Part shown: in pieces, positions 1 through 41,632 of the stretch | How positions within the stretch are numbered: the first letter of the stretch is position 1 | Layout: the number at the start of each line of letters is the position of its first letter | DNA from: a virus | Taxonomy: Duplodnaviria > Heunggongvirae > Uroviricota > Caudoviricetes | Direction: 5' to 3' (one strand) | IMG/VR virus record: IMGVR_UViG_2579778554_000004 | Length of the DNA stretch: 41,632 nt | Notes under the pieces: generated by a model | What the model saw: the letters and a program-made list of their open reading frames with translations, nothing else | The model's database searches: none | What the model was told of the DNA's origin: nothing | Position numbers and translations under genes: made by a program

Positions 1-516
1 ATGAAATTTAAAAAATGTCTTCTGCCTGTGGCAATGTTAGCGTCATTCACTCTGGCAGGATGCCAGTCAAATGCTGATGATCATGCCGCCGATGTTTATC
101 AAACCGATCAACTGAATACCAAACAAGAAACTAAAACCGTTAATATTATTTCCATTCTTCCCGCAAAAGTTGCCGTAGACAACGCCCAAAATAAACGAAA
201 TGCACAAGCCTTCGGCGCGCTTATTGGTGCAGTCGCTGGCGGTGTAATCGGCCACAACGTGGGGTCTGGCAGCAATTCCGGAACGACGGCAGGTGCAGTT
301 GGCGGCGGAGCTGTTGGCGCGGCAGCGGGTTCTATGGTGAATGATAAAACCTTAGTGGAAGGTGTTTCTCTAACGTATAAGGAAGGCACCAAAGTGTATA
401 CCTCCACCCAGGTGGGTAAAGAGTGCCAGTTTACGACAGGTTTAGCCGTTGTTATTACCACGACGTATAACGAAACGCGTATTCAGCCAAATACGAAATG
501 TCCTGAAAAGAGCTAA
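1..516 (+). CDS. Outer-membrane lipoprotein, glycine-zipper (YcfJ/SlyB/17-kDa antigen-like); probable host gene or phage cargo
   Basis: Signal peptide with lipobox LAGC; Gly-zipper GALIGAVAGGVIGHNVGSG recalled as similar to E. coli YcfJ. Confidence 0.7.
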   Translation: MKFKKCLLPVAMLASFTLAGCQSNADDHAADVYQTDQLNTKQETKTVNIISILPAKVAVDNAQNKRNAQAFGALIGAVAGGVIGHNVGSGSNSGTTAGAVGGGAVGAAAGSMVNDKTLVEGVSLTYKEGTKVYTSTQVGKECQFTTGLAVVITTTYNETRIQPNTKCPEKS

Positions 517-531
517 TGATCAGGAGGAGTC

Positions 532-1071
532 ATGAAGAAAGTTTTTCTTTGCGCCATCTTAGCCTCCTTAAGCTATCCGGCTATCGCCTCATCATTGCAG
601 GATCAACTCTCGGCTGTCGCAGAAGCGGAACAGCAAGGTAAAAATGAAGAGCAAAGGCAGCATGACGAATGGGTCGCGGAGCGCAACAGGGAAATCCAGC
701 AAGAGAAGCAACGTCGCGCAAACGCCCAGGCCGCGGCTAATAAAAGAGCGGCAACGGCAGCGGCGAATAAGAAAGCTCGTCAGGATAAACTGGACGCCGA
801 AGCCACTGCGGACAAAAGACGCGATCAAAGTTATGAAGATGAGCTACGCAGCTTAGAGATTCAGAAGCAAAAACTGGCGCTGGCGAAAGAAGAAGCCCGC
901 GTTAAGCGAGAAAACGAATTTATCGATCAGGAACTGAAGCACAAAGCTGCGCAAACCGATGTGGTGCAATCTGAAGCTGACGCAAACAGGAATATGACTG
1001 AAGGCGGTCGCGATCTGATGAAAAGCGTGGGCAAAGCAGAAGAGAATAAATCAGATAGCTGGTTTAATTAA
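532..1071 (+). CDS. Secreted charged, coiled-coil-like protein of unknown function
   Basis: Strong SD AGGAGG 521-526 before ATG; N-terminal signal peptide ending AIASS; K/E/Q/R-rich body. Confidence 0.65.
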   Translation: MKKVFLCAILASLSYPAIASSLQDQLSAVAEAEQQGKNEEQRQHDEWVAERNREIQQEKQRRANAQAAANKRAATAAANKKARQDKLDAEATADKRRDQSYEDELRSLEIQKQKLALAKEEARVKRENEFIDQELKHKAAQTDVVQSEADANRNMTEGGRDLMKSVGKAEENKSDSWFN

Positions 1072-1110
1072 TCGATGTTAGTAACTTCAATCCTATGATT
1101 CGTGAGTATA

Positions 1111-1143
1111 AAAAACCCTCTGTAGTAACAGAGGGTTTTGTTC
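1111..1143. terminator. Bidirectional intrinsic terminator between convergent genes
   Basis: AAAAA-AACCCTCTG-tagtaa-CAGAGGGTT-TTG hairpin with A-tract and T-tract on opposite sides. Confidence 0.7.
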
Positions 1144-1265
1144 ATTCATAGTGCAGAGTCAAATCATTCCCACTCAATTATTTACGATACACATAAACAA
1201 TTGACTGATAACAACTTTCTTCCAAATGATTTTCACCGTACCGTTTTATATACCGTCACCGGAAA

Positions 1266-1763
1266 TCAGTGCCACGATTTTTGCTTCTTCAGTGAATCGT
1301 ATTGCTGTTCGCAGGATTCTCCTGCAATCCGATACTTTTCAGCCTCAGCTGCTGTTGCGTTGTAAACTCGGTTGCTTTCTTCAAGCATGTCGGCGAGCAC
1401 ACCGATGACCTTGCTGGCTGGCGTGCCAGTGGGGAAAGATCCGGTATAGTGTTCGGCGAGTCGCTTGGTTTTGTCAAGCTCGGCGCGCAGGCTGTCAGCA
1501 GCGGCATTAGCATGCTCAGCATCAACACGCGCCACATCGATACGGGACTGTGCTTCACGTTCAATTTGTGTTTTCTCCTGATCACGTTGTGACCTGGCCT
1601 TATCATCAGCCTGTTTCTGATCTTCCTGTGCCTGCGCATACCCGGCGTCGTACTGACGACTGCCGTGTGCATTCCAGGCTACAACTCCTGATATGACCAG
1701 AACAGCAAGCATCGCCATGATAACCAACTGTTTCCAGTATGCTTTTGCGAATGCCCAGATCAT
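1266..1763 (-). CDS. Rz-like i-spanin
   Basis: N-terminal TM helix then charged coiled-coil region; start overlaps endolysin stop (ATGA); last gene of lysis cassette. Confidence 0.7.
   Translation of the reverse strand: MIWAFAKAYWKQLVIMAMLAVLVISGVVAWNAHGSRQYDAGYAQAQEDQKQADDKARSQRDQEKTQIEREAQSRIDVARVDAEHANAAADSLRAELDKTKRLAEHYTGSFPTGTPASKVIGVLADMLEESNRVYNATAAEAEKYRIAGESCEQQYDSLKKQKSWH
1289..1537 (-). CDS. Rz1-like o-spanin lipoprotein embedded in Rz in another frame
   Basis: Embedded ORF with MWRVLMLSMLMPLLTAC signal and lipobox, Pro-rich mature part; start Met ambiguous (several in-frame ATGs). Confidence 0.45.
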   Translation of the reverse strand: MWRVLMLSMLMPLLTACAPSLTKPSDSPNTIPDLSPLARQPARSSVCSPTCLKKATEFTTQQQLRLKSIGLQENPANSNTIH

Positions 1764-2389
1764 ACCGCCAGCACCTTACTGGCAGTGATGTACCGCGCGC
1801 GCCGGTCGTCGATGCCGTTCCGGCCACCATTGATAATCAGAGTTACACGTGCAATATCGCCGGTATACTTCATGCATCCTTTGCTGGCAAAGAACCACGC
1901 CGCGCTACGAGCCGCGTATTCGTCCTGCGCCAGCAGTTCAGGACTCTCCAGCAGGTCAACCTTAAGACCGTTTCCACAGTCACGATAGTTATTCAAACCG
2001 GTAATCTGGATAAGTCCGCGACCACGGTAATTCCAGCCATCACCAGAGGCATTGTTACCCATGCGTTTGCTGTACACCAGATTTGCGATCGCGCGCTGGC
2101 GCTCAAGTGGCAATGGTGGCTCACCAGCACGGCGGCCCAGTGCGTTAGCCTGTCCCTGGGTGAGACGCCCAGCCCGAACGAAGTTAGCCAGTCCGGTGAC
2201 GCTGTAGTTGAAATTTTCCTGCAACCGGTTGAAGCCACCAGACTCATGCCCGACCTGAGCAATAAACATTGCCTGATCTTCGGGTTTGCTGATACCAAAC
2301 TCTTTCATCGCAGAAGTTATATGCGAGAACCAGCGAGCGGCCAGCGCCTCGCTAATACCAGCAGCTCGCTGGAATTGTTTAATCTCCAT
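1760..2389 (-). CDS. Endolysin, glycoside hydrolase family 19 (chitinase-like lysozyme)
   Basis: FIAQVGHESGGF...NYRGRGLIQITG motifs typical of GH19; start at internal ATG 2389 with GAGGT RBS (long ORF 1760-2620 is an upstream extension). Confidence 0.85.
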   Translation of the reverse strand: MEIKQFQRAAGISEALAARWFSHITSAMKEFGISKPEDQAMFIAQVGHESGGFNRLQENFNYSVTGLANFVRAGRLTQGQANALGRRAGEPPLPLERQRAIANLVYSKRMGNNASGDGWNYRGRGLIQITGLNNYRDCGNGLKVDLLESPELLAQDEYAARSAAWFFASKGCMKYTGDIARVTLIINGGRNGIDDRRARYITASKVLAV

Positions 2390-2687
2390 GTTTAGACCTC
2401 GATATTTTGAAAATATGAACAACGTTACCGCGTGTTTTAATAACCGCGGCAAGCATGACAGCGTTGATAATGACCTCAGATAAATCCACAGCCATTGGCG
2501 TGCGTAACCAGATTGCATAGACGACACGAACAGGAATACTTGCCGCAGCAACAATAAGGAAATAAGCAAGCCACCCTCCCCATCTTCGATGTTGAGAGCC
2601 GTTACGCCGGAATGTGACAACGCGAATTGCTATGCCAGTACAAATAACTGCATTGGTGATAAGCAAAAAAAACTCATGCGTTACCAT
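2379..2687 (-). CDS. Holin-like small membrane protein
   Basis: About 3 predicted TM segments; immediately upstream of and overlapping endolysin start. Confidence 0.6.
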   Translation of the reverse strand: MVTHEFFLLITNAVICTGIAIRVVTFRRNGSQHRRWGGWLAYFLIVAAASIPVRVVYAIWLRTPMAVDLSEVIINAVMLAAVIKTRGNVVHIFKISRSKHGD

Positions 2688-3078
2688 CGTCTTTTCTCCC
2701 CGGAATTAACTCGCGTGGATTATCGGAACGGTGATAGAGCCAGATGCCAATACGCACGGCGACAATTGCTGACACGAATGCGCCTGCAGAGAAAACAATC
2801 CCTTTTTCAAAAGAGTCCTGCGTGATGGTAGGGATCAGGCTGGCTATGCCGATAAGAATTGATGCTGCTGGTTTGTAAAAGAGAAGGCCGCAAAGAAAGC
2901 TGAGCATCGACAGGAGCACCCGGCGACGGATGGGGTACTCTACTGCAGAGGTAACAAAAATTACCGCCCCAGCCAAAGCCCCTAAAGCAACCTCCGGAGG
3001 GACACCTGCAATAACCGCAGCAAGAGAACTAACACTAAGCCACTGATTTGAAGTTTCATTGGTTAGTTGGAATGACAT
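2674..3078 (-). CDS. Holin or antiholin-like membrane protein
   Basis: Multiple hydrophobic segments; first gene of lysis cassette downstream of tailspike. Confidence 0.55.
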   Translation of the reverse strand: MSFQLTNETSNQWLSVSSLAAVIAGVPPEVALGALAGAVIFVTSAVEYPIRRRVLLSMLSFLCGLLFYKPAASILIGIASLIPTITQDSFEKGIVFSAGAFVSAIVAVRIGIWLYHRSDNPRELIPGRKDDGNA

Positions 3079-3150
3079 AACGAAACCCGTTTATTTGCAA
3101 ACACCCTGCTTCAGGAAAAGTATACCGCGCAACAACACACCATTTACGGT

Positions 3151-5613
3151 TCAATTCCCTGTTAATTGCAAAACTTGCTCTTCCAGCTTTTTAACCCTGC
3201 GTCTCATCATCGCAGATTCCAGAATCAGAGCCTCTTCATAACGGATACCGTAACATTCACCAGCCTCGACGGCTTCGCGTACCAGAACCTTTGTCTGTAT
3301 AAGTGGGTAAACTCCTGCAGAATGCTCTTCTTCCGTCACATCCCTGTATTCTGCCGGGGTCTCATTCCACTTGTCATAACAGATAAATGCCAGTCGTGAC
3401 ACATCTATGCCTTCATTCTGAAATACACTGATAACATGCTGCGCAACTGCACCAAAGTGCCATCTTGCTCCGTCTTTACCTTTCACTTCGATCCTGTCAA
3501 GGTACTGGTATGAAACCCATTCCACTCTTTCCCATGCGTCCAGTATTTTCTCATCAATAACCTCTGGAGCAGTCTTGAAACGCGCATCGGACAGCACCGT
3601 AAACGCTGACTGGGTAAATCCCCCCGACCATGCACGACCAGCCAACCCAAGAGAATAAGTATTCGTTGTCGATGGTGTCATGGCTGAATCAGAAAACTGT
3701 ATATATTCTGAATTTCCAGTAGATATTCGAATATTTCCATTTATTAGCGACATAGTGCCTTTAGTATTATCACTATTGAATAATTTCAATTGCGAACTTA
3801 TACCGCCTCCCACAGCCAGAGATACATCGCCTTCAGCAAGCATTCTGAATTTATCTGCAGAAACAAGCGTCTGGTTAGCAAGGTTAAAATATTTAACCCA
3901 CCATTCAAAACGCCCTGACATAGTCCCAACGTACTGACCAAGCGCAGGGACGTGAACAACATTGCTATTTGTAGTGCCGTCTATACTGGAAATACCAGTC
4001 ACCGCTGATGCAGAACTCAGAATATTATTTCTGTCACCCGGATGTTTAATTTCAACAAAGTTCCTGATACACCCTTCCTCGAAGGTAACCACGCCGGAAG
4101 AACTATACATGGGGAATATTGACGCATAATTACTGCGTGCAGCATCTAAGAAACGAATGGTTGTAGATGTCTGCAGATCTCCTGATTCATTTTTCCCATC
4201 ACACCCAGTCATTAGAATATTACTGGCAATATTATTATTTCCCTGAACGGTGACTCCGTGCGCCTGCTTTGCGTCCGATTCAGAGTAATCAACCAGCACA
4301 TTCGAAATCAGGTTACCAGTCCCCTTGCCAACAACTACTGCGGCGTATTTTGGGTTGTTAGCCATTACACTGCTAATGATATTATTCGTTGGGGCAGTTT
4401 CCGTCTCAGTTCCATTGTAAACAACGTGCTGACACTCTTCACCAATAACATTGCTGACAATGTTATATTTTGCTGCTGTTTTAAGTTCCACTGCACCAAA
4501 CTGAGGATAATTTCTGGCTATCACACCATCAATTAGCGTATTTTGCGATGAATCAAAAAGCACACAACCTGCTTTTTTATTATTTGCGAACCCTAAATAC
4601 TCTCCTCTTATATCTCTAACAATGTAACCTGACGGAATACCATTATTCGGATAAGCGATCAAGCTAAATCCTGTTCCTCGCGTATTTGTAAATCTGATAT
4701 TTTTAACCGATACATCATGGCCACCTGAAAATGACACCTGGTGTCCCTGCACACTATCATCTGATTTATTTCCCATAATTGTTAGCGTACTAAGCATGCC
4801 ACCATCGGGCATGTTAAAAACCAGATGATTACCATCTCTGTCATACTGTTTTATCGTTCCCCCACCTGTTCCGTACAAGCCACAACGTGAAAGAGAAACT
4901 AAAGATGTATTGAATACCCCTTCCGGAACAAAAACACTGCTAAACGAATGTAATGATTTTGTAAAAGCCTCCTTGTTATCATTTAAGATTCCATTTTGAG
5001 CTCCAAAATCCTTAATGCTGACACCATCACGCATCTTATCCTGGAGTGTTCTGTATACCGCTCCAGAACCATACTGAATAAACCAACCAAAACCACCAAC
5101 AACCCCGGCGATTGCAGCATCGACATAATTACGCATTGAGCGATTATTTACAGCGTCCTGCTCAAGTGATGGATCGGCAAGGTTAGATATTCTGTTTTGC
5201 TTTGCATCGTAATATTTTGCAAGCAAAGATGGTTTCATCAATGCACGTCTGAACCACCCAAAACATCGCTGGATCAGCATCGTCAGGTAGTCAAATGCAT
5301 CCTCATGAACTTCGGGGAAAAATTTTCCCTGATTGCGAAGATCAGTCTCCTGCACCACATCAAGCACACGCTCTATCGTGATTCGCCAGCCAGCAGCAAG
5401 CGGCGACGGAAGAACCACTGCACCGCCACTATAAGTTCCCGCCCCTGTTACCGTATAACCAGCATCCAGCACTAGTTTTGTAACGTTACCGTTAAGGTCA
5501 GACACCTGAACAACCAGGTCGGATTTTTTGAAAATACGGAAGGTATACGGAAATGATGTCGTAACGCCGTTACCTGTGTATTCGTTGTGGTCAACTTCGG
5601 TTGAGACCGTCAT
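3151..5613 (-). CDS. Tailspike protein with C-terminal intramolecular chaperone (peptidase S74-like) domain
   Basis: 820 aa; conserved podovirus head-binding N-terminus; Gly/Asn/Ser-rich beta-helix-like centre; C-terminal SDARFK...WHFGAVAQHV chaperone motif. Confidence 0.9.
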   Translation of the reverse strand: MTVSTEVDHNEYTGNGVTTSFPYTFRIFKKSDLVVQVSDLNGNVTKLVLDAGYTVTGAGTYSGGAVVLPSPLAAGWRITIERVLDVVQETDLRNQGKFFPEVHEDAFDYLTMLIQRCFGWFRRALMKPSLLAKYYDAKQNRISNLADPSLEQDAVNNRSMRNYVDAAIAGVVGGFGWFIQYGSGAVYRTLQDKMRDGVSIKDFGAQNGILNDNKEAFTKSLHSFSSVFVPEGVFNTSLVSLSRCGLYGTGGGTIKQYDRDGNHLVFNMPDGGMLSTLTIMGNKSDDSVQGHQVSFSGGHDVSVKNIRFTNTRGTGFSLIAYPNNGIPSGYIVRDIRGEYLGFANNKKAGCVLFDSSQNTLIDGVIARNYPQFGAVELKTAAKYNIVSNVIGEECQHVVYNGTETETAPTNNIISSVMANNPKYAAVVVGKGTGNLISNVLVDYSESDAKQAHGVTVQGNNNIASNILMTGCDGKNESGDLQTSTTIRFLDAARSNYASIFPMYSSSGVVTFEEGCIRNFVEIKHPGDRNNILSSASAVTGISSIDGTTNSNVVHVPALGQYVGTMSGRFEWWVKYFNLANQTLVSADKFRMLAEGDVSLAVGGGISSQLKLFNSDNTKGTMSLINGNIRISTGNSEYIQFSDSAMTPSTTNTYSLGLAGRAWSGGFTQSAFTVLSDARFKTAPEVIDEKILDAWERVEWVSYQYLDRIEVKGKDGARWHFGAVAQHVISVFQNEGIDVSRLAFICYDKWNETPAEYRDVTEEEHSAGVYPLIQTKVLVREAVEAGECYGIRYEEALILESAMMRRRVKKLEEQVLQLTGN

Positions 5614-5717
5614 GTTAAATCTCCAGATAGTCGCAGCACCCGTTGCGCCGCATATCTGGTTATTCTATTACCCGAAAAACCATATATGGATAGAGAGACT
5701 GTGAATATGAATAGATA

Positions 5718-5732
5718 TTACCTTTCAGGTAA
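5718..5732. promoter_or_regulatory. Operator-like palindrome TTACC-N5-GGTAA (site 1 of 13)
   Basis: attacctttcaggtaat; intergenic, upstream of LexA box and the 5810 gene. Confidence 0.5.
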
Positions 5733-5769
5733 TTTTCAAAACGTGCTGGATAGCAAACAAATTATTTGC

Positions 5770-5789
5770 TACTGTATAAATATACAGTT
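5770..5789. promoter_or_regulatory. LexA (SOS) box
   Basis: TACTGTATAAATATACAGTT: CTGT-N8-ACAG matching the E. coli consensus at 18 of 20 positions; 6-20 nt upstream of the next start codon. Confidence 0.65.
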
Positions 5790-5809
5790 ATTGCATGGAG
5801 AAGATTAAG

Positions 5810-6067
5810 ATGCAGCAGTATCACTATCCACTGGAAGAGGGATTTACCGAAAGGATTCACACGCCGGGAGGCGTCAGGTCACTGGTGGAGGGATCGCACT
5901 TGATGAAATTACTCCGGGATCTCGATAAGGATGGATTTAATGTCGATGGTCCACTTGCCGAACTGACTGCACTGATTAACTACGTCACCAGCTCACAGAT
6001 GTCTATGCGGGATCTGCAAACACATCTCGACTATTGTGCCGAACAATTACGAAAACAAACCAGATAA
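5810..6067 (+). CDS. Small SOS-box-associated protein consisting only of the domain found at the C-termini of the two antirepressor-like proteins; candidate antirepressor
   Basis: GGAG RBS 9 nt upstream of ATG 5810 (alternative ATG 5795); alignable to the C-terminal ~75 aa of the 6385 and 8152 gene products. Confidence 0.6.
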   Translation: MQQYHYPLEEGFTERIHTPGGVRSLVEGSHLMKLLRDLDKDGFNVDGPLAELTALINYVTSSQMSMRDLQTHLDYCAEQLRKQTR

Positions 6068-6070
6068 GGT

Positions 6071-6099
6071 TTGTAATTACCAAGTGGAGTGCTTATATT
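6071..6099 (+). promoter_or_regulatory. Sigma70-like promoter (TTGTAA-17-TATATT) abutting an operator
   Basis: -35 6071-6076, -10 6094-6099, operator palindrome 6099-6113 immediately downstream. Confidence 0.45.
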
Positions 6100-6384
6100 T
6101 ACCTTTGCGGTAAATTTACACCGCACTCCTCTTGTGCCATAGTAATCGGGCACTGGCAAAATCCAGTGCCGGGATTGGTCTCCCGGATTACTAAGTGGCG
6201 CATACCACGCCAGACGTGGTTTTTTTATGCGTATAGCACAGTCATGCCAGAATTATGGTGGGCTGAATGGGGGTCCGAAAGGACGCCGGTACCACTTAGG
6301 CCGGTAAGACCAACTCCGTTCAGTTCACCACCATCTGATTGGTCTCAGCGGTGGTGATGTAATTCGCTAAGTGGAGACGCCATC
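6099..6384 (+). repeat. Left copy of duplicated ~285-nt structured leader (operator, hairpins, intrinsic terminator, pre-RBS hairpin) upstream of the antA-like gene
   Basis: Reverse-complement match to 8848-9131 with compensatory substitutions in stems; begins with TTACCTTTGCGGTAA. Confidence 0.75.
6204..6226 (+). terminator. Intrinsic terminator or attenuator inside the leader
   Basis: ACCACG-ccaga-CGTGGT followed by TTTTTT; alternative pairing GGCG/CGCC upstream could compete. Confidence 0.55.
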
Positions 6385-7041
6385 ATGAACGCTCAACTCA
6401 TCCCCGTATTCAACGGCACTATCGCCAACGAAACCACTCTTCTCGTTAATGCTCGCGATTTACATACTTTTCTTGGGGTAGGTAAACGCTTTGCATCGTG
6501 GATTACAGAACGCATTGCTGAATATGGTTTCGTTGAAAATCAGGACTATATTTTGGTTTCCCCAAATCGGGAAATCAAAGGTCGAGGAGGCGATCGCCGT
6601 AGCAAAGACTATCACCTCACCCTCGATACGGCCAAAGAAACTGCGATGGTCGAGCGCAACGAAAAAGGCCGCCAGATACGCCGATACTTCATTGAATGCG
6701 AGAAACGTTTAAGACAACAAGAAACAAAGGTGGAGAAGGTCTTGTCAGGCTTCATGCCCGCCATTATGGAGGCGATCAAGCTGGAAGACAAAAAAGAATA
6801 CAGTGCCCCACTGAAGCCCGGCTACCGCAGTCTGATTCACTCGCCGTCGGGTGTTCTCGGCCTGACGGAGAACTCACTGCTGATGAATCTGCTGAACCAG
6901 TTACAGGAAGACGGGCACGACGTATCGGGCGCGGCGGCGGAGCTGACCACCATGTTCTGCTACATCGTCGGTGTGAGCAAATGCCTGCGTGATATCCAGA
7001 CCCACGCGGAGTACATCAACGACAAGGCAGGGTTCTTCTGA
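6385..7041 (+). CDS. Antirepressor-like protein, AntA/AntB-type N-terminal domain plus shared C-terminal domain
   Basis: ARDLHTFLGVGKRFASWITERIAEYGFVENQDY pattern; C-terminal ~85 aa near-identical to C-terminus of the 8152-8847 product. Confidence 0.8.
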   Translation: MNAQLIPVFNGTIANETTLLVNARDLHTFLGVGKRFASWITERIAEYGFVENQDYILVSPNREIKGRGGDRRSKDYHLTLDTAKETAMVERNEKGRQIRRYFIECEKRLRQQETKVEKVLSGFMPAIMEAIKLEDKKEYSAPLKPGYRSLIHSPSGVLGLTENSLLMNLLNQLQEDGHDVSGAAAELTTMFCYIVGVSKCLRDIQTHAEYINDKAGFF

Positions 7042-7060
7042 CGGCGGCGGCACAGGGACG
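6789..7060. repeat. Inner inverted repeat, left copy (3' end of antA-like gene)
   Basis: Near-identical by eye to reverse complement of 8132-8394. Confidence 0.8.
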
Positions 7061-7076
7061 TGCAAAACGAAACTAT

Positions 7077-7090
7077 CGTGACATGTCACA
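7077..7090. promoter_or_regulatory. Conserved 14-mer CGTGACATGTCACA (copy 1 of 3)
   Basis: Identical 14-mer also at 27323-27336 and 29541-29554; contains palindrome GTGACATGTCAC. Confidence 0.4.
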
Positions 7091-7114
7091 GGCCGCTTTC
7101 GCGGCCTTGTTTTT
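7091..7114 (+). terminator. Intrinsic terminator after antA-like gene
   Basis: GGCCGC-tttc-GCGGCC followed by TTGTTTTT. Confidence 0.6.
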
Positions 7115-7345
7115 AACGAATGCCACCGCCGCCTGGGCGGGAATCCGCAGAACGCCCACCGCAGCGGGAGCCGTCAGCGGCAGTATCGCTGTCGTGCTGA
7201 CAACGACCGGCAAAGGCCTGAGTTGAAGCTACCAGAGACAACAAAACGAACAGTGCAGCAAATGCTTTTTTCATTGTGAAATTTCCATCTATAAGCCACC
7301 TCAATGTGGCGTCAATGAGTGTAGCACTGACTTTTGTTTCGTCCA

Positions 7346-7368
7346 CAAAAAAGCCCGCGCTGCGGGCT
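7346..7368 (-). terminator. Intrinsic terminator for the 210-aa gene
   Basis: Hairpin GCCCG-cgctg-CGGGC immediately after stop at 7373, followed on minus strand by U-run (A-tract 7346-7351 on plus). Confidence 0.65.
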
Positions 7369-7372
7369 TCTA

Positions 7373-8005
7373 TTAATGCAGTTTATCTTTGCTTATAACC
7401 AGTAGTCTGTGGGTATGCACATCTTTATCACTGCCCCAACAGAAATCAGCCCACTGGCTATAGAAATCATCCCATGATGTCATGAAGCTAAGAGGTCTAT
7501 CTTCTTCAGAGCCATCTGAAACGTATACATTATATCCTGGGGTGTTTATAGCCCAAGAAATCATTCTTTCCCAGAATCTTCTCCCATCGATTGTTTGTTG
7601 CTCATCAGATACAACGATCGCATATTGCTCTAGGAAGAACTGAAAAAAAATCTGAGGCAAACCATGAACAGCACGGTCATGAATAACATTAGGCGTACGC
7701 CATACCATGATCTGCGTACATGTTCTTTTGGCTTCGACGATATCTTCCCGAAAGATTAACTTAACCGCATACACCGTTTCTGGAGTATCGCTGGTAGTAA
7801 TCATTCTGTAATGATCGCCATTACAAGATTTTACAAGGCGATAACCATAAGGTGTTGTGAATCCCGGAAGAACGAAATCAACCACACCTTTCGCTAAGTA
7901 GCTTTCGGTGTGACTAGTGTTCTTCTCAGACATGTTCAGTTTTCTATCGAAATCTGCTTCTGGGATAATGTATGGCATCGCTTTTCTTGTTGTATTTGTT
8001 CTCAT
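7373..8005 (-). CDS. Hypothetical 210-aa cytoplasmic protein, orphan accessory gene (no family recognised)
   Basis: Strong SD GGGAGG before ATG; own operator-bearing upstream region and own terminator; AT-richer than flanks by eye. Confidence 0.75.
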   Translation of the reverse strand: MRTNTTRKAMPYIIPEADFDRKLNMSEKNTSHTESYLAKGVVDFVLPGFTTPYGYRLVKSCNGDHYRMITTSDTPETVYAVKLIFREDIVEAKRTCTQIMVWRTPNVIHDRAVHGLPQIFFQFFLEQYAIVVSDEQQTIDGRRFWERMISWAINTPGYNVYVSDGSEEDRPLSFMTSWDDFYSQWADFCWGSDKDVHTHRLLVISKDKLH

Positions 8006-8064
8006 TTCGTCCTCCCATGTTTGGCTACAGGACGCGTTTTGAAGGGAAGATTAAAAATGCTTTC

Positions 8065-8079
8065 TTACCCTTGAGGTAA
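8065..8079. promoter_or_regulatory. Operator-like palindrome TTACC-N5-GGTAA (site 3)
   Basis: ttacccttgaggtaa, about 60 bp upstream of the 210-aa gene start. Confidence 0.5.
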
Positions 8080-8131
8080 TAGTACGCTATTCACCCCCAG
8101 TCTGCAATCTGTACAGAATTATTTAAAGGCA

Positions 8132-8394
8132 CATCCCTGTGCCGCCGCCCGTCAGAAGAACCCTGCCTTGTCGTTGATGTACTCCGCGTGCGTCTGGATA
8201 TCACGCAGGCATTTGCTCACACCGACGATGTAGCAGAACATGGTGGTCAGTTCCGCCGCCGCGCCCGATACGTCGTGCCCGTCTTCCTGTAACTGGTTCA
8301 GCAGATTCATCAGCAGTGAGTTCTCCGTCAGGCCGAGAACACCCGACGGCGAATGAATCAGGCTGCGGTAGCCGGGCTTCAGCGGGGCACTGTA
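8132..8394. repeat. Inner inverted repeat, right copy (3' end of bro-like gene)
   Basis: Reverse complement matches 6789-7060 with only a few mismatches. Confidence 0.8.
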
Positions 8395-8847
8395 GGTTTT
8401 GTTCTCTATCTTCATCGCCTGCATTACTGCTGACGCCGTGGCGTTGGCTACCTGGTCGGCAACCATCTTTATGCGTTCTTCCTGCGGGAGCGAGTTTTTA
8501 ATGTAACTTCCGGTGCGGCGGATCTGAGGAAGAACCTCACCTGTAACCCATTTACGAAAGCGGTATGGGATAGTGCCTGGTGTCACCGCATCGCGGCAGC
8601 GGAGGATCAGTGTGTAGAGGCCTGACTCGGAGATAATGATCGATTCTTGCTCACCGCCAGGGGTGTCGGTTGAAGCGACGCCCTTCTCATCATCATCAAG
8701 TTTTCGAACAGCATCTCGATGGTTTGCTATGCCTATAGCCCGACAAACATCTGAAGCGATAAACCATGGCTCACCATTAATGACGATTACCCGTATATCG
8801 GCTTGAGATTCGAAAGAAAAAATGGACGTGCTTTTTGTAGCTGTCAT
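8152..8847 (-). CDS. Antirepressor-like protein, Bro-N/P22-Ant-type N-terminal domain plus shared C-terminal domain
   Basis: N-terminus IRVIVINGEPWFIASDVCRAIG typical of Bro-N/Ant; C-terminus identical to antA-like C-terminus. Confidence 0.8.
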   Translation of the reverse strand: MTATKSTSIFSFESQADIRVIVINGEPWFIASDVCRAIGIANHRDAVRKLDDDEKGVASTDTPGGEQESIIISESGLYTLILRCRDAVTPGTIPYRFRKWVTGEVLPQIRRTGSYIKNSLPQEERIKMVADQVANATASAVMQAMKIENKTYSAPLKPGYRSLIHSPSGVLGLTENSLLMNLLNQLQEDGHDVSGAAAELTTMFCYIVGVSKCLRDIQTHAEYINDKAGFF

Positions 8848-9131
8848 AGTGGTTACCTTTTAGTCTGGTTAATCACCACTACCGACGCCAATCGGTTGGT
8901 GGTGAACTGTGCAGGGTTGGCGTAACCGGCTAAAAGGACCCGGCGCACCTTTCGGTGCCCCCACACAGCCCACCATAATACGAATGTGGCCGTGCTATAC
9001 GCATAAAAAAACCGCTTGCGCGGTGAATGCGCCTTTTAGTAATCCGGGACGCCAATCCCGGCACTGGATTTTGCCAGTGCCCGATTACTATGGCACAAGA
9101 GGAGTGCGGTGTAAATTTACCGCAAAGGTAA
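8848..9131 (-). repeat. Right copy of duplicated structured leader, upstream of the bro-like gene
   Basis: Reverse complement of 6099-6384; operator TTACCGCAAAGGTAA at 9117-9131; terminator hairpin ACCGC-ttgc-GCGGT plus A-run 9005-9024. Confidence 0.75.
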
Positions 9132-9278
9132 TGATAGACACAGACAAACATTAAAATCAACCATATTTGGTTAATGTGTGTAAAAGAGCCAGCAGCGAGA
9201 AATTGTGCCGCGACGTAAAATAACGAGCATCTGCTGGCTTACAACCAGCGATGTTTCAAATTTGTCACTACTATCAAC

Positions 9279-9626
9279 GTGCCATTACACGGCGCAGAGC
9301 TTTATGTCGTCAATCACAACGGCGAACCGTACACCCCAATGAAACCTATCGTTGAAGGCATGGGTATGGTTTGGGCTGCTCAATTTGTTAAATTAAAACA
9401 GAGATTTGTCAAAGGTATTTCGGAAATCGAAATACCTTCTGCTGGCGGTAAACAGTTAATGATATGCCTTGCCTTTCGTAAGTTTGCGGCTTGGCTTTCA
9501 AGCATTCAGCCAAACAAAGTCTGCCCTGTAATCCGCGAAAGTATTGAAACATCAACCGTATCGATATCGACACGGTTGATTATGACGGTAACTTATTTCC
9601 GTGTGTACTATTTCTCCCGCCACTAA
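9279..9626 (+). CDS. Hypothetical protein, possibly a truncated antirepressor-like N-terminal domain
   Basis: 115-aa ORF; C-terminal 20 aa look like out-of-frame sequence; family assignment uncertain. Confidence 0.4.
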   Translation: MPLHGAELYVVNHNGEPYTPMKPIVEGMGMVWAAQFVKLKQRFVKGISEIEIPSAGGKQLMICLAFRKFAAWLSSIQPNKVCPVIRESIETSTVSISTRLIMTVTYFRVYYFSRH

Positions 9627-9923
9627 CTAATTATATTTGTCTTTAAAAATTTCATGGAATGATTGAGAGTAAGACTTGCCATACTTCAAATAACATTCTT
9701 CATCCAACTTTCTTAATGAACTTCGAACCTGTTCGTGGCATACAGCAAAAAAAACAAGTCCGCCGCCTATTAATACCCCTATTGATATTGGGTTCGCAAC
9801 ATCCCATAAAAAATCGGCTAACAGAGCAAATACCCCACCGCCGCCAATAAATGCCCCTATAGCTCGGTTCGTTTTAGCTTGCTCATAGCGTCTCTCTAAC
9901 TCACTAAACTCTTTAATATCCAT
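9627..9923 (-). CDS. Small two-TM membrane protein; candidate superinfection-exclusion or toxin-like factor
   Basis: GAGGTG RBS; two Gly-rich hydrophobic helices (GAFIGGGGVFALL, IGVLIGGGLVFFAV); AT-rich. Confidence 0.55.
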   Translation of the reverse strand: MDIKEFSELERRYEQAKTNRAIGAFIGGGGVFALLADFLWDVANPISIGVLIGGGLVFFAVCHEQVRSSLRKLDEECYLKYGKSYSQSFHEIFKDKYN

Positions 9924-10000
9924 ATAAGCACCTCTATAAAATTACTTCATCACCGGATCCACCTGGTTTATTAGTGGCGCAATCCAGAACAGATGTTTTA

Positions 10001-10849
10001 TTATTGTGAAGTTTTCATTGCACGATTTTCAGCTCTGAATTCAAGAACCGTTTCAATATTTCTTTCCTTCAGCATATCCATAACATTTTTATTCATTTGA
10101 CTATCACTGGTTAATAACTGATAAACGTTTCTTTTCTCTTTATCAGAATTTTCTTTAACAGCTGATTTGCATGACAAATGCTTATTGAAATTTTCTACAT
10201 CGCTAGTACATGAATTTACGGCTGCGGATGAAATATCAGACGCTGAAGAAACACCGTCATCTAAACGTTTTATAGCATTTTCTATACATGAGTTAAGGGA
10301 ATAAACGACAACTGAGCGATACCCTTCAGACGCACACCATTCTAAATTTCTTGAAGGATCGAGTGGTTTTACTTCGCTGGATTGAATTAACTTGTCAAAC
10401 ACTGACTTATATTCAATCTGTTTTTTATCTATAGCCCATACCTCAGTAGCTGATTTATAATGCCCAGTATGCTTATTAACATCAAACCCATGTTTTATAA
10501 GCAAATCTGCCCATGAAAGATTTATTGATTCATTGTTATGAGGCCATTTCCCTGTCAGAACCGCCCCCATAGACCCCATATATCCGCCATATGATGGTAT
10601 AGCACCATGGCTCAATAACTTCTCAGCAACCACAGGGCAATTAATTACATAGGAGACGTAAAGCCCATTCCATAAAGCCCCTCTATAGTAATCGCCGCGA
10701 TTAGGTTCTTTTAAGTCGATAGCCTTTGATAATTGTTCACACGTTTTGCATGCATCAAAGTTATCCTTATTGCATTGCAATGAACTGGCGGCTGTAGGAT
10801 TTACAGCGACTATTGAAAGCACAATGCCAAACAAATTTATTTTTTTCAT
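10001..10849 (-). CDS. Secreted protein with possible ankyrin-like repeats, AT-rich moron coupled to the late operon
   Basis: Signal peptide MKKINLFGIVLSIVAVNPTAASS; many Cys; start 1 nt after stop of the 1129-aa gene. Confidence 0.65.
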   Translation of the reverse strand: MKKINLFGIVLSIVAVNPTAASSLQCNKDNFDACKTCEQLSKAIDLKEPNRGDYYRGALWNGLYVSYVINCPVVAEKLLSHGAIPSYGGYMGSMGAVLTGKWPHNNESINLSWADLLIKHGFDVNKHTGHYKSATEVWAIDKKQIEYKSVFDKLIQSSEVKPLDPSRNLEWCASEGYRSVVVYSLNSCIENAIKRLDDGVSSASDISSAAVNSCTSDVENFNKHLSCKSAVKENSDKEKRNVYQLLTSDSQMNKNVMDMLKERNIETVLEFRAENRAMKTSQ

Positions 10850-10850
10850 C

Positions 10851-13800
10851 CTATTTCATCTGCTCTTCAACTTTATTCAGTAATGGTGATATCGCCCACA
10901 GGTTCTGAAAAGGTAGCATTTTACGGACCGCGTGGGTTTGCTGGCTGTCAAATTCTCCGTTAAGTACACCATTCGCAACCGTCGCGGCATCACCGCCAAG
11001 ATCAAAGGTAGGACCAAGTAAAGCACCAATAGCATTACGACTCTGAAACCTTGATACCGGAGGCGCACCAAACATCGCGCCAAGACCAAACCTACCGCCG
11101 CTTATGTTCTCAACGGTATTCAGCGGCTCAGAGAGCCAGCCAAGCATTCCGCCCCGGTCGATCCCCTCTTTCACAAGGTTATTCCAGCTGTAGTCGATAT
11201 CGCGACCGCTTAACTTCTGTTTCATCATATAGACCATTGAGCCAAGCGCAATCGTGCCAAGCGCACCAAGATAGAATGCAGCATCGCCCTGCTGGATACC
11301 AGATACCAGCACCCTGTTATGCTGTGCGAAGATAAACGTTTTGAACTGCGTGATCATCTTCCAGCCTTCTTTACTAAAAAACAGCGGTGTATCACCTACG
11401 CCAGGCGTTACAATCACTGAGTCTACATCTTTCAGCACTGCAGACTGGAAAATCTCTCTAGCGAAACGGTCATCCCACAGATGACTATGCCCGGTTAACA
11501 GCCCGTCCATATCCTCTCCGTGCTTCCCGAATTGCTCCCCGATTCGGCGCAGAACATCTTCATTGATGCCGACCTGTGCCATCTTCCGCATTTCACTTTT
11601 GGAGAGCGTGCCACCAGCAGAAACTTGGCGAGCCGCGTCAAGTATCCTCGACTGCACTATCATCCCAGACCATGATTTAAGTGCGCTGTTCCACTGATTC
11701 ATCAGCGTCCAGTTACCGAATTTCTGCGTCATCCAGTTCAGACCTCGCTCAGCGGCGCTTCTCCGGCTATAGGGGTCAGTAAGATCCGCTATAGCCTTTG
11801 TACGCGTAGACAGGACATAATCAAGCCCAACTGCCATTTCTCGCAAATCCCTGGTTGCAATTTTCACTGAGTCCATATTTTTAAGCATGCTTACCATTGG
11901 TCCGAGAGATTTTCTCAGGCCATGCTGCATCATCGGTCGCATCAGATCAGTTGCAGCGGAGACGGTCATTCCACCAAGCAAACGGAGGAAGTTAATATTC
12001 CTAGCAACTCGCCCGGCACGAACAAAGAAACTGCGTGGATCTTGAGGTGCGCCGTAAGTACCAAGCAGTCGGTCACGCATAGCCGTAATATCCCTAATAT
12101 CAGCCTCCCGTTGCTTCTCAAGAGCTGCACGTCGTTTAGGTGTTTTAGCCTCTTTTATTAGCCGGGTATATTCCTCACTAACCTGACGGATTTGCTCCCC
12201 CATATCTTTACGGCCAAACTGCGCAGTCAGCTCAATTTCTGGTGCCACCTGCCGGAGATAACTTTCCATGATGTAGTTAACATCTGATTCAAGAAAATCT
12301 TCTATACGCTCATCAGGAATAAGCAGCGTTCGGCTTTTAGTGAAACCAGCCCGACCAACGAGTCTCTCTGGGATAATATCGGCTGGTACAAGCCCGGAAG
12401 GTGCGCCTATTATTTTATTCACGATCTCGTCAGCAGCGTCCTCTGCTTCCTCTCGGGATAGAGGCTCCATCTGCTTCAGTGCTCGCTCGCGGCTTGCATT
12501 CAGCCTTGTGGTTGAATTTGCCCGTTTTTGCAGTCGGCGAAGCTCAGAACGATATTTCCGTGGATTATCCAGCAACTCCATATGGCGCTGATAGACAGGA
12601 AGCTCACTCTTTGCCTGCGCTATATCATCAAGGCGTGTTTTAAGGTCAGAGCTTTCTTTCATCATTCTTGCCTGAAGTTTTTCTGATGAAGTCTCGGCCA
12701 ACTCTTTTTCTATTCTTGTAAGACGCGCCTGTGTGTCAGTCTCCTGAGATATAAGCTTATTTCGTTTATCCAGTTCTTCCATGAGTAGAATTTTTTTACC
12801 AGACCATTTCTCCGCTTCAGCGATTTCACTAGCGAGAGCATCAGCGCGCGGTGCTGATTCCTCTGCAGTTTTTAGCAATGAATTTATCTTTTCAATTCGC
12901 TGACCTGCTTTGTCAGCACCTTTGGCACTAATCCCTTGTATCCAGTTGGCAATTCGCCCTCTGAATTCAGTGCGGTCGGAAAGTATCTTATCGAACTTAT
13001 AAATGCGGGGAAGATAACTCTTCGCCGTCACGACATCGATATCCTCAGGAAGGATCCCCAATTCCTGCATACGGGCTTTTGTGGTCTCAAAAATGGGGCG
13101 GATTCTGGCGGCTGCTTGTGAAACCTCAGGAATATCACTCTGATCACCACGGCGCATAGCCATGCCAACAGCTTCATTGAAATCAATAAAGTTCATCCTC
13201 TTCACGCCGCGGGCGCTGACAGATTTGCTGTACTGCTGGTAAGCATCACGAGTAGCTTCCATCTGCTTATAAAGCATGGCGTCGTATTGCTTAATCTTAG
13301 TCTCGACTGCCGTAAACGTAGCCAACCCCTCATCATTTTTGGCGAAGAAATAGTTATTTTCGGCAAGCTGCTGGTTAATCTGACGGGAAACAAGAGATGG
13401 TGATTGCGCCAAGCGGCCAGCAGGAGTGACACTCAACGTTTTGTTAGCAAGTCCAAGTCCAGCAAGCTGTTCCTGATCGAGTGTGGTATTGAAAACCTGA
13501 GCTGCACCAATGCTTTGAGGAGAATCCATACCTCGCAAATGATTACCTACTGAGTTAACCACTGCCTCGCGCGCGCTAGGTCCAGCAAGTAGCTGTGCAC
13601 CAGCACCAAGGATCCCACCAACGAGAGCATCAACAACAACGTTCGATACGCTCTCCATCGGTGAGCGAGCTTCCTGAGTGGCCTGCAATGCGGCCTCTGA
13701 AGCAACACTGCCAGCAGCATTGGCTAAAGCAAAACGTCCGGCTGTTTCTGCAATACGACCGCCACGAACGACAGCGCCGAACGGAATAAACATAGAAATC

Positions 13801-14240
13801 GCATTGAATGGATCTGCTAATCTCATTGCTACAGAAGAGACTGTACCAGCAAATCCCAAGCCTGAATTGTATTCCATGTCAGCTCTCTGCTGATCGATTC
13901 GATGTTTAATTGCCATTGTTTCTTCATGCGAACCGGAGTTGATAAACGAATCTGCAAAATCTTCATAGCCTTTAATATCTGCTGCATCGTTATCAAATGG
14001 GTTATATCCTTCAACCCTGTCAAACTGACTGAAAGGAGCACTGGCAATAAAGCTACCCAGCGTGTTATCTATACGAAATGCTGCTTGTCTAGACCTTTGA
14101 ACGCGTTGATCACTGGTAAATGGGTTCACAGCAGAAAGCAAAGAAGGTGTTTCCATATAGAAATTACTGTCATCAGGTGCTGCTATTTGCTGAATACCCT
14201 CGCCAAGCAACTCTTTAGGATCCTGTTCATATATCGGCAT
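10851..14240 (-). CDS. Internal virion/ejection protein (T7 gp16-like position), 1129 aa
   Basis: Size and position after the 915-aa protein in T7-like order; coiled-coil-rich centre. Confidence 0.8.
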   Translation of the reverse strand: MPIYEQDPKELLGEGIQQIAAPDDSNFYMETPSLLSAVNPFTSDQRVQRSRQAAFRIDNTLGSFIASAPFSQFDRVEGYNPFDNDAADIKGYEDFADSFINSGSHEETMAIKHRIDQQRADMEYNSGLGFAGTVSSVAMRLADPFNAISMFIPFGAVVRGGRIAETAGRFALANAAGSVASEAALQATQEARSPMESVSNVVVDALVGGILGAGAQLLAGPSAREAVVNSVGNHLRGMDSPQSIGAAQVFNTTLDQEQLAGLGLANKTLSVTPAGRLAQSPSLVSRQINQQLAENNYFFAKNDEGLATFTAVETKIKQYDAMLYKQMEATRDAYQQYSKSVSARGVKRMNFIDFNEAVGMAMRRGDQSDIPEVSQAAARIRPIFETTKARMQELGILPEDIDVVTAKSYLPRIYKFDKILSDRTEFRGRIANWIQGISAKGADKAGQRIEKINSLLKTAEESAPRADALASEIAEAEKWSGKKILLMEELDKRNKLISQETDTQARLTRIEKELAETSSEKLQARMMKESSDLKTRLDDIAQAKSELPVYQRHMELLDNPRKYRSELRRLQKRANSTTRLNASRERALKQMEPLSREEAEDAADEIVNKIIGAPSGLVPADIIPERLVGRAGFTKSRTLLIPDERIEDFLESDVNYIMESYLRQVAPEIELTAQFGRKDMGEQIRQVSEEYTRLIKEAKTPKRRAALEKQREADIRDITAMRDRLLGTYGAPQDPRSFFVRAGRVARNINFLRLLGGMTVSAATDLMRPMMQHGLRKSLGPMVSMLKNMDSVKIATRDLREMAVGLDYVLSTRTKAIADLTDPYSRRSAAERGLNWMTQKFGNWTLMNQWNSALKSWSGMIVQSRILDAARQVSAGGTLSKSEMRKMAQVGINEDVLRRIGEQFGKHGEDMDGLLTGHSHLWDDRFAREIFQSAVLKDVDSVIVTPGVGDTPLFFSKEGWKMITQFKTFIFAQHNRVLVSGIQQGDAAFYLGALGTIALGSMVYMMKQKLSGRDIDYSWNNLVKEGIDRGGMLGWLSEPLNTVENISGGRFGLGAMFGAPPVSRFQSRNAIGALLGPTFDLGGDAATVANGVLNGEFDSQQTHAVRKMLPFQNLWAISPLLNKVEEQMK

Positions 14241-16987
14241 TATTTGCCCCCTGCGTATATATTGCTCGGAAGGTAATTGGCTGAACCATAACCGAATGGT
14301 TTTGTCAGATCTGGAGGAGTATATCCATCTTTATTGCTGAACTGCGGCAGCGGATTGCCTTCTCTCCGCACTCTAGCCTCATCAACACGCTGTTGCTGGA
14401 ACTGAATGGTTTGCCTGTACATTGGAGATGTCAGCTGATCCGGCTTGAAACGAACAGGGAGACCATTTTCTCCAATATAATTTCTCGGTTCTATCGCTCC
14501 GTTTGCGTCAGGCTGTAAAACCATAACAGCATAACTCCTATCCCTTGCCGTAAGGCCATCAGAAACAAGTATTAAGTCCGTATCACTGCGAGGACCGCCA
14601 AAGGATTTTGATTTAAGCTCGCGTTTTTCCTGCTCCCACTGCCCCTGTATCCAGTTACCAGCACCATTATTTACTCCGTACAATGCCTCAGGTGCATACT
14701 TCATAACCTCTGCTTTGCCATTAACCGTAGAAACTCCCCAAGTGGTTCTGATCATGGCATTGGTCATTTTCTCAGCCTGTTCTGCATCGCCACCTGTCTG
14801 TACAAAGTTAGCATCGTAAATTGTCTGGTAATCTCGCTGATAGGCCGCATTTGATTTTCCTGGATCGGTAATATCCGGAGACCACGAACCAAAGGAAGTC
14901 AGACTGCTGGCGTTATTTTGTGCAGCAGTTGCCCTCGCCGCGACATATTTTTTGTCTCGCATGGCAGTGGAAAGCATCTGTTTCATTCGGTCATCCTGTT
15001 GGAACACCTGGCTGTAAGCCATATCAACAGCCTTATCCTCCGGCACGCCAGCGCGGGAATAATCGTAAACCTTGCCGTAAAATGCCATCGTACTTTTATC
15101 AAGTGTTGCCGCTGCCGCCGGATTATTATCGAATAACTGACCGTAGAATTTTGCCATCGGGACAACCAGCGCAGGATCTCTTGATGTCGCTCCACTGTTA
15201 AGCATTGTTTTAATCTGAGTTGGTATCATGCCGCTTTTAGTTGTGACGGTGACCAGTGTATTGATGCTCTGCGGATCAGATATGGAAAACGAAGGCGCGA
15301 TATCCTGCGCGAAATAACGGTCTACCGCTGCCTGATTGTTTTTGTCGTTCGGGTCCAGCGGGAAGTTATTTTGCATTGAAGACACGAACCTGTTTCTTCC
15401 CTGCTGAATCTCCCACTCCCTATCCATCTCTTTAAATTTGGCCTGCATTTTCTCCCAGCGTTGCTGGTTAGCTGCAAATCCAGGAGCGTTTGGATCCTGT
15501 GGACGTAAACGTTCAAGAATGTCTTGCCGTCCTTCTGGAGTGAGGTCTTTAGCGGCACCAATGACACCTCCATATTGTATCTGCGCCTGCATATCCTTCC
15601 ACTTCATAGCGCCAATGCGCGGACCATTGGCCCGGATAAAATCGTCCTCAGAAGGTAACTTCTCAGGTTTCAATCCTTCATCAAGGGCTGAATATGCATC
15701 TTTAACTACGGTGCTAAGCTGGTCCGCATACTGCTGGCGGTACTGATTTCTCAGCTCATTAGCCTGCCTCAATGCCTGTATTTGCATTTGAGGGCTCATA
15801 GCATCAAATGCCGCATTGCCCGTATAACGCTTAGGTGAATCAAGGTTAGTTAGACCAAGGGCTGCCGAGATACCAGTTTCAAGCTGTTCGGTGCTATAAG
15901 GCATACTGCCATTTTCGTGTTTAATAATCCCAGCACATAAAGCAGCTAGTGTCTTTGGGTTAGAGATATCAAGCTGATCATTCTCCCCAACACCAAGCTC
16001 ACCACACAATGCCCTAATATAAGCATCAGTATTATTACCATCACTAGCCGGAGCATAGCGATTAACAATCTCGCTAACGGTGTCATAGCCTTGACGCTGG
16101 TAAGACAACATATTTTTACCCAACGCGCGGATTCCATGCTCAGGGGTAGCAAACGTTGCAAAACGTCCATCGCTACCGATCTGACCTTCCCACGGGTTAG
16201 ATTTGCTCGCTTCAATATTACCGGGGTTATTATTACGTAAACCACGAGCATCCAATGAATTACCATGTGATATTGCACGACTCACACCATCAAGATCCCC
16301 TGGCTCTCCATTAACCTGAAGAAACTCGTTGTATTTTTGAGCGATATTTCCTATCCATGCTTGCTGCCCCATTTGTTCCTTGAGCTGAGTTTTCTGCTGA
16401 ACACGCCACTCATCAGGAAGCCCATGCGCATCAGCGTATTGATCAATAGATTCAAATCGCTGCTTGGCTAAATCGACAAATGCTTGGTTATCGCTATATA
16501 GCCCCGCAGACTGAGTGACAGCCAATGCATTTCCTGACAAATACGTTTGATCTTGGAATTGCTGAAACTGCCCAACTTCATATCGACGTGCCTGATTGTA
16601 ATAAGACTGCATAGACTGCTGGAGTTGAAAGGATAATTTATTCCTTTCCTCACTTTCAGGAATTGAGCCTAATAATGCCTGAGCCCTTTCCTGCATATTT
16701 TTCATAACAGCGTCACTCTGACCAAGAGCGTTTTTACCCTGTTTAGAAATCAGCCCATTTTCAGGGTTGTTAATCTGGTCATCTGCAAATTGGTTAAATT
16801 GCAGTAACGCCTCCTGGGCCATAGCAACATTCGCTTTCTGCCTGGCTTCACCATATGCCACCGCATACTGATCTGCGACATTCGCCAGCACCTGACCTGC
16901 TTGAGGAACATCGAAGGTCTGAAAACCACCGGTTTGCACACCACGACTTTGCACCTGGCGTCCGGATGTAGTAGGAACAACAGGCAT
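14240..16987 (-). CDS. Internal virion/ejection protein (T7 gp15-like position), 915 aa
   Basis: Size and position; start overlaps upstream gene stop. Confidence 0.8.
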   Translation of the reverse strand: MPVVPTTSGRQVQSRGVQTGGFQTFDVPQAGQVLANVADQYAVAYGEARQKANVAMAQEALLQFNQFADDQINNPENGLISKQGKNALGQSDAVMKNMQERAQALLGSIPESEERNKLSFQLQQSMQSYYNQARRYEVGQFQQFQDQTYLSGNALAVTQSAGLYSDNQAFVDLAKQRFESIDQYADAHGLPDEWRVQQKTQLKEQMGQQAWIGNIAQKYNEFLQVNGEPGDLDGVSRAISHGNSLDARGLRNNNPGNIEASKSNPWEGQIGSDGRFATFATPEHGIRALGKNMLSYQRQGYDTVSEIVNRYAPASDGNNTDAYIRALCGELGVGENDQLDISNPKTLAALCAGIIKHENGSMPYSTEQLETGISAALGLTNLDSPKRYTGNAAFDAMSPQMQIQALRQANELRNQYRQQYADQLSTVVKDAYSALDEGLKPEKLPSEDDFIRANGPRIGAMKWKDMQAQIQYGGVIGAAKDLTPEGRQDILERLRPQDPNAPGFAANQQRWEKMQAKFKEMDREWEIQQGRNRFVSSMQNNFPLDPNDKNNQAAVDRYFAQDIAPSFSISDPQSINTLVTVTTKSGMIPTQIKTMLNSGATSRDPALVVPMAKFYGQLFDNNPAAAATLDKSTMAFYGKVYDYSRAGVPEDKAVDMAYSQVFQQDDRMKQMLSTAMRDKKYVAARATAAQNNASSLTSFGSWSPDITDPGKSNAAYQRDYQTIYDANFVQTGGDAEQAEKMTNAMIRTTWGVSTVNGKAEVMKYAPEALYGVNNGAGNWIQGQWEQEKRELKSKSFGGPRSDTDLILVSDGLTARDRSYAVMVLQPDANGAIEPRNYIGENGLPVRFKPDQLTSPMYRQTIQFQQQRVDEARVRREGNPLPQFSNKDGYTPPDLTKPFGYGSANYLPSNIYAGGK

Positions 16988-17553
16988 CAGTAACCTCCTA
17001 TTTTGAATCGGGAGTCAGAATTCATAAAACCTGAGTTAGATAACATTGGCGTGTTTCCTTGCTTACTAATCGGATTGATACTTCCGCTACCCAACTTATA
17101 TGCACCGTATGCTTTTAGTGGTGCCGTTAACAAAGTGCTGGTCATCGATGATTTAGCAGCCGACTGAGCAGCAGCCCCCTGTGCCTGAGCATTCATTCCC
17201 TGAACCTGATACCCATATGCCTCACGCTGAGCATTATTCACTGTCGTTAACGCATCAAGAGTGCCGAACTGAGCATTATCCGCAAAAACGTCAAGAGCTG
17301 TTCCGCTACTTAATTCCGCACCGGTAGCCCCCATAGTGGCCGCCGCAGTGCCTGAGCGTTGACGCATTTCACGACGACGCTGATCCGCTTCAATATTCCC
17401 ACGATTGATTGAATCCTGTGCCTGAGCTTCAGCAATTTCAGCATTCCGATCAGCTATGGCTGACTGGTATTTTGCCTGCTTGCTCTGGCTGTACATTGAC
17501 GCGGCTGTGGATGCCACTGTGACGGCAACCAAAGCGATGGCTGGGTTACACAT
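16987..17553 (-). CDS. Internal virion protein (T7 gp14-like position), 188 aa
   Basis: Ala/Gln-rich small protein with hydrophobic N-terminus; translationally coupled. Confidence 0.65.
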   Translation of the reverse strand: MCNPAIALVAVTVASTAASMYSQSKQAKYQSAIADRNAEIAEAQAQDSINRGNIEADQRRREMRQRSGTAAATMGATGAELSSGTALDVFADNAQFGTLDALTTVNNAQREAYGYQVQGMNAQAQGAAAQSAAKSSMTSTLLTAPLKAYGAYKLGSGSINPISKQGNTPMLSNSGFMNSDSRFKIGGY

Positions 17554-18017
17554 TATTTTCTCTCCATGTGAAATCTGTGGAAATTAAGACCAAGAGCACC
17601 ATAAGGCGCGGCTTCTTCAAGCCTGAATCCAAGCCAGTGCAGCCATGCTTTGGCAACATGGTTTCGCTCGTCGACATAGTTTTCCAGGCGCGGATAAACT
17701 GCCAGCATCTGCTGCAATACAGGGCGGCAGTGGCGAAGAAATGTCTTCTGATATTTTTCGATGCGGCTGGTTCCGACCAGCCAGGGCGTACCATTGCCAC
17801 CGATCATTGACGCCGGAGATACGCCAAACATGGTTACCAGTTCTCCGTTCGCAAATCCTGACCAGGCCATAGTCGCAGTACGCAGACCAACACGCAGCGC
17901 ATCTTCGGTAGTCATCAGTGATACCGCATACAGTTCGTCAATATCAGCCTGACGAACATCCGGCAAAATCATCTGAAGATGCTCTTCGGTTGCGGGAATA
18001 ATTTGAACATCGATCAT
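17553..18017 (-). CDS. Internal virion protein (T7 gp13-like position), 154 aa
   Basis: Position between tail tube B-like and gp14-like genes; coupled start and stop. Confidence 0.6.
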   Translation of the reverse strand: MIDVQIIPATEEHLQMILPDVRQADIDELYAVSLMTTEDALRVGLRTATMAWSGFANGELVTMFGVSPASMIGGNGTPWLVGTSRIEKYQKTFLRHCRPVLQQMLAVYPRLENYVDERNHVAKAWLHWLGFRLEEAAPYGALGLNFHRFHMERK

Positions 18018-20488
18018 CAGAATCCCCCAACAGTAAGGCGAGGAATAACGGCAAGAACAGACAGCGGCAACGGATCAAGCTGACGGATTTTTACACGTCC
18101 GTTTTTGCCCCAGTTACTGTCCAGTTTCACTTCTACTTTTCCGGTAGCATCATCAACAGGATCATCGTAGAACTCGAATTCACGCTGTGGATATTCGTAC
18201 CATTTACCGCCGGGCGTAGTCGCCCAGATGCCGCGACTGGCATTCACAACCAGAGTAACGGACGGGATCACCTGTTTTTTGTCCAGCAGCGTTTCCTGTC
18301 CGTTAATGTTGATATCCAGTGTTTCGAATTCAGCAGTTATTGGCAGGCCGATGTGCACTACAGCCCCCGGAGATTCCAGCGTGACGGCACCTCCGGAAAC
18401 CACTTTCTGTGGTTCCACGTTCGCATCAGAGAGGATGTTTACGGTCTGGCCTTCAAGATGAGACAAGCCGCCAAATGTCCGGCGCGCCATCTGCCAGTTC
18501 GTGGTGGCCACATTCCTGAGGGATGGCGGGACGTTCCTGTTAGCACGAACCACTACAGCGGTATTGCTGGTTACAGAAATAATGTCGCAACGTAATTCTT
18601 TTGACACTTCATCGCCAGTATCAGGATCAGTTCCGGTATAAGGGAACTGTAGTTGCGCGCCGACATCACTACTGGTGAAGTACGCACCACCAGAAACACT
18701 GATTGTATATTCCGCATGGTAATCCCATTCACCAGAACCACCAGTGATGGTCATCGTTCTGTCAGACGTATTTCTTCCATCATAGCTAAGGCCAGAATCA
18801 ACAAAGAAAGCATCTTCATCGCTGGTAAATAAACGGCTGGACAGTCGCTCGATGTATCTCACTGTTTGCCCGTTAACGGTTCGGTTAACGACGAAATACA
18901 CCGCATCTTCATTGCCTTCGCTGATACTGCATGTGCTTTCATATTTTCCGGTACTGGATTGTGGTGCCCATGCAAAAACCTGCTGATCACGCAAATAGGT
19001 CATCACCAGTAATTTACCGTCATCACGAATGCAGAAGGCACTGGAGTAAGGGACAATCGAGAAGCACCAGTCAACAATGCTGTGCTTCTGAAAAAGATGA
19101 TTGGCAAGGATGGTCAGGTCGTTCCCCTGATAGCCGTCAACATCGAATGAGTAGGCCAGATCACGGACAACGCTGCCTTTCTCCTGGACGAACAGAGCAA
19201 TATTCGCCACGGCAATTGGCGGGACGTTGCTTGAGCCATTTGATCCCTGAGAGCTGAATGCAAATGATGATGGGGTTAACACTTTGTTCTGGTCGCCGGT
19301 GATGACGTACTCACCTCCGGAAGTCAGCGCCACCAGAGAACCAACATCAATCAGGTGGCGGATCTCATTAACCTGACGTCCGGCATAGGTGTAGATAATT
19401 CTGTCGTCATCCTGCGTAGGATTGCTTTTGCCAAAATCCTTATAATCCCCGGTACGGCTGGCCCAGATAGTCTGAGGAAACGCAGTCGATGCGGCGAAGT
19501 AAAGACGTTGTTGATAATAAACAACAGTGCCAGGATAACCATTAACACTGTTCCAGGCATATTTAGCCCATTTATAGCTGGCATTATCCTCGCCAACGAC
19601 CTGCGAAGGGATATAGGAAATCACCTCAGCAGTTGCAGTAGTGCCATTTGCAGCAGTGATACGGGCAATGCCAAAACCACTGTGCAGATACTCCCACTCA
19701 ATGCCAGTATCATCATCACCGGATCCGCCCCAGCCATCCCATGATGTGCCTTCTGTATGCGAAGGGCGCAAAGTACCTGTTTTGCCTGCTGTAACGGCGC
19801 GATAGTAGTTACTGTCTGCACGGCGAATATCGCCAATCGACGTACTCTTACTGGTTTCCCATACCGGCACAGAATCCACTGCAGGCTGTTCCAGATAGAA
19901 CAATTTGCCTACCTGCTCCGCGCCAAAAATAGAGGCGCTTGCCGTTAACGTAATTGTCCCGGTGCTGGCGCTGGCATAAACCGTCACTGACTCGTCAATA
20001 TTGATATCTTCAAATGGCCCGTTCTTCGTTACCACATCAACCAGTTGCCAGTTGTCATGCGCATAGCGGCGCAACTCTTTCGGCGGGTATGCCGGATGAA
20101 CCAGCGTAAGCACGTCTGCGCTTTGCGTGAATTTAATTCGGAACAGATCGGCTTCAGTATATGGCGTGGAAATTTCATAAATAACATTGCTGCTGTTCAG
20201 CACCAACGCACCATCTTTGATAACGCGCATGTACTGGTGTCCGAACTCCAGAGCATAGGTCTGAACCGTCGAGAACTGGAACGGGATCAGGCGGCATTTC
20301 CGATTTGGGTATTTGGCGGCACCGACAAAACGCGTACCAGGTCGATTCTCAACGCCGCCATACTGCCGCACGATAAAGTTATCGCACTTGCGCAATGCCA
20401 CCTGGTACTTCGCCATGTCGATACGACCGTACAACGACGGTCCAATCTCACCACCGGCAAAGCTGGGCTGTATCCAACTGATAGCCAT
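18017..20488 (-). CDS. Tail tubular protein B-like (nozzle), 823 aa
   Basis: Size (T7 gp12 is ~794 aa) and position after tube A-like gene. Confidence 0.75.
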   Translation of the reverse strand: MAISWIQPSFAGGEIGPSLYGRIDMAKYQVALRKCDNFIVRQYGGVENRPGTRFVGAAKYPNRKCRLIPFQFSTVQTYALEFGHQYMRVIKDGALVLNSSNVIYEISTPYTEADLFRIKFTQSADVLTLVHPAYPPKELRRYAHDNWQLVDVVTKNGPFEDINIDESVTVYASASTGTITLTASASIFGAEQVGKLFYLEQPAVDSVPVWETSKSTSIGDIRRADSNYYRAVTAGKTGTLRPSHTEGTSWDGWGGSGDDDTGIEWEYLHSGFGIARITAANGTTATAEVISYIPSQVVGEDNASYKWAKYAWNSVNGYPGTVVYYQQRLYFAASTAFPQTIWASRTGDYKDFGKSNPTQDDDRIIYTYAGRQVNEIRHLIDVGSLVALTSGGEYVITGDQNKVLTPSSFAFSSQGSNGSSNVPPIAVANIALFVQEKGSVVRDLAYSFDVDGYQGNDLTILANHLFQKHSIVDWCFSIVPYSSAFCIRDDGKLLVMTYLRDQQVFAWAPQSSTGKYESTCSISEGNEDAVYFVVNRTVNGQTVRYIERLSSRLFTSDEDAFFVDSGLSYDGRNTSDRTMTITGGSGEWDYHAEYTISVSGGAYFTSSDVGAQLQFPYTGTDPDTGDEVSKELRCDIISVTSNTAVVVRANRNVPPSLRNVATTNWQMARRTFGGLSHLEGQTVNILSDANVEPQKVVSGGAVTLESPGAVVHIGLPITAEFETLDININGQETLLDKKQVIPSVTLVVNASRGIWATTPGGKWYEYPQREFEFYDDPVDDATGKVEVKLDSNWGKNGRVKIRQLDPLPLSVLAVIPRLTVGGF

Positions 20489-21093
20489 CAGGACAACCTC
20501 GCAATGGTAAACTCGTCAACCGGTGGCTGTGGTTCCTGTGATTCATTCTGGCTATGCGAGCCAGCACTAAGAATCACGCGATTGTACATATTGAGGGCAA
20601 ACGTACCGAGGTCTGCATTCCCAGTCAGCGCCATGTTAATAGCTGCCGCAAGACGCCAGGCCAACGCCTCCATAAAAATGGCATCAAACATGTTCACATC
20701 TGTAACGCGAGAGACATACTTGAGCCATGCCTGAGGCTGGTCTGTGTAGATCAACTTTCCTGTTCCGTTGGTGTCTACACCTACTTCGTACTGAACGCGC
20801 ATTGCTGCTGTTGGATTGCGTACACCAGGAAGCATAATTTCAGTAATGCGCAGACAATCGGACGGGTACTGATACGCATATTCCCAGTCAGGCGGTGGAT
20901 TGCTCGTATCTGCCAGCGCCACGCGTTTGGTAGCAAAGTTCCAGTCAAAATCAGAAAGCACAGCATCACGGCAGGCCTCAAAGTGCAGCGAACATTCCCC
21001 CGCTTCCTTGCTGGCTTCCGTCAGGCTGTTAATGCTGCGGCTATTGCCAATATTGGACAGCGCACGATTGCAGATCTCTACTACAGAGGCCAT
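20488..21093 (-). CDS. Tail tubular protein A-like (adaptor), 201 aa
   Basis: Size (T7 gp11 ~196 aa), position, N-terminal ICNRALSNIG motif reminiscent of gp11. Confidence 0.65.
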   Translation of the reverse strand: MASVVEICNRALSNIGNSRSINSLTEASKEAGECSLHFEACRDAVLSDFDWNFATKRVALADTSNPPPDWEYAYQYPSDCLRITEIMLPGVRNPTAAMRVQYEVGVDTNGTGKLIYTDQPQAWLKYVSRVTDVNMFDAIFMEALAWRLAAAINMALTGNADLGTFALNMYNRVILSAGSHSQNESQEPQPPVDEFTIARLS

Positions 21094-21422
21094 TACTCAC
21101 CCCCATTGCCGTACAGGGTTTCAGCCGCTGATTTTTCTACATCCCCGGAAACAGGAGCGATCGCCATATCAGTGATCTGCAGATCGGCGCTGCGATTAAC
21201 ACCATCGTCAGTTTCTCTGGCAGACAGGCCTCGAATAACAGCCTTTGCAGTTATCATCACTTCTGTTCCGACGCCCTGAGGTTGCGCCTTCAGCTTATTC
21301 AATGTGTCGTTATTAAGAGTGATGCACAGCCCCCACGGGTATTCATCGCGAGTTCTGGTTTCTCCGCTCTCATCCTGGTAGCTGTCAGTGCCGGTTTTGA
21401 GGTTTACGAGTTCCATATACAC
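21093..21422 (-). CDS. Hypothetical virion-associated protein
   Basis: ORF in late operon between capsid-associated genes and tail tube genes. Confidence 0.5.
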   Translation of the reverse strand: MYMELVNLKTGTDSYQDESGETRTRDEYPWGLCITLNNDTLNKLKAQPQGVGTEVMITAKAVIRGLSARETDDGVNRSADLQITDMAIAPVSGDVEKSAAETLYGNGGE

Positions 21423-21466
21423 TCCTGCAATAAAGGGGCCGAAGCCCCTTGTCTGATCCGCGAGGC

Positions 21467-21811
21467 TTACACGCCCAGTTCTTTACGCTTATCTGCGATC
21501 TTCTCGCGGAGCGTTTCGGCTTTGGCGTTATGGTGTGGCTTCTCGTTAAAGAGCAATTCGTACTCTTCACGGAGCTTATCCAGTTCACCATCATCTGACA
21601 CATCGTTGATGATTTTGGTGCTGGTTGCTGCCATTGACTCTTTTCCTGCAACTTTTGCTTTTGCCTGTCTGGCTGCATCGTTAACAGGTTCCAGTGCGCT
21701 ACCAGGCTCACCTTCGTATTCGATTTCTGCCCCCTCCGGCCACAGAGTGTTATGGATATGAGAGAGGCGCAGAACGCGGTATCTTGGTTTCTCACCTGAC
21801 ATCAATATCAC
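21467..21811 (-). CDS. Hypothetical head-associated protein
   Basis: ORF in late operon; chosen over overlapping frame 21385-21795 because it abuts the upstream gene. Confidence 0.5.
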   Translation of the reverse strand: MILMSGEKPRYRVLRLSHIHNTLWPEGAEIEYEGEPGSALEPVNDAARQAKAKVAGKESMAATSTKIINDVSDDGELDKLREEYELLFNEKPHHNAKAETLREKIADKRKELGV

Positions 21812-21812
21812 C

Positions 21813-22250
21813 TTAACCAGTTACTTTTGAGCGGATCGGATACGGCGTATTGGCATCAACATCAAGATTGATACCCGCAGTGAATTTGCCAGCCGTTAGT
21901 GGGCCAGTTGCGACGGAGTAGTTAACACGCAGATATCGCTGAACACCGGCTGGCACCTTTGCAGAAACAACTCGCTTACCTGCTGTCAGGGTGGCCTTTG
22001 CCAGTGCGCCACTATCATAAATAGTGGACCATGAGCTGTTATCCTCACTCGTCTGCAACTGGATGTTTACAGTTGCATCACCGCTTGCTGCGGCGGCTGT
22101 GTTAACCAGCGCCCAAAACTCAAGCGGGTAACCCACGCCGATATCACGACGTTTTCCGTCAATTGGACCGAGATCGATTACGTCAGTAGAAGCCGCGGTA
22201 TCAGTTACCGCCTGTGCTTCGGAGAACATCAACAGTTTGTCGGTGATCAT
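21813..22250 (-). CDS. Putative capsid decoration or minor head protein
   Basis: Immediately downstream of major capsid gene; Ala/Thr-rich beta-type composition. Confidence 0.55.
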   Translation of the reverse strand: MITDKLLMFSEAQAVTDTAASTDVIDLGPIDGKRRDIGVGYPLEFWALVNTAAAASGDATVNIQLQTSEDNSSWSTIYDSGALAKATLTAGKRVVSAKVPAGVQRYLRVNYSVATGPLTAGKFTAGINLDVDANTPYPIRSKVTG

Positions 22251-22301
22251 CTTCTTTCTCCATTAGTGGGTCTGTTACGACCCACAGGTTAATAACAGGC
22301 G

Positions 22302-23294
22302 TTACACCACGCGGGCTTCTGTTTCCAGAAGCGCATCAGTTTCACGGATTGGTACACCACGGAATGAAGTCCACCACTCGCCTTCTGTCTCTTTTACGCT
22401 GATCGCCAGAGATGTTTTCTCCAGAGATTGCAGATCAAGAGCCTGGCCTACAGTGCGGTTCATGTAGAACACCGGGCGACCCATGCCACGATTTGGAATG
22501 CGATGCAGTGCTTTAACCATCAACTTCGCAATATTTGCGGCAGAGGAAGGTTCTGAAAGATTGCTGACATCGATGTTTGCAATGCGAACAACATAACGCC
22601 AGTCACGCAGAGCAAGTCCGTTATCCCATTTGTAATGGGTGCGATAGCCTTCGTACTTGCCGCCATTAGCATCTTCCAGTGTCACCTGGCCTTTATCTTC
22701 CATCTGGATGCCAGCCTTCTGCCCTTTCGGGAAGATGCCATGCACGGTGTTTTCGCCCCACACCACTAACCAGATTGAGGTGTTATCTGTACCCGTGCCA
22801 CCAGCATCAATGATGTTCTGAGCATTACCCGCAGACAGGCTGGAATAGCGGGAGGACAGTCCCATAAACTGCTGAGGGTTAACGCTGGAATCACCATAAA
22901 ACAGCGTCTGCGCCATCTGCTGATTCATCGCTTCAATAAATGCGCGGTCTTCAGACAGGCGGAATTCGGCGGTATTGCCGTTCAGATCAGCCAGTGACTT
23001 ATCGACTTCCGCATAGGTTTCCAGCATGCCAACGGAATCGGTTACCTGTACTGTGGTTGATTTGCTTGGCTGTACGCCATAGTTCAGCAAACGCCAGGTA
23101 GCTGAAGGTAAACCAGAACGAATGGTGGTTCGGTGTCCGGTAGGAAGGTTCCCTTCGACAAAAGGCATATCCTGAAGGATCGGGTTAGTTTGACCGAGAA
23201 GCTCGATAATCTTATCGACTTTCCCGTTTGGATCGACGCGCTTACCCCAGTCAGCCAGCGTTAGCGCAGTTAAGCCTTTAACAGCCATTGTCAT
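22302..23294 (-). CDS. Major capsid protein, 330 aa
   Basis: Position after scaffold gene; size matches epsilon15-type coat protein. Confidence 0.85.
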   Translation of the reverse strand: MTMAVKGLTALTLADWGKRVDPNGKVDKIIELLGQTNPILQDMPFVEGNLPTGHRTTIRSGLPSATWRLLNYGVQPSKSTTVQVTDSVGMLETYAEVDKSLADLNGNTAEFRLSEDRAFIEAMNQQMAQTLFYGDSSVNPQQFMGLSSRYSSLSAGNAQNIIDAGGTGTDNTSIWLVVWGENTVHGIFPKGQKAGIQMEDKGQVTLEDANGGKYEGYRTHYKWDNGLALRDWRYVVRIANIDVSNLSEPSSAANIAKLMVKALHRIPNRGMGRPVFYMNRTVGQALDLQSLEKTSLAISVKETEGEWWTSFRGVPIRETDALLETEARVV

Positions 23295-23302
23295 TTCCTC
23301 TC

Positions 23303-24004
23303 TTATTTGCCATAGAGCACTTCGGCCGCACTACGCTGGCCTTCATTACCACCGGTGACCATGCCATCTTCAGACATCGCCTTTCCGATTTTCACGAACG
23401 TTTTGACCAGATCAGGGTGATTACCCAGCCCGGTGGTGTTCAGATATTCTTTGAGTTCAGGTGTCCCGAACTGGTCAAGCGCACGCTGTGCGGCGCTAAG
23501 GTTAGAAATCAACTTGTCGCCACCGATTTCTTTGTCAGCTTTTACATCAGCAGCCCACTGCTCGGTTGTTTTCTGCCAGGCTTCTGCCTGGCGCTGCTGA
23601 ACACCTGCCAGAATCTTCGGATAAGCATCAACCAGCTTTTGCGCTTGCTCGTTGGTCAGGTTTAGTTCTCGCGCCACCGGCTCGAATTCCTTCAACGCTT
23701 CTGTATCCAGCTCTACGCCTTCGGCAGCCTGAAACTCGTACTTCTCAGGCGCACCCTCTGTTTTATCGCCGTCCTTTTTTTCATCCTGCTTATCGTTTTC
23801 AGGCTTTTTGTCATCAGCAGGTTTATCGCCATCAGCAACAGGTTGTGGCTTATCACCTTCCGGTTGTGATGGATCACCAACTGGAGCAGGGTTATCACCT
23901 GCAGGCGCTGACGGTTCTGACGCAGCCGGAGCTGCTCCACCATCGACTGGTTGCTCATTGCAAAGACGGCGATACAGCAAACGCTCAAATAAATTCATGA
24001 TCAC
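23303..24004 (-). CDS. Scaffolding protein
   Basis: Acidic, Pro/Asp/Lys-rich N-terminal half and helical C-terminal half between portal and capsid genes. Confidence 0.7.
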   Translation of the reverse strand: MIMNLFERLLYRRLCNEQPVDGGAAPAASEPSAPAGDNPAPVGDPSQPEGDKPQPVADGDKPADDKKPENDKQDEKKDGDKTEGAPEKYEFQAAEGVELDTEALKEFEPVARELNLTNEQAQKLVDAYPKILAGVQQRQAEAWQKTTEQWAADVKADKEIGGDKLISNLSAAQRALDQFGTPELKEYLNTTGLGNHPDLVKTFVKIGKAMSEDGMVTGGNEGQRSAAEVLYGK

Positions 24005-24297
24005 TCCTGTTCACTGGCCTCTTTGGCCATCTTCAAATACTGTTCAGGGCAATGCGCCATAACGCGCTGAAACAGTTCCAGCGCCAGATTGCGTTGCCCC
24101 TCATTAAATGCCATAGCCATAGCGTCCATCGGTGAGATAGCGGAAAACACACGGCCTTTCTCCAGCACCGACCAGACAACGCGACGCCCCTGTTCACTGC
24201 TCATGACAAAGCAAATGTCATCAATTTCACGCTGTGCCATGTCACGTTGCTTACGGGCGTTTTCTTCTTTCAGTTGATCGTCTTCGTAATCTGTCAT
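24001..24297 (-). CDS. Hypothetical small head-assembly protein
   Basis: ORF with coupled start and stop between portal and scaffold genes. Confidence 0.55.
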   Translation of the reverse strand: MTDYEDDQLKEENARKQRDMAQREIDDICFVMSSEQGRRVVWSVLEKGRVFSAISPMDAMAMAFNEGQRNLALELFQRVMAHCPEQYLKMAKEASEQE

Positions 24298-25973
24298 TGT
24301 GATTGCCCACCCTGACCACTAACTGCATTCGCCATAGCTGACAAAACACTCGGATCCGAAGTTTTAGCTTCGCTTAGCGTCTTGGCACCCTGTGCCGCCG
24401 CCATCCCCATCGCCATCATTTGTTGCTGCTGTTGTTGCTGTGCCCGTTGCTGGCGAGCCTGCTCAACCTGTTCCTGCGGAACAATGACGGTTGGAGACAC
24501 TCCGGACATATCAGCGAATGCATCGATCGCCTGATCAACGTTGAGTTTGTCGAGAGCTTCTGGTTTCGCTTGCGCAAGTTGACCAATGAAGTTGACCGTA
24601 GACGCCAGACTGGACAGGCCGATAGACTTCTGCGCCTGAGCCATGACGGAAATGTATTCGACCTTCAGGGGCATACCTTCCATCGCGTCAGGCGGTGGCG
24701 GCAGCATGTTTTTACGCACCATCATCGAGAAAGCGCGGTCAATGAGAGGATTAAGACATTCGTCGTTCAGACGCTCCAGAACCGGCCCCAACATCAGAAG
24801 TTTTTCTTCTTTCATTTCGATCACCGCTTCAACAGGCATCGAGCGGGTATTGATGTTCTGCAACATCATGAACAGATCGACAAAGTAGGCGCTGTTAATG
24901 ATTTGACGGGTGTCCTGAATGTCTGCCACCAAATCTGCTGTACTGGGGTTAACCAGATAAGCAGGCCTGAAACCATCCTGACCAGTAATCTGATCGATAT
25001 ACGTGATGTCGCCAGGAAGAAGGGAGGCACGCTGATTCTTGAGGGAAGTCGGAGCAACCATCGGCGGATTGGTGGCTTTATCAATCAACTGCGACTTGCG
25101 CTTCTGGAGAAGCTGCAATGCCTTAACAGGTCCAAGCGCCAGCATACCCGGGCATGATGATCCATAAACATCTTCGCCGTTAACTTCCCAGCGCGGAGCC
25201 ATAATTGGAAACTCATCGAATCCGGACTCACGCAACAACTTGTCGTTATCGCCACCAACCTCGTAATAAACCGATTTGAATGGCTTGTTCTTGCTATCCA
25301 GCTTCGATGTATCGCGGTCAATGTTCGGGTAAACCGAATGCATCACTTCAATCCACTTCTCGTAGGTTCCGCTTTCCCACATGCTTTTTACGGATTCGCT
25401 GACGTTATTTAGCCCGAACTCCTGAACAAGCTGACGAACAGTCATAGAGAACTTGCGAAAACAGGTGTCCACACTGCCACGAGGTGAGTTAGCCAGGTAG
25501 TAACTGCCTATCGGGAATGGCATTGTGCGAATGATGTCCTCGTCATCCTCCAGCACTGCCATTGCACCAGTGCTGTATGTGCCGAGGCTTCCGTATAACT
25601 GCGGCAGCGACTGATAGAGATTCGACTTATTGAACATATCGTTCATGCGGTTCTGCACCGCCTCAAGCCACAACTTAACAGGGCCATAATCCATCATTTC
25701 AGGATCTGGCGTAGCCAGGCGAAACCACGGACGCGCGGGGCTTGTGATGCCTGACATCATGCCGCTGGCGAGAGTGCGCGCCGCCATAGTCCCGGTCGAA
25801 TCAATAATGCGTGTATTGCGTCGATCGTTACGGTTAACCTCAGAAGTCAGAAAGCGGGAACCACGCGGGTTGATGTAATCACTCAACTCGCGCCAGTGCG
25901 GCTCGAACGACTGACGCTCGCTTTCAAGTTGTGCGAACTGTTTGTTCAATCGCTCTTTAGTTGTTTCCGCCAT
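24294..25973 (-). CDS. Portal (head-to-tail connector) protein, 559 aa
   Basis: Size, position after terminase, Gln/Ala/Met-rich C-terminal tail resembling T7 gp8-type portals; GGAG RBS. Confidence 0.85.
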   Translation of the reverse strand: MAETTKERLNKQFAQLESERQSFEPHWRELSDYINPRGSRFLTSEVNRNDRRNTRIIDSTGTMAARTLASGMMSGITSPARPWFRLATPDPEMMDYGPVKLWLEAVQNRMNDMFNKSNLYQSLPQLYGSLGTYSTGAMAVLEDDEDIIRTMPFPIGSYYLANSPRGSVDTCFRKFSMTVRQLVQEFGLNNVSESVKSMWESGTYEKWIEVMHSVYPNIDRDTSKLDSKNKPFKSVYYEVGGDNDKLLRESGFDEFPIMAPRWEVNGEDVYGSSCPGMLALGPVKALQLLQKRKSQLIDKATNPPMVAPTSLKNQRASLLPGDITYIDQITGQDGFRPAYLVNPSTADLVADIQDTRQIINSAYFVDLFMMLQNINTRSMPVEAVIEMKEEKLLMLGPVLERLNDECLNPLIDRAFSMMVRKNMLPPPPDAMEGMPLKVEYISVMAQAQKSIGLSSLASTVNFIGQLAQAKPEALDKLNVDQAIDAFADMSGVSPTVIVPQEQVEQARQQRAQQQQQQQMMAMGMAAAQGAKTLSEAKTSDPSVLSAMANAVSGQGGQSQ

Positions 25974-25987
25974 TTCAATGACTCCGG

Positions 25988-26194
25988 TTACTGACCAAGC
26001 AGCGTTTTACCGCTGGTATTAGCAGTTGATGTGTCGCCCTGAGAACCGGTAAGCAGCGTAGAACTACGACCAGCAGCAGCGCGACGGCGACGAGTTTCTT
26101 CGTCGCGGGCATCAACAACGGCGGCATCCTGCTCCTGTGGTGCTGCCTGAACTTCTGGTGTTGCAGGCACTGATGGTGAGCTACCCATGCACAT
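25988..26194 (-). CDS. Hypothetical small protein upstream of portal
   Basis: 68-aa ORF; preferred over overlapping 25975-26214 frame whose composition looks non-coding. Confidence 0.3.
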   Translation of the reverse strand: MCMGSSPSVPATPEVQAAPQEQDAAVVDARDEETRRRRAAAGRSSTLLTGSQGDTSTANTSGKTLLGQ

Positions 26195-26284
26195 ATCAAT
26201 GACTCCGTACGCAATTAAATTATTACCAATTTAACCACATATGATTTATTTATCGTAGACAGTTGACATTTAACGTGCGAATTA

Positions 26285-26299
26285 TTACCTTTCAGGTAA
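26285..26299. promoter_or_regulatory. Operator-like palindrome TTACC-N5-GGTAA (site 5)
   Basis: ttacctttcaggtaa at the start of the tRNA/moron insertion. Confidence 0.5.
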
Positions 26300-26621
26300 C
26301 CAAAGAGTTCATTCCGGTTACTAACCTGACTGGCTTGTCGTTAAATTGAACAGGTGGAGTGAGCTTTTATTTTGAGCAGTACGGCGTATGGCACATGCGC
26401 CGATAGCGGTCTGGATGCGTTTAAGGGGCACCCTCCCTGGCTGTGGCAAACGAACCAGGTAGCCGGAATGTGCAAGTCGAGCGGTTTTATTCCGCGCACG
26501 GGGATTCACCATCCCGGCGATTCGGTGTGACGCCTCGGAAGAGACGAGGGTACAACGATGAGAGCATTTATGGAGCCGCGACAAAGTGTGGCGCCTTAAC
26601 AGGCTAAGTGCTCTCAGCGTT

Positions 26622-26698
26622 GTGGCATTAGCTCAGTTGGACAGAGCAACCGCCTTCTAAGCGGTTGGTCGCAGGTTCGAATCCTGCATGCCACGCCA
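26622..26698 (+). tRNA. tRNA-Arg, anticodon UCU (reads AGA), CCA encoded
   Basis: Cloverleaf by hand: acceptor GTGGCAT/ATGCCAC, D-arm GCTC..GAGC, anticodon stem ACCGC/GCGGT with loop CTTCTAA, T-arm GCAGG-TTCGAAT-CCTGC, discriminator G plus CCA. Confidence 0.9.
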
Positions 26699-26741
26699 GA
26701 ATCACGCCTAAGGACCGTGATGCCAGAAGTTCCAGGGGCTT

Positions 26742-26784
26742 GGCGGTGATGGTTTCCCTTGAAGGACTATCACCGCCCTTTTTA
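26742..26784 (+). terminator. Hairpin plus T-run downstream of tRNA
   Basis: GGCGGTGAT...ATCACCGCC then CTTTTT. Confidence 0.45.
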
Positions 26785-26861
26785 CAGCAGGACGCCATTG
26801 CGATGACTTCATGCTGTAAACCAGTACAGCCACGGAAGGCATAACTCATTGCTTCCAGTTC

Positions 26862-26886
26862 GCCCGGTTCGCCGGGCATTTTTTTA
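26862..26886 (+). terminator. Intrinsic terminator-like hairpin immediately upstream of the RBS of the 140-aa gene
   Basis: GCCCGG-ttcg-CCGGGC followed by ATTTTTTT, then AAGGTGAGATC-ATG. Confidence 0.5.
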
Positions 26887-26896
26887 AGGTGAGATC

Positions 26897-27319
26897 ATGA
26901 AAACAGCCGACATGCTAGCTAAATATCTAAATGAATGGCCGTGCAAATATGTACGCATTGTTCAGGGTGATGACTCAATTTTTTATGGTGTTTTTGCAGG
27001 AAATGAAATGCTTTGTGAAGCAATTCCAGGTGAGCGACTTGCCGGGTTAACGCTTAGCGATGACCATGGAATAGGAGTTACTTGCCATGACTGGATTTCA
27101 GCGCAGAAAACTGAAATGGAAAAAGGCAATGTGTTTGATATTTCTCGCGCTGTATACGCCAAAGAAAAAAGTGATGATGATTACATGCGCGAAAACTTAT
27201 ACAACATGAAGTTACAATGCCTGGCTGAAGTGCTTAGTAAAAGATCTTTACTTGATGTGGTTGGTGCTGAGCAGGACGCCAAGGCAATCAACGCCGCATT
27301 CGATAAAATAACCTTCTAA
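26897..27319 (+). CDS. Hypothetical 140-aa protein (moron on the opposite strand to the late operon)
   Basis: AAGGTGAG RBS; followed by 14-mer CGTGACATGTCACA and a terminator. Confidence 0.7.
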   Translation: MKTADMLAKYLNEWPCKYVRIVQGDDSIFYGVFAGNEMLCEAIPGERLAGLTLSDDHGIGVTCHDWISAQKTEMEKGNVFDISRAVYAKEKSDDDYMRENLYNMKLQCLAEVLSKRSLLDVVGAEQDAKAINAAFDKITF

Positions 27320-27322
27320 CGC

Positions 27323-27336
27323 CGTGACATGTCACA
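27323..27336. promoter_or_regulatory. Conserved 14-mer CGTGACATGTCACA (copy 2 of 3)
   Basis: Exact repeat of 7077-7090. Confidence 0.4.
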
Positions 27337-27339
27337 ATC

Positions 27340-27364
27340 AGCCCGCCGATTCGCGGGCTTTTTT
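27340..27364 (+). terminator. Intrinsic terminator after the 140-aa gene
   Basis: AGCCCGC-cgattc-GCGGGCT followed by TTTTTT. Confidence 0.65.
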
Positions 27365-28838
27365 ATGCAAAAGGATCATAGTCTGTGATGGCTTTGCCTT
27401 GCTGGTTCTGCTGCCCAGGAATTCGCAGACGCTTCGACACAGGGAAAGCAAACGTCAGCAGTAGCGCATCGCCTTTACCCGGCGAACGCCCAAGCCGCTC
27501 CTTGATATCTTCCTTCGGTTCGATAACGATTTTACCGTCCACACGAACTTTGTACTCTGCTGCCGACAGGTCGTCCGCTGTTTCCTGGTCATCCAGCATG
27601 CCGCCGAGCCTCAGCCATGTCTTGCATGAGTTGAACATCTCCCCACGCTTGTTGAGCATCTGCGGGTCAGTAGACGCGCCACCGAACGGAACAAGTTGCC
27701 ATGTACGACCCCAGCCGTCACCGATTGACTTCAGACCAGTTCCGTAACCGAAGTCGATGAACACTGCGTCAGCCTGGTACTGGTCTTCAAAGTCAGCGAT
27801 ACGCTTCGCCATAATCAGATCGTCAGTGGTCTTGTTGCCAGTCCACAGCACCTTACTGTGCAGCCCCTGCCGCAGGTATATCACAGCGTCATCAACGCCT
27901 GAGTATGCCGGGTCAACGCCGATTATCACCGGAGCATGTGCAACCTGCGCAGCGGTTACCACCCGTTTCATTGCCTCGTCAGTAAGACCGGTAGGGATAA
28001 ACTGCAATTCAGATGCATCAGGGAATATGCCGCGCACACGGATTTTAACGAAGTCGCTATCTTCCCCGTAGTCATCAACCCATTTCTGCAACTGCTGTTT
28101 GTTAGTGCCTTCCACCGTCCGGCTGTCAATCTGCGCAGTTTTCCAGCGGTGTTTATATTTGCGGAAACATTCGCGGAAACGCCCGGTGTTACGTGTAGGG
28201 TTTCCGAACGCTACCCAGATAATCTCAGTGTCTTCGTCCGTAAGCGCACCCTCAGCAACTTCCCACACCAGATCCGCAATGTTCGACGCTTCATCGAATA
28301 CCACGATGATGCGTTTGCGCTCGTTGTGTAGTCCGGCGAACGCCTCAGTGTTGTGCTCAGACCAGGGGATTGCGTCAGCTCGCCACCGCTTGTCGTGCCC
28401 AGGGTCATTGCTGTACATCGCGGTAGCGGTACAGGTAAACCAGTCTTTCGTGATAGCAAGGTTCGACCACTTGATAATTTCCGGCCAGGTCTTCGTTCGT
28501 AGCTGGTTGTCGGTGTTGGCGGTCACCACAACCTTACAATCCTCGCAAGTGGACATGCCCCAGTTGATCAGCATTGAGATGAATGCGGATTTACCAATAC
28601 CGTGACCCGAAGCGCGTGCCAGCATAAGCGGCTGATAGCGCGTCTCTGGATTCTGCAGGTGATCACGTATCTCTCGGAACGCATCAGCCTGCCACTGACG
28701 TGGACCGGTGGCATGTGCCAGTTCAGTCCCATCTTCCCCCCACGGGAACGCATAGAGGGCATAGCCAAGCGGATCGTGAGTGAACCCTGCAATATCCTCG
28801 ATTAACTGCTCTTCAGGAGATAACGCTGTATCTGTCAC
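27363..28838 (-). CDS. Terminase large subunit
   Basis: 491 aa; Walker A-like ARASGHGIGKS; acidic nuclease-type C-terminal half; coupled to small-subunit gene. Confidence 0.9.
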   Translation of the reverse strand: MTDTALSPEEQLIEDIAGFTHDPLGYALYAFPWGEDGTELAHATGPRQWQADAFREIRDHLQNPETRYQPLMLARASGHGIGKSAFISMLINWGMSTCEDCKVVVTANTDNQLRTKTWPEIIKWSNLAITKDWFTCTATAMYSNDPGHDKRWRADAIPWSEHNTEAFAGLHNERKRIIVVFDEASNIADLVWEVAEGALTDEDTEIIWVAFGNPTRNTGRFRECFRKYKHRWKTAQIDSRTVEGTNKQQLQKWVDDYGEDSDFVKIRVRGIFPDASELQFIPTGLTDEAMKRVVTAAQVAHAPVIIGVDPAYSGVDDAVIYLRQGLHSKVLWTGNKTTDDLIMAKRIADFEDQYQADAVFIDFGYGTGLKSIGDGWGRTWQLVPFGGASTDPQMLNKRGEMFNSCKTWLRLGGMLDDQETADDLSAAEYKVRVDGKIVIEPKEDIKERLGRSPGKGDALLLTFAFPVSKRLRIPGQQNQQGKAITDYDPFA

Positions 28839-29509
28839 TGATTACCATCCTGACGTTCTTTGAGTCGCTTCCTGGCTGCTGCTATGCGATCAGCAATTGT
28901 CACATTCACATTAACATCCAGACGTTCTTTGAATGCGTTGACATCAACATGCTTACCAATCAGCTCAAGGTTCTTCACCTTGTCAGGCCATTTAATTTTT
29001 TTGAGGATTGTCTCTATTGAATCCTCGTTCATGTTCATGATGGTCGATGACAGATCAAAGCCACTAAGCGTAGTGCGCCAGATTTTCGGCCACTCACGGA
29101 TTGGTTTAAGGCTCCCATCGTCGTTGAGGATGTCGATCACGTCCATCTGGTCGATCTCCACCAGGCGCATGAGAACGTAATCAGCACTGACACGCATTCG
29201 TTTGTTGCGCTCCTCCATCAACTCGGCAATCCGTTTCTGAATGCGTTCATCGCGCATCATGACACTGGCTTTAACTGCCGCTGTATTTGGGGAGAATCCT
29301 GCGTTAATCGCAGCCTGAGTCTGGTTTTCAGGCGTTTTGATGTATGACTGGCAATAAGCCTCCTGCATTGCTGTGAGCGGCTTAAATTGCGTTGATTTGC
29401 GTTTATAGGTTTTAGGTTCAGCAGGCATCATAACTACCGTGGTAATTGTTACCGTTGTGGTAATAATACCATGCAAAATAAAGCCGCCATAGTTGGCGGC
29501 AGTATTCAA
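28835..29509 (-). CDS. Terminase small subunit (true start may be the internal Met pair near 29431)
   Basis: Immediately upstream of and overlapping large subunit; basic helical N-terminal region. Confidence 0.7.
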   Translation of the reverse strand: MNTAANYGGFILHGIITTTVTITTVVMMPAEPKTYKRKSTQFKPLTAMQEAYCQSYIKTPENQTQAAINAGFSPNTAAVKASVMMRDERIQKRIAELMEERNKRMRVSADYVLMRLVEIDQMDVIDILNDDGSLKPIREWPKIWRTTLSGFDLSSTIMNMNEDSIETILKKIKWPDKVKNLELIGKHVDVNAFKERLDVNVNVTIADRIAAARKRLKERQDGNQ

Positions 29510-29540
29510 AATCCATCAAATTCATCATGCATAATCTACT

Positions 29541-29554
29541 CGTGACATGTCACA
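29541..29554. promoter_or_regulatory. Conserved 14-mer CGTGACATGTCACA (copy 3 of 3), directly upstream of the terminase small-subunit gene
   Basis: Exact 14-mer in the 40-bp gap between the 29550 gene stop and the terminase small-subunit start. Confidence 0.4.
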
Positions 29555-29891
29555 CTATTAATTTCGTTTCATGCCAGCCTTTAGTCACCCAGCATTGTGA
29601 GTCACCATTACACGGACATGAATTAACTGGAACTCTCTCGCCGCACTTACCGCAACGTGTTCTGCTGATCGATTTTATACGCCCGTGCACGCGTGCATCA
29701 TCCTGGCGGATCAGTAACGCTATATACTCACCAAATTCGTAAGGCGCACGCCCGGGGCGACGCGTGGCACAGTTACGCTCCAGAATTTCAATTTCCTGAG
29801 CATCAAGCACAATCTCCAGCTTACGCACACCAGATGCAGCTTGTCTGGCTCTCTGAGCGGCTTTGCGCTCTGCTGCTGATTTAGCCATCAA
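29550..29891 (-). CDS. Hypothetical protein with Cys-rich C-terminal zinc-binding-like motif
   Basis: CGKCGE...CPCNGDSQC cluster; basic N-terminus. Confidence 0.55.
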   Translation of the reverse strand: MMAKSAAERKAAQRARQAASGVRKLEIVLDAQEIEILERNCATRRPGRAPYEFGEYIALLIRQDDARVHGRIKSISRTRCGKCGERVPVNSCPCNGDSQCWVTKGWHETKLIV

Positions 29892-30162
29892 TATTTACCT
29901 TTATCGCGAACACCTTTACCGGTTTATCACCGAAGTGCGGATGTGTGATTGTCTTTATTTCATATCCGTTATACGGGACGTCAATTCTGCGACTGAAGTC
30001 TTCGCGCTTCGGATATCCCTTTGTGATAATCAGGCGGTAATACTTACGGTTAACGAGGCGCTTATTCCAGTAGTCATTACACAGGCGATACTCTTCCGTT
30101 TTCTCCCCGCGAATCATGGCATCGAAGTATTCACCTTTAACGGCAAGTTGCAGGTTAGCCAC
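29881..30162 (-). CDS. Hypothetical protein (possibly ASCH/DUF3850-like)
   Basis: 93-aa ORF in nin-like block; family resemblance from memory only. Confidence 0.5.
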   Translation of the reverse strand: MANLQLAVKGEYFDAMIRGEKTEEYRLCNDYWNKRLVNRKYYRLIITKGYPKREDFSRRIDVPYNGYEIKTITHPHFGDKPVKVFAIKVNIDG

Positions 30163-30949
30163 GGTTAACCTCCTTCGGCGGTTCTGGTAGAGGCATCCAG
30201 TGAGTTACATGTGCCCCGTAATGATTCCAGAACGACGCAACTGGCGCACTGTCTCCATCAGGGACAACCCAGTAATCGTGATGAACTTTATTATTAAGCC
30301 CATCAAACACCAGATACTCTTTACAACTTCCGGGAATGTTCTCAGGCATTCGCTCACTACAGCTTATCCAACCATCCAGAGTTACCGGAGTTGGTCCATC
30401 GAATTCGGGCATGTCAGGACCTTTTCTGATAGCTTTAGCCAGCTCCAGCGGGTCATCGTAAAGCCAGTCGCCAGTTTGTGGGTGATTTGCTTCTGCAAGC
30501 TGCGCAGCCCATTCAAGACCATCTTTTTGACCTTGGAGATAATCAAGTGGCAACTCTTCATGATTACTTGCAGGTTCGGCACCATGAAGCATGGCGGCGC
30601 GGCAGGCGTTCCAGCCTCTCACCTCTGCAATAGCGGCAACAGCATCAACCGCGTACATGCTAAGAGGATTAGGCATTGGTTTTTCTTCCGGTACTACTGG
30701 CACTGGAGGGGTGGCGTAGAGTGGAACTCCTCCCCCTCCACCAGAAAATTCATTGCGAGCGTTATACTCACGACCATCTGCGTCATCACGCATCCACGCC
30801 ACCGGTTCTGCTTCCAGCGAGGCTAACGCTATTTCATAAGCCCGGCGCTCAATATTGTCTCTCACGTCCAGGCTGCCTATGCGCTCTTTGATTTCTTTAA
30901 TCAGTTCTTTGTCGGTAAAAGTGCTCATATCAATCTCCTTTGGTACCAA
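30155..30949 (-). CDS. Hypothetical protein with DUF551-like C-terminal domain
   Basis: C-terminal W...WMPLPEPP motif typical of a common lambdoid-phage domain. Confidence 0.6.
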   Translation of the reverse strand: MVPKEIDMSTFTDKELIKEIKERIGSLDVRDNIERRAYEIALASLEAEPVAWMRDDADGREYNARNEFSGGGGGVPLYATPPVPVVPEEKPMPNPLSMYAVDAVAAIAEVRGWNACRAAMLHGAEPASNHEELPLDYLQGQKDGLEWAAQLAEANHPQTGDWLYDDPLELAKAIRKGPDMPEFDGPTPVTLDGWISCSERMPENIPGSCKEYLVFDGLNNKVHHDYWVVPDGDSAPVASFWNHYGAHVTHWMPLPEPPKEVNRG

Positions 30950-31289
30950 TGTTTACAGCCTGGCAAGCCTCTTTGAGCACCCAGTCAACCGCGTCTTTCC
31001 ATGCTCCGGTTTCGACTGGCGGATTCTCGCGCTTTACCTGTTCATAGAAGCGTACTGCTTTAACCAGTCCTTCTGATGTCACCGAAGCTGGCGGGGCCGT
31101 GAATAACGCCTGAATTTCATAGTTTGGTCTGTCGTTACAATCCTCTTTTGTCGGGACATATTTCCAGTCACCAACCCACTGCTTCCCCTGAAAGTCTGTA
31201 ACGCCTTTTTTCACGTAGCGATATCGCCATGCCACTGGTTTTGCCTGCCCTACCTTTTCATGCCCTTCCTGATAATTAATCTCGCTCAT
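30930..31289 (-). CDS. Hypothetical protein
   Basis: 119-aa ORF co-directional in nin-like block. Confidence 0.55.
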   Translation of the reverse strand: MSEINYQEGHEKVGQAKPVAWRYRYVKKGVTDFQGKQWVGDWKYVPTKEDCNDRPNYEIQALFTAPPASVTSEGLVKAVRFYEQVKRENPPVETGAWKDAVDWVLKEACQAVNIGTKGD

Positions 31290-31462
31290 TCATCGCCCCA
31301 CTCATCACAATATGCTTCGACCGGTGTTTTCCCTGCTTCATAATCATCACGCCATGCTTCAGCATCAGCGGCACTTCCACCGCGTAACTCTGCATAATCC
31401 ATTAACAGTTCATGCCATTCTTCAAAACTGGCGTTATATTTAGTTGAACCAAAATCAGCCAT
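31286..31462 (-). CDS. Hypothetical small acidic protein (58 aa)
   Basis: Hand-translated MADFGSTKYNASFEEWHELLMDYAELRGGSAADAEAWRDDYEAGKTPVEAYCDEWGDE; ATGA overlap with downstream gene. Confidence 0.4.
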   Translation of the reverse strand: MADFGSTKYNASFEEWHELLMDYAELRGGSAADAEAWRDDYEAGKTPVEAYCDEWGDE

Positions 31463-31637
31463 TTTGTTCTTCCTCTTCGTCTTTTATTTCGTGGTATGAG
31501 TAATTGCAGTAGTTAAAGAAAATATCTTTAGCTTCATCCTGTATTTCATCTGGTGTTGCATCATCATCCACTTCGAATTCATCCTCGAAATCTCCACCGG
31601 CTATTCCCGTTTCAATAATTATTTTGAATTTTCGCAT
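31455..31637 (-). CDS. Hypothetical small acidic protein (60 aa)
   Basis: ORF with Asp/Glu-rich composition in nin-like block. Confidence 0.45.
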   Translation of the reverse strand: MRKFKIIIETGIAGGDFEDEFEVDDDATPDEIQDEAKDIFFNYCNYSYHEIKDEEEEQNG

Positions 31638-31850
31638 TTCACTACCGCCCTTTCGGACGGCCTCCTGATGTTCTGAGGGTGCAGAAATCCCTCCGGTTAA
31701 GGATTTGATTTTATTTACAGTGCTAAATTTAATTATTCAGTTCTGGATTTTGTCGCCCTGCATATCCGCGCTTTCGCGTTACGCTCAATCTAAATTAACT
31801 TTTCTATATTTTTCCGCCTTTCCTGTTCCTCCTGGCGCAATAGCCTTACA

Positions 31851-32213
31851 TCATCTGCCAGTCTGGTTTCTCTTTTCGCCACAGAGAGCATCCAGTTCAA
31901 TCGACAATTTTTCCAACTGCTCTTGATGCTTCTTGTATTCCTGATATGCGTGCCAAGACTGACCTTTGCGCACACTATCAGTGATATCAGTAATCTGTTC
32001 TGGTGTTAGCGTGGTCAGTGGCTGTGATGGGAAAATAAGCACTTTCCCGGAATCCCAATCAAAACCAGCGTGAATTGACTGAACCTCAACTGAAGGTGTT
32101 GAACCAATGCTGCCAGGCGAATGAACAACGATTGTTACATCCATATCGCGACGATGGCTGTGGTTGTTGGACAAAATACGATTCACCAACTCAGAAAATT
32201 TGGAAAATTTCAT
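31851..32213 (-). CDS. Hypothetical protein
   Basis: 120-aa ORF, coupled with downstream genes. Confidence 0.55.
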   Translation of the reverse strand: MKFSKFSELVNRILSNNHSHRRDMDVTIVVHSPGSIGSTPSVEVQSIHAGFDWDSGKVLIFPSQPLTTLTPEQITDITDSVRKGQSWHAYQEYKKHQEQLEKLSIELDALCGEKRNQTGR

Positions 32214-32533
32214 GCTGATTCCCCTTTCTCTGCTCTCTCCTGTCGGAACATCACTATCATCAGGTCGCCTTTTGTCGCTATCCTGGCTGTTGTACCTGGT
32301 TCAATGCGGCTAAGCTCAAATGCGTCATAGAACGCTTCTAATGCCTTCTGGCGTAGTTCCTGTTTGCGCCGTTTTTTCCACTGTTTTAGGAAAATGGAAC
32401 CCAGCCATCGCCATGTACGGGACATGATGTAAAGCCAACCGAGAAGTGCCAGACCGGTATTTAGGAGCGTATCGATCGTTATTGTCGTGTCGATATTCAC
32501 TGGCTGCTTCCTTTGCGAATCTGTTCCGCCCAT
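32210..32533 (-). CDS. Hypothetical protein with a hydrophobic segment
   Basis: 107-aa ORF; start may be internal. Confidence 0.45.
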   Translation of the reverse strand: MGGTDSQRKQPVNIDTTITIDTLLNTGLALLGWLYIMSRTWRWLGSIFLKQWKKRRKQELRQKALEAFYDAFELSRIEPGTTARIATKGDLMIVMFRQERAEKGESA

Positions 32534-33060
32534 TCTTCAAGGGATTTCTCCGCATATTCACCAGACAGGCCATCAATCGGATGCGCTTCATTAGCCAACT
32601 CTTCTTTCGCTGACAAAATCATGCGTGTAACGTCGAAAACTTCACGCAAAGACTTATTGATAAATCCGTGATTGAACGCAGCAGCAAGACGGCTGGCGGT
32701 ATAGTTAATCCCCTCGTTGCGTGCCTCCGCACGTATTTCAGCCAGGAAAGCATCGGTGGCTGACATATTTCCTGTTGCCTTCATGGCCTTCAAAATAACC
32801 AGAACGTCATCTTGCCCAACCAACTCGGAGATAATCTCAGTGTTGTCGCCAACAACCTCACAGAATGCCTGAACAGCTTTACGAGCAAGTGCATTCTCCG
32901 CCGCCAGCGCATTAGCACGCACCAGTTGCACTTCCAGTTGCGTTGCCAAATCGCTGATCAGCTTTGCCACACTGCGCATATCAACGGCACCACATTCTGC
33001 TTTCAGTTCCGAAGCCATCTCATGCCCGGCGGCAACTAACCCTTTGATATTACTTTCCAT
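32497..33060 (-). CDS. Hypothetical protein
   Basis: 187-aa ORF in nin-like block. Confidence 0.55.
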   Translation of the reverse strand: MESNIKGLVAAGHEMASELKAECGAVDMRSVAKLISDLATQLEVQLVRANALAAENALARKAVQAFCEVVGDNTEIISELVGQDDVLVILKAMKATGNMSATDAFLAEIRAEARNEGINYTASRLAAAFNHGFINKSLREVFDVTRMILSAKEELANEAHPIDGLSGEYAEKSLEEWAEQIRKGSSQ

Positions 33061-33121
33061 CTTTACCCTCGCTTATCCACATAACTTATTGATTACATTG
33101 ATAACTAAAAAGATCGTCGAT

Positions 33122-33466
33122 TCAGAACTCTTCGATTTTCCATCCGCCACCTGCTTTCTTTGGCTTAACAGTTACCCCGATGATTCGGAACGGATATTGA
33201 TCTGCGGCGACTTTGGTTTTCACCCTGGCGTCGTCGGTCCAGAAACCTTTCACTTCGTGCAGTTCCATCTCTCCGGTGGCGAGCATCACAGCGAAATCTG
33301 GCGTATAGAACGTGTTATCAGCTAACCGCAGCTTGATACCCTCGAATCGATACCAGGCGATTTCCCCTGCACGTTTACGCAGCTCAAGGTGCTGGCAATA
33401 CACAGATTCTGTTTTGTTCATCTGGCCTGTTTTGAGTCGACCAAGAGCCTGTATCTGTTTTCTCAT
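33122..33466 (-). CDS. Hypothetical protein (DUF1064-like, common in lambdoid nin regions)
   Basis: 114-aa ORF downstream of P-like gene; family from memory. Confidence 0.55.
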   Translation of the reverse strand: MRKQIQALGRLKTGQMNKTESVYCQHLELRKRAGEIAWYRFEGIKLRLADNTFYTPDFAVMLATGEMELHEVKGFWTDDARVKTKVAADQYPFRIIGVTVKPKKAGGGWKIEEF

Positions 33467-33469
33467 GAT

Positions 33470-33484
33470 TTACCCCTGAGGTAA
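33470..33484. promoter_or_regulatory. Operator-like palindrome TTACC-N5-GGTAA (site 6)
   Basis: ttacccctgaggtaa. Confidence 0.5.
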
Positions 33485-33551
33485 TTAAAAACCACATAAG
33501 ACACGAAATCAATAGAGTTTAGAATATTTTATTACCCAACAGGTAATTATC

Positions 33552-33566
33552 AAGACGTAAAAAAAT
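33552..33566. promoter_or_regulatory. Operator-like palindrome TTACC-N5-GGTAA (site 7)
   Basis: ttacccaacaggtaa. Confidence 0.5.
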
Positions 33567-33583
33567 GCGCTATCGCGCTGGTA

Positions 33584-34360
33584 TTACTTGATAAATCCTG
33601 CCGCCTTTCCCCGCCTGTATTCCTCCATCAGCCACTGCGCCGGTGTTATTCCCCCCAGGGTGGCGGCGTTAGGCATACACCCGAAACTTCGCCCTGGTGG
33701 ATGGTAAACGTCTCTCCCTGTGTCCGGAGGTGTACTCATGGGTTCTGGCTTTGCCTGTATGCTGATCACCGGATCGGGTATCTGCTGTCCGGAAGCCACC
33801 TTTTTCGCCCAATCATCGAGCAGCCTGCGCGCGTGTTTCTCAACCTCAATCTCGCTAAGCTGGCGCTGATACATTGCACGGCGGGTATCACATACGACCC
33901 AGTACATAACCGGATGTCGCCACGGGAATCTTTCGGGACCACCAGGATATAAACTTTTTTCCTTGCTGTACCGGTGAAACTCCGCCATCACATCGTCAAT
34001 GGTGACGCCAAGAACCATCTTGCTGTCTTTGCACCACTTGATGAATTGCCCAGGCGACGGCCAGAACGGAGATTCACTGGCGCGGGCGTGGCGCATACCA
34101 GCGTTAACCTGTTCCATTGTTGTGATCCCATTCTCCAGAAACGCAAGCATCCATTGCTTACGGAATTCATTAAGTTTGTTCTGCTCCCTTATGGTCGAAA
34201 CGCTTGCAGGAAATGCAGCCTGTAACTGGACAAATAGTTCATTGAAAATTCTAGCAACCTGCTCCTTTTTGCCATTGCTGTCACGCCGCTCTTCATGCAC
34301 AGCAACACCATGCTCACGTAAGCGATCGTACTCATTGAGAAGTTCTGGAGTTGATTTCAT
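33584..34360 (-). CDS. Replication protein P-like (helicase loader)
   Basis: FPAS...RKQWMLAFLENGITTMEQVNAGMR block closely resembles lambda P. Confidence 0.8.
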   Translation of the reverse strand: MKSTPELLNEYDRLREHGVAVHEERRDSNGKKEQVARIFNELFVQLQAAFPASVSTIREQNKLNEFRKQWMLAFLENGITTMEQVNAGMRHARASESPFWPSPGQFIKWCKDSKMVLGVTIDDVMAEFHRYSKEKSLYPGGPERFPWRHPVMYWVVCDTRRAMYQRQLSEIEVEKHARRLLDDWAKKVASGQQIPDPVISIQAKPEPMSTPPDTGRDVYHPPGRSFGCMPNAATLGGITPAQWLMEEYRRGKAAGFIK

Positions 34361-35180
34361 CCCACACCCCTTCTATCCAGTCAGTGTTATTCCAGTCAAG
34401 CTCATCGCTTTTCCCGGCGTTTTTTGATTTTCCCCTGATATGATTTACGTGCCTGGCGAATTTTTGTTCCCACTGAACCTGCGTGAACACTTTGCCCTCA
34501 GCCATCCAGTAATCCCGGAATGCAGCAAGTTCAGCAGGTGTAAATTCCGGTTCCGGCAGGGCCGTTCCCCACAGCGCAGCACGCCGTCGAAAATCCGGCG
34601 ACGGATGCCAGCCATCGGTCATCGGAAATTTCCCGATGGGTTCACTCAGGCCATCCAGAAATTCAGGTTCAGCCACCTGCAACGGCATACCGTTCGCTTC
34701 ACTGGTCGGAGCACCCTCGCGCACGTGCGCTATGTGTGGGGTTTTATATATATCTTCCTCTTCCTCTTCCTCTGGTAACTCCTTTTGTAACGCTGTTGGC
34801 GTTACTTTTTGCGTTACTCGTTTTCGATGCTCTGCCACTCTTCTATTCGTAAGTGCACGTTTTTTCGATGATTCTCCATTATGTCGCTCAAAGTTTGGAA
34901 GAATTAGTTTGCCGTCATGATAAGCAAGCCATCCGACGCTAATGAGGGCGTCAGCAAATCCTGTAATAAAAGCGAGTCTATCAAGTACTCCTTTTGTAAC
35001 GCTGCCAGCGTTACCGTCTATTGTTTGCTGGTCAGCCCATGCCCATATACGAACCAGCTTTCCAAGAACAGCATCTGGATCAATACCCAGAATTTCTGCT
35101 ATCTGAAAAATTTCAGGTTTATCAGGAGTGATAACTTCAACCTTAATCCAGCTGCTTGCCATAGGTTTCCCCTCTTGCAC
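34332..35180 (-). CDS. Replication initiator (O-like position) with DnaT-like C-terminal region
   Basis: Position upstream of P-like gene; acidic linker EEEEEED. Confidence 0.6.
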   Translation of the reverse strand: MQEGKPMASSWIKVEVITPDKPEIFQIAEILGIDPDAVLGKLVRIWAWADQQTIDGNAGSVTKGVLDRLAFITGFADALISVGWLAYHDGKLILPNFERHNGESSKKRALTNRRVAEHRKRVTQKVTPTALQKELPEEEEEEDIYKTPHIAHVREGAPTSEANGMPLQVAEPEFLDGLSEPIGKFPMTDGWHPSPDFRRRAALWGTALPEPEFTPAELAAFRDYWMAEGKVFTQVQWEQKFARHVNHIRGKSKNAGKSDELDWNNTDWIEGVWDEINSRTSQ

Positions 35181-35355
35181 TCTTTAGTGCACAAGCAAAT
35201 TCATTACGATGGCGGTTGGCGCTATTCATTGCACATTCAACACATGTTCCGTTCAGAACATACCTTTCAGAGAGATGGCCGTGACGGCACCGCTTTCCTG
35301 TGAAATAGCGATTTAACCCGGCTTTTGCGGCCTCCATTCTGGTTACTATCTTCAA
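35143..35355 (-). CDS. Small zinc-ribbon protein (cII position); putative regulator
   Basis: C-x-H...C-x2-C cluster; position after Cro-like gene. Confidence 0.5.
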   Translation of the reverse strand: MKIVTRMEAAKAGLNRYFTGKRCRHGHLSERYVLNGTCVECAMNSANRHRNEFACALKSARGETYGKQLD

Positions 35356-35433
35356 TTTTTCCGCCCCTTTTTGTTATTGATATTGGCTATTTTGCACAAT
35401 TGGAAAATTTGATCAACCAGATTTGGTTTTTTA

Positions 35434-35448
35434 TTACCTTTGAGGTAC
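35434..35448. promoter_or_regulatory. Operator-like palindrome, imperfect (TTACC-N5-GGTAC) (site 8)
   Basis: ttacctttgaggtac. Confidence 0.4.
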
Positions 35449-35503
35449 GAATAGATATGAAAAGACCGCCGGGTGGCGGTCTACAGAGGGTTGTAGCTGG
35501 ATA

Positions 35504-35734
35504 TCATGAGTAGAAGAAGTATGCCAGTTCTGCTTTTGAGCGCAGCCATTGTCTTGTTTTACAGGCTTTAAAAAGCCCATTCATCAATACTTTACCTGGC
35601 ATTTTGCGCTTACCTGTTAAGTGAGTCTGGATATAGTGACTCGTCGTTCCGGCTTCCTGTGCGAAGGCTTCACGCTCATCCGGAGTAAGTGCAAGCCAGT
35701 GCTTTTTGAAATCGAAATGTCCGTTATCGCTCAT
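35504..35734 (-). CDS. Cro-like small DNA-binding regulator
   Basis: 76 aa; divergent from repressor gene across an operator cluster; first gene of the replication-side operon. Confidence 0.6.
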   Translation of the reverse strand: MSDNGHFDFKKHWLALTPDEREAFAQEAGTTSHYIQTHLTGKRKMPGKVLMNGLFKACKTRQWLRSKAELAYFFYS

Positions 35735-35770
35735 AGCTATTGCCTGATATTTATTTCAGATAATAAATAT

Positions 35771-35833
35771 TCACCCATAAGGTAACAAAAATCAAGGATA
35801 GTTACCCATGAGGTGCATTTACCTGTTGGGTAA
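35771..35833. promoter_or_regulatory. Immunity-region operator cluster: three tandem palindromes (sites 9-11) between Cro-like and repressor genes
   Basis: tCACCcataaGGTAA 35771-35785, TTACCcatgaGGTgc 35802-35816, TTACCtgttgGGTAA 35819-35833. Confidence 0.6.
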
Positions 35834-35888
35834 TATTGCTTTAAATTGAATCATCTACTGATTCATATATGAGGCGATTTTCCAGAAA

Positions 35889-36473
35889 ATGAAAAGTATC
35901 CAGGACGTCCGCAGGCAAAATCTCAACGACTTGATCGACCGTGAATTCAATGGTGTTCAGACGCGGATGGCAGAAAAACTTGGAACTCAGGCAAATCTGG
36001 TAAACCGCTGGGCTCTTGGCAAGAAGGTTATCGGCGACCAGGTTGCGCGAAAAATTGAAGCTGCCGCCAATAAACCACGTAACTGGCTTGATATCGATCG
36101 CTCGCTTTCTCAGGAAGGTTTTCAGCCTGTCGGCCCAAGCGACATTGGTCAGCTGGCGGCTCACAACCTGGAACGCTGGATGAGCGAAAGCCGCGACCTT
36201 TCAACTCAGGGAAAACTTCACCGCGCATCCGGCGTCGCCCAGGTGACAATCAGCCGCCTGTTAAACAATGAGGTCAGTGTTTCCATTTCCACCCTGGAGA
36301 ATGTTGCATCAGCATTCGGGCGTCACGGCTATGAATTACTGATTCACCCGCACGACCCTGCGACCATCAACTATGACCGCTCGCGCTACGCATTGTTACC
36401 CGAAACCGAGAAAGCAAAGATCGAAAGTTACATTGAATTTGTCATCAACCAGAACGAAAAAAACAAACAATAA
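35889..36473 (+). CDS. Prophage repressor (CI-like), tandem HTH domains, no autocleavage domain
   Basis: Two XRE-type HTH regions; no Ser-Lys peptidase motif seen; divergent from Cro-like gene. Confidence 0.75.
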   Translation: MKSIQDVRRQNLNDLIDREFNGVQTRMAEKLGTQANLVNRWALGKKVIGDQVARKIEAAANKPRNWLDIDRSLSQEGFQPVGPSDIGQLAAHNLERWMSESRDLSTQGKLHRASGVAQVTISRLLNNEVSVSISTLENVASAFGRHGYELLIHPHDPATINYDRSRYALLPETEKAKIESYIEFVINQNEKNKQ

Positions 36474-36493
36474 AATCATATTTTTCAGTAAGT

Positions 36494-36517
36494 AAGCCGC
36501 CTTCTGGCGGCTTTTTT
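36494..36517 (+). terminator. Intrinsic terminator after repressor gene
   Basis: GCCGCC-ttct-GGCGGC followed by TTTTTT. Confidence 0.75.
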
Positions 36518-36530
36518 ATTGCCTATACTA

Positions 36531-36607
36531 TTACCTAATGGGTAATTTTTTTAACTCATATCTATTGACATCAAACCAAATACGCATAATTATTACCTCA
36601 ACGGTAA
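36531..36607 (+). promoter_or_regulatory. Early promoter region for the recombination operon: TTGACA -35 (36565-36570) flanked by two operator palindromes
   Basis: Palindromes 36531-36545 and 36593-36607; AT-rich -10 candidates 36585-36593; GAGGT RBS follows. Confidence 0.55.
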
Positions 36608-36626
36608 CAGACCGAGGTAACAAGTT

Positions 36627-36779
36627 ATGCAGTGGAAAATCATCAACGGTTGGTACTGCGTTACTGCATGCGGATTCATGAGCTGGAAGTTCCGCACCTT
36701 ACAGGAAGGCATTAAGTGGGCTTTCGTCAGCAAAGAAGCTCGCGATGTGGCCAACGATAACGAGATATGGGAGGGCTGA
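36627..36779 (+). CDS. Hypothetical small protein (50 aa), first ORF of the recombination operon
   Basis: GAGGT RBS 7 nt upstream of ATG; below the ORF-track length threshold. Confidence 0.35.
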   Translation: MQWKIINGWYCVTACGFMSWKFRTLQEGIKWAFVSKEARDVANDNEIWEG

Positions 36780-36781
36780 TA

Positions 36782-37081
36782 ATGAACGTTAATCAGCAGA
36801 AAAATCTTCAAAAAATCATGCTGGCATTCGACAAGGACTACCGCCTGTCAGAACAGCTATATGACCGACAAGTTGAACTGATCGAGAGCATCCGGCTTCA
36901 TCAACTGGCCTCAACTTTCGACGCTGTAACAGGTAAAGGCGTTCGCCAGGAAGTACTGGAGGCCGCTAAAGACAGTCCAGAGTTCGAAGAACTGATGGAT
37001 TCCTACCGGCGAGAGGCAATGGCAATTATCGCCCGCTGGGATCTGGCTGATCAGCTTGATGGGCAGAGGGACGCGGCATGA
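36782..37081 (+). CDS. Hypothetical protein
   Basis: ATG 36782 two nt after upstream stop; stop overlaps exonuclease start. Confidence 0.55.
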   Translation: MNVNQQKNLQKIMLAFDKDYRLSEQLYDRQVELIESIRLHQLASTFDAVTGKGVRQEVLEAAKDSPEFEELMDSYRREAMAIIARWDLADQLDGQRDAA

Positions 37082-37899
37082 AACCGGGAATTTATTTCGA
37101 CATCAGCAACGAAGACTACCACGCCGGTGACGGCGTGAGTAAGTCGCAACTGGACATGGTTGCCAAGAATCCGGCGCTTCTTAAATGGGTTCAGGCAGCA
37201 CCAGAAGACGAAGAGAAAAAGTCTGCACTGGATATGGGAACCGCATTGCACTGTCTGCTTCTGGAGCCTGGAGAGTTCGACAAACGCTTCATTGTTTCAC
37301 CGAAATTCGAACGTCGGACGAAACAAGGTAAAGCTGACGAAGAGGCATTTCTTCGTGATATTGCGGATATGGGGATTTCGGTACTTGATGCAGAGCAGTG
37401 GCGGAAACTGGAGCTGATGCGTGATAGCGCAATGGCTCACCCGGCGGCACGCTGGATGTTGGAAGCACCTGGTTACTGCGAAGCATCAATGTACTGGAAC
37501 GATGAAGAGACGGGGGAGTTGTGCCGAATTCGTCCAGACAAATGGCTGAACGAGCACAACGTGATCGTCGACGTGAAAAAGGTTGCAGATATGGACCGTT
37601 TTGCACGCCACATCGAGGAATTCCGCTACCACGTGCAGGACGCAATGTACCGCGAAGGCGCAATGAGGGTTACTGGTCAGCCGCATGGTTTTTTCTTTCT
37701 TGCCGTGAGCGAAAGCATTGATTGTGGTCGGTATCCGGTACGCGTGTTCGAGCTGGATGCGCAGGATGTCGATGCCGGGCACGCTCTGTTCCGCCGGGAT
37801 CTGAATACCTATCACGAATGCCGCATCAATGATGAATGGGGCGGTGTGGAAATCATTAAACGCCCTGAGTGGGCACGCAAACAGGATATGTACATATGA
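37078..37899 (+). CDS. Putative recombination exonuclease, PD-(D/E)XK superfamily
   Basis: IRPD...IVDVKKV motif consistent with PD-(D/E)XK; paired with RecT-like gene. Confidence 0.7.
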   Translation: MKPGIYFDISNEDYHAGDGVSKSQLDMVAKNPALLKWVQAAPEDEEKKSALDMGTALHCLLLEPGEFDKRFIVSPKFERRTKQGKADEEAFLRDIADMGISVLDAEQWRKLELMRDSAMAHPAARWMLEAPGYCEASMYWNDEETGELCRIRPDKWLNEHNVIVDVKKVADMDRFARHIEEFRYHVQDAMYREGAMRVTGQPHGFFFLAVSESIDCGRYPVRVFELDAQDVDAGHALFRRDLNTYHECRINDEWGGVEIIKRPEWARKQDMYI

Positions 37900-38837
37900 G
37901 CAACGACATCGCAAACATCAACGCACCAGTAGACACAGCAATCGCTGGAACTGCTGCAACTATTTTCAGCCCAGACGGCTTGAACCAACTGATGAAATTC
38001 GCCGAGGTAATGGCGCAAAGCCGCGTAACGGTACCGGCGCACCTCGCCGGGAAACCAGCTGATTGCATGGCCGTGGCAATGCAGGCTGCGCAGTGGGGAA
38101 TGAACCCGTTTGCCGTGGCTCAGAAAACCCATGTTGTGAACGGCACGCTAGGTTATGAAGCCCAATTAGTAAACGCAGTTATCTCAACGATGTCGCCAAC
38201 AAAAGATCGCATCAACTACGAGTGGTTCGGGCCGTGGGAACGCGTGATCGGTAAGTTTGTTGAGAAAACATCCAAAAACGGCAATCCATATATCGCACCA
38301 GGCTGGACTCTAAAAGACGAAGAAGGCTGCGGTGTTCGCGTATGGGCAACCATGAAGGGCGAGGATCAACCTCGAGTGCTTGAGTTAATGCTGTCTCAAG
38401 CACAGGTAAGAAACTCCACACTTTGGGCCAGTGATCCGAAACAACAACTCGCATACCTTGCGACAAAACGCTGGTCTCGCTTGCACTGTCCTGACGTAAT
38501 CATGGGCGTCTACACCCCTGACGAATTACAGGAAACGGCACCGCGCGTTGAGCGAGACATTACTCCGCAAACGACCACTGCTGCGGGAATGAACAGTCTG
38601 ATCAACGCTAAACCAGTGAAAAAGCCTGATGAGCAAACGCGTAAAGCGGATAGCCGTGATCCAGAAGAAATGCTGATGGCCTTTACCAGCGCAGCGATGA
38701 ATTACAGCACTGTCTCCGAACTGGATAAGGCTTACAAATACATTGAACAGAAACTTTCAGATGATGACGAACTGCTGGCAAAAGCCACCGACGTTTACAG
38801 CGTTCGTCGGGAAGAATTAAACGAAACATCTATGTAA
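37896..38837 (+). CDS. RecT/Bet-family single-strand annealing recombinase
   Basis: AAQWGMNPF motif comparable to lambda Bet QYGLNPW; ATGA overlap with exonuclease stop. Confidence 0.75.
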   Translation: MSNDIANINAPVDTAIAGTAATIFSPDGLNQLMKFAEVMAQSRVTVPAHLAGKPADCMAVAMQAAQWGMNPFAVAQKTHVVNGTLGYEAQLVNAVISTMSPTKDRINYEWFGPWERVIGKFVEKTSKNGNPYIAPGWTLKDEEGCGVRVWATMKGEDQPRVLELMLSQAQVRNSTLWASDPKQQLAYLATKRWSRLHCPDVIMGVYTPDELQETAPRVERDITPQTTTAAGMNSLINAKPVKKPDEQTRKADSRDPEEMLMAFTSAAMNYSTVSELDKAYKYIEQKLSDDDELLAKATDVYSVRREELNETSM

Positions 38838-38886
38838 CCACCACCGCGGCGCCACGCGCGCCGCACTGCAACCAAGAGAGGTATTT

Positions 38887-39135
38887 ATGAAAGGTGCATT
38901 AGGTAAGAAGGAACTCCTGGCGGTGGTGCCACTGTCATGGAGCACTATCGACCGTATGGAGCGCGCAGGGGAATTTCCTAAACGCTGGTATATCACTGAC
39001 AAACGCTGCGCATGGAACCGTGACGAAGTTGAGCGTTGGCTTGATGAACGTCAGGCAGCAAGCCCGGCAGAGTTCCAGGGTAAAAAGCCTCCTGTTCAGC
39101 AACGTGTATATCGTCCTGTGAGCAACGCTGCATGA
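38887..39135 (+). CDS. Excisionase/AlpA-family DNA-binding protein
   Basis: Small HTH protein with LSWSTIDRMERAGEFPKRWYI motif; int-proximal. Confidence 0.7.
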   Translation: MKGALGKKELLAVVPLSWSTIDRMERAGEFPKRWYITDKRCAWNRDEVERWLDERQAASPAEFQGKKPPVQQRVYRPVSNAA

Positions 39136-39244
39136 GTGCGCTGCTAAGGCACTGGAGCAAATGGTCAGGATGGTACTTATTCCTGGCCTCTGTTTCAGCA
39201 TGGCTTTATCTGCTGGCATTAATTTTCAGAGAGGGTTGGATTAA

Positions 39245-39544
39245 GTGAGAAAGTTAAGCCGACTTGAAAAATATCACATGAACAAGGTTTCAATGCGCCG
39301 TCCTTCAAAGGTTATCGCCGTTACTCCTGCGGCGATAGAGTTCGAAAAACGCGCGATTGAAAGAGAGAAAAAAGGGCAGTTCCGCATTGCCGCCCACCTT
39401 TGGCTTCAGTGTATGGATGTTGCTTCTGGTGATGTTGAGCGTGCAAGGATCGCGGTTCGCAGGGACCAATGTATCACAAAAGGTAACGGCCTTCGCCGTG
39501 GAGACTATAGCGGTATAGGATGTTGCGGGGTGGTTTATGACTAA
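39245..39544 (+). CDS. Hypothetical protein (start uncertain, possibly ATG 39278)
   Basis: ORF between xis and methyltransferase; stop overlaps MTase start. Confidence 0.4.
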   Translation: MRKLSRLEKYHMNKVSMRRPSKVIAVTPAAIEFEKRAIEREKKGQFRIAAHLWLQCMDVASGDVERARIAVRRDQCITKGNGLRRGDYSGIGCCGVVYD

Positions 39545-40187
39545 GAAATACACGCTAATCTATGCAGATCCACCATGGGTATACCGGGACAAAGCCGCAG
39601 ATGGTAATCGCGGTGCCGGTTTTAAATATCCAGTTATGAGTGTGCTGGATATCTGCCGCCTTCCTGTGTGGGATTTGGCCGCTGAAAACTGTCTGTTGGC
39701 CATGTGGTGGGTGCCAACACAACCACTCGAAGCACTAAAAGTTGTTGAAGCCTGGGGATTTCGTCTTATGACCATGAAGGGCTTCACGTGGATAAAATGT
39801 GGTAGTCGACAACCAGATAAACTGGTTATGGGTATGGGACACATGACTCGCGCCAATAGTGAAGATTGCCTGTTTGCGGTAAAGGGAAAACTACCTCCGC
39901 GCATTAATGCAGGGATCGTTCAGTCATTTACCGCACCGCGGCTTGAGCACTCAAGAAAACCAGATGTCGTTCGTGAAAAACTTGTGCAATTGTTAGGCGA
40001 TGTTTCTCGCATTGAACTGTTCGCCCGCCAGTCGTCTCATGGCTTCGATGTTTGGGGTAATCAGTGCGAAGACTCGGCAGTGCAACTACACCCTGGATAC
40101 GCGTTGGATATTGGCGGATTAACAAATGCATTCAGCAATTCTCCGCTGTCACCAACAGACAACCAGGGGCGGGAGCGTGCTGCATGA
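39537..40187 (+). CDS. DNA N6-adenine methyltransferase, MT-A70-like (orphan)
   Basis: DPPW catalytic motif in LIYADPPWVY; no adjacent restriction endonuclease gene. Confidence 0.8.
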   Translation: MTKKYTLIYADPPWVYRDKAADGNRGAGFKYPVMSVLDICRLPVWDLAAENCLLAMWWVPTQPLEALKVVEAWGFRLMTMKGFTWIKCGSRQPDKLVMGMGHMTRANSEDCLFAVKGKLPPRINAGIVQSFTAPRLEHSRKPDVVREKLVQLLGDVSRIELFARQSSHGFDVWGNQCEDSAVQLHPGYALDIGGLTNAFSNSPLSPTDNQGRERAA

Positions 40188-40378
40188 ACATGGCATCACC
40201 AGCAGATTTAAGAAAATGCCTTGAAACTGCAAACATGCTTGCACACAGCGGGATCAGGTTTGTTCCAATTCCCGCTGTCACTGATGCTGAATTTGCAACA
40301 CTGTCAGCAATATTCGAAAACAAAATTGAATCACTGGCAGCAGAAGCAGAGATGGAAGAAAATCAGCAGAACTATTAA
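40182..40378 (+). CDS. Hypothetical small acidic protein
   Basis: ATG overlapping MTase stop; 65 aa. Confidence 0.4.
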
Positions 40379-40381
40379 ACG

Positions 40382-41632
40382 TTATTCCCCCGCCATCCAC
40401 TTCTCAAACTTCGACGGGGAGAACGGAATCAGATCCGTATGCTCCCCGTTAATCCAGGAATCAATCATATCGGCCCACTGCTGCAACATGTAGGCGCGCT
40501 GTCTGGCGTATTCCGCTTTGTTATATACGGCGCGCACACCTTTCTGCTCATGTGCCAGAGCCTTTTCAATCCAGTCTGAAGGATAACCAGCCTCATGCAA
40601 CAACGTACTGGCTGTACGGCGCATATCGTGTACGGTGAAGCCCTGAATATGCTCACCATCTTCATTTATTATTTTCACCGTTCTGTCGATCAGAGAGTTC
40701 AGCGCGGCATTAGATAATGGCTTCCGGAAATTGTAACGACCAGGAACCAGATATTCACTTCCACCAGCGCACATCTGCAACCCAACCAATATATCCTGTG
40801 CCTGTTTAGGCAGGTAAATAACGTGCGCCCGGCTTCCCTTCATGCGGTCTGAAGGAATTGTCCATGTCCATTTTTTAAAATCTATTTCATCCCACGTTGC
40901 ATTGGTGAATTCGCCTTTACGAACCATAGTGATAAGCACCAGCTTTAAAGCCATTTTCATAGTGCCCATAGCACCAATGGCATCCAGCGTGCGGAAGAAC
41001 AGACCAATTTCTTCTGGTGTCAGTGTTCGCTCTCGTGGTTTAAATATGGCGATAGACGAAGGTTTAATGTCAGCCGCAGGATTAAACAAACCATGACCAC
41101 GGTCATTGGCATGACGGTATACGCTGCTGATGATCTCCCTGGCCTGCACTGCTGTTGCCCGGCCGCCGCGTTCGACAATCCGGTCACACAAATCACGAAC
41201 CATCGATGTGGTAATTTCAGTCATCATTTTGTTGCCAAGAACCGGAAGTATGTCACGGTCGATCACCACCTGCTTCATTGCGCGGGTACTGTCAGCTAGG
41301 ATGACATGTTTCATATAACTGTCGGTATGTACCGCAAACGTCTCGGCACCACGAATCTTTTTGATACCGTCACGTTTAGCCGCAGCCGGTGACTGGCCTG
41401 CTTTAAGCAGCTTCTTTGCAGCAATCAGTTCTTCTCGCGCTTCTGCCAGGCTGATACCGTCACGCCCATACTGCCCGATTACCAGTGTTTCGCGGCGACC
41501 GTTGATACGGTAGTCATAGCGAAACGAGACCGTGCCTGACGTAAGCACAGCTACATACAGCCCGTCACGATCGGAGACCTTGTACAGTTTGTCCTGCGGC
41601 TTGAGGTTTTTTAATTTTGTATCGGTAAGCAC
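40382..41632 (-). CDS. Tyrosine integrase (P4-type N-terminal arm-binding domain), 5'-partial at window edge
   Basis: N-terminal LTDTKLKNLKPQDKLYKVSDRDGLYV pattern; C-terminal catalytic region with HxxR-like and Tyr motifs; reading frame begins at last base of window. Confidence 0.9.
   Translation of the reverse strand: MLTDTKLKNLKPQDKLYKVSDRDGLYVAVLTSGTVSFRYDYRINGRRETLVIGQYGRDGISLAEAREELIAAKKLLKAGQSPAAAKRDGIKKIRGAETFAVHTDSYMKHVILADSTRAMKQVVIDRDILPVLGNKMMTEITTSMVRDLCDRIVERGGRATAVQAREIISSVYRHANDRGHGLFNPAADIKPSSIAIFKPRERTLTPEEIGLFFRTLDAIGAMGTMKMALKLVLITMVRKGEFTNATWDEIDFKKWTWTIPSDRMKGSRAHVIYLPKQAQDILVGLQMCAGGSEYLVPGRYNFRKPLSNAALNSLIDRTVKIINEDGEHIQGFTVHDMRRTASTLLHEAGYPSDWIEKALAHEQKGVRAVYNKAEYARQRAYMLQQWADMIDSWINGEHTDLIPFSPSKFEKWMAGE

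Follow-up and report, generated by a model that had tools for sequence, protein, structure and literature searches.

Two genes for envelope proteins stand directly downstream of the DNA-injection genes in this E. coli prophage, each of them acquired separately. The chances are about even that the product of the first, a protein of 282 amino acids (aa), serves superinfection exclusion in the way of Spackle, by inhibiting the ejection-associated wall hydrolase in the periplasm; the two genes themselves are unrelated cassettes. This reading draws on the export signal and predicted fold of the 282-aa protein, on the genomic linkage of its N-terminal domain family to a muralytic domain and on a recombination junction between both genes, as judged from the sequence of the window, i.e., the whole stretch of 41,632 nucleotides that was analysed.

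Phage Identity and Gene Context

The source phage is a BPP-1/epsilon15-like E. coli prophage, a temperate podophage with T7-type gp14/15/16-like core genes, and this prophage is frequent among ExPEC/ST131 isolates. A P22-like identity is ruled out by the Bbp16/Bbp19-type capsid genes and the T7 gp14-family core. The earlier note on this DNA had rightly likened the position to that of sieA, as both genes lie 3' of the last ejection-protein gene and 5' of the antirepressor (immI-like) region and the tailspike, as in P22. The features of the locus are as follows:

1760..2389, minus strand: endolysin of glycoside hydrolase family 19 (GH19), from the RefSeq annotation of the identical prophage (locus offset 10501)
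9011..9024, minus strand: first terminator-like hairpin downstream, from a consensus scan only
9279..9626, plus strand: truncated antirepressor (P22_AR_N) pseudogene; PF10547, E=1e-25; RefSeq 'missing C-terminus'
9627..9923, minus strand: gene of the 98-aa two-TM inner-membrane hairpin protein (phrog_21905, E=1e-67)
9929..9934, minus strand: GAGGTG ribosome-binding site of the 98-aa gene, 5 nt before its ATG
9942..9992, minus strand: relic of a B-type gp16-like allele, 51 nt, last 16 codons and stop (LFWIAPLINQVDPVMK*)
10001..10849, minus strand: gene of the 282-aa exported two-domain protein (phrog_6118, E=1e-194)
10004..10357, minus strand: C-domain, residues ~165-282, helical bundle with the LDDGxSxASD motif and four invariant Cys
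10370..10780, minus strand: N-domain, residues ~24-160, divergent, disulfide-capable ankyrin-repeat-like fold
10781..10849, minus strand: predicted signal peptide, residues 1 to ~23, from sequence and hydropathy
10851..14240, minus strand: gp16-like internal virion (ejection) protein, 1129 aa, 'A-type' allele (phrog_342, E=2e-232)
14240..16987, minus strand: ejection protein at the gp15 position, 915 aa (phrog_1044; also phrog_873 and phrog_7182 'tail injection transglycosylase')
15788..16255, minus strand: PHA02564-type muralytic domain (RNNNPGNI ... KHENGS) of the 915-aa protein, from motif and PDB sequence hits
16987..17553, minus strand: T7 gp14-family core protein, 188 aa (PF24072, E=2e-7, and RefSeq annotation)

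The A-type 1129-aa protein shares 42% identity with the B-type allele across the C-terminal half. The RefSeq label 'DUF919 family' on its gene is non-informative, as it rests on 46 residues matching a model of 62 positions (E=5e-5). On the other side, the antirepressor pseudogene is convergent with the 98-aa gene and directly abuts it, an arrangement that recurs in E. coli UTME-14. The late transcript possibly ends at the hairpin at 9011..9024, where the consensus scan gave three terminator-like sites against 1.6 expected. A complete lysis cassette is found at 1266-3078, with holins, the GH19 endolysin and an Rz-like gene (RefSeq), and this endolysin belongs to another enzyme class than the ejection-associated PHA02564 domain.

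Composition, Expression and Distribution of the 282-aa Gene

Both genes are real and conserved, and RefSeq annotates them as CDSs in E. coli genomes. Translational coupling joins the 282-aa gene to the late structural operon: the stop of the 1129-aa gene at 10851-10853 is followed by a single base (10850) and then by the ATG, so that the coupling by one nucleotide was correctly described, and the promoter scan found no promoter-like site upstream of it (fewer sites than in shuffled controls). The AT-richness claimed for both genes was also borne out by the composition check, with 36.5% GC for the 282-aa gene (GC3 29.7%) and 38.4% for the 98-aa gene (GC3 33.3%) against 47-52% in the flanks, and 46.8-51.6% in the gp14/15/16-like, tail, capsid and portal genes. 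This feature is shared by the 282-aa homologues of Klebsiella-, Serratia-, Morganella- and Providencia-type loci, where 32-40% GC compares with 41-54% in the adjoining gp16-like gene; taken together, the 282-aa gene and its homologues lie 10-17 points under the structural genes.

The 282-aa gene is present in 106 of 5426 complete E. coli genomes, without exception inside this ejection module. About 120 E. coli prophages carry the module, and some 13 of these, near-identical otherwise, lack the gene (e.g., TUM12368), whereas a virion structural protein would be expected in all members. The sole isolated phage of this type, EC.W1-9, carries a 283-aa homologue; related Klebsiella phages are devoid of the gene. 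Three B-type modules also have no 282-aa homologue, an SLT being annotated in two of them, while UTME-14 is untyped and IS-disrupted. In other prophages, the same slot holds unrelated secreted or anchored proteins.

Predicted Export and Domains of the 282-aa Protein

At the N-terminus, MKK precedes a hydrophobic core of 13 residues with the cleavage motif AAS|S behind it, in agreement with the signal peptide proposed before, and in all homologues the hydrophobic stretch ends two or three residues ahead of the first invariant Cys. The protein is indeed Cys-rich, as all of its eight Cys are retained without change in 15 homologues, the most distant at 38% identity, and their combination with a cleavable signal peptide implies periplasmic disulfides. 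Consequently, it is predicted to be exported by Sec and to be soluble and periplasmic.

Two domains compose the mature protein, and both also occur as separate secreted proteins. The N-domain was modelled with a pLDDT of 95.8 as a stack of helix-turn-helix/β-hairpin repeats, as in ankyrin proteins, and its structural matches were solely to ankyrin-type repeat proteins. The suggestion of ankyrin-like repeats thus holds at the level of the predicted fold but not at that of Pfam, whose Ank models, like all its other families, gave no match at E<=0.1. In addition, sub-threshold hits to DARPins were seen (E 0.5-2), as well as weak profile matches to the true ANK proteins P0063 (E 2e-11) and P0067 (E 3e-9). 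The C-domain accounts for about 40% of the 282-aa protein and has standalone secreted relatives of 115-155 aa; the block-mean pLDDT of AF2 in this half is ~82-97, falling to ~58 at the C-terminal tip. Fold and context searches with the C-domain gave no informative match, as the viral scan returned the same phage family alone and three short metagenome contigs were uninformative.

No family of Pfam, NCBIfam or PADLOC matched the 282-aa protein, the 98-aa protein or the standalone relatives, virulence and defence families included for the 282-aa protein. A third database search, with a mixed alignment, gave no further annotated relatives, and the genome-contig profile scan with a narrower alignment recovered two loci only.

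Linkage of the N-Domain to the PHA02564 Enzyme Domain

The Enc34-type domain is muralytic, with its catalytic Glu within a HENG motif (PMC8943055). The corresponding domain of the 915-aa ejection protein matches by sequence the PDB entries 9vvp_L (Gp29, E=2e-36) and 7q47 (Enc34 endolysin, E=1.6e-16), and its similarity to the Enc34 ORF39 catalytic domain includes the catalytic Glu of HENG, conserved as the invariant column E410 of alignment A6.

In the window, this enzyme domain is encoded two genes upstream of the 282-aa gene, and all loci of 282-aa homologues with enough upstream sequence have a PHA02564 domain in the gp15-position protein, a linkage that covers E. coli, Klebsiella, Serratia, Morganella and Providencia lineages on the phage side. 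Standalone N-domain genes follow a related pattern, as they overlap or abut a PHA02564 gene at five independent loci (L011, L066, L103, L104-106 and L108-109), and at L010 the N-domain gene lies 3.2 kb 3' of a tape-measure-like protein with a PHA02564 domain, in the same prophage tail module. The enzyme is therefore linked in 6 of 14 informative standalone contexts and has no such neighbour in the other eight. Where the genes adjoin, a signal peptide is present on the N-domain protein but not on the enzyme, as is usual for effector/immunity pairs, and the adjacency to a putative cognate hydrolase follows the logic known from Bd3460.

The sequences of the partners also diverge in parallel: the identity matrices of the N-domain and the enzyme domain are correlated with a Mantel r of 0.735 (0 of 5000 permutations as high), and with r=0.78 (5 of 5000) in the seven-locus subset formed by the six standalone contexts and the window, but linkage and correlation can both reflect inheritance as one unit and do not by themselves prove inhibition. 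In the Morganella/Providencia-type relatives (L035), a PHA02564 enzyme serves as endolysin too, so that any inhibitor there would need to be selective or outcompeted.

The 98-aa Gene and the Recombination Junction

The 98-aa protein has two Gly-rich hydrophobic segments (~21-39 and ~44-63), as the earlier note had recognised, together with the ribosome-binding site proper to its gene; the charged flanks on both sides point to a hairpin with N-in/C-in topology. Its similarity was limited to phrog_21905, of unknown function, and no likeness to SieA types or annotated exclusion families was found in Pfam, PADLOC and 50,697 phage records. Some of its variants in databases are truncated and some are frameshifted.

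In both E. coli UTME-14 and Citrobacter, a B-type gp16-like gene is followed by this gene at a distance of 10-22 nt, a conserved placement (10 nt for the Citrobacter homologue, 59% identity), and the spacer with GAGGTG that follows the B-type gp16 stop in UTME-14 is identical to that of the window. A predicted inner-membrane protein is thus encoded directly after ejection genes, as for SieA, with the difference that in the window it follows the relic of an allele. A stretch of 45 bp in this relic matches at 100% the 3' end of the 1004-aa gene of E. coli AR_0085, and the relic is continuous with the pseudogene end in UTME-14, while the homology to A-type prophages and phage EC.W1-9 ends at 9994. 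By these alignments, the B-type relic marks the recombination junction of two cassettes.

It follows from the usual place of the 98-aa gene after the other gp16-like allele and from the 51-nt relic that the supposed functional pair is a recombinational chimera and not a coevolved unit. The occurrence of the genes agrees with this revision, as the 282-aa gene is found in 106 genomes and the 98-aa gene in 38, four of which lack the former. A small membrane protein as obligatory partner was equally discarded: most 283-aa variants have none downstream, and three of ~100 aa are mutually unrelated. The Serratia and Morganella loci hold unrelated membrane proteins of ~100 aa in the place of the 98-aa gene.

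Proposed Mode of Action and Alternative Explanations

In the preferred reading, the slot 3' of the ejection-protein operon would be hypervariable and would here have received two unrelated accessory cassettes, the products of both reaching the cell envelope. The 282-aa protein would be exported by Sec and fold in the periplasm with disulfide bonds, where its ankyrin-like N-domain is predicted to block the PHA02564 (Enc34-ORF39-type) muralytic domain of the 915-aa ejection protein by binding to it; phages of this type presumably open the peptidoglycan with that domain. A cell making the protein would then be resistant to phages using the same enzyme, both to the delivery of their DNA and to lysis from without, following the logic of Spackle, and the GH19 endolysin of the phage itself would be unaffected. 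The 98-aa protein, as a two-TM hairpin in the inner membrane with cytoplasmic ends, would normally travel with the B-type, SLT-carrying ejection module and may act in a SieA- or Imm-like manner on the inner-membrane step of DNA entry of B-type phages. Superinfection exclusion, one of the two functions put forward earlier, stays the best functional guess, sharpened by the linkage of the N-domain family to the PHA02564 domain, with binding, inhibition, the time of expression and the exclusion phenotype as its conjectural parts; for lysogenic conversion, the other one, no specific support was obtained.

A wider reading is possible but decidedly tentative: the N-domain would represent an unrecognised, widespread, periplasmic and disulfide-stabilised ankyrin-type immunity family against PHA02564 hydrolases, both interbacterial effectors and phage ejection enzymes, which temperate podophages captured, fused to a second domain and used against their relatives. 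The prophage would in that case stack two exclusion specificities by recombination, with the 282-aa protein directed against its own A-type modules and the 98-aa protein against B-type ones.

Different roles were weighed for the 282-aa protein. It is unlikely that it binds the PHA02564 enzyme for the phage's own late benefit, being expressed from the late operon only and keeping unpackaged ejection protein from damaging the wall too early or adjusting lysis timing or inhibition. The coupling to the last late structural gene, with no promoter of its own in the scan, argues for such a role, as do the lysis inhibition and lysis from without that are also altered in T4 spackle mutants (PMC7677548) and the L035-type phages, which combine a 282-aa homologue with a PHA02564 endolysin. 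However, lacking a signal peptide and being packaged in the cytoplasm, the ejection protein would come into contact with the periplasm only after holin firing; moreover, the gene is dispensable in close relatives, and the endolysin of the window is of GH19 and not PHA02564 type. A place in the virion or its assembly, as a fourth ejection or tail-associated protein, is suggested by the operon position, the translational coupling to the gp16-like gene and the presence in the isolated phage EC.W1-9, but it is highly improbable: the periplasmic disulfides implied by the signal peptide and the eight invariant Cys conflict with the cytoplasmic assembly of tailed phages, the gene is missing from the modules and Klebsiella phages mentioned above, and its GC content departs from that of the structural genes.

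Both genes could also be ordinary morons, with envelope roles unrelated to phage entry, such as host fitness, stress or serum resistance or lysogenic conversion, the ankyrin-like domain attaching to a bacterial or host protein and the PHA02564 linkage of distant relatives not being carried over to the fused protein. Such a view fits AT-rich, horizontally mobile cassettes in a prophage common in ExPEC/ST131, the eight standalone contexts without an enzyme neighbour and the unrelated secreted or anchored proteins that fill the slot elsewhere. It is nevertheless rather unlikely, because the 282-aa homologue is found solely with PHA02564-type ejection modules in five genera, Sec export by itself leaves the protein periplasmic, and no virulence or defence family was matched. 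Regarding the 98-aa protein, it might have come into the slot by chance as a small membrane toxin, a holin-like or antiholin protein or a membrane-stress modulator, a possibility of well below even odds. The small Gly-rich two-TM hairpin is an architecture common to many holins and type I toxins, and the damaged database variants and the unrelated membrane proteins of Serratia and Morganella point the same way; against this stand the complete lysis cassette elsewhere in the window and the placement after B-type gp16-like genes, kept across two genera at 59% identity.

If the Spackle-like reading is true, it would describe a second mechanistic class of exclusion by inhibition of the wall-degrading enzyme of the incoming virion, after T4 Spackle, and the first such exclusion in a temperate podophage whose hosts are clinically dominant E. 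coli lineages, ST131 and other ExPEC. In that case, PHA02564/Enc34-type lysins, now under development as engineered antibacterials, would gain their first inhibitor family, and an effector/immunity pairing would come to light in environmental bacteria. For phage therapy, lysogens bearing the cassette could withstand therapeutic phages whose ejection enzyme is the same, and the chimeric junction suggests that exclusion cassettes are shuffled via the conserved 3' ends of ejection-protein genes.

Comparison with Known Systems

The lysozyme-binding proteins Ivy, MliC/PliC, PliG and PliI reside in the periplasm or are anchored to the outer membrane. They differ from the 282-aa protein in their folds, in their animal c-, g- and i-type lysozyme targets and in being chromosomal housekeeping or defence genes instead of phage cassettes, and no sequence match to them was found in Pfam and NCBIfam.

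[quoted passage not shown] The slot of both genes and the membrane location of the 98-aa protein resemble this system, whereas the phage lineage is another one, sequence similarity to annotated exclusion families is absent and the 282-aa protein is predicted to be soluble in the periplasm.

The standalone relatives recall the T6SS Tsi/Tai and the T4SS immunity proteins, as a protein with a signal peptide stands beside an enzyme without one, often with overlapping genes, and 'orphan' copies occur elsewhere; unlike in those effector systems, the short flanks examined held no secretion-system genes. No description of a PHA02564 effector, sometimes with DUF3892, paired with an ankyrin-like immunity family was found in the literature.

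Bd3460 of Bdellovibrio is a periplasmic ankyrin protein for self-protection that binds and inhibits peptidoglycan endopeptidases encoded nearby (PMC4686830). The likeness lies in the fold and the neighbourhood, i.e., a periplasmic ankyrin-type protein whose gene is near that of a peptidoglycan hydrolase, and one standalone pair of N-domain and enzyme (L011) comes from a Bacteriovoracia genome. Meanwhile, Bd3460 targets DD-endopeptidases and the predicted target of the N-domain has a lysozyme fold, and the N-domain family has conserved disulfide cysteines and stays below the Pfam Ank thresholds.

T4 Spackle (gp61.3) inhibits gp5, the tail lysozyme of the virion, in the periplasm, spares the endolysin and acts alongside Imm, a small two-TM membrane protein (PMC7677548). 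The two proteins share neither sequence nor fold homology, Spackle being a helical bundle of ~97 aa and the candidate binding domain of the 282-aa protein being ankyrin-like; their targets are of T4-lysozyme type and, by prediction, of PHA02564 type, respectively. Furthermore, spackle is an early gene and the 282-aa gene stands at the end of the late operon of a temperate podophage, and the inhibition is established for Spackle, whereas for the 282-aa protein it is suggested by the genomic linkage to the PHA02564 domain. What both would have in common is periplasmic export, predicted here from the Sec-type signal peptide and the eight invariant Cys, and the proposed neutralisation, by an exported phage protein, of the wall hydrolase of an incoming virion with the phage's own endolysin being spared.

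Identity of the phage and gene layout

The window is 100% identical to the prophage adjoining yfgI in E. coli ST131 and in many other ExPEC genomes. RefSeq and Pfam annotation place in it Bbp16/Bbp19-type capsid accessory genes, the gp10 'capsid staple' and a T7 gp14-family core protein (PF24072), followed by the 915-aa and 1129-aa proteins, which PHROGs groups with internal virion proteins and the 'tail injection transglycosylase'. Because of these capsid, core and ejection-protein annotations, the phage is, as judged from its genes, a BPP-1/epsilon15-like podophage with a T7-style ejectosome. The gene order runs from the ejection genes through two small genes and an antirepressor region (Ant, BRO-N and a truncated P22_AR_N pseudogene) to the tailspike, so that the likeness to the sieA position of P22, drawn in an earlier note, is fair as a positional analogy, but not for the phage itself, since its capsid genes and gp14-family core rule out a P22-like phage. 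The genes of interest are:

10851-14240, minus strand: 1129-aa gp16-like ejection protein (A-type allele)
10001-10849, minus strand: ORF of the 282-aa protein
9627-9923, minus strand: ORF of the 98-aa protein

One base separates the TAG stop of the 1129-aa gene (10851-10853) from the ATG of the 282-aa gene, and GAGGTG lies 5 nt ahead of the ATG of the 98-aa gene. The GC contents of the two small genes are 36.5% (282-aa) and 38.4% (98-aa), against 46.8-51.6% in nearby core, tail, capsid and portal genes; thus, the coordinates, the 1-nt coupling, the ribosome-binding site and the AT-richness first read from the sequence all hold. A dip of 9-17 points also marks the homologue of the 282-aa gene in Klebsiella-, Serratia-, Morganella- and Providencia-type loci.

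Regarding other features, the RefSeq name 'DUF919 family protein' of the 1129-aa protein stems from a 46-residue match (residues 530-575, E=5e-5) to a baculovirus family, which looks like a coiled-coil artefact. A tRNA-Arg is annotated in the identical ST131 record at about 26622-26698 (plus strand), between the portal and terminase regions. The tailspike (3151-5613, minus strand) combines a β-helix, seen as a weak, sub-threshold Pfam match, with a C-terminal Peptidase_S74 intramolecular-chaperone domain. In relatives that are alike in other respects, the place of the tailspike is taken by an endosialidase (IHE3034), by a GH28-related protein (TUM12368) or, in the isolated phage EC.W1-9, by an 'eliminase', indicating that the receptor-binding module is swapped between relatives.

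The variable slot after the gp16-like gene

Accessory genes directed at the envelope accumulate in the slot downstream of the gp16-like gene, whose contents differ widely among related prophages; such a hot spot is in line with an exclusion or conversion locus. EC.W1-9 and IHE3034 have no same-strand gene there, only a convergent gene for a 53-aa TM protein; TUM12368 has a convergent gene for a 146-aa secreted Cys protein, and AR_0085 encodes a 187-aa N-anchored protein. In the Serratia and Morganella loci, the 282-aa homologue is followed by unrelated multi-TM proteins of about 100 aa. The neighbouring antirepressor region of the window contains:

6089-6358 / 8872-9141 and 6786-7044 / 8149-8407: large inverted duplication of two antirepressor cassettes, Ant (218 aa, plus strand) and BRO-N (231 aa, minus strand)
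7045-8148: segment enclosed by the inverted arms
7113-7274, minus strand: 53-aa 'transmembrane anchored protein' (WP_000708858.1), also adjoining the ejection operon in most of the related prophages of E. coli
7373-8005, minus strand: 210-aa protein (GC 40.8%), matching phrog_1349 (unknown function)

The upstream regions of the cassettes are 76-87% complementary and the final 259 nt of the genes 96%, hence both proteins share an identical C-terminal stretch of about 80 aa. The enclosed segment could be invertible or recombinogenic, and its two genes are further uncharacterised accessory genes of the same variable region.

Family and domains of the 282-aa protein

Few proteins share the architecture of the 282-aa protein, and all of them come from Enterobacterales prophages (E. 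coli, Klebsiella, Serratia, Morganella and Providencia). A standard Sec signal is predicted at the N-terminus and all eight cysteines are invariant among homologues down to 38% identity, in agreement with the initial description of a Cys-rich protein with a signal peptide. A profile search covering 1.8 billion representative proteins resolved two domains: positions ~5-155 also occur as standalone secreted proteins of ~160-170 aa or fused to MORN or CpoB-like TPR modules, and positions ~160-275 as standalone secreted proteins of 115-155 aa. The fusions include exported proteins of 464-485 aa from marine metagenomes, with MORN repeats and an unknown C-terminal domain (loci L059, 258-1649, and L063, 3530-4984), and a 480-aa exported protein with a CpoB/YbgF-like TPR domain (P0060).

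Pfam, NCBIfam and PADLOC models matched neither the 282-aa protein nor its standalone domain relatives, and its family, phrog_6118, is listed as of unknown function. The full-length model is mediocre in its N-terminal half and good in the C-terminal helical domain, and it yielded generic helical fold matches only. The ankyrin-like repeats suspected earlier are supported by the fold; the sequence stays under the Pfam Ank thresholds.

Association of the N-domain with PHA02564 enzymes

The muralytic activity of the Enc34 enzyme domain (PHA02564), whose fold is of the lysozyme type, employs the Glu of its HENG motif (PMC8943055). The 915-aa ejection protein bears the motif RNNNPGNI ... KHENGS at residues ~245-400, with this Glu conserved, and the PHA02564 HMM matches the gp15-position protein at all loci of 282-aa homologues with enough upstream sequence. 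The same enzyme stands beside standalone N-domain genes:

Spans of N-domain/PHA02564 gene pairs, by locus
L011 (Bacteriovoracia genome), 6264-7399: N-domain gene shares 4 nt with the 3' end of a 219-aa gene, whose product bears RNQNPGNI...GFAVFP
L066, 336-1350: enzyme gene downstream of the N-domain gene, start/stop overlap
L108/L109, 3754-4802 in L108: enzyme gene downstream, start/stop overlap
L104-106, 4364-5498 in L104: convergent genes, 8-nt overlap
L103, 457-2175: genes 0.5 kb apart

L010, from a proteobacterial prophage, has its N-domain gene as the last of a tail module in which a tape-measure-like protein bears the same motif as the L011 enzyme. Counting every distinct context once, a PHA02564 enzyme is nearby in six of 14 informative standalone N-domain loci. 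The other eight comprise six orphans among unrelated genes, the MORN-fusion family (L059-64) and L062, which has no PHA02564 neighbour either, with a possible GH24-like lysozyme close by (a Pfam match below threshold).

In the pairs, the N-domain protein carries a signal peptide and the enzyme does not, as is usual where an effector acts in the periplasm and is paired with an immunity protein. The pairwise identities of the partners correlate (Mantel r=0.735, 0/5000 permutations), which shows that the pair was passed on together while it diverged deeply and took on three different gene arrangements, although the correlation by itself does not prove that the N-domain binds the enzyme. In E. coli, 106 of the ~120 genomes with this ejection module have the 282-aa gene, and the gene has no homologue in three modules with the other type of allele, two of which have an annotated SLT.

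Loci L011, L103, L104, L066 and L108 look like effector/immunity gene pairs of environmental bacteria, where the enzyme has a DUF3892 domain or a His/Arg-rich tail and the partner is a secreted ankyrin-like protein. The literature search turned up neither a description of such a pairing nor a link between PHA02564 enzymes and any inhibitor.

The 98-aa protein and the recombination junction

The 98-aa protein has two Gly-rich TM segments, as first proposed, and is predicted to form a hairpin whose conserved ends both lie in the cytoplasm. Its family is tiny: it is absent from 50,697 phage records and its gene is found in 38 E. coli genomes, four of which (UTME strains) lack the 282-aa gene and carry that for the 98-aa protein immediately behind the 3' end of another gp16-like gene. 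In Citrobacter braakii, a homologue (59% identity) lies 10 nt after the gene for a 963-aa gp16-like protein, 77% identical to the B-type allele of E. coli AR_0085, in a module with an SLT domain in place of PHA02564; A-type and B-type proteins share 30-42% identity.

Between the two genes of the window, 9942-9992 corresponds to the last 16 codons and stop of the B-type allele (LFWIAPLINQVDPVMK, then the stop). Homology to A-type prophages and EC.W1-9 stops at 9994 and that to UTME-14 begins at 9992. From this relic and these breakpoints, the prophage is a recombinant of an A-type structural module, including the 282-aa gene, and a B-type-derived accessory region, from which the truncated antirepressor and the 98-aa gene come. 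Recombination, not coevolution as a unit, has made neighbours of the two genes, taken before as a pair. In the UTME strains, two IS3-family elements (L006, 3965-5178 and 7459-8672) break the B-type gp16-like gene and the antirepressor region, rendering that prophage defective with the 98-aa gene still intact.

The targets of SieA are gp16 and gp20 of P22, in their C-terminal regions (PMC10461980), and the fixed site of the 98-aa gene after B-type gp16-like genes recalls it by analogy, with no homology between the two proteins; the 98-aa protein may also be a toxin or holin-like.

Proposed function and comparison with known systems

The most likely mechanism is that the exported 282-aa protein, if made in the lysogen, would meet the ejection protein of an incoming phage in the periplasm and bind its PHA02564 domain through the ankyrin-like domain, so that this phage could not open the cell wall. 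Exclusion or immunity by such periplasmic inhibition of a wall hydrolase, resting on genomic association and fold, is given about even chances. The window phage's own endolysin is a GH19 enzyme, and its lysis would therefore be left untouched by a PHA02564 inhibitor. Morganella/Providencia-type relatives also use a PHA02564 endolysin, and an inhibitor there would need selectivity of the Spackle kind; in L035, of this type, the lysis cassette (10556-12166) encodes a 158-aa PHA02564-type endolysin, the family thus serving as ejection enzyme and endolysin alongside a 270-aa homologue. A late role of the 282-aa protein, in protection from lysis from without or in lysis timing, is a live alternative, favoured by the coupling of its gene to the late operon and the absence of a detectable promoter.

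Among known systems, the nearest by mechanism is T4 Spackle (with Imm); Spackle acts against the tail lysozyme gp5 and spares the endolysin (PMC7677548). By fold and logic, the nearest is Bd3460 of Bdellovibrio, an ankyrin protein of the periplasm whose gene adjoins those of the wall endopeptidases that it inhibits (PMC4686830), and by genome position P22 SieA. No homology to Spackle or to annotated exclusion families was found when tested. The candidate belongs to none of the three, and its proposed exclusion or immunity function is rated as a known principle in a new form.

Follow-up and report, generated by a model that had tools for sequence, protein, structure and literature searches.

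A conserved pseudoknotted RNA at the start of early operons under repressor control in many E. coli phages may control transcription read-through

The DNA analyzed here (the window, 41,632 nucleotides) belongs to a phiV10/epsilon15-like prophage in which a plus-strand unit sits between the portal (24294-25973) and terminase (27363-28838) genes. Both of these genes lie on the minus strand, in agreement with a first-pass annotation that had described a compact plus-strand insertion opposing the late operon; the operator, tRNA, hairpins and open reading frame (ORF) listed there are all present at or close to their proposed positions. From its sequence signals, 26264-27366 reads as a single plus-strand transcription unit, which consists of a predicted repressor-overlapped promoter, about 600 nt of structured non-coding RNA, an exchangeable cargo gene and a predicted terminator (T3), in that order. 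The order of elements along the predicted RNA, from 5' to 3', is leader hairpin, core A, B1, tRNA-Arg(UCU), D, T1, F and T2. At this locus the tRNA and the ORF are the only features annotated by GenBank and PGAP. The roughly 320 nt that had been said to lack a credible ORF indeed lack a conserved one, the sole ORFs within 26290-26621 being of 52-54 aa with TTG or GTG starts, but the stretch is not empty: it encodes a pseudoknotted RNA that is conserved and stands out most among the features of the locus.

The unit begins with an inferred sigma70-type promoter on the plus strand (26264-26292), with a -35 element TTGACA at 26264-26269, a 17-nt spacer and a -10 element TACCTT at 26287-26292. A consensus promoter scan of 25900-27500 returned a single promoter-like site, a few bases upstream of the assigned promoter, and TTGACA and its spacing to the operator are kept across all Uetakevirus-type loci. 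The previously claimed operator palindrome, TTACCTTTCAGGTAA, is present at 26285-26299, where it overlaps the -10 element and the start site. The window contains 17 copies of its motif, TTACCT-N3-AGGTAA with no more than two mismatches, where 0.85 would be expected; none of 100 shuffles reached this count, and the epsilon15 record has a repressor site annotated at the homologous place. The leader hairpin (26300-26370, plus strand) is a long B-type hairpin containing GUCGUUAAAU (MFE -22.9 kcal/mol, z-score -2.3) and a candidate RNase III site. It is kept in Uetakeviruses, epsilon15 among them, and the homologous stretch of the epsilon15 record bears the label 'RNaseIII'. B-type hairpins are found again in related leaders.

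A second hairpin of this array, B1 (26552-26621, plus strand), abuts the 5' end of the tRNA and is formed by ACAACGAUGAGAGCAUU, a variable tip and AGUGCUCUCAGCGUU (MFE -31.6 kcal/mol, z-score -5.1). Its stem covaries among loci, with GAGAGCA/UGCUCUC, GAGAGUA/UACUCUC, UAAGAGCA/UGCUCUUU and GAUGGCU/AGUCAUC as the paired strands. A model of immunity-specific hypervariable hairpin tips, as for P4 and P1, was rejected, since the B1 tip is the same in the window, in cdtI and in a Klebsiella Uetakevirus despite differing operators.

The tRNA-Arg(UCU) is genuine. ARAGORN places it at 26622-26698 on the plus strand with an encoded CCA, and the Rfam tRNA covariance model (RF00005) scores it at 73.3 bits against a gathering score of 29; the tRNA-Arg label is also given in related phage records and by PGAP. 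Read from the sequence, it carries anticodon UCU, A20, C35 and a 3' CCA; A20 and C35 we take to be ArgRS identity elements. The suggestion that the tRNA compensates for rare codons stands in part. Both codons are elevated, AGA at 7.4 and AGG at 5.9 per 1000 over 58 crude ORFs, about 3-5 times typical E. coli values, but AGA is absent from the adjoining portal, capsid and terminase genes and is clustered in 3151-5613, 7373-8005 and 10001-16987.

Of 154 loci, 48 have a same-strand tRNA immediately next to A or B1, and the other 106 have no tRNA. Uetakeviruses carry tRNA-Arg(UCU) downstream of A, and P1 carries tRNA-Ile2(CAU) 14 nt upstream. In relatives, the exact slot of tRNA-Arg is occupied by a tRNA-like domain (module C), which has an acceptor-like stem, D-like and T-like arms and covarying complementary loops (GCUGAU/AUCAGC). 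Because it sits in the slot of this domain, tRNA-Arg probably doubles as an RNA-processing signal. That a true tRNA and a tRNA-like domain swap places at one locus bears on why phages carry tRNAs.

Downstream of the tRNA lies module D, a plus-strand hairpin AUCACGCCUAAGGACCGUGAU (26701-26721) that appears in the fold of alignment A7 and is conserved across over 120 viral contigs. In each of the 127 loci where D is preceded by sufficient sequence, core A is present as well (123 full-length, 4 partial). Module E, the predicted terminator T1 (26740-26785, plus strand), consists of UUGGCGGU, a stem, ACCGCC and CUUUUUACA; a 14-pair hairpin at 26742-26777 is followed by CTTTTT (-22.8 kcal/mol, z-score -6.5), and its upper stem covaries. 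The flank of T1, GCYC(Y)UUUU(Y)ACA, is found in 77 of 126 arrays and in none on the reverse strand, and is loosely boxA-like at best. An rrn-type boxA was considered as a general feature and rejected, an exact boxA being present in L090 only. Module F (26781-26857, plus strand; MFE -12.2 kcal/mol, z-score -2.8) contains two conserved hairpins, UUUACAGCAG...CUGCUGUAAA at 26781-26820 and GGAAGG...CUUCC at 26834-26856, and in 5 of 12 sequences both members of the A7 pair 114:133 are changed. The predicted terminator T2 (26860-26885, plus strand), GCCCGGUUCGCCGGGC then AUUUUUUU, was recognized by hairpin scan and folding energy (-12.7 kcal/mol, z-score -3.4); its hairpin at 26862-26877 is followed by ATTTTTTT, and 11 nt separate its end from the ATG of the cargo gene. 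The junction of T2, ribosome binding site (RBS) and ATG is conserved, and the gene behind it differs between phages.

The cargo gene of the window comprises an RBS, AAGGTGA, and a 140-aa ORF at 26897-27319 (together 26886-27319, plus strand) for a conserved hypothetical protein. It is not an orphan, as had been supposed: the protein matches PHROG 4846 over residues 1-140 (E-value 7.7e-87) and has homologues in 111 clusters from Escherichia, Salmonella, Citrobacter, Klebsiella, Enterobacter and Hafnia. It had no match in Pfam, and a structure-based search of its AF2 model (pLDDT 77), as the first-pass annotation had advised, found no similar fold in the PDB and, in BFVD, nothing beyond weak matches to uncharacterized proteins. 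The two terminator-like hairpins noted ahead of the gene correspond to T1 and T2, and no promoter-like site lies between them and the ORF, so read-through control of the 140-aa gene is a reasonable idea. The unit is closed by T3 (27338-27366, plus strand), which overlaps the terminase stop codon, as had been proposed; a hairpin at 27340-27359 is followed by TTTTT (-13.7 kcal/mol, z-score -3.4). T1, T2 and T3 all have the form of intrinsic terminators, a G+C-rich hairpin with a U run. The 'conserved 14-mer' reported between ORF and terminator is the palindrome GTGACATGTCAC (27324-27335), of which exact copies also occur at 7078 and 29542 (3 against 0.09 expected).

Core A occupies 174 nt (26378-26551, plus strand) between the leader hairpin and B1. 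It comprises five helices (H1, H2a, H2b, H4 and H5), a variable hairpin (H3) and two pseudoknots, of which PK1 (GCACAU:AUGUGC) is invariant and PK2 pairs CACC with GGUG. Its invariant blocks are UGGCACAUG, AGCGGUC, GGCG and a 19-mer, GGUAGCCGGAAUGUGCAAG, at 26458-26476. In an alignment of 53 distinct homologues (A4), 93.3% of cells are paired, whereas slid controls reach 27-43%. Both partners change in 16 of the pairs, and none of 500 shuffles matched the observed values. Compensatory changes are seen in H1, H2, H4, H5 and PK2, and core length among homologues ranges from 148 to 180 nt. Covariance model R1 scores 26378-26551 at 146 bits. An alternative fold returned by RNAalifold for A4, which pairs the 3' strand of H1 with the 19-mer, was rejected because H1 shows clear compensatory changes whereas the alternative pairs never vary. 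The many G-U pairs in core A identify the plus strand as the RNA strand, and roughly 45 nt are invariant across unrelated phages.

None of the Rfam 15 models matched 26290-26621, even at E-values up to 10, and none provided a family for core A in seven related loci (65 kb in total) or in cdtI; at gathering and permissive thresholds alike, the only Rfam matches within the window and these relatives are to tRNA, isrK and C4. No description of core A was found in the full-text literature, searched also with the invariant 19-mer on both strands. Preprints on the Pas sRNA and on P1 delta-hfq proved irrelevant to core A. We conclude that core A is a conserved pseudoknotted RNA that represents a large, undescribed family with neither an Rfam 15 match nor an annotation.

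Core A is present in 1840 of 5426 complete E. coli genomes, and copies were found in 86 phage records, in at least 120 viral contigs among the matches listed, and in 23 enterobacterial species. It occurs in P1, where it occupies 71,020-71,199, in Stx2a- and Stx2c-converting phages, in Uetakeviruses and in a Lastavirus. The stretch appears in P1, lambdoid, Klebsiella and Stenotrophomonas phage records, with about 70-80% identity in P1 and the lambdoids, and is conserved more widely than the 140-aa ORF. When 38 sources, including the window, were searched with R1, a single copy was found in 33, two copies in L028 and a truncated copy in epsilon15; HK022 gave no match. There was no second copy on the P_R side, and none on the cro side of L002, L048 or L158. 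L140 (Oscillospiraceae) matches the 19-mer by chance. L152, a 1.7-kb contig labeled 'Bacillota MAG' with an HK022-type P_L and core A, is probably mis-binned enterobacterial phage DNA.

In 74 of 136 loci, core A comes after a cI-type repressor gene on the same strand, separated from it by the cI terminator and a promoter with that phage's own operator repeats, the same layout as lambda P_L/O_L; L048 has the order cI, P_L, A array, early-left genes, int. In cdtI, Stx2a_WGPS2 and L048, P_L is not followed by an N gene, and neither an N-like ORF nor such an annotation was found between P_L and the yfdP/yfdQ-type genes of the relatives examined. A strong intrinsic terminator lies within 450 nt of A in 91 of 123 distinct contexts, and no other promoter-like site precedes the first gene in the window, cdtI or L048. 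In P1 and lambdoids, core A is co-oriented with tRNA, ban, cI and early-left genes.

As a module, core A is also optional and portable, occurring in four genome contexts that are unrelated to one another. In 53 of 69 related arrays the modules B, C and E, with the E terminator, are kept without A, and phage LLS, which was expected to carry A, lacks it and keeps B, C and E. Among the same 69 arrays a promoter-proximal pseudoknot, Z, is rarer with A (5 of 16) than without it (39 of 53), in line with A and Z having equivalent slots. In epsilon15 most of A and half of T1 have been lost, and T2 and the cargo gene are kept. Taken together, core A stands at the start of early operons under repressor control in many E. 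coli phages, among them P1 and Shiga-toxin phages. It is there the leading module of a non-coding leader of modular build, in which processing-type hairpins, a tRNA or tRNA-like domain and a conserved terminator follow, and core A may control transcription read-through.

Our leading interpretation, held tentatively, is that core A is a put-like cis-acting element that would let RNA polymerase pass T1 and T2 ahead of the 140-aa gene. We infer this from genomic position alone. As far as the -10 element, the HK022 P_L/O_L region and the sequence that precedes A in L048, L040 and L152 are nearly identical; beyond it, HK022 continues into putL and the other three continue into A. A put-like RNA has been proposed by specialists for N-less lambdoids with a yfdP/yfdQ early-left operon (PMC12315714), and put RNA acts in cis on RNA polymerase and goes on acting after its cleavage from the transcript (PMC9378689). 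In the proposed sequence of events, departure of the repressor upon infection or induction would allow polymerase to transcribe core A first. The nascent RNA would fold and act in cis on the elongating polymerase, as does putL of HK022, and the modified polymerase could then pass T1, T2 and the action of Rho on the long untranslated leader to reach the cargo gene or, in the lambdoid relatives, the whole early-left operon; transcripts begun at other promoters would stop at T1 or T2. The leader would then be cut by RNase P at the tRNA 5' end and probably by RNase III at the flanking long hairpins, which would free a functional tRNA-Arg(UCU) as a decoding aid for the AGA-rich accessory genes of the phage.

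Several observations speak against antitermination by core A. The absence of A from phage LLS lowered our confidence in the model: A is optional in such arrays, as is also evident from the 53 of 69 that keep the E terminator without it, and epsilon15 retains T2 and its cargo gene despite the loss of most of A. There is no P_R-side copy corresponding to putR, and A and put share neither sequence nor fold. In the window, a processive form of antitermination would also weaken T3 and set polymerase on a head-on course with the terminase genes. The P1 copy of A has a mid-operon position and no terminator between it and ban, and CRISPRi knock-down at the A region left plaque formation unaffected (PMC10695390). 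Finally, the processing-type signals that flank A would suit a released, stand-alone RNA equally well.

Such a stand-alone RNA is a close rival to the put-like reading, and we regard it too as possible rather than probable. According to this explanation, core A is a stable trans-acting RNA, excised together with B1 from an early 'RNA operon' at RNase III-type hairpins on both sides and by RNase P at the tRNA or tRNA-like domain, that binds a conserved host component during early phage development, the candidates being polymerase, ribosome, a ribonuclease or a defense protein. T1 would then be the plain end of an RNA gene, and the cargo gene would be served by leaky read-through. The same-strand tRNA abutting A or B1 in 48 of 154 loci, its replacement elsewhere by the tRNA-like domain, and the conservation of T1 as part of the unit are consistent with this, as are the optional and portable nature of A in four unrelated contexts and its approximately 45 nt that are invariant across unrelated phages, which suggest a single conserved host partner. 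A precedent is given by C4 RNA of P1/P7 and CI RNA of P4, which RNase P matures from the opening part of transcripts under repressor control, and homologues of C4 and isrK lie behind the same operator motif elsewhere in the window, as two isrK-C4 units (Rfam matches at 6150-6335 and 8895-9080) away from the tRNA locus. Set against these points, 11-nt complementarity between the array and the rest of the phage is at chance (10 matches against 10.8 expected), with no excess and no antisense target; the processing is read from sequence only; and the lambdoid early-left genes, which lie behind the unit's terminator without another promoter, are left unexplained.

A further reading, which we consider improbable, is that core A is a riboswitch-like RNA that senses a ligand or factor and decides termination at T1 and T2; this would yield the conditional read-through envisaged in the first-pass annotation. 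A compact pseudoknotted fold with invariant junction nucleotides, terminators downstream and a T2 U-tract that touches the RBS would suit such a device, but A and the first terminator are separated by anything from about 70 nt to over 600 nt, and the intervening stretch can contain exchangeable modules or even an ORF. With a distance this variable and modular, no overlapping expression platform is evident. Moreover, P1 has A without any terminator, and known riboswitch models found no match in the window, cdtI or seven related loci.

Three further alternatives are less likely still. An ordinary insertion of a tRNA plus a moron, in which the 320 nt would amount to promoter, leader and functionless spacer, accords with the frequency of tRNA genes and morons in phages and with GenBank and PGAP annotating nothing beyond the tRNA and ORF; it is very unlikely and is already contradicted by the findings that the stretch is conserved more widely than the ORF, shows compensatory changes and lacks a tRNA in 106 of 154 loci. 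It is just as implausible that the minus strand is the functional one, as an RNase III site or leader in late mRNA between terminase and portal. The epsilon15 record does place 'RNaseIII' and IHF sites on the late-gene strand, and the minus strand also folds stably (z-score -4.1), but there many conserved G-U pairs become C-A mismatches (7:23 GU, n = 23 sequences; 138:152 GU, n = 20; 8:22 UG, n = 10; 141:149 UG, n = 9), and the P1 and lambdoid copies are co-oriented with their tRNA, ban, cI and early-left genes. Coding of small proteins is scarcely credible: the plus-strand ORFs of 52 aa (26372-26530) and 54 aa (26443-26607) do exist, but they have TTG and GTG starts and no RBS, H2 and H3 change length among homologues (cores of 148-180 nt) by numbers not divisible by three, and substitutions follow a paired-RNA pattern.

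Core A is carried by about one third of complete E. coli genomes, by P1 and by Stx2a- and Stx2c-converting phages, yet is unannotated and not in Rfam. The authors of the phage LLS genome asked how the early-left operon is transcribed past terminators in lambdoids that have neither N nor put (PMC12315714), and the core A family is a concrete candidate answer. A wider form of the put-like reading, about which we are more doubtful, is that core A defines a new class of antiterminator RNA that modifies polymerase and equals put in function without being related to it. Such an RNA would be the missing early antitermination device of N-less lambdoids (Stx2-converting phages included) and would be used also by P1 and Uetakeviruses. 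Core A would then be one interchangeable head module, along with putL and pseudoknot Z, of an unrecognized modular non-coding leader system that shuffles RNase III-type hairpins, tRNA-like domains and conserved terminators between phages. Should core A instead act in trans after its release, phages would be shown to make a new, abundant RNA whose host target is conserved. Under either reading, the 'gaps' of 0.5-1 kb that annotation pipelines leave in thousands of prophages are modular RNA arrays.

The put RNAs of HK022 resemble core A in being transcribed first from a repressor-controlled early promoter of an N-less lambdoid, with terminators after them, and putL is replaced by core A at the same place in phages with an HK022-type P_L/O_L. 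The two differ in that put RNAs are about 70 nt with two stem-loops (PMC9378689), whereas A has 148-180 nt, five helices and two pseudoknots; put is present in both operons, P_L and P_R, and A is single-copy per locus without a P_R-side partner. Core A as a homologue of putL was considered and rejected, the alignment diverging right after the -10 element and R1 having no match in HK022. Unlike HK022 put, core A occurs also in P1, Uetakeviruses and a Lastavirus, and antitermination by A is only putative. The lambda N/nut system has the same map position as A, at the start of the P_L transcript, but employs an N gene and boxA-boxB, while the relatives of A examined have no N after P_L and a canonical boxA in L090 only. 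The nut sites are short, a boxA and a 15-nt hairpin.

C4 (P1/P7), CI RNA (P4) and isrK each come first in a transcript under repressor control, and RNase P carries out their maturation; they are antisense regulators of about 77-87 nt with known targets, whereas no antisense target of the array was found within the phage. GOLLD and ROOL are ornate prophage-borne non-coding RNAs of unknown function that often lie beside tRNA genes. Both are in Rfam 15 and neither matches core A; they are 3-5 times larger and belong to other bacterial groups. The tRNA-Arg(UCU) of T4 and of Stx phages is, like that of the window, a genuine tRNA that reads the rare codon AGA, but here the tRNA lies inside a structured RNA array, in a tRNA-like slot, and nearby highly expressed head genes lack AGA. 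A tRNA or tRNA-like fold directly follows a non-coding RNA in 3'ETS-leuZ of E. coli and in MALAT1-mascRNA of mammals, and by analogy with these RNase P would set the RNA 3' end at this locus.

Megablast with a 1.2-kb query places the region among the phiV10/epsilon15-like podoviruses (Uetakevirus), with best matches to PAS61 (97.7% identity) and HEMP4 (90.0%) over 95–97% of the query; phiV10, TL-2011b and O157 typing phages 9 and 10 match its first 58% at ∼98% identity. The plus-strand unit examined here lies between the minus-strand portal (24294–25973) and large terminase (27363–28838) genes. Each element listed there by the first-pass annotation was found in the sequence, and its interpretation was partly supported. 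The tRNA-Arg(UCU) at 26622–26698 (plus strand, CCA encoded) is accepted by ARAGORN and the Rfam tRNA model (73.3 bits). Three terminator-like hairpins are present, T1 at 26742–26777 (z-score −6.5), T2 at 26862–26877 (−3.4) and T3 at 27340–27359 (−3.4), and the 140-aa ORF, which has an RBS, starts 11 nt past the U run of T2, close behind the second terminator as described. Neither the tRNA nor this cargo gene is out of the ordinary, and relatives already have both annotated; what is new at the locus is the pseudoknotted RNA termed core A (26378–26551).

The proposal that the tRNA compensates for rare codons in late genes was borne out only in part. AGA and AGG occur at 7.4 and 5.9 per 1000 codons in 58 crude ORFs of the window, above the E. 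coli averages of roughly 2 and 1, but AGA is absent from the portal, capsid, scaffold and terminase genes. It clusters instead in 3151–5613 (13 codons), 7373–8005 (10 of 14 arginine codons) and 10001–16987, suggesting that the tRNA may help accessory, tail and early genes. The AGA share in the 210-aa ORF at 7373–8005 (minus strand) is far above that of any other window gene; this ORF was probably acquired recently and would depend on the phage tRNA-Arg(UCU).

The 140-aa gene had been called an orphan, a description that fails: its product matches PHROG 4846 end to end (E 7.7e-87), and 111 homologous clusters among 5.8 billion proteins, all named hypothetical, come from Escherichia, Salmonella, Citrobacter, Klebsiella, Enterobacter and Hafnia, so the gene is conserved. 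The protein contains no Pfam domain; no PDB entry matches its AF2 model (pLDDT 77) at E <0.001, and BFVD gave only weak matches to uncharacterised phage proteins. In relatives, unrelated genes fill the slot behind the conserved T2-RBS junction, a slot that behaves as an exchangeable cargo position. A 12-nt direct repeat, AGCAGGACGCCA, at 26786–26797 (start of module F, see below) and 27270–27281 (near the 3' end of the ORF) could reflect chance or a recombination event in which cargo was exchanged.

The ∼320 nt ahead of the tRNA had been read as lacking a credible ORF. No conserved reading frame is present, but the stretch is not empty, as it holds a conserved structured RNA. By sensitive blastn, 26290–26621 matches 86 phage records, including Uetakeviruses, the lambdoid phages cdtI, mEp460, mEp390, Stx2c and Stx2a phages and 1720a-02, P1, P7, D6 and other P1-like phages, Klebsiella phage SopranoGao and one Stenotrophomonas phage record. 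Copies are found in 1840 of 5426 complete E. coli genomes, 554 of the places being on P1-like plasmids, and PGAP annotates nothing at them but the adjoining tRNA. At least 120 IMG/VR contigs contain an invariant 19-mer, GGTAGCCGGAATGTGCAAG, as do 23 species representatives, which are all Enterobacterales if one match due to chance and one contig that was probably mis-binned are set aside. Locus L152 (JAIIAN010000430.1), a 1753-nt contig of a 'Bacillota bacterium' MAG, carries an HK022-type P_L/O_L and core A (162 bits) and most likely stems from an enterobacterial phage, having been mis-binned into that MAG. No Rfam 15 model matches core A in the window, cdtI or related loci even at E up to 10, and a full-text literature search with the 19-mer found no paper carrying it.

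A hand-drawn structure was tested on an alignment of 53 distinct core copies. It comprises helices H1 (columns 5–9:21–25), H2 (34–36:88–90 and 40–44:81–85), H4 (138–141:149–152) and H5 (170–174:183–187), and pseudoknots PK1 (14–19:100–105) and PK2 (144–147:161–164). Standard pairs fill 93.3% of cells, versus 27–43% when partners are slid by 1–3 columns; both-sided changes occur at 16 pairs (133 cells), and none of 500 shuffles reached the observed pairing values. PK2 switches from C-G to A-U in five sequences, whereas PK1 is invariant, so covariation neither supports nor contradicts it. G-U pairs are frequent; read on the opposite strand they would become C-A mismatches, which identifies the plus strand as the RNA strand, and a minus-strand function is unlikely. 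Because of indels in H2 and the variable hairpin H3, core copies are 148 to 180 nt long, which rules out a conserved coding frame, and coding potential is likewise an improbable explanation of the stretch. We conclude that the RNA beside the tRNA represents a new, widespread, structured RNA family.

Core A opens a longer array, whose modules were read off the downstream sequence of ∼40 loci. Module B is a long hairpin (CAAC..GAGAGCAUU, variable tip, AGUGCUCUC..GUUGUGG) with covarying stems; in the window it occupies 26552–26621 (−31.6 kcal/mol, z-score −5.1), and a leader hairpin of the same kind at 26300–26370 corresponds to a stretch marked 'RNaseIII' in epsilon15. Module C is a tRNA-like domain that begins GUGGUGAA and contains an acceptor-like stem, a D-like hairpin, a variable insert (25–150 nt) and a T-like hairpin (GCCGG-AGAUCAGCA-CCGGC) before ending CACCAC; the loops of its D-like and T-like hairpins are mutually complementary and covary (L002 4242–4350, L009, L017, L059, L148 and others). 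The true tRNA-Arg of the window lies exactly at the module C position, and both begin GUGG right after ..CGUU. All 127 loci with the module D hairpin (AUCACGCCUUAGGACCGUGAU) and enough upstream sequence carry core A, most being related Uetakeviruses. Module E is a terminator (UUGGCGGU-stem-ACCGCC-CUUUUUACA) with a covarying upper stem; its 3' flank is found in 77 of 126 arrays and never on the reverse strand. Module F consists of further hairpins, in Uetakeviruses also T2. In only one of the 126 arrays (L090 3343–3378) core A is directly followed by a hairpin and TGCTCTTTAACAA, which we take to be an exact match to the rrn boxA consensus.

Core A is optional. The P_L leader of phage LLS is of the same kind and lacks it: pseudoknot Z (CCACCGCGCCUGAUGUGG..CAGGC) is followed there by B, C, E and additional hairpins. 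Scanning viral contigs with the module E motif gave 69 distinct real arrays: 39 with Z only, 11 with A only, five with both and 14 with neither. Z (CCACCGAGCCUGAUGUGG..CAGGC), a small promoter-proximal pseudoknot that is apparently also undescribed, heads most related leaders without core A (L250 of LLS, ∼8210–8265, minus strand; L251, L256, L263–L266; L090 3118–3160), and in one variant GCCUG:CAGGC is replaced by GCCCGG:CCGGGC. In Salmonella-type copies, the H2 loop of core A and the loop of T1 have a 13-nt sequence in common, TTCCCTTGATGCT. A deletion between these two repeats has cost epsilon15 (L004 2547–2700) most of the array: it took out the 3' portion of A, module B, the tRNA, module D and half of T1, and left T2 and the cargo gene in place. 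Locus L028 contains two tandem core A copies ∼650 nt apart (3998–4156 and 4805–4961, minus strand), with an opposite-strand ORF inserted between them.

The array lies at the head of repressor-controlled early transcription units. Among 136 loci with a sizeable upstream ORF, this ORF is a same-strand cI-type S24 repressor in 74 and the Uetakevirus portal, on the other strand, in 36; P1-like loci form a smaller set. In 48 of 154 loci the element directly adjoins a tRNA on the same strand, either tRNA-Arg(UCU) on its downstream side or tRNA-Ile2(CAU) on its upstream side. In P1 the core (71,020–71,199) lies within the C1-controlled ban operon, 14 nt after tRNA-Ile2 (trnI) and ∼95 nt before ban; CRISPRi knock-down of trnI and ban left plaque formation unimpaired (PMC10695390). 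In cdtI an intrinsic terminator comes after the cI stop, and then a promoter matching 11 of 12 consensus positions; within its spacer is ATGTACC-N5-GATACAT, the motif found at the O_R sites of the cI–cro interval. Other immunity types have their own repeats around the −35. These features give the order cI, terminator, O_L/P_L, RNA, early-left genes to int, the last co-oriented with the RNA, and the promoter ahead of core A in lambdoid phages is P_L. In two published, curated genomes, Stx2a phage WGPS2 (L158, 2848–3625) and LLS (L250, 7732–8359), an unannotated gap of ∼630–780 nt separates the repressor gene from the first early-left gene; these gaps are such RNA arrays. A strong terminator lies within 450 nt of the core in 91 of 123 distinct downstream contexts (median distance 251 nt).

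We tentatively rank first a cis action of core A on elongating polymerase, like that of the HK022 put antiterminator RNAs. Up to the −10, the P_L/O_L of HK022 and those of L048, L040 and L152 are almost identical; beyond it HK022 has putL, whereas the other three have a short leader and core A, which thus replaces putL at the exact same position. This reading is also favored by terminators before the first genes without a second promoter, the conserved terminator-RBS junction ahead of variable cargo genes, the partial mutual exclusion of A and Z, and the lack of N: no N gene follows P_L in the lambdoid relatives examined (cdtI, L048 and Stx2a WGPS2), and the authors of the LLS genome noted its absence and suggested a put-like RNA (PMC12315714). 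Nearly as likely, core A may act in trans as a stable RNA that is released by RNase III and RNase P, as suggested by the processing-type modules flanking it, the exchange of places between tRNA and tRNA-like domain, and a core that is portable and optional beside retained terminators. A riboswitch-like sensor is unlikely, as is a mere spacer.

Two palindromes recur in the window. The 'conserved 14-mer' noted earlier is the palindrome GTGACATGTCAC, exact at 7078–7089, 27324–27335 and 29542–29553 (0.09 copies expected), with a one-mismatch copy at 24234; its copies lie where genes end and just 5' of the small-terminase gene, and it could be a regulator site. The predicted operator palindrome TTACCTTTCAGGTAA is present at 26285–26299, where it overlaps the −10 and start region of the sole promoter-like site in 25900–27500, and the epsilon15 record annotates a repressor site at the homologous place. 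Its motif, TTACC-N5-GGTAA, is dispersed over the window in 17 copies versus 0.85 expected (e.g., 5718, 6099, 8065, 9117, 26285, 33470, 33532, 35434, 35819, 36531 and 36593), resembling the many dispersed C1 operators of P1. Two isrK and C4-antisense RNA pairs, at 6150–6335 (plus) and 8895–9080 (minus; Rfam 61–78 bits), each lie just 3' of this palindrome (6099–6113 and 9117–9131), so that a layout like the P1 immI RNA immunity system occurs twice in the window.

Follow-up and report, generated by a model that had tools for sequence, protein, structure and literature searches.

A phiV10-type Uetakevirus lysis-lysogeny switch that is probably orthologous to the Rep/Ant repressor-antirepressor system of SPC32H

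The window analysed here, a whole stretch of 41,632 nt of virus DNA, derives from a Uetakevirus (epsilon15/phiV10-like) whose lysis-lysogeny switch is, very probably, of the phiV10 type and an orthologue of the Rep/Ant switch of Salmonella phage SPC32H. Range 35504-36473, at its centre, comprises a 76-aa Cro-like gene and, across 154 bp of divergent intergenic DNA, the 194-aa ORF of the immunity repressor, Rep (Table 1). A switch built from a repressor and an antirepressor is a known type: the SPC32H mechanism, its proteins and the crystal structure of the complex were reportedly published by Kim & Ryu in 2013 (J Virol 87:11775) and by Kim et al. in 2016 (PNAS 113:E2480). The SPC32H Rep is said not to be cleaved and the LexA box to overlap the ant promoter, while Ant reportedly binds the C-terminal oligomerisation region of the repressor and does not compete for its DNA-binding surface. 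The system therefore carries little weight as a discovery, since the SPC32H mechanism is known and the identical repressor has both an annotation in phiV10 and experimental tests in ZX5 behind it.

Table 1. Features of the switch and of related sites, in window coordinates (residue numbers for the Rep domains)
Feature	Position	Strand	Remarks
Perfect operator-type site	5718..5732		Tailspike-ant intergenic region; ~54 bp upstream of LexA box
LexA box CTGTATAAATATACAG	5772..5787	+	Near-consensus; 22 bp before ATG at 5810
ant, small 85-aa antirepressor	5810..6067	+	Divergent from tailspike gene
Leader of AntA-type gene	6099..6335	+	Operator-type site 6099-6113, isrK 6150-6226, C4 6251-6335
Large antirepressor-like gene, AntA type	6385..7041	+	AntA N-terminal domain, Ant-like C-terminal 80 aa
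Perfect operator-type site	8065..8079		Directly after TTGCAG-17-TACTAT, upstream of 7373-8005 gene
Large antirepressor-like gene, Bro-N type	8152..8847	-	Bro-N domain, same Ant-like C-terminal 80 aa
Leader of Bro-N-type gene	8895..9131	-	Operator-type site 9117-9131, isrK 9080-9005, C4 8980-8895
Perfect operator-type site	26285..26299		Between tRNA-Arg gene and head-gene block
Operator-type pair	29431..29463		29449 (perfect) and 29431 (2 mismatches), spacing 18 bp; directly before small-terminase start
Two perfect operator-type sites	33470..33546		62 bp apart; between replication gene and DUF1064 gene
Cro-like 76-aa gene	35504..35734	-	Transcribed away from rep; homologous to phiV10 p41, epsilon15 gp39 and SPC32H_042
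Putative operator O1 TCACCCATAAGGTAA	35771..35785		1 mismatch; in spacer of leftward PR-like promoter
Putative operator O2 TTACCCATGAGGTGC	35802..35816		2 mismatches; 31 bp from O1
Putative operator O3 TTACCTGTTGGGTAA	35819..35833		Perfect; 17 bp from O2
rep, 194-aa immunity repressor	35889..36473	+	ORF call, Pfam, PDB, AF2 fold
Intrinsic terminator after rep	36494..36513	+	Terminator annotated at equivalent phiV10 place
Putative PL-like early promoter with flanking operators	36531..36607	+	Promoter scan, TTGACA-17-AATTAT (36565-36593); perfect sites 36531-36545 and 36593-36607, 62 bp apart
Rep N-terminal XRE-type DNA-binding domain	residues ~1-72		Followed by linker; naming per PMC9986798
Rep second HTH-like middle (dimerisation) domain	residues ~89-152		Naming per PMC9986798
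Rep C-terminal tetramerisation/Ant-binding module	residues ~153-194		Naming per PMC9986798

In the mechanism that we propose, a non-cleavable Rep would bind DNA through its N-terminal domain, dimerise through the middle one and use its C-terminal part for both tetramerisation and Ant binding, so that its oligomers would occupy TTACC-N5-GGTAA palindromes at the divergent PR/PRM-like promoters, the PL-like promoter and several other transcription-unit starts. In the lysogen, host LexA would occupy the SOS box that overlies the promoter of ant, the small gene adjoining the tailspike gene. DNA damage would then lead, through RecA-stimulated LexA cleavage, to Ant synthesis, and Ant, on engaging the C-terminal part of Rep, would disassemble the DNA-binding oligomer, free the operators and permit lytic transcription. 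Three points we infer from SPC32H: the escape of Rep from cleavage, its binding by Ant and the oligomeric states that the two adopt.

Rep is 100% identical to p40 of Escherichia phage phiV10 (DQ126339) and to ORF21 of vB_EcoP_ZX5 (MW722083), both annotated as repressors, the former as a 'putative transcriptional repressor, two helix-turn-helix motifs'. Searched against the PDB with phmmer, it matched the SPC32H Rep over its full length (5D50_A, residues 1-190, E=4e-42), and residues 89-190 matched 5D4Z (E=4e-20); identity to the SPC32H protein is 42% overall, with 53% in the DNA-binding domain, 34% in the middle domain and 47% in the C-terminal module. Pfam placed HTH_3 on two stretches (best 106-147), together with an N-terminal YdaS/HTH match at 21-61, and the AlphaFold2 (AF2) model folds into two helical domains (4-59 and 83-151) followed by a C-terminal helix, bearing out the two XRE-type HTH regions described in the initial annotation. 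The passages of PMC9986798 on SPC32H Rep, which cite Kim et al. 2016, assign DNA binding to the N-terminal domain, dimerisation to the middle HTH-like region and tetramerisation and Ant binding to the last ~40 residues (the DBD/MDD/CAD scheme). The "tandem HTH" description holds for sequence and fold, with the second HTH described as the dimerisation domain (PMC9986798); as a domain picture it was incomplete, having missed the C-terminal tetramerisation/Ant-binding module.

The same annotation saw nothing resembling the LexA/CI peptidase domain, and the domain searches agree with it. Pfam gave no Peptidase_S24 match in Rep even at E<=1, NCBIfam gave no match to LexA/CI models, and the LexA/CI C-terminal fold was absent from the PDB fold matches of the AF2 model; the top Foldseek matches in the PDB were all 5D50/5D4Z chains, and the other significant ones were small XRE-type HTH proteins. 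Rep resembles lambda CI, P22 C2 and LexA in its XRE-type N-terminal HTH, and the locus resembles theirs in its divergent repressor and cro genes with three operators between them, but the combination that defines the lambda CI/LexA type, a C-terminal S24 Ser-Lys peptidase preceded by a linker with an Ala-Gly-type cleavage site, is not found in Rep, for which inactivation by protein binding is proposed instead. Induction of the lambda type, by RecA-stimulated self-cleavage of Rep and with the LexA-box gene merely incidental, would agree with the SOS inducibility of phiV10-type prophages: ZX5, with its identical Rep, is inducible by mitomycin C (PMC9782041), and a microcin that damages DNA induces phiV10-species prophages (bioRxiv 10.64898/2026.05.26.727859). 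Inducibility alone, however, does not separate the two mechanisms, whereas the missing peptidase fold, the three SPC32H Rep domains that account for the whole length of Rep, and the SPC32H work being cited among antirepressor-induced prophages in a section of the review PMC7380047 leave lambda-type induction almost certainly wrong.

The 154-bp region between rep and the Cro-like gene contains three 15-bp inverted repeats of the form TTACC-N5-GGTAA, with 0, 1 and 2 mismatches, as the initial annotation had proposed in placing three operator palindromes there. Chance alone would give ~12 sites with <=2 mismatches in 41.6 kb, or ~0.05 in 154 bp. Half-sites and the 31/17-bp spacing are invariant in an alignment of this region from four phages with 42-78% identity among their repressors, and O1 is conserved in Tyrion, SPC32H and BUCT711. 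O1 falls within a PR-like promoter found by the scan (- strand, TTGTTA-17-TATTAT, 35788-35760), and O3 overlaps a conserved element, TTTACC-17-TTAAAT, which reads into rep, has invariant columns in the alignment and is promoter-like enough that we read it as the putative rep promoter. The arrangement of the PL region, with its 62-bp spacing, recurs in SPC32H, Tyrion and BUCT711. A pattern with a 6-bp spacer, TTACC-N6-GGTAA, yielded nothing meaningful; the spacer is 5 bp. As for the divergent gene, its 76-aa product matched only PHROG phrog_35 ('transcriptional repressor', E=5.6e-13), Pfam, NCBIfam and PDB searches all being without a match, and its putative Cro role is inferred from its position.

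How Rep would read these palindromes bears on the function of its second HTH. Both HTH domains of one chain could in principle lie on the DNA as a pseudo-dimer, one chain per palindrome, and it is true that the best Pfam HTH_3 score falls on the second domain (106-147) and that the AF2 model contains two XRE-like helical bundles. Yet one and the same 5-mer, exactly inverted, forms both half-sites, which calls for two identical reading heads, and the Rep domains differ in their putative recognition helices. Besides, the N-terminal domain is the better conserved of the two (53% against 34%) across phages with the same half-site; residues 92-198 were crystallised as the oligomerisation/Ant-binding part (5D4Z), and PMC9986798 describes the middle domain as dimerising. 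With the same sequence in both inverted half-sites and dimerisation as the published role of the second domain, we rejected the one-chain arrangement as highly improbable. Within the N-terminal domain, N36, R40 and W41 are invariant in 29 homologues, and the stretch that holds them, aligned as NLVNRW, is read as the putative recognition helix.

The initial annotation was right about operators at the switch, but the motif is not confined to it: TTACC-N5-GGTAA occurs in perfect form in 11 places genome-wide, against 0.03 expected. Many sites are paired, 17-18 or 62 bp apart, and SPC32H agrees in half-sites, spacings and genome positions. There, the site in the tailspike-ant region has its equivalent at 20013 (and another in phiv142-3), the one beside tRNA-Arg at 3175, and the pair before the DUF1064 gene recurs with its spacing at 35972/36034; SPC32H terS is preceded, at 35 bp, by a perfect operator-type site. 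One member of the pair before the DUF1064 gene lies between TTGATA and TAAAAT hexamers (- strand); its partner sits right against the start codon at 33466. The hexamers before the 8065 site (TTGCAG-17-TACTAT) are likewise read by us as promoter-like.

Rep binding to the palindrome in this phage is predicted from sequence, and one could suppose that another regulator, Cro-like or an activator of late or early genes, is the main ligand of the palindrome and that Rep recognises something else, the more so because several sites are remote from the immunity region and two adjoin start codons and not recognisable promoters. Five of the sites, however, occupy the PR/PRM and PL-like promoters, as repressor operators should, these promoters have no other conserved palindrome, the half-sites remain constant together with the invariant Rep N36, R40 and W41, and Cro-type proteins normally share the operators of the repressor, so that a different main ligand is very unlikely. 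In a bolder and rather improbable reading, Rep may act as a genome-wide repressor, nearer to P1 C1 or mycobacteriophage L5 gp71 than to lambda CI: almost all transcription units are preceded by perfect sites whose positions are conserved, and for terS and DUF1064 such sites are right at the start codon.

The genes at 5810, 6385 and 8152, which the initial annotation had named, are all present as ORFs, and the first of them encodes the small Ant. This protein matched PDB 5D50_E, 'Anti-repressor protein', at E=5.6e-47 and is 86-88% identical to the SPC32H Ant, which was co-crystallised with Rep in 5D50. In PHROG it falls in phrog_450/15539/1760 only, and scans of Pfam, PHROG and NCBIfam gave no named Tum-type family, a DUF724 match being sub-threshold. 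Its gene appears to be under a LexA box at its promoter, where the 20-mer TACTGTATAAATATACAGTT equals the E. coli consensus at 18 of 20 positions; box and flanks align with SPC32H 19958-19973, and the position is conserved in SPC32H (CTGTATAAACATACAG), phiV10 and phiv142-3, in each case in the ant-tailspike intergenic region. Two further CTGT-N8-ACAG matches, at 22272 and 26814, have G+C-rich spacers and were treated as chance.

Antirepressor-mediated induction through the LexA-box gene, suggested earlier for this locus, is thus supported at the sequence level, since each element has its SPC32H counterpart: Rep matches 5D50_A at E=4e-42, Ant is 86-88% identical and the LexA box is in the same place. 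For several Salmonella prophages, a section of the review PMC7380047, which cites Kim & Ryu 2013 among others for this LexA-antirepressor logic, describes LexA self-cleavage leading to antirepressor synthesis and to inhibition of the repressor by protein contact, and a passage of PMC9638917 has the SPC32H Rep tetramer bind DNA and an Ant tetramer bind two Rep dimers. In line with this model, ZX5 and phiV10-species prophages respond to DNA-damaging agents, and in ZX5, whose Rep is identical, Rep overexpression lowered holin and endolysin transcripts by >99.9% (PMC9782041). The likeness to SPC32H, a member of the same genus, extends to a three-part Rep without a peptidase domain and homologous over its full length, to a small (~86 aa) Ant homologue whose gene points away from the tailspike gene and has its LexA box in the matching place, and to the 31/17-bp and 62-bp operator spacings, the last compared sequence against sequence and not with published operator definitions. 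The window phage differs in its host, E. coli, and in its Rep; as the latter is only 42% identical to its counterpart and Ant 86%, the Rep-Ant contact is extrapolated for the Rep of the window phage.

A further difference is a ~3-kb module, which SPC32H lacks, of two Ant-domain fusion proteins with isrK/C4 leaders; these larger antirepressor-like genes are, as far as their sequences tell, an added feature beyond the SPC32H switch. The AntA-type product (Pfam AntA, E=3.6e-27; phrog_377, phrog_450) shares 39% identity with the small Ant in its C-terminal domain, and in the Bro-N-type product (Pfam Bro-N, E=2.3e-21; phrog_130, phrog_450) the Ant-like domain was recognised by alignment. Rfam identified isrK and C4 in both leaders, at 67.7 and 61.2 bits for the AntA type and 77.9 and 77.7 bits for the Bro-N type, all four above the gathering thresholds (isrK 50 bits, C4 45 bits). 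The AntA-type leader has a promoter-like TTTACA-17-CATAGT ending at 6143, and the Bro-N-type leader is its mirror copy, promoter-like site included; the operator-type site is centred at about -44 relative to the start of isrK. C4 antisense RNA lies directly upstream of these two genes only, not of rep or the small ant. Neither gene has a LexA box, and as both stand behind their own isrK/C4 leaders they constitute a separate input.

Because the phage has two further Ant-domain proteins, the small Ant may be neither the only nor the dominant inducer. Taken to its end, this would make the two large proteins the main inducers via isrK/C4, as at P1/N15 immI-type loci, with the small Ant an accessory. 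Both do carry the Ant-like domain behind isrK and C4, and in ZX5, where ORF21 and the Bro-N antirepressor were examined by overexpression, that of the Bro-N antirepressor ORF4 lowered lysogeny and reduced prophage titres about 1000-fold (PMC9782041). The ZX5 record matches the part of the window around the Bro-N-type gene, of which ORF4 may be the equivalent. Against a leading role of the large proteins, SPC32H has the small ant only (gene table) and is, in a section of PMC7380047, fully inducible through it; a frameshift within the Ant-like domain cuts the Bro-N gene of phiV10 short, but prophages of the phiV10 species can still be induced; and no LexA box serves either large gene. We consider such a role unlikely, and retain the small Ant, with its LexA box, as the probable main inducer.

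More tentatively, and with more doubt than belief, the three Ant-fold outputs could be wired in series: the small Ant may be released by the SOS response, and the loss of Rep from the sites at 6099 and 9117 may then change expression of the large Ant fusions, which could fix the induced state or, in trans, affect related Uetakeviruses that are co-resident or superinfecting.

The phages of the phiV10 group are O157 reporter and typing phages and common gut prophages. To their E. coli members the LexA-Ant-Rep annotation can be transferred with good confidence, and TTACC-N5-GGTAA offers a motif for annotating promoters under Rep control throughout the genus. LexA control and operators find no mention in the phiV10 record, the ZX5 record or the ZX5 paper (PMC9782041). 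Compared with phiV10 and ZX5, the window phage combines the small ant with the AntA-type and Bro-N-type genes. Among the related Uetakeviruses, the operator half-sites are common to all and Ant is highly conserved. Conservation of both across the genus makes cross-immunity and cross-induction among Salmonella, E. coli, Enterobacter and Klebsiella members plausible and testable.

Beyond the genus, the logic is that of the LexA-controlled antirepressors of Gifsy (GfoA/GftA), 186 (Tum) and N15 (AntC), in which a small inactivator with a LexA-repressed gene acts on a non-cleavable repressor (PMC3121763). No homology of these to the small Ant was found in the Pfam, PHROG and NCBIfam family scans or among its PDB matches, and the Gifsy repressors are 136-aa single-domain proteins (PMC3121763), unlike the 194-aa Rep. 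Membership of the Gifsy or 186 Tum type was rejected because Ant is in a different protein family. Meanwhile, C4 and isrK upstream of the AntA- and Bro-N-type genes recall P1/P7 immI and N15 immA, where C4/CA RNA controls ant, and Gifsy-1 isrK. The window phage differs from these loci in that its cassette is present twice, in opposite orientations; each copy has what appears to be a Rep-operator-type site next to its promoter and encodes an apparently SPC32H-Ant-like C-terminus.

Rep, the 194-aa immunity repressor, carries two helix-turn-helix (HTH)-type domains and, as the initial annotation had held, nothing resembling a LexA/CI-type peptidase. Pfam matched HTH_3 to two stretches (best 106-147) and a YdaS/HTH-type profile to residues 21-61, with no Peptidase_S24 match even at E<=1. 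In an AlphaFold2 model derived from 26 homologues (mean pLDDT 77), Rep has one helical bundle at residues 4-59, another at 83-151, and a long C-terminal helix at 172-193. The only strong PDB matches of the model in Foldseek were 5D50 and 5D4Z chains, followed by small XRE-type proteins, and no LexA/CI peptidase fold was among the PDB matches. The 5D50 entry is labeled "Rep-Ant complex from Salmonella-temperate phage," and in a PDB sequence search Rep residues 1-190 matched its chain A ("Repressor," 199 aa, E=4e-42), while residues 89-190 matched 5D4Z. [quoted passage not shown] The tandem HTH reading stands in part: a second HTH fold is present, yet it corresponds to the published dimerization domain, and a C-terminal module of about 40 residues had been missed.

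Megablast of 35300-36700 against phage records returned Uetakevirus Escherichia phages (phiV10, TL-2011b, vB_EcoP_ZX5, phiv142-3, and others) at 97-99% identity and Enterobacter phage Tyrion at about 77%. By tblastn, Rep is 100% identical in at least 12 phage records, including phiV10 and ZX5, and 42% identical to the repressor of Salmonella phage SPC32H. The phiV10 counterpart, p40, is recorded as a "putative transcriptional repressor" with two helix-turn-helix motifs (PF01381), similar to the epsilon15p38 putative repressor.

Three 15-bp palindromes of the type TTACC-N5-GGTAA separate rep from the Cro-like gene (Table). When the window, Tyrion, SPC32H, and Klebsiella phage BUCT711 are aligned, the half-sites fall in invariant columns and the 31-bp and 17-bp spacings are kept, although much of the flanking sequence diverges; the three predicted palindromes are therefore confirmed, far beyond chance. 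The N-terminal domain is indicated as the DNA-reading head by three features: the half-sites repeat a single 5-mer in exact inverted orientation, conservation between phages with a common half-site is highest in this domain (53% identity; middle domain, 34%; C-terminal module, 47%), and N36, R40, and W41, in a stretch aligned as NLVNRW, are invariant across 29 homologues.

Coordinates of features at the immunity switch and elsewhere in the window
Feature	Position	Strand	Remarks
Predicted LexA box	5772-5787		CTGTATAAATATACAG
Small ant	5810-6067	+	85 aa
Extra antirepressor module	6070-9160		~3 kb; absent from SPC32H
Palindrome	6099-6113		perfect
isrK, C4 (leader of 6385 gene)	6150-6226, 6251-6335		Rfam
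AntA-N-type antirepressor-like gene	6385-7041	+	convergent with 8152-8847
77-aa ORF	7113-7346	-	signal-peptide-like N-terminus
210-aa gene	7373-8005	-	no known function; phrog_1349, E=3e-113
Palindrome	8065-8079		far from immunity region
Bro-N-type antirepressor-like gene	8152-8847	-	convergent with 6385-7041
isrK, C4 (leader of 8152 gene)	9080-9005, 8980-8895		Rfam; mirror orientation
Palindrome	9117-9131		perfect
Operator-type site	26285-26299		near tRNA-Arg gene
tRNA-Arg gene	26622-26698		anticodon TCT; inside phage, likewise in SPC32H
Operator-type pair	29431-29463		just upstream of small terminase gene
Operator-type site	33470-33484		one of two, 62 bp apart, between replication and DUF1064 genes
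Palindrome	35434-35448		far from immunity region
Cro-like gene	35504-35734	-	76 aa; homologue of phiV10 p41 and epsilon15 gp39
rep/Cro-like intergenic region			154 bp
Palindrome	35771		1 mismatch
Palindrome	35802		2 mismatches
Palindrome	35819		perfect
rep	35889-36473	+	194 aa
RecE-like gene	37078-37899		overlaps RecT-like gene
RecT-like gene	37869-38837
Integrase gene	in 40382-41632	-	416 aa

The small Ant matched 5D50 chain E ("Anti-repressor protein," E=5.6e-47) in the PDB sequence search and is 86% identical to that of SPC32H, the only other Ant compared. The SPC32H record annotates both rep and ant, and there ant and the tailspike gene diverge just as they do in the window. By eye, the two ant-tailspike regions align along their whole length, and the predicted SPC32H LexA box, CTGTATAAACATACAG, occupies the same place as that of the window; a box is likewise present in phiV10 and phiv142-3. 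Kim and Ryu reportedly found that Rep stays uncleaved in the SOS response and that the variant SPC32N owes its constitutively lytic behavior to a single altered base in the LexA box.

In several Salmonella prophages, as summarized in PMC7380047 (with Kim & Ryu 2013 as one of its sources), an antirepressor is made once LexA has cleaved itself, and it inhibits the repressor through protein-protein interaction. In the account of PMC9638917, a Rep tetramer binds DNA, with DNA-binding pairs proposed to come from different dimers, and an Ant tetramer binds two Rep dimers, breaking the Rep tetramer. By analogy, Rep oligomers would occupy the palindromes of the window and LexA would hold ant off, until DNA damage removed LexA and the Ant then made stripped Rep from DNA. 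The earlier proposal of antirepressor-mediated induction through the LexA-box gene thus gains support from the 5D50 matches and the SPC32H-like box. Observations on E. coli members lend further support: mitomycin C induces ZX5, whose Rep is identical to that of the window, and Rep overexpression there abolished free phage and lowered lysis-gene transcripts by >99.9% (PMC9782041); a DNA-damaging microcin induces phiV10-species prophages 21- to 47-fold (bioRxiv 10.64898/2026.05.26.727859).

The two larger antirepressor-like genes of the extra module are not LexA-controlled, each lying behind an isrK element and a C4 antisense RNA that score above the Rfam gathering thresholds. Over the last 80 aa their two products do not differ, and this stretch has 39% identity to the small Ant. 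phiV10 p23 (phiV10 2655-3239), a Bro-N "putative anti-immunity protein," is identical to the 8152 product until the Ant-like domain begins, inside which it departs and stops early, apparently by a frameshift. The outer palindromes (6099-6113 and 9117-9131) sit immediately 5' of the -35 of a promoter-like element that would start isrK, centered at about -44 from its 5' end, and also just after a second promoter-like -10; the -44 placement may point to activation and not repression. The 210-aa and 77-aa frames, which lie between the two antirepressor genes, follow a promoter-like element that carries an operator-type site, and may be a moron or cargo genes.

The operator motif was present at the switch as claimed but is not confined to it, the window holding 11 perfect copies against 0.03 expected. 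Beyond the tabulated pairs, a promoter (TTGACA-17-AATTAT) just 3' of the rep terminator has a site on either side, 62 bp apart, one site lies in the ant-tailspike region, and three lie in the extra module. The paired sites fit, in our view, a Rep tetramer with two DNA-binding pairs. SPC32H has its sites at equivalent positions with the same spacings, and two distant sites of the window directly adjoin start codons (terS and the DUF1064 gene), which suggests that Rep directly controls most transcription units.

In all comparisons run (Rep, Ant, the LexA box and its position, operators), the window agrees with the SPC32H Rep/Ant family; Rep falls outside the lambda/LexA-type repressors because it has no S24 domain. 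The switch would work like the Gifsy, 186 Tum, and N15 AntC systems, and profile scans of Ant revealed no relation to named Tum-type families. When the window was compared with SPC32H, Tyrion, and BUCT711, Rep proteins of the E. coli, Salmonella, and Klebsiella phages proved only 42-45% identical yet share the half-sites and the NLVNRW stretch, and cross-immunity and cross-induction inside the genus look possible. The antirepressor-switch hypothesis is well supported for the window, but its mechanism had been reported in 2013 and 2016 for another member of the genus, and E. coli phages already have Rep annotated and, in part, tested. The ZX5 paper says nothing on LexA control of the small ant (PMC9782041); this predicted control and the layering of three Ant-domain proteins are apparently undescribed so far for E. 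coli members. What remains is modest, namely the additional antirepressor module and the operator-type sites spread over the genome.

The window begins with ATG and stops exactly at the integrase start codon, which suggests a complete, permuted record of a phage or prophage, not a random genomic slice. Its RecE-like and RecT-like genes (37078-38837) are separate, as in ZX5; the phiV10 counterpart is annotated as a single fused recET gene.
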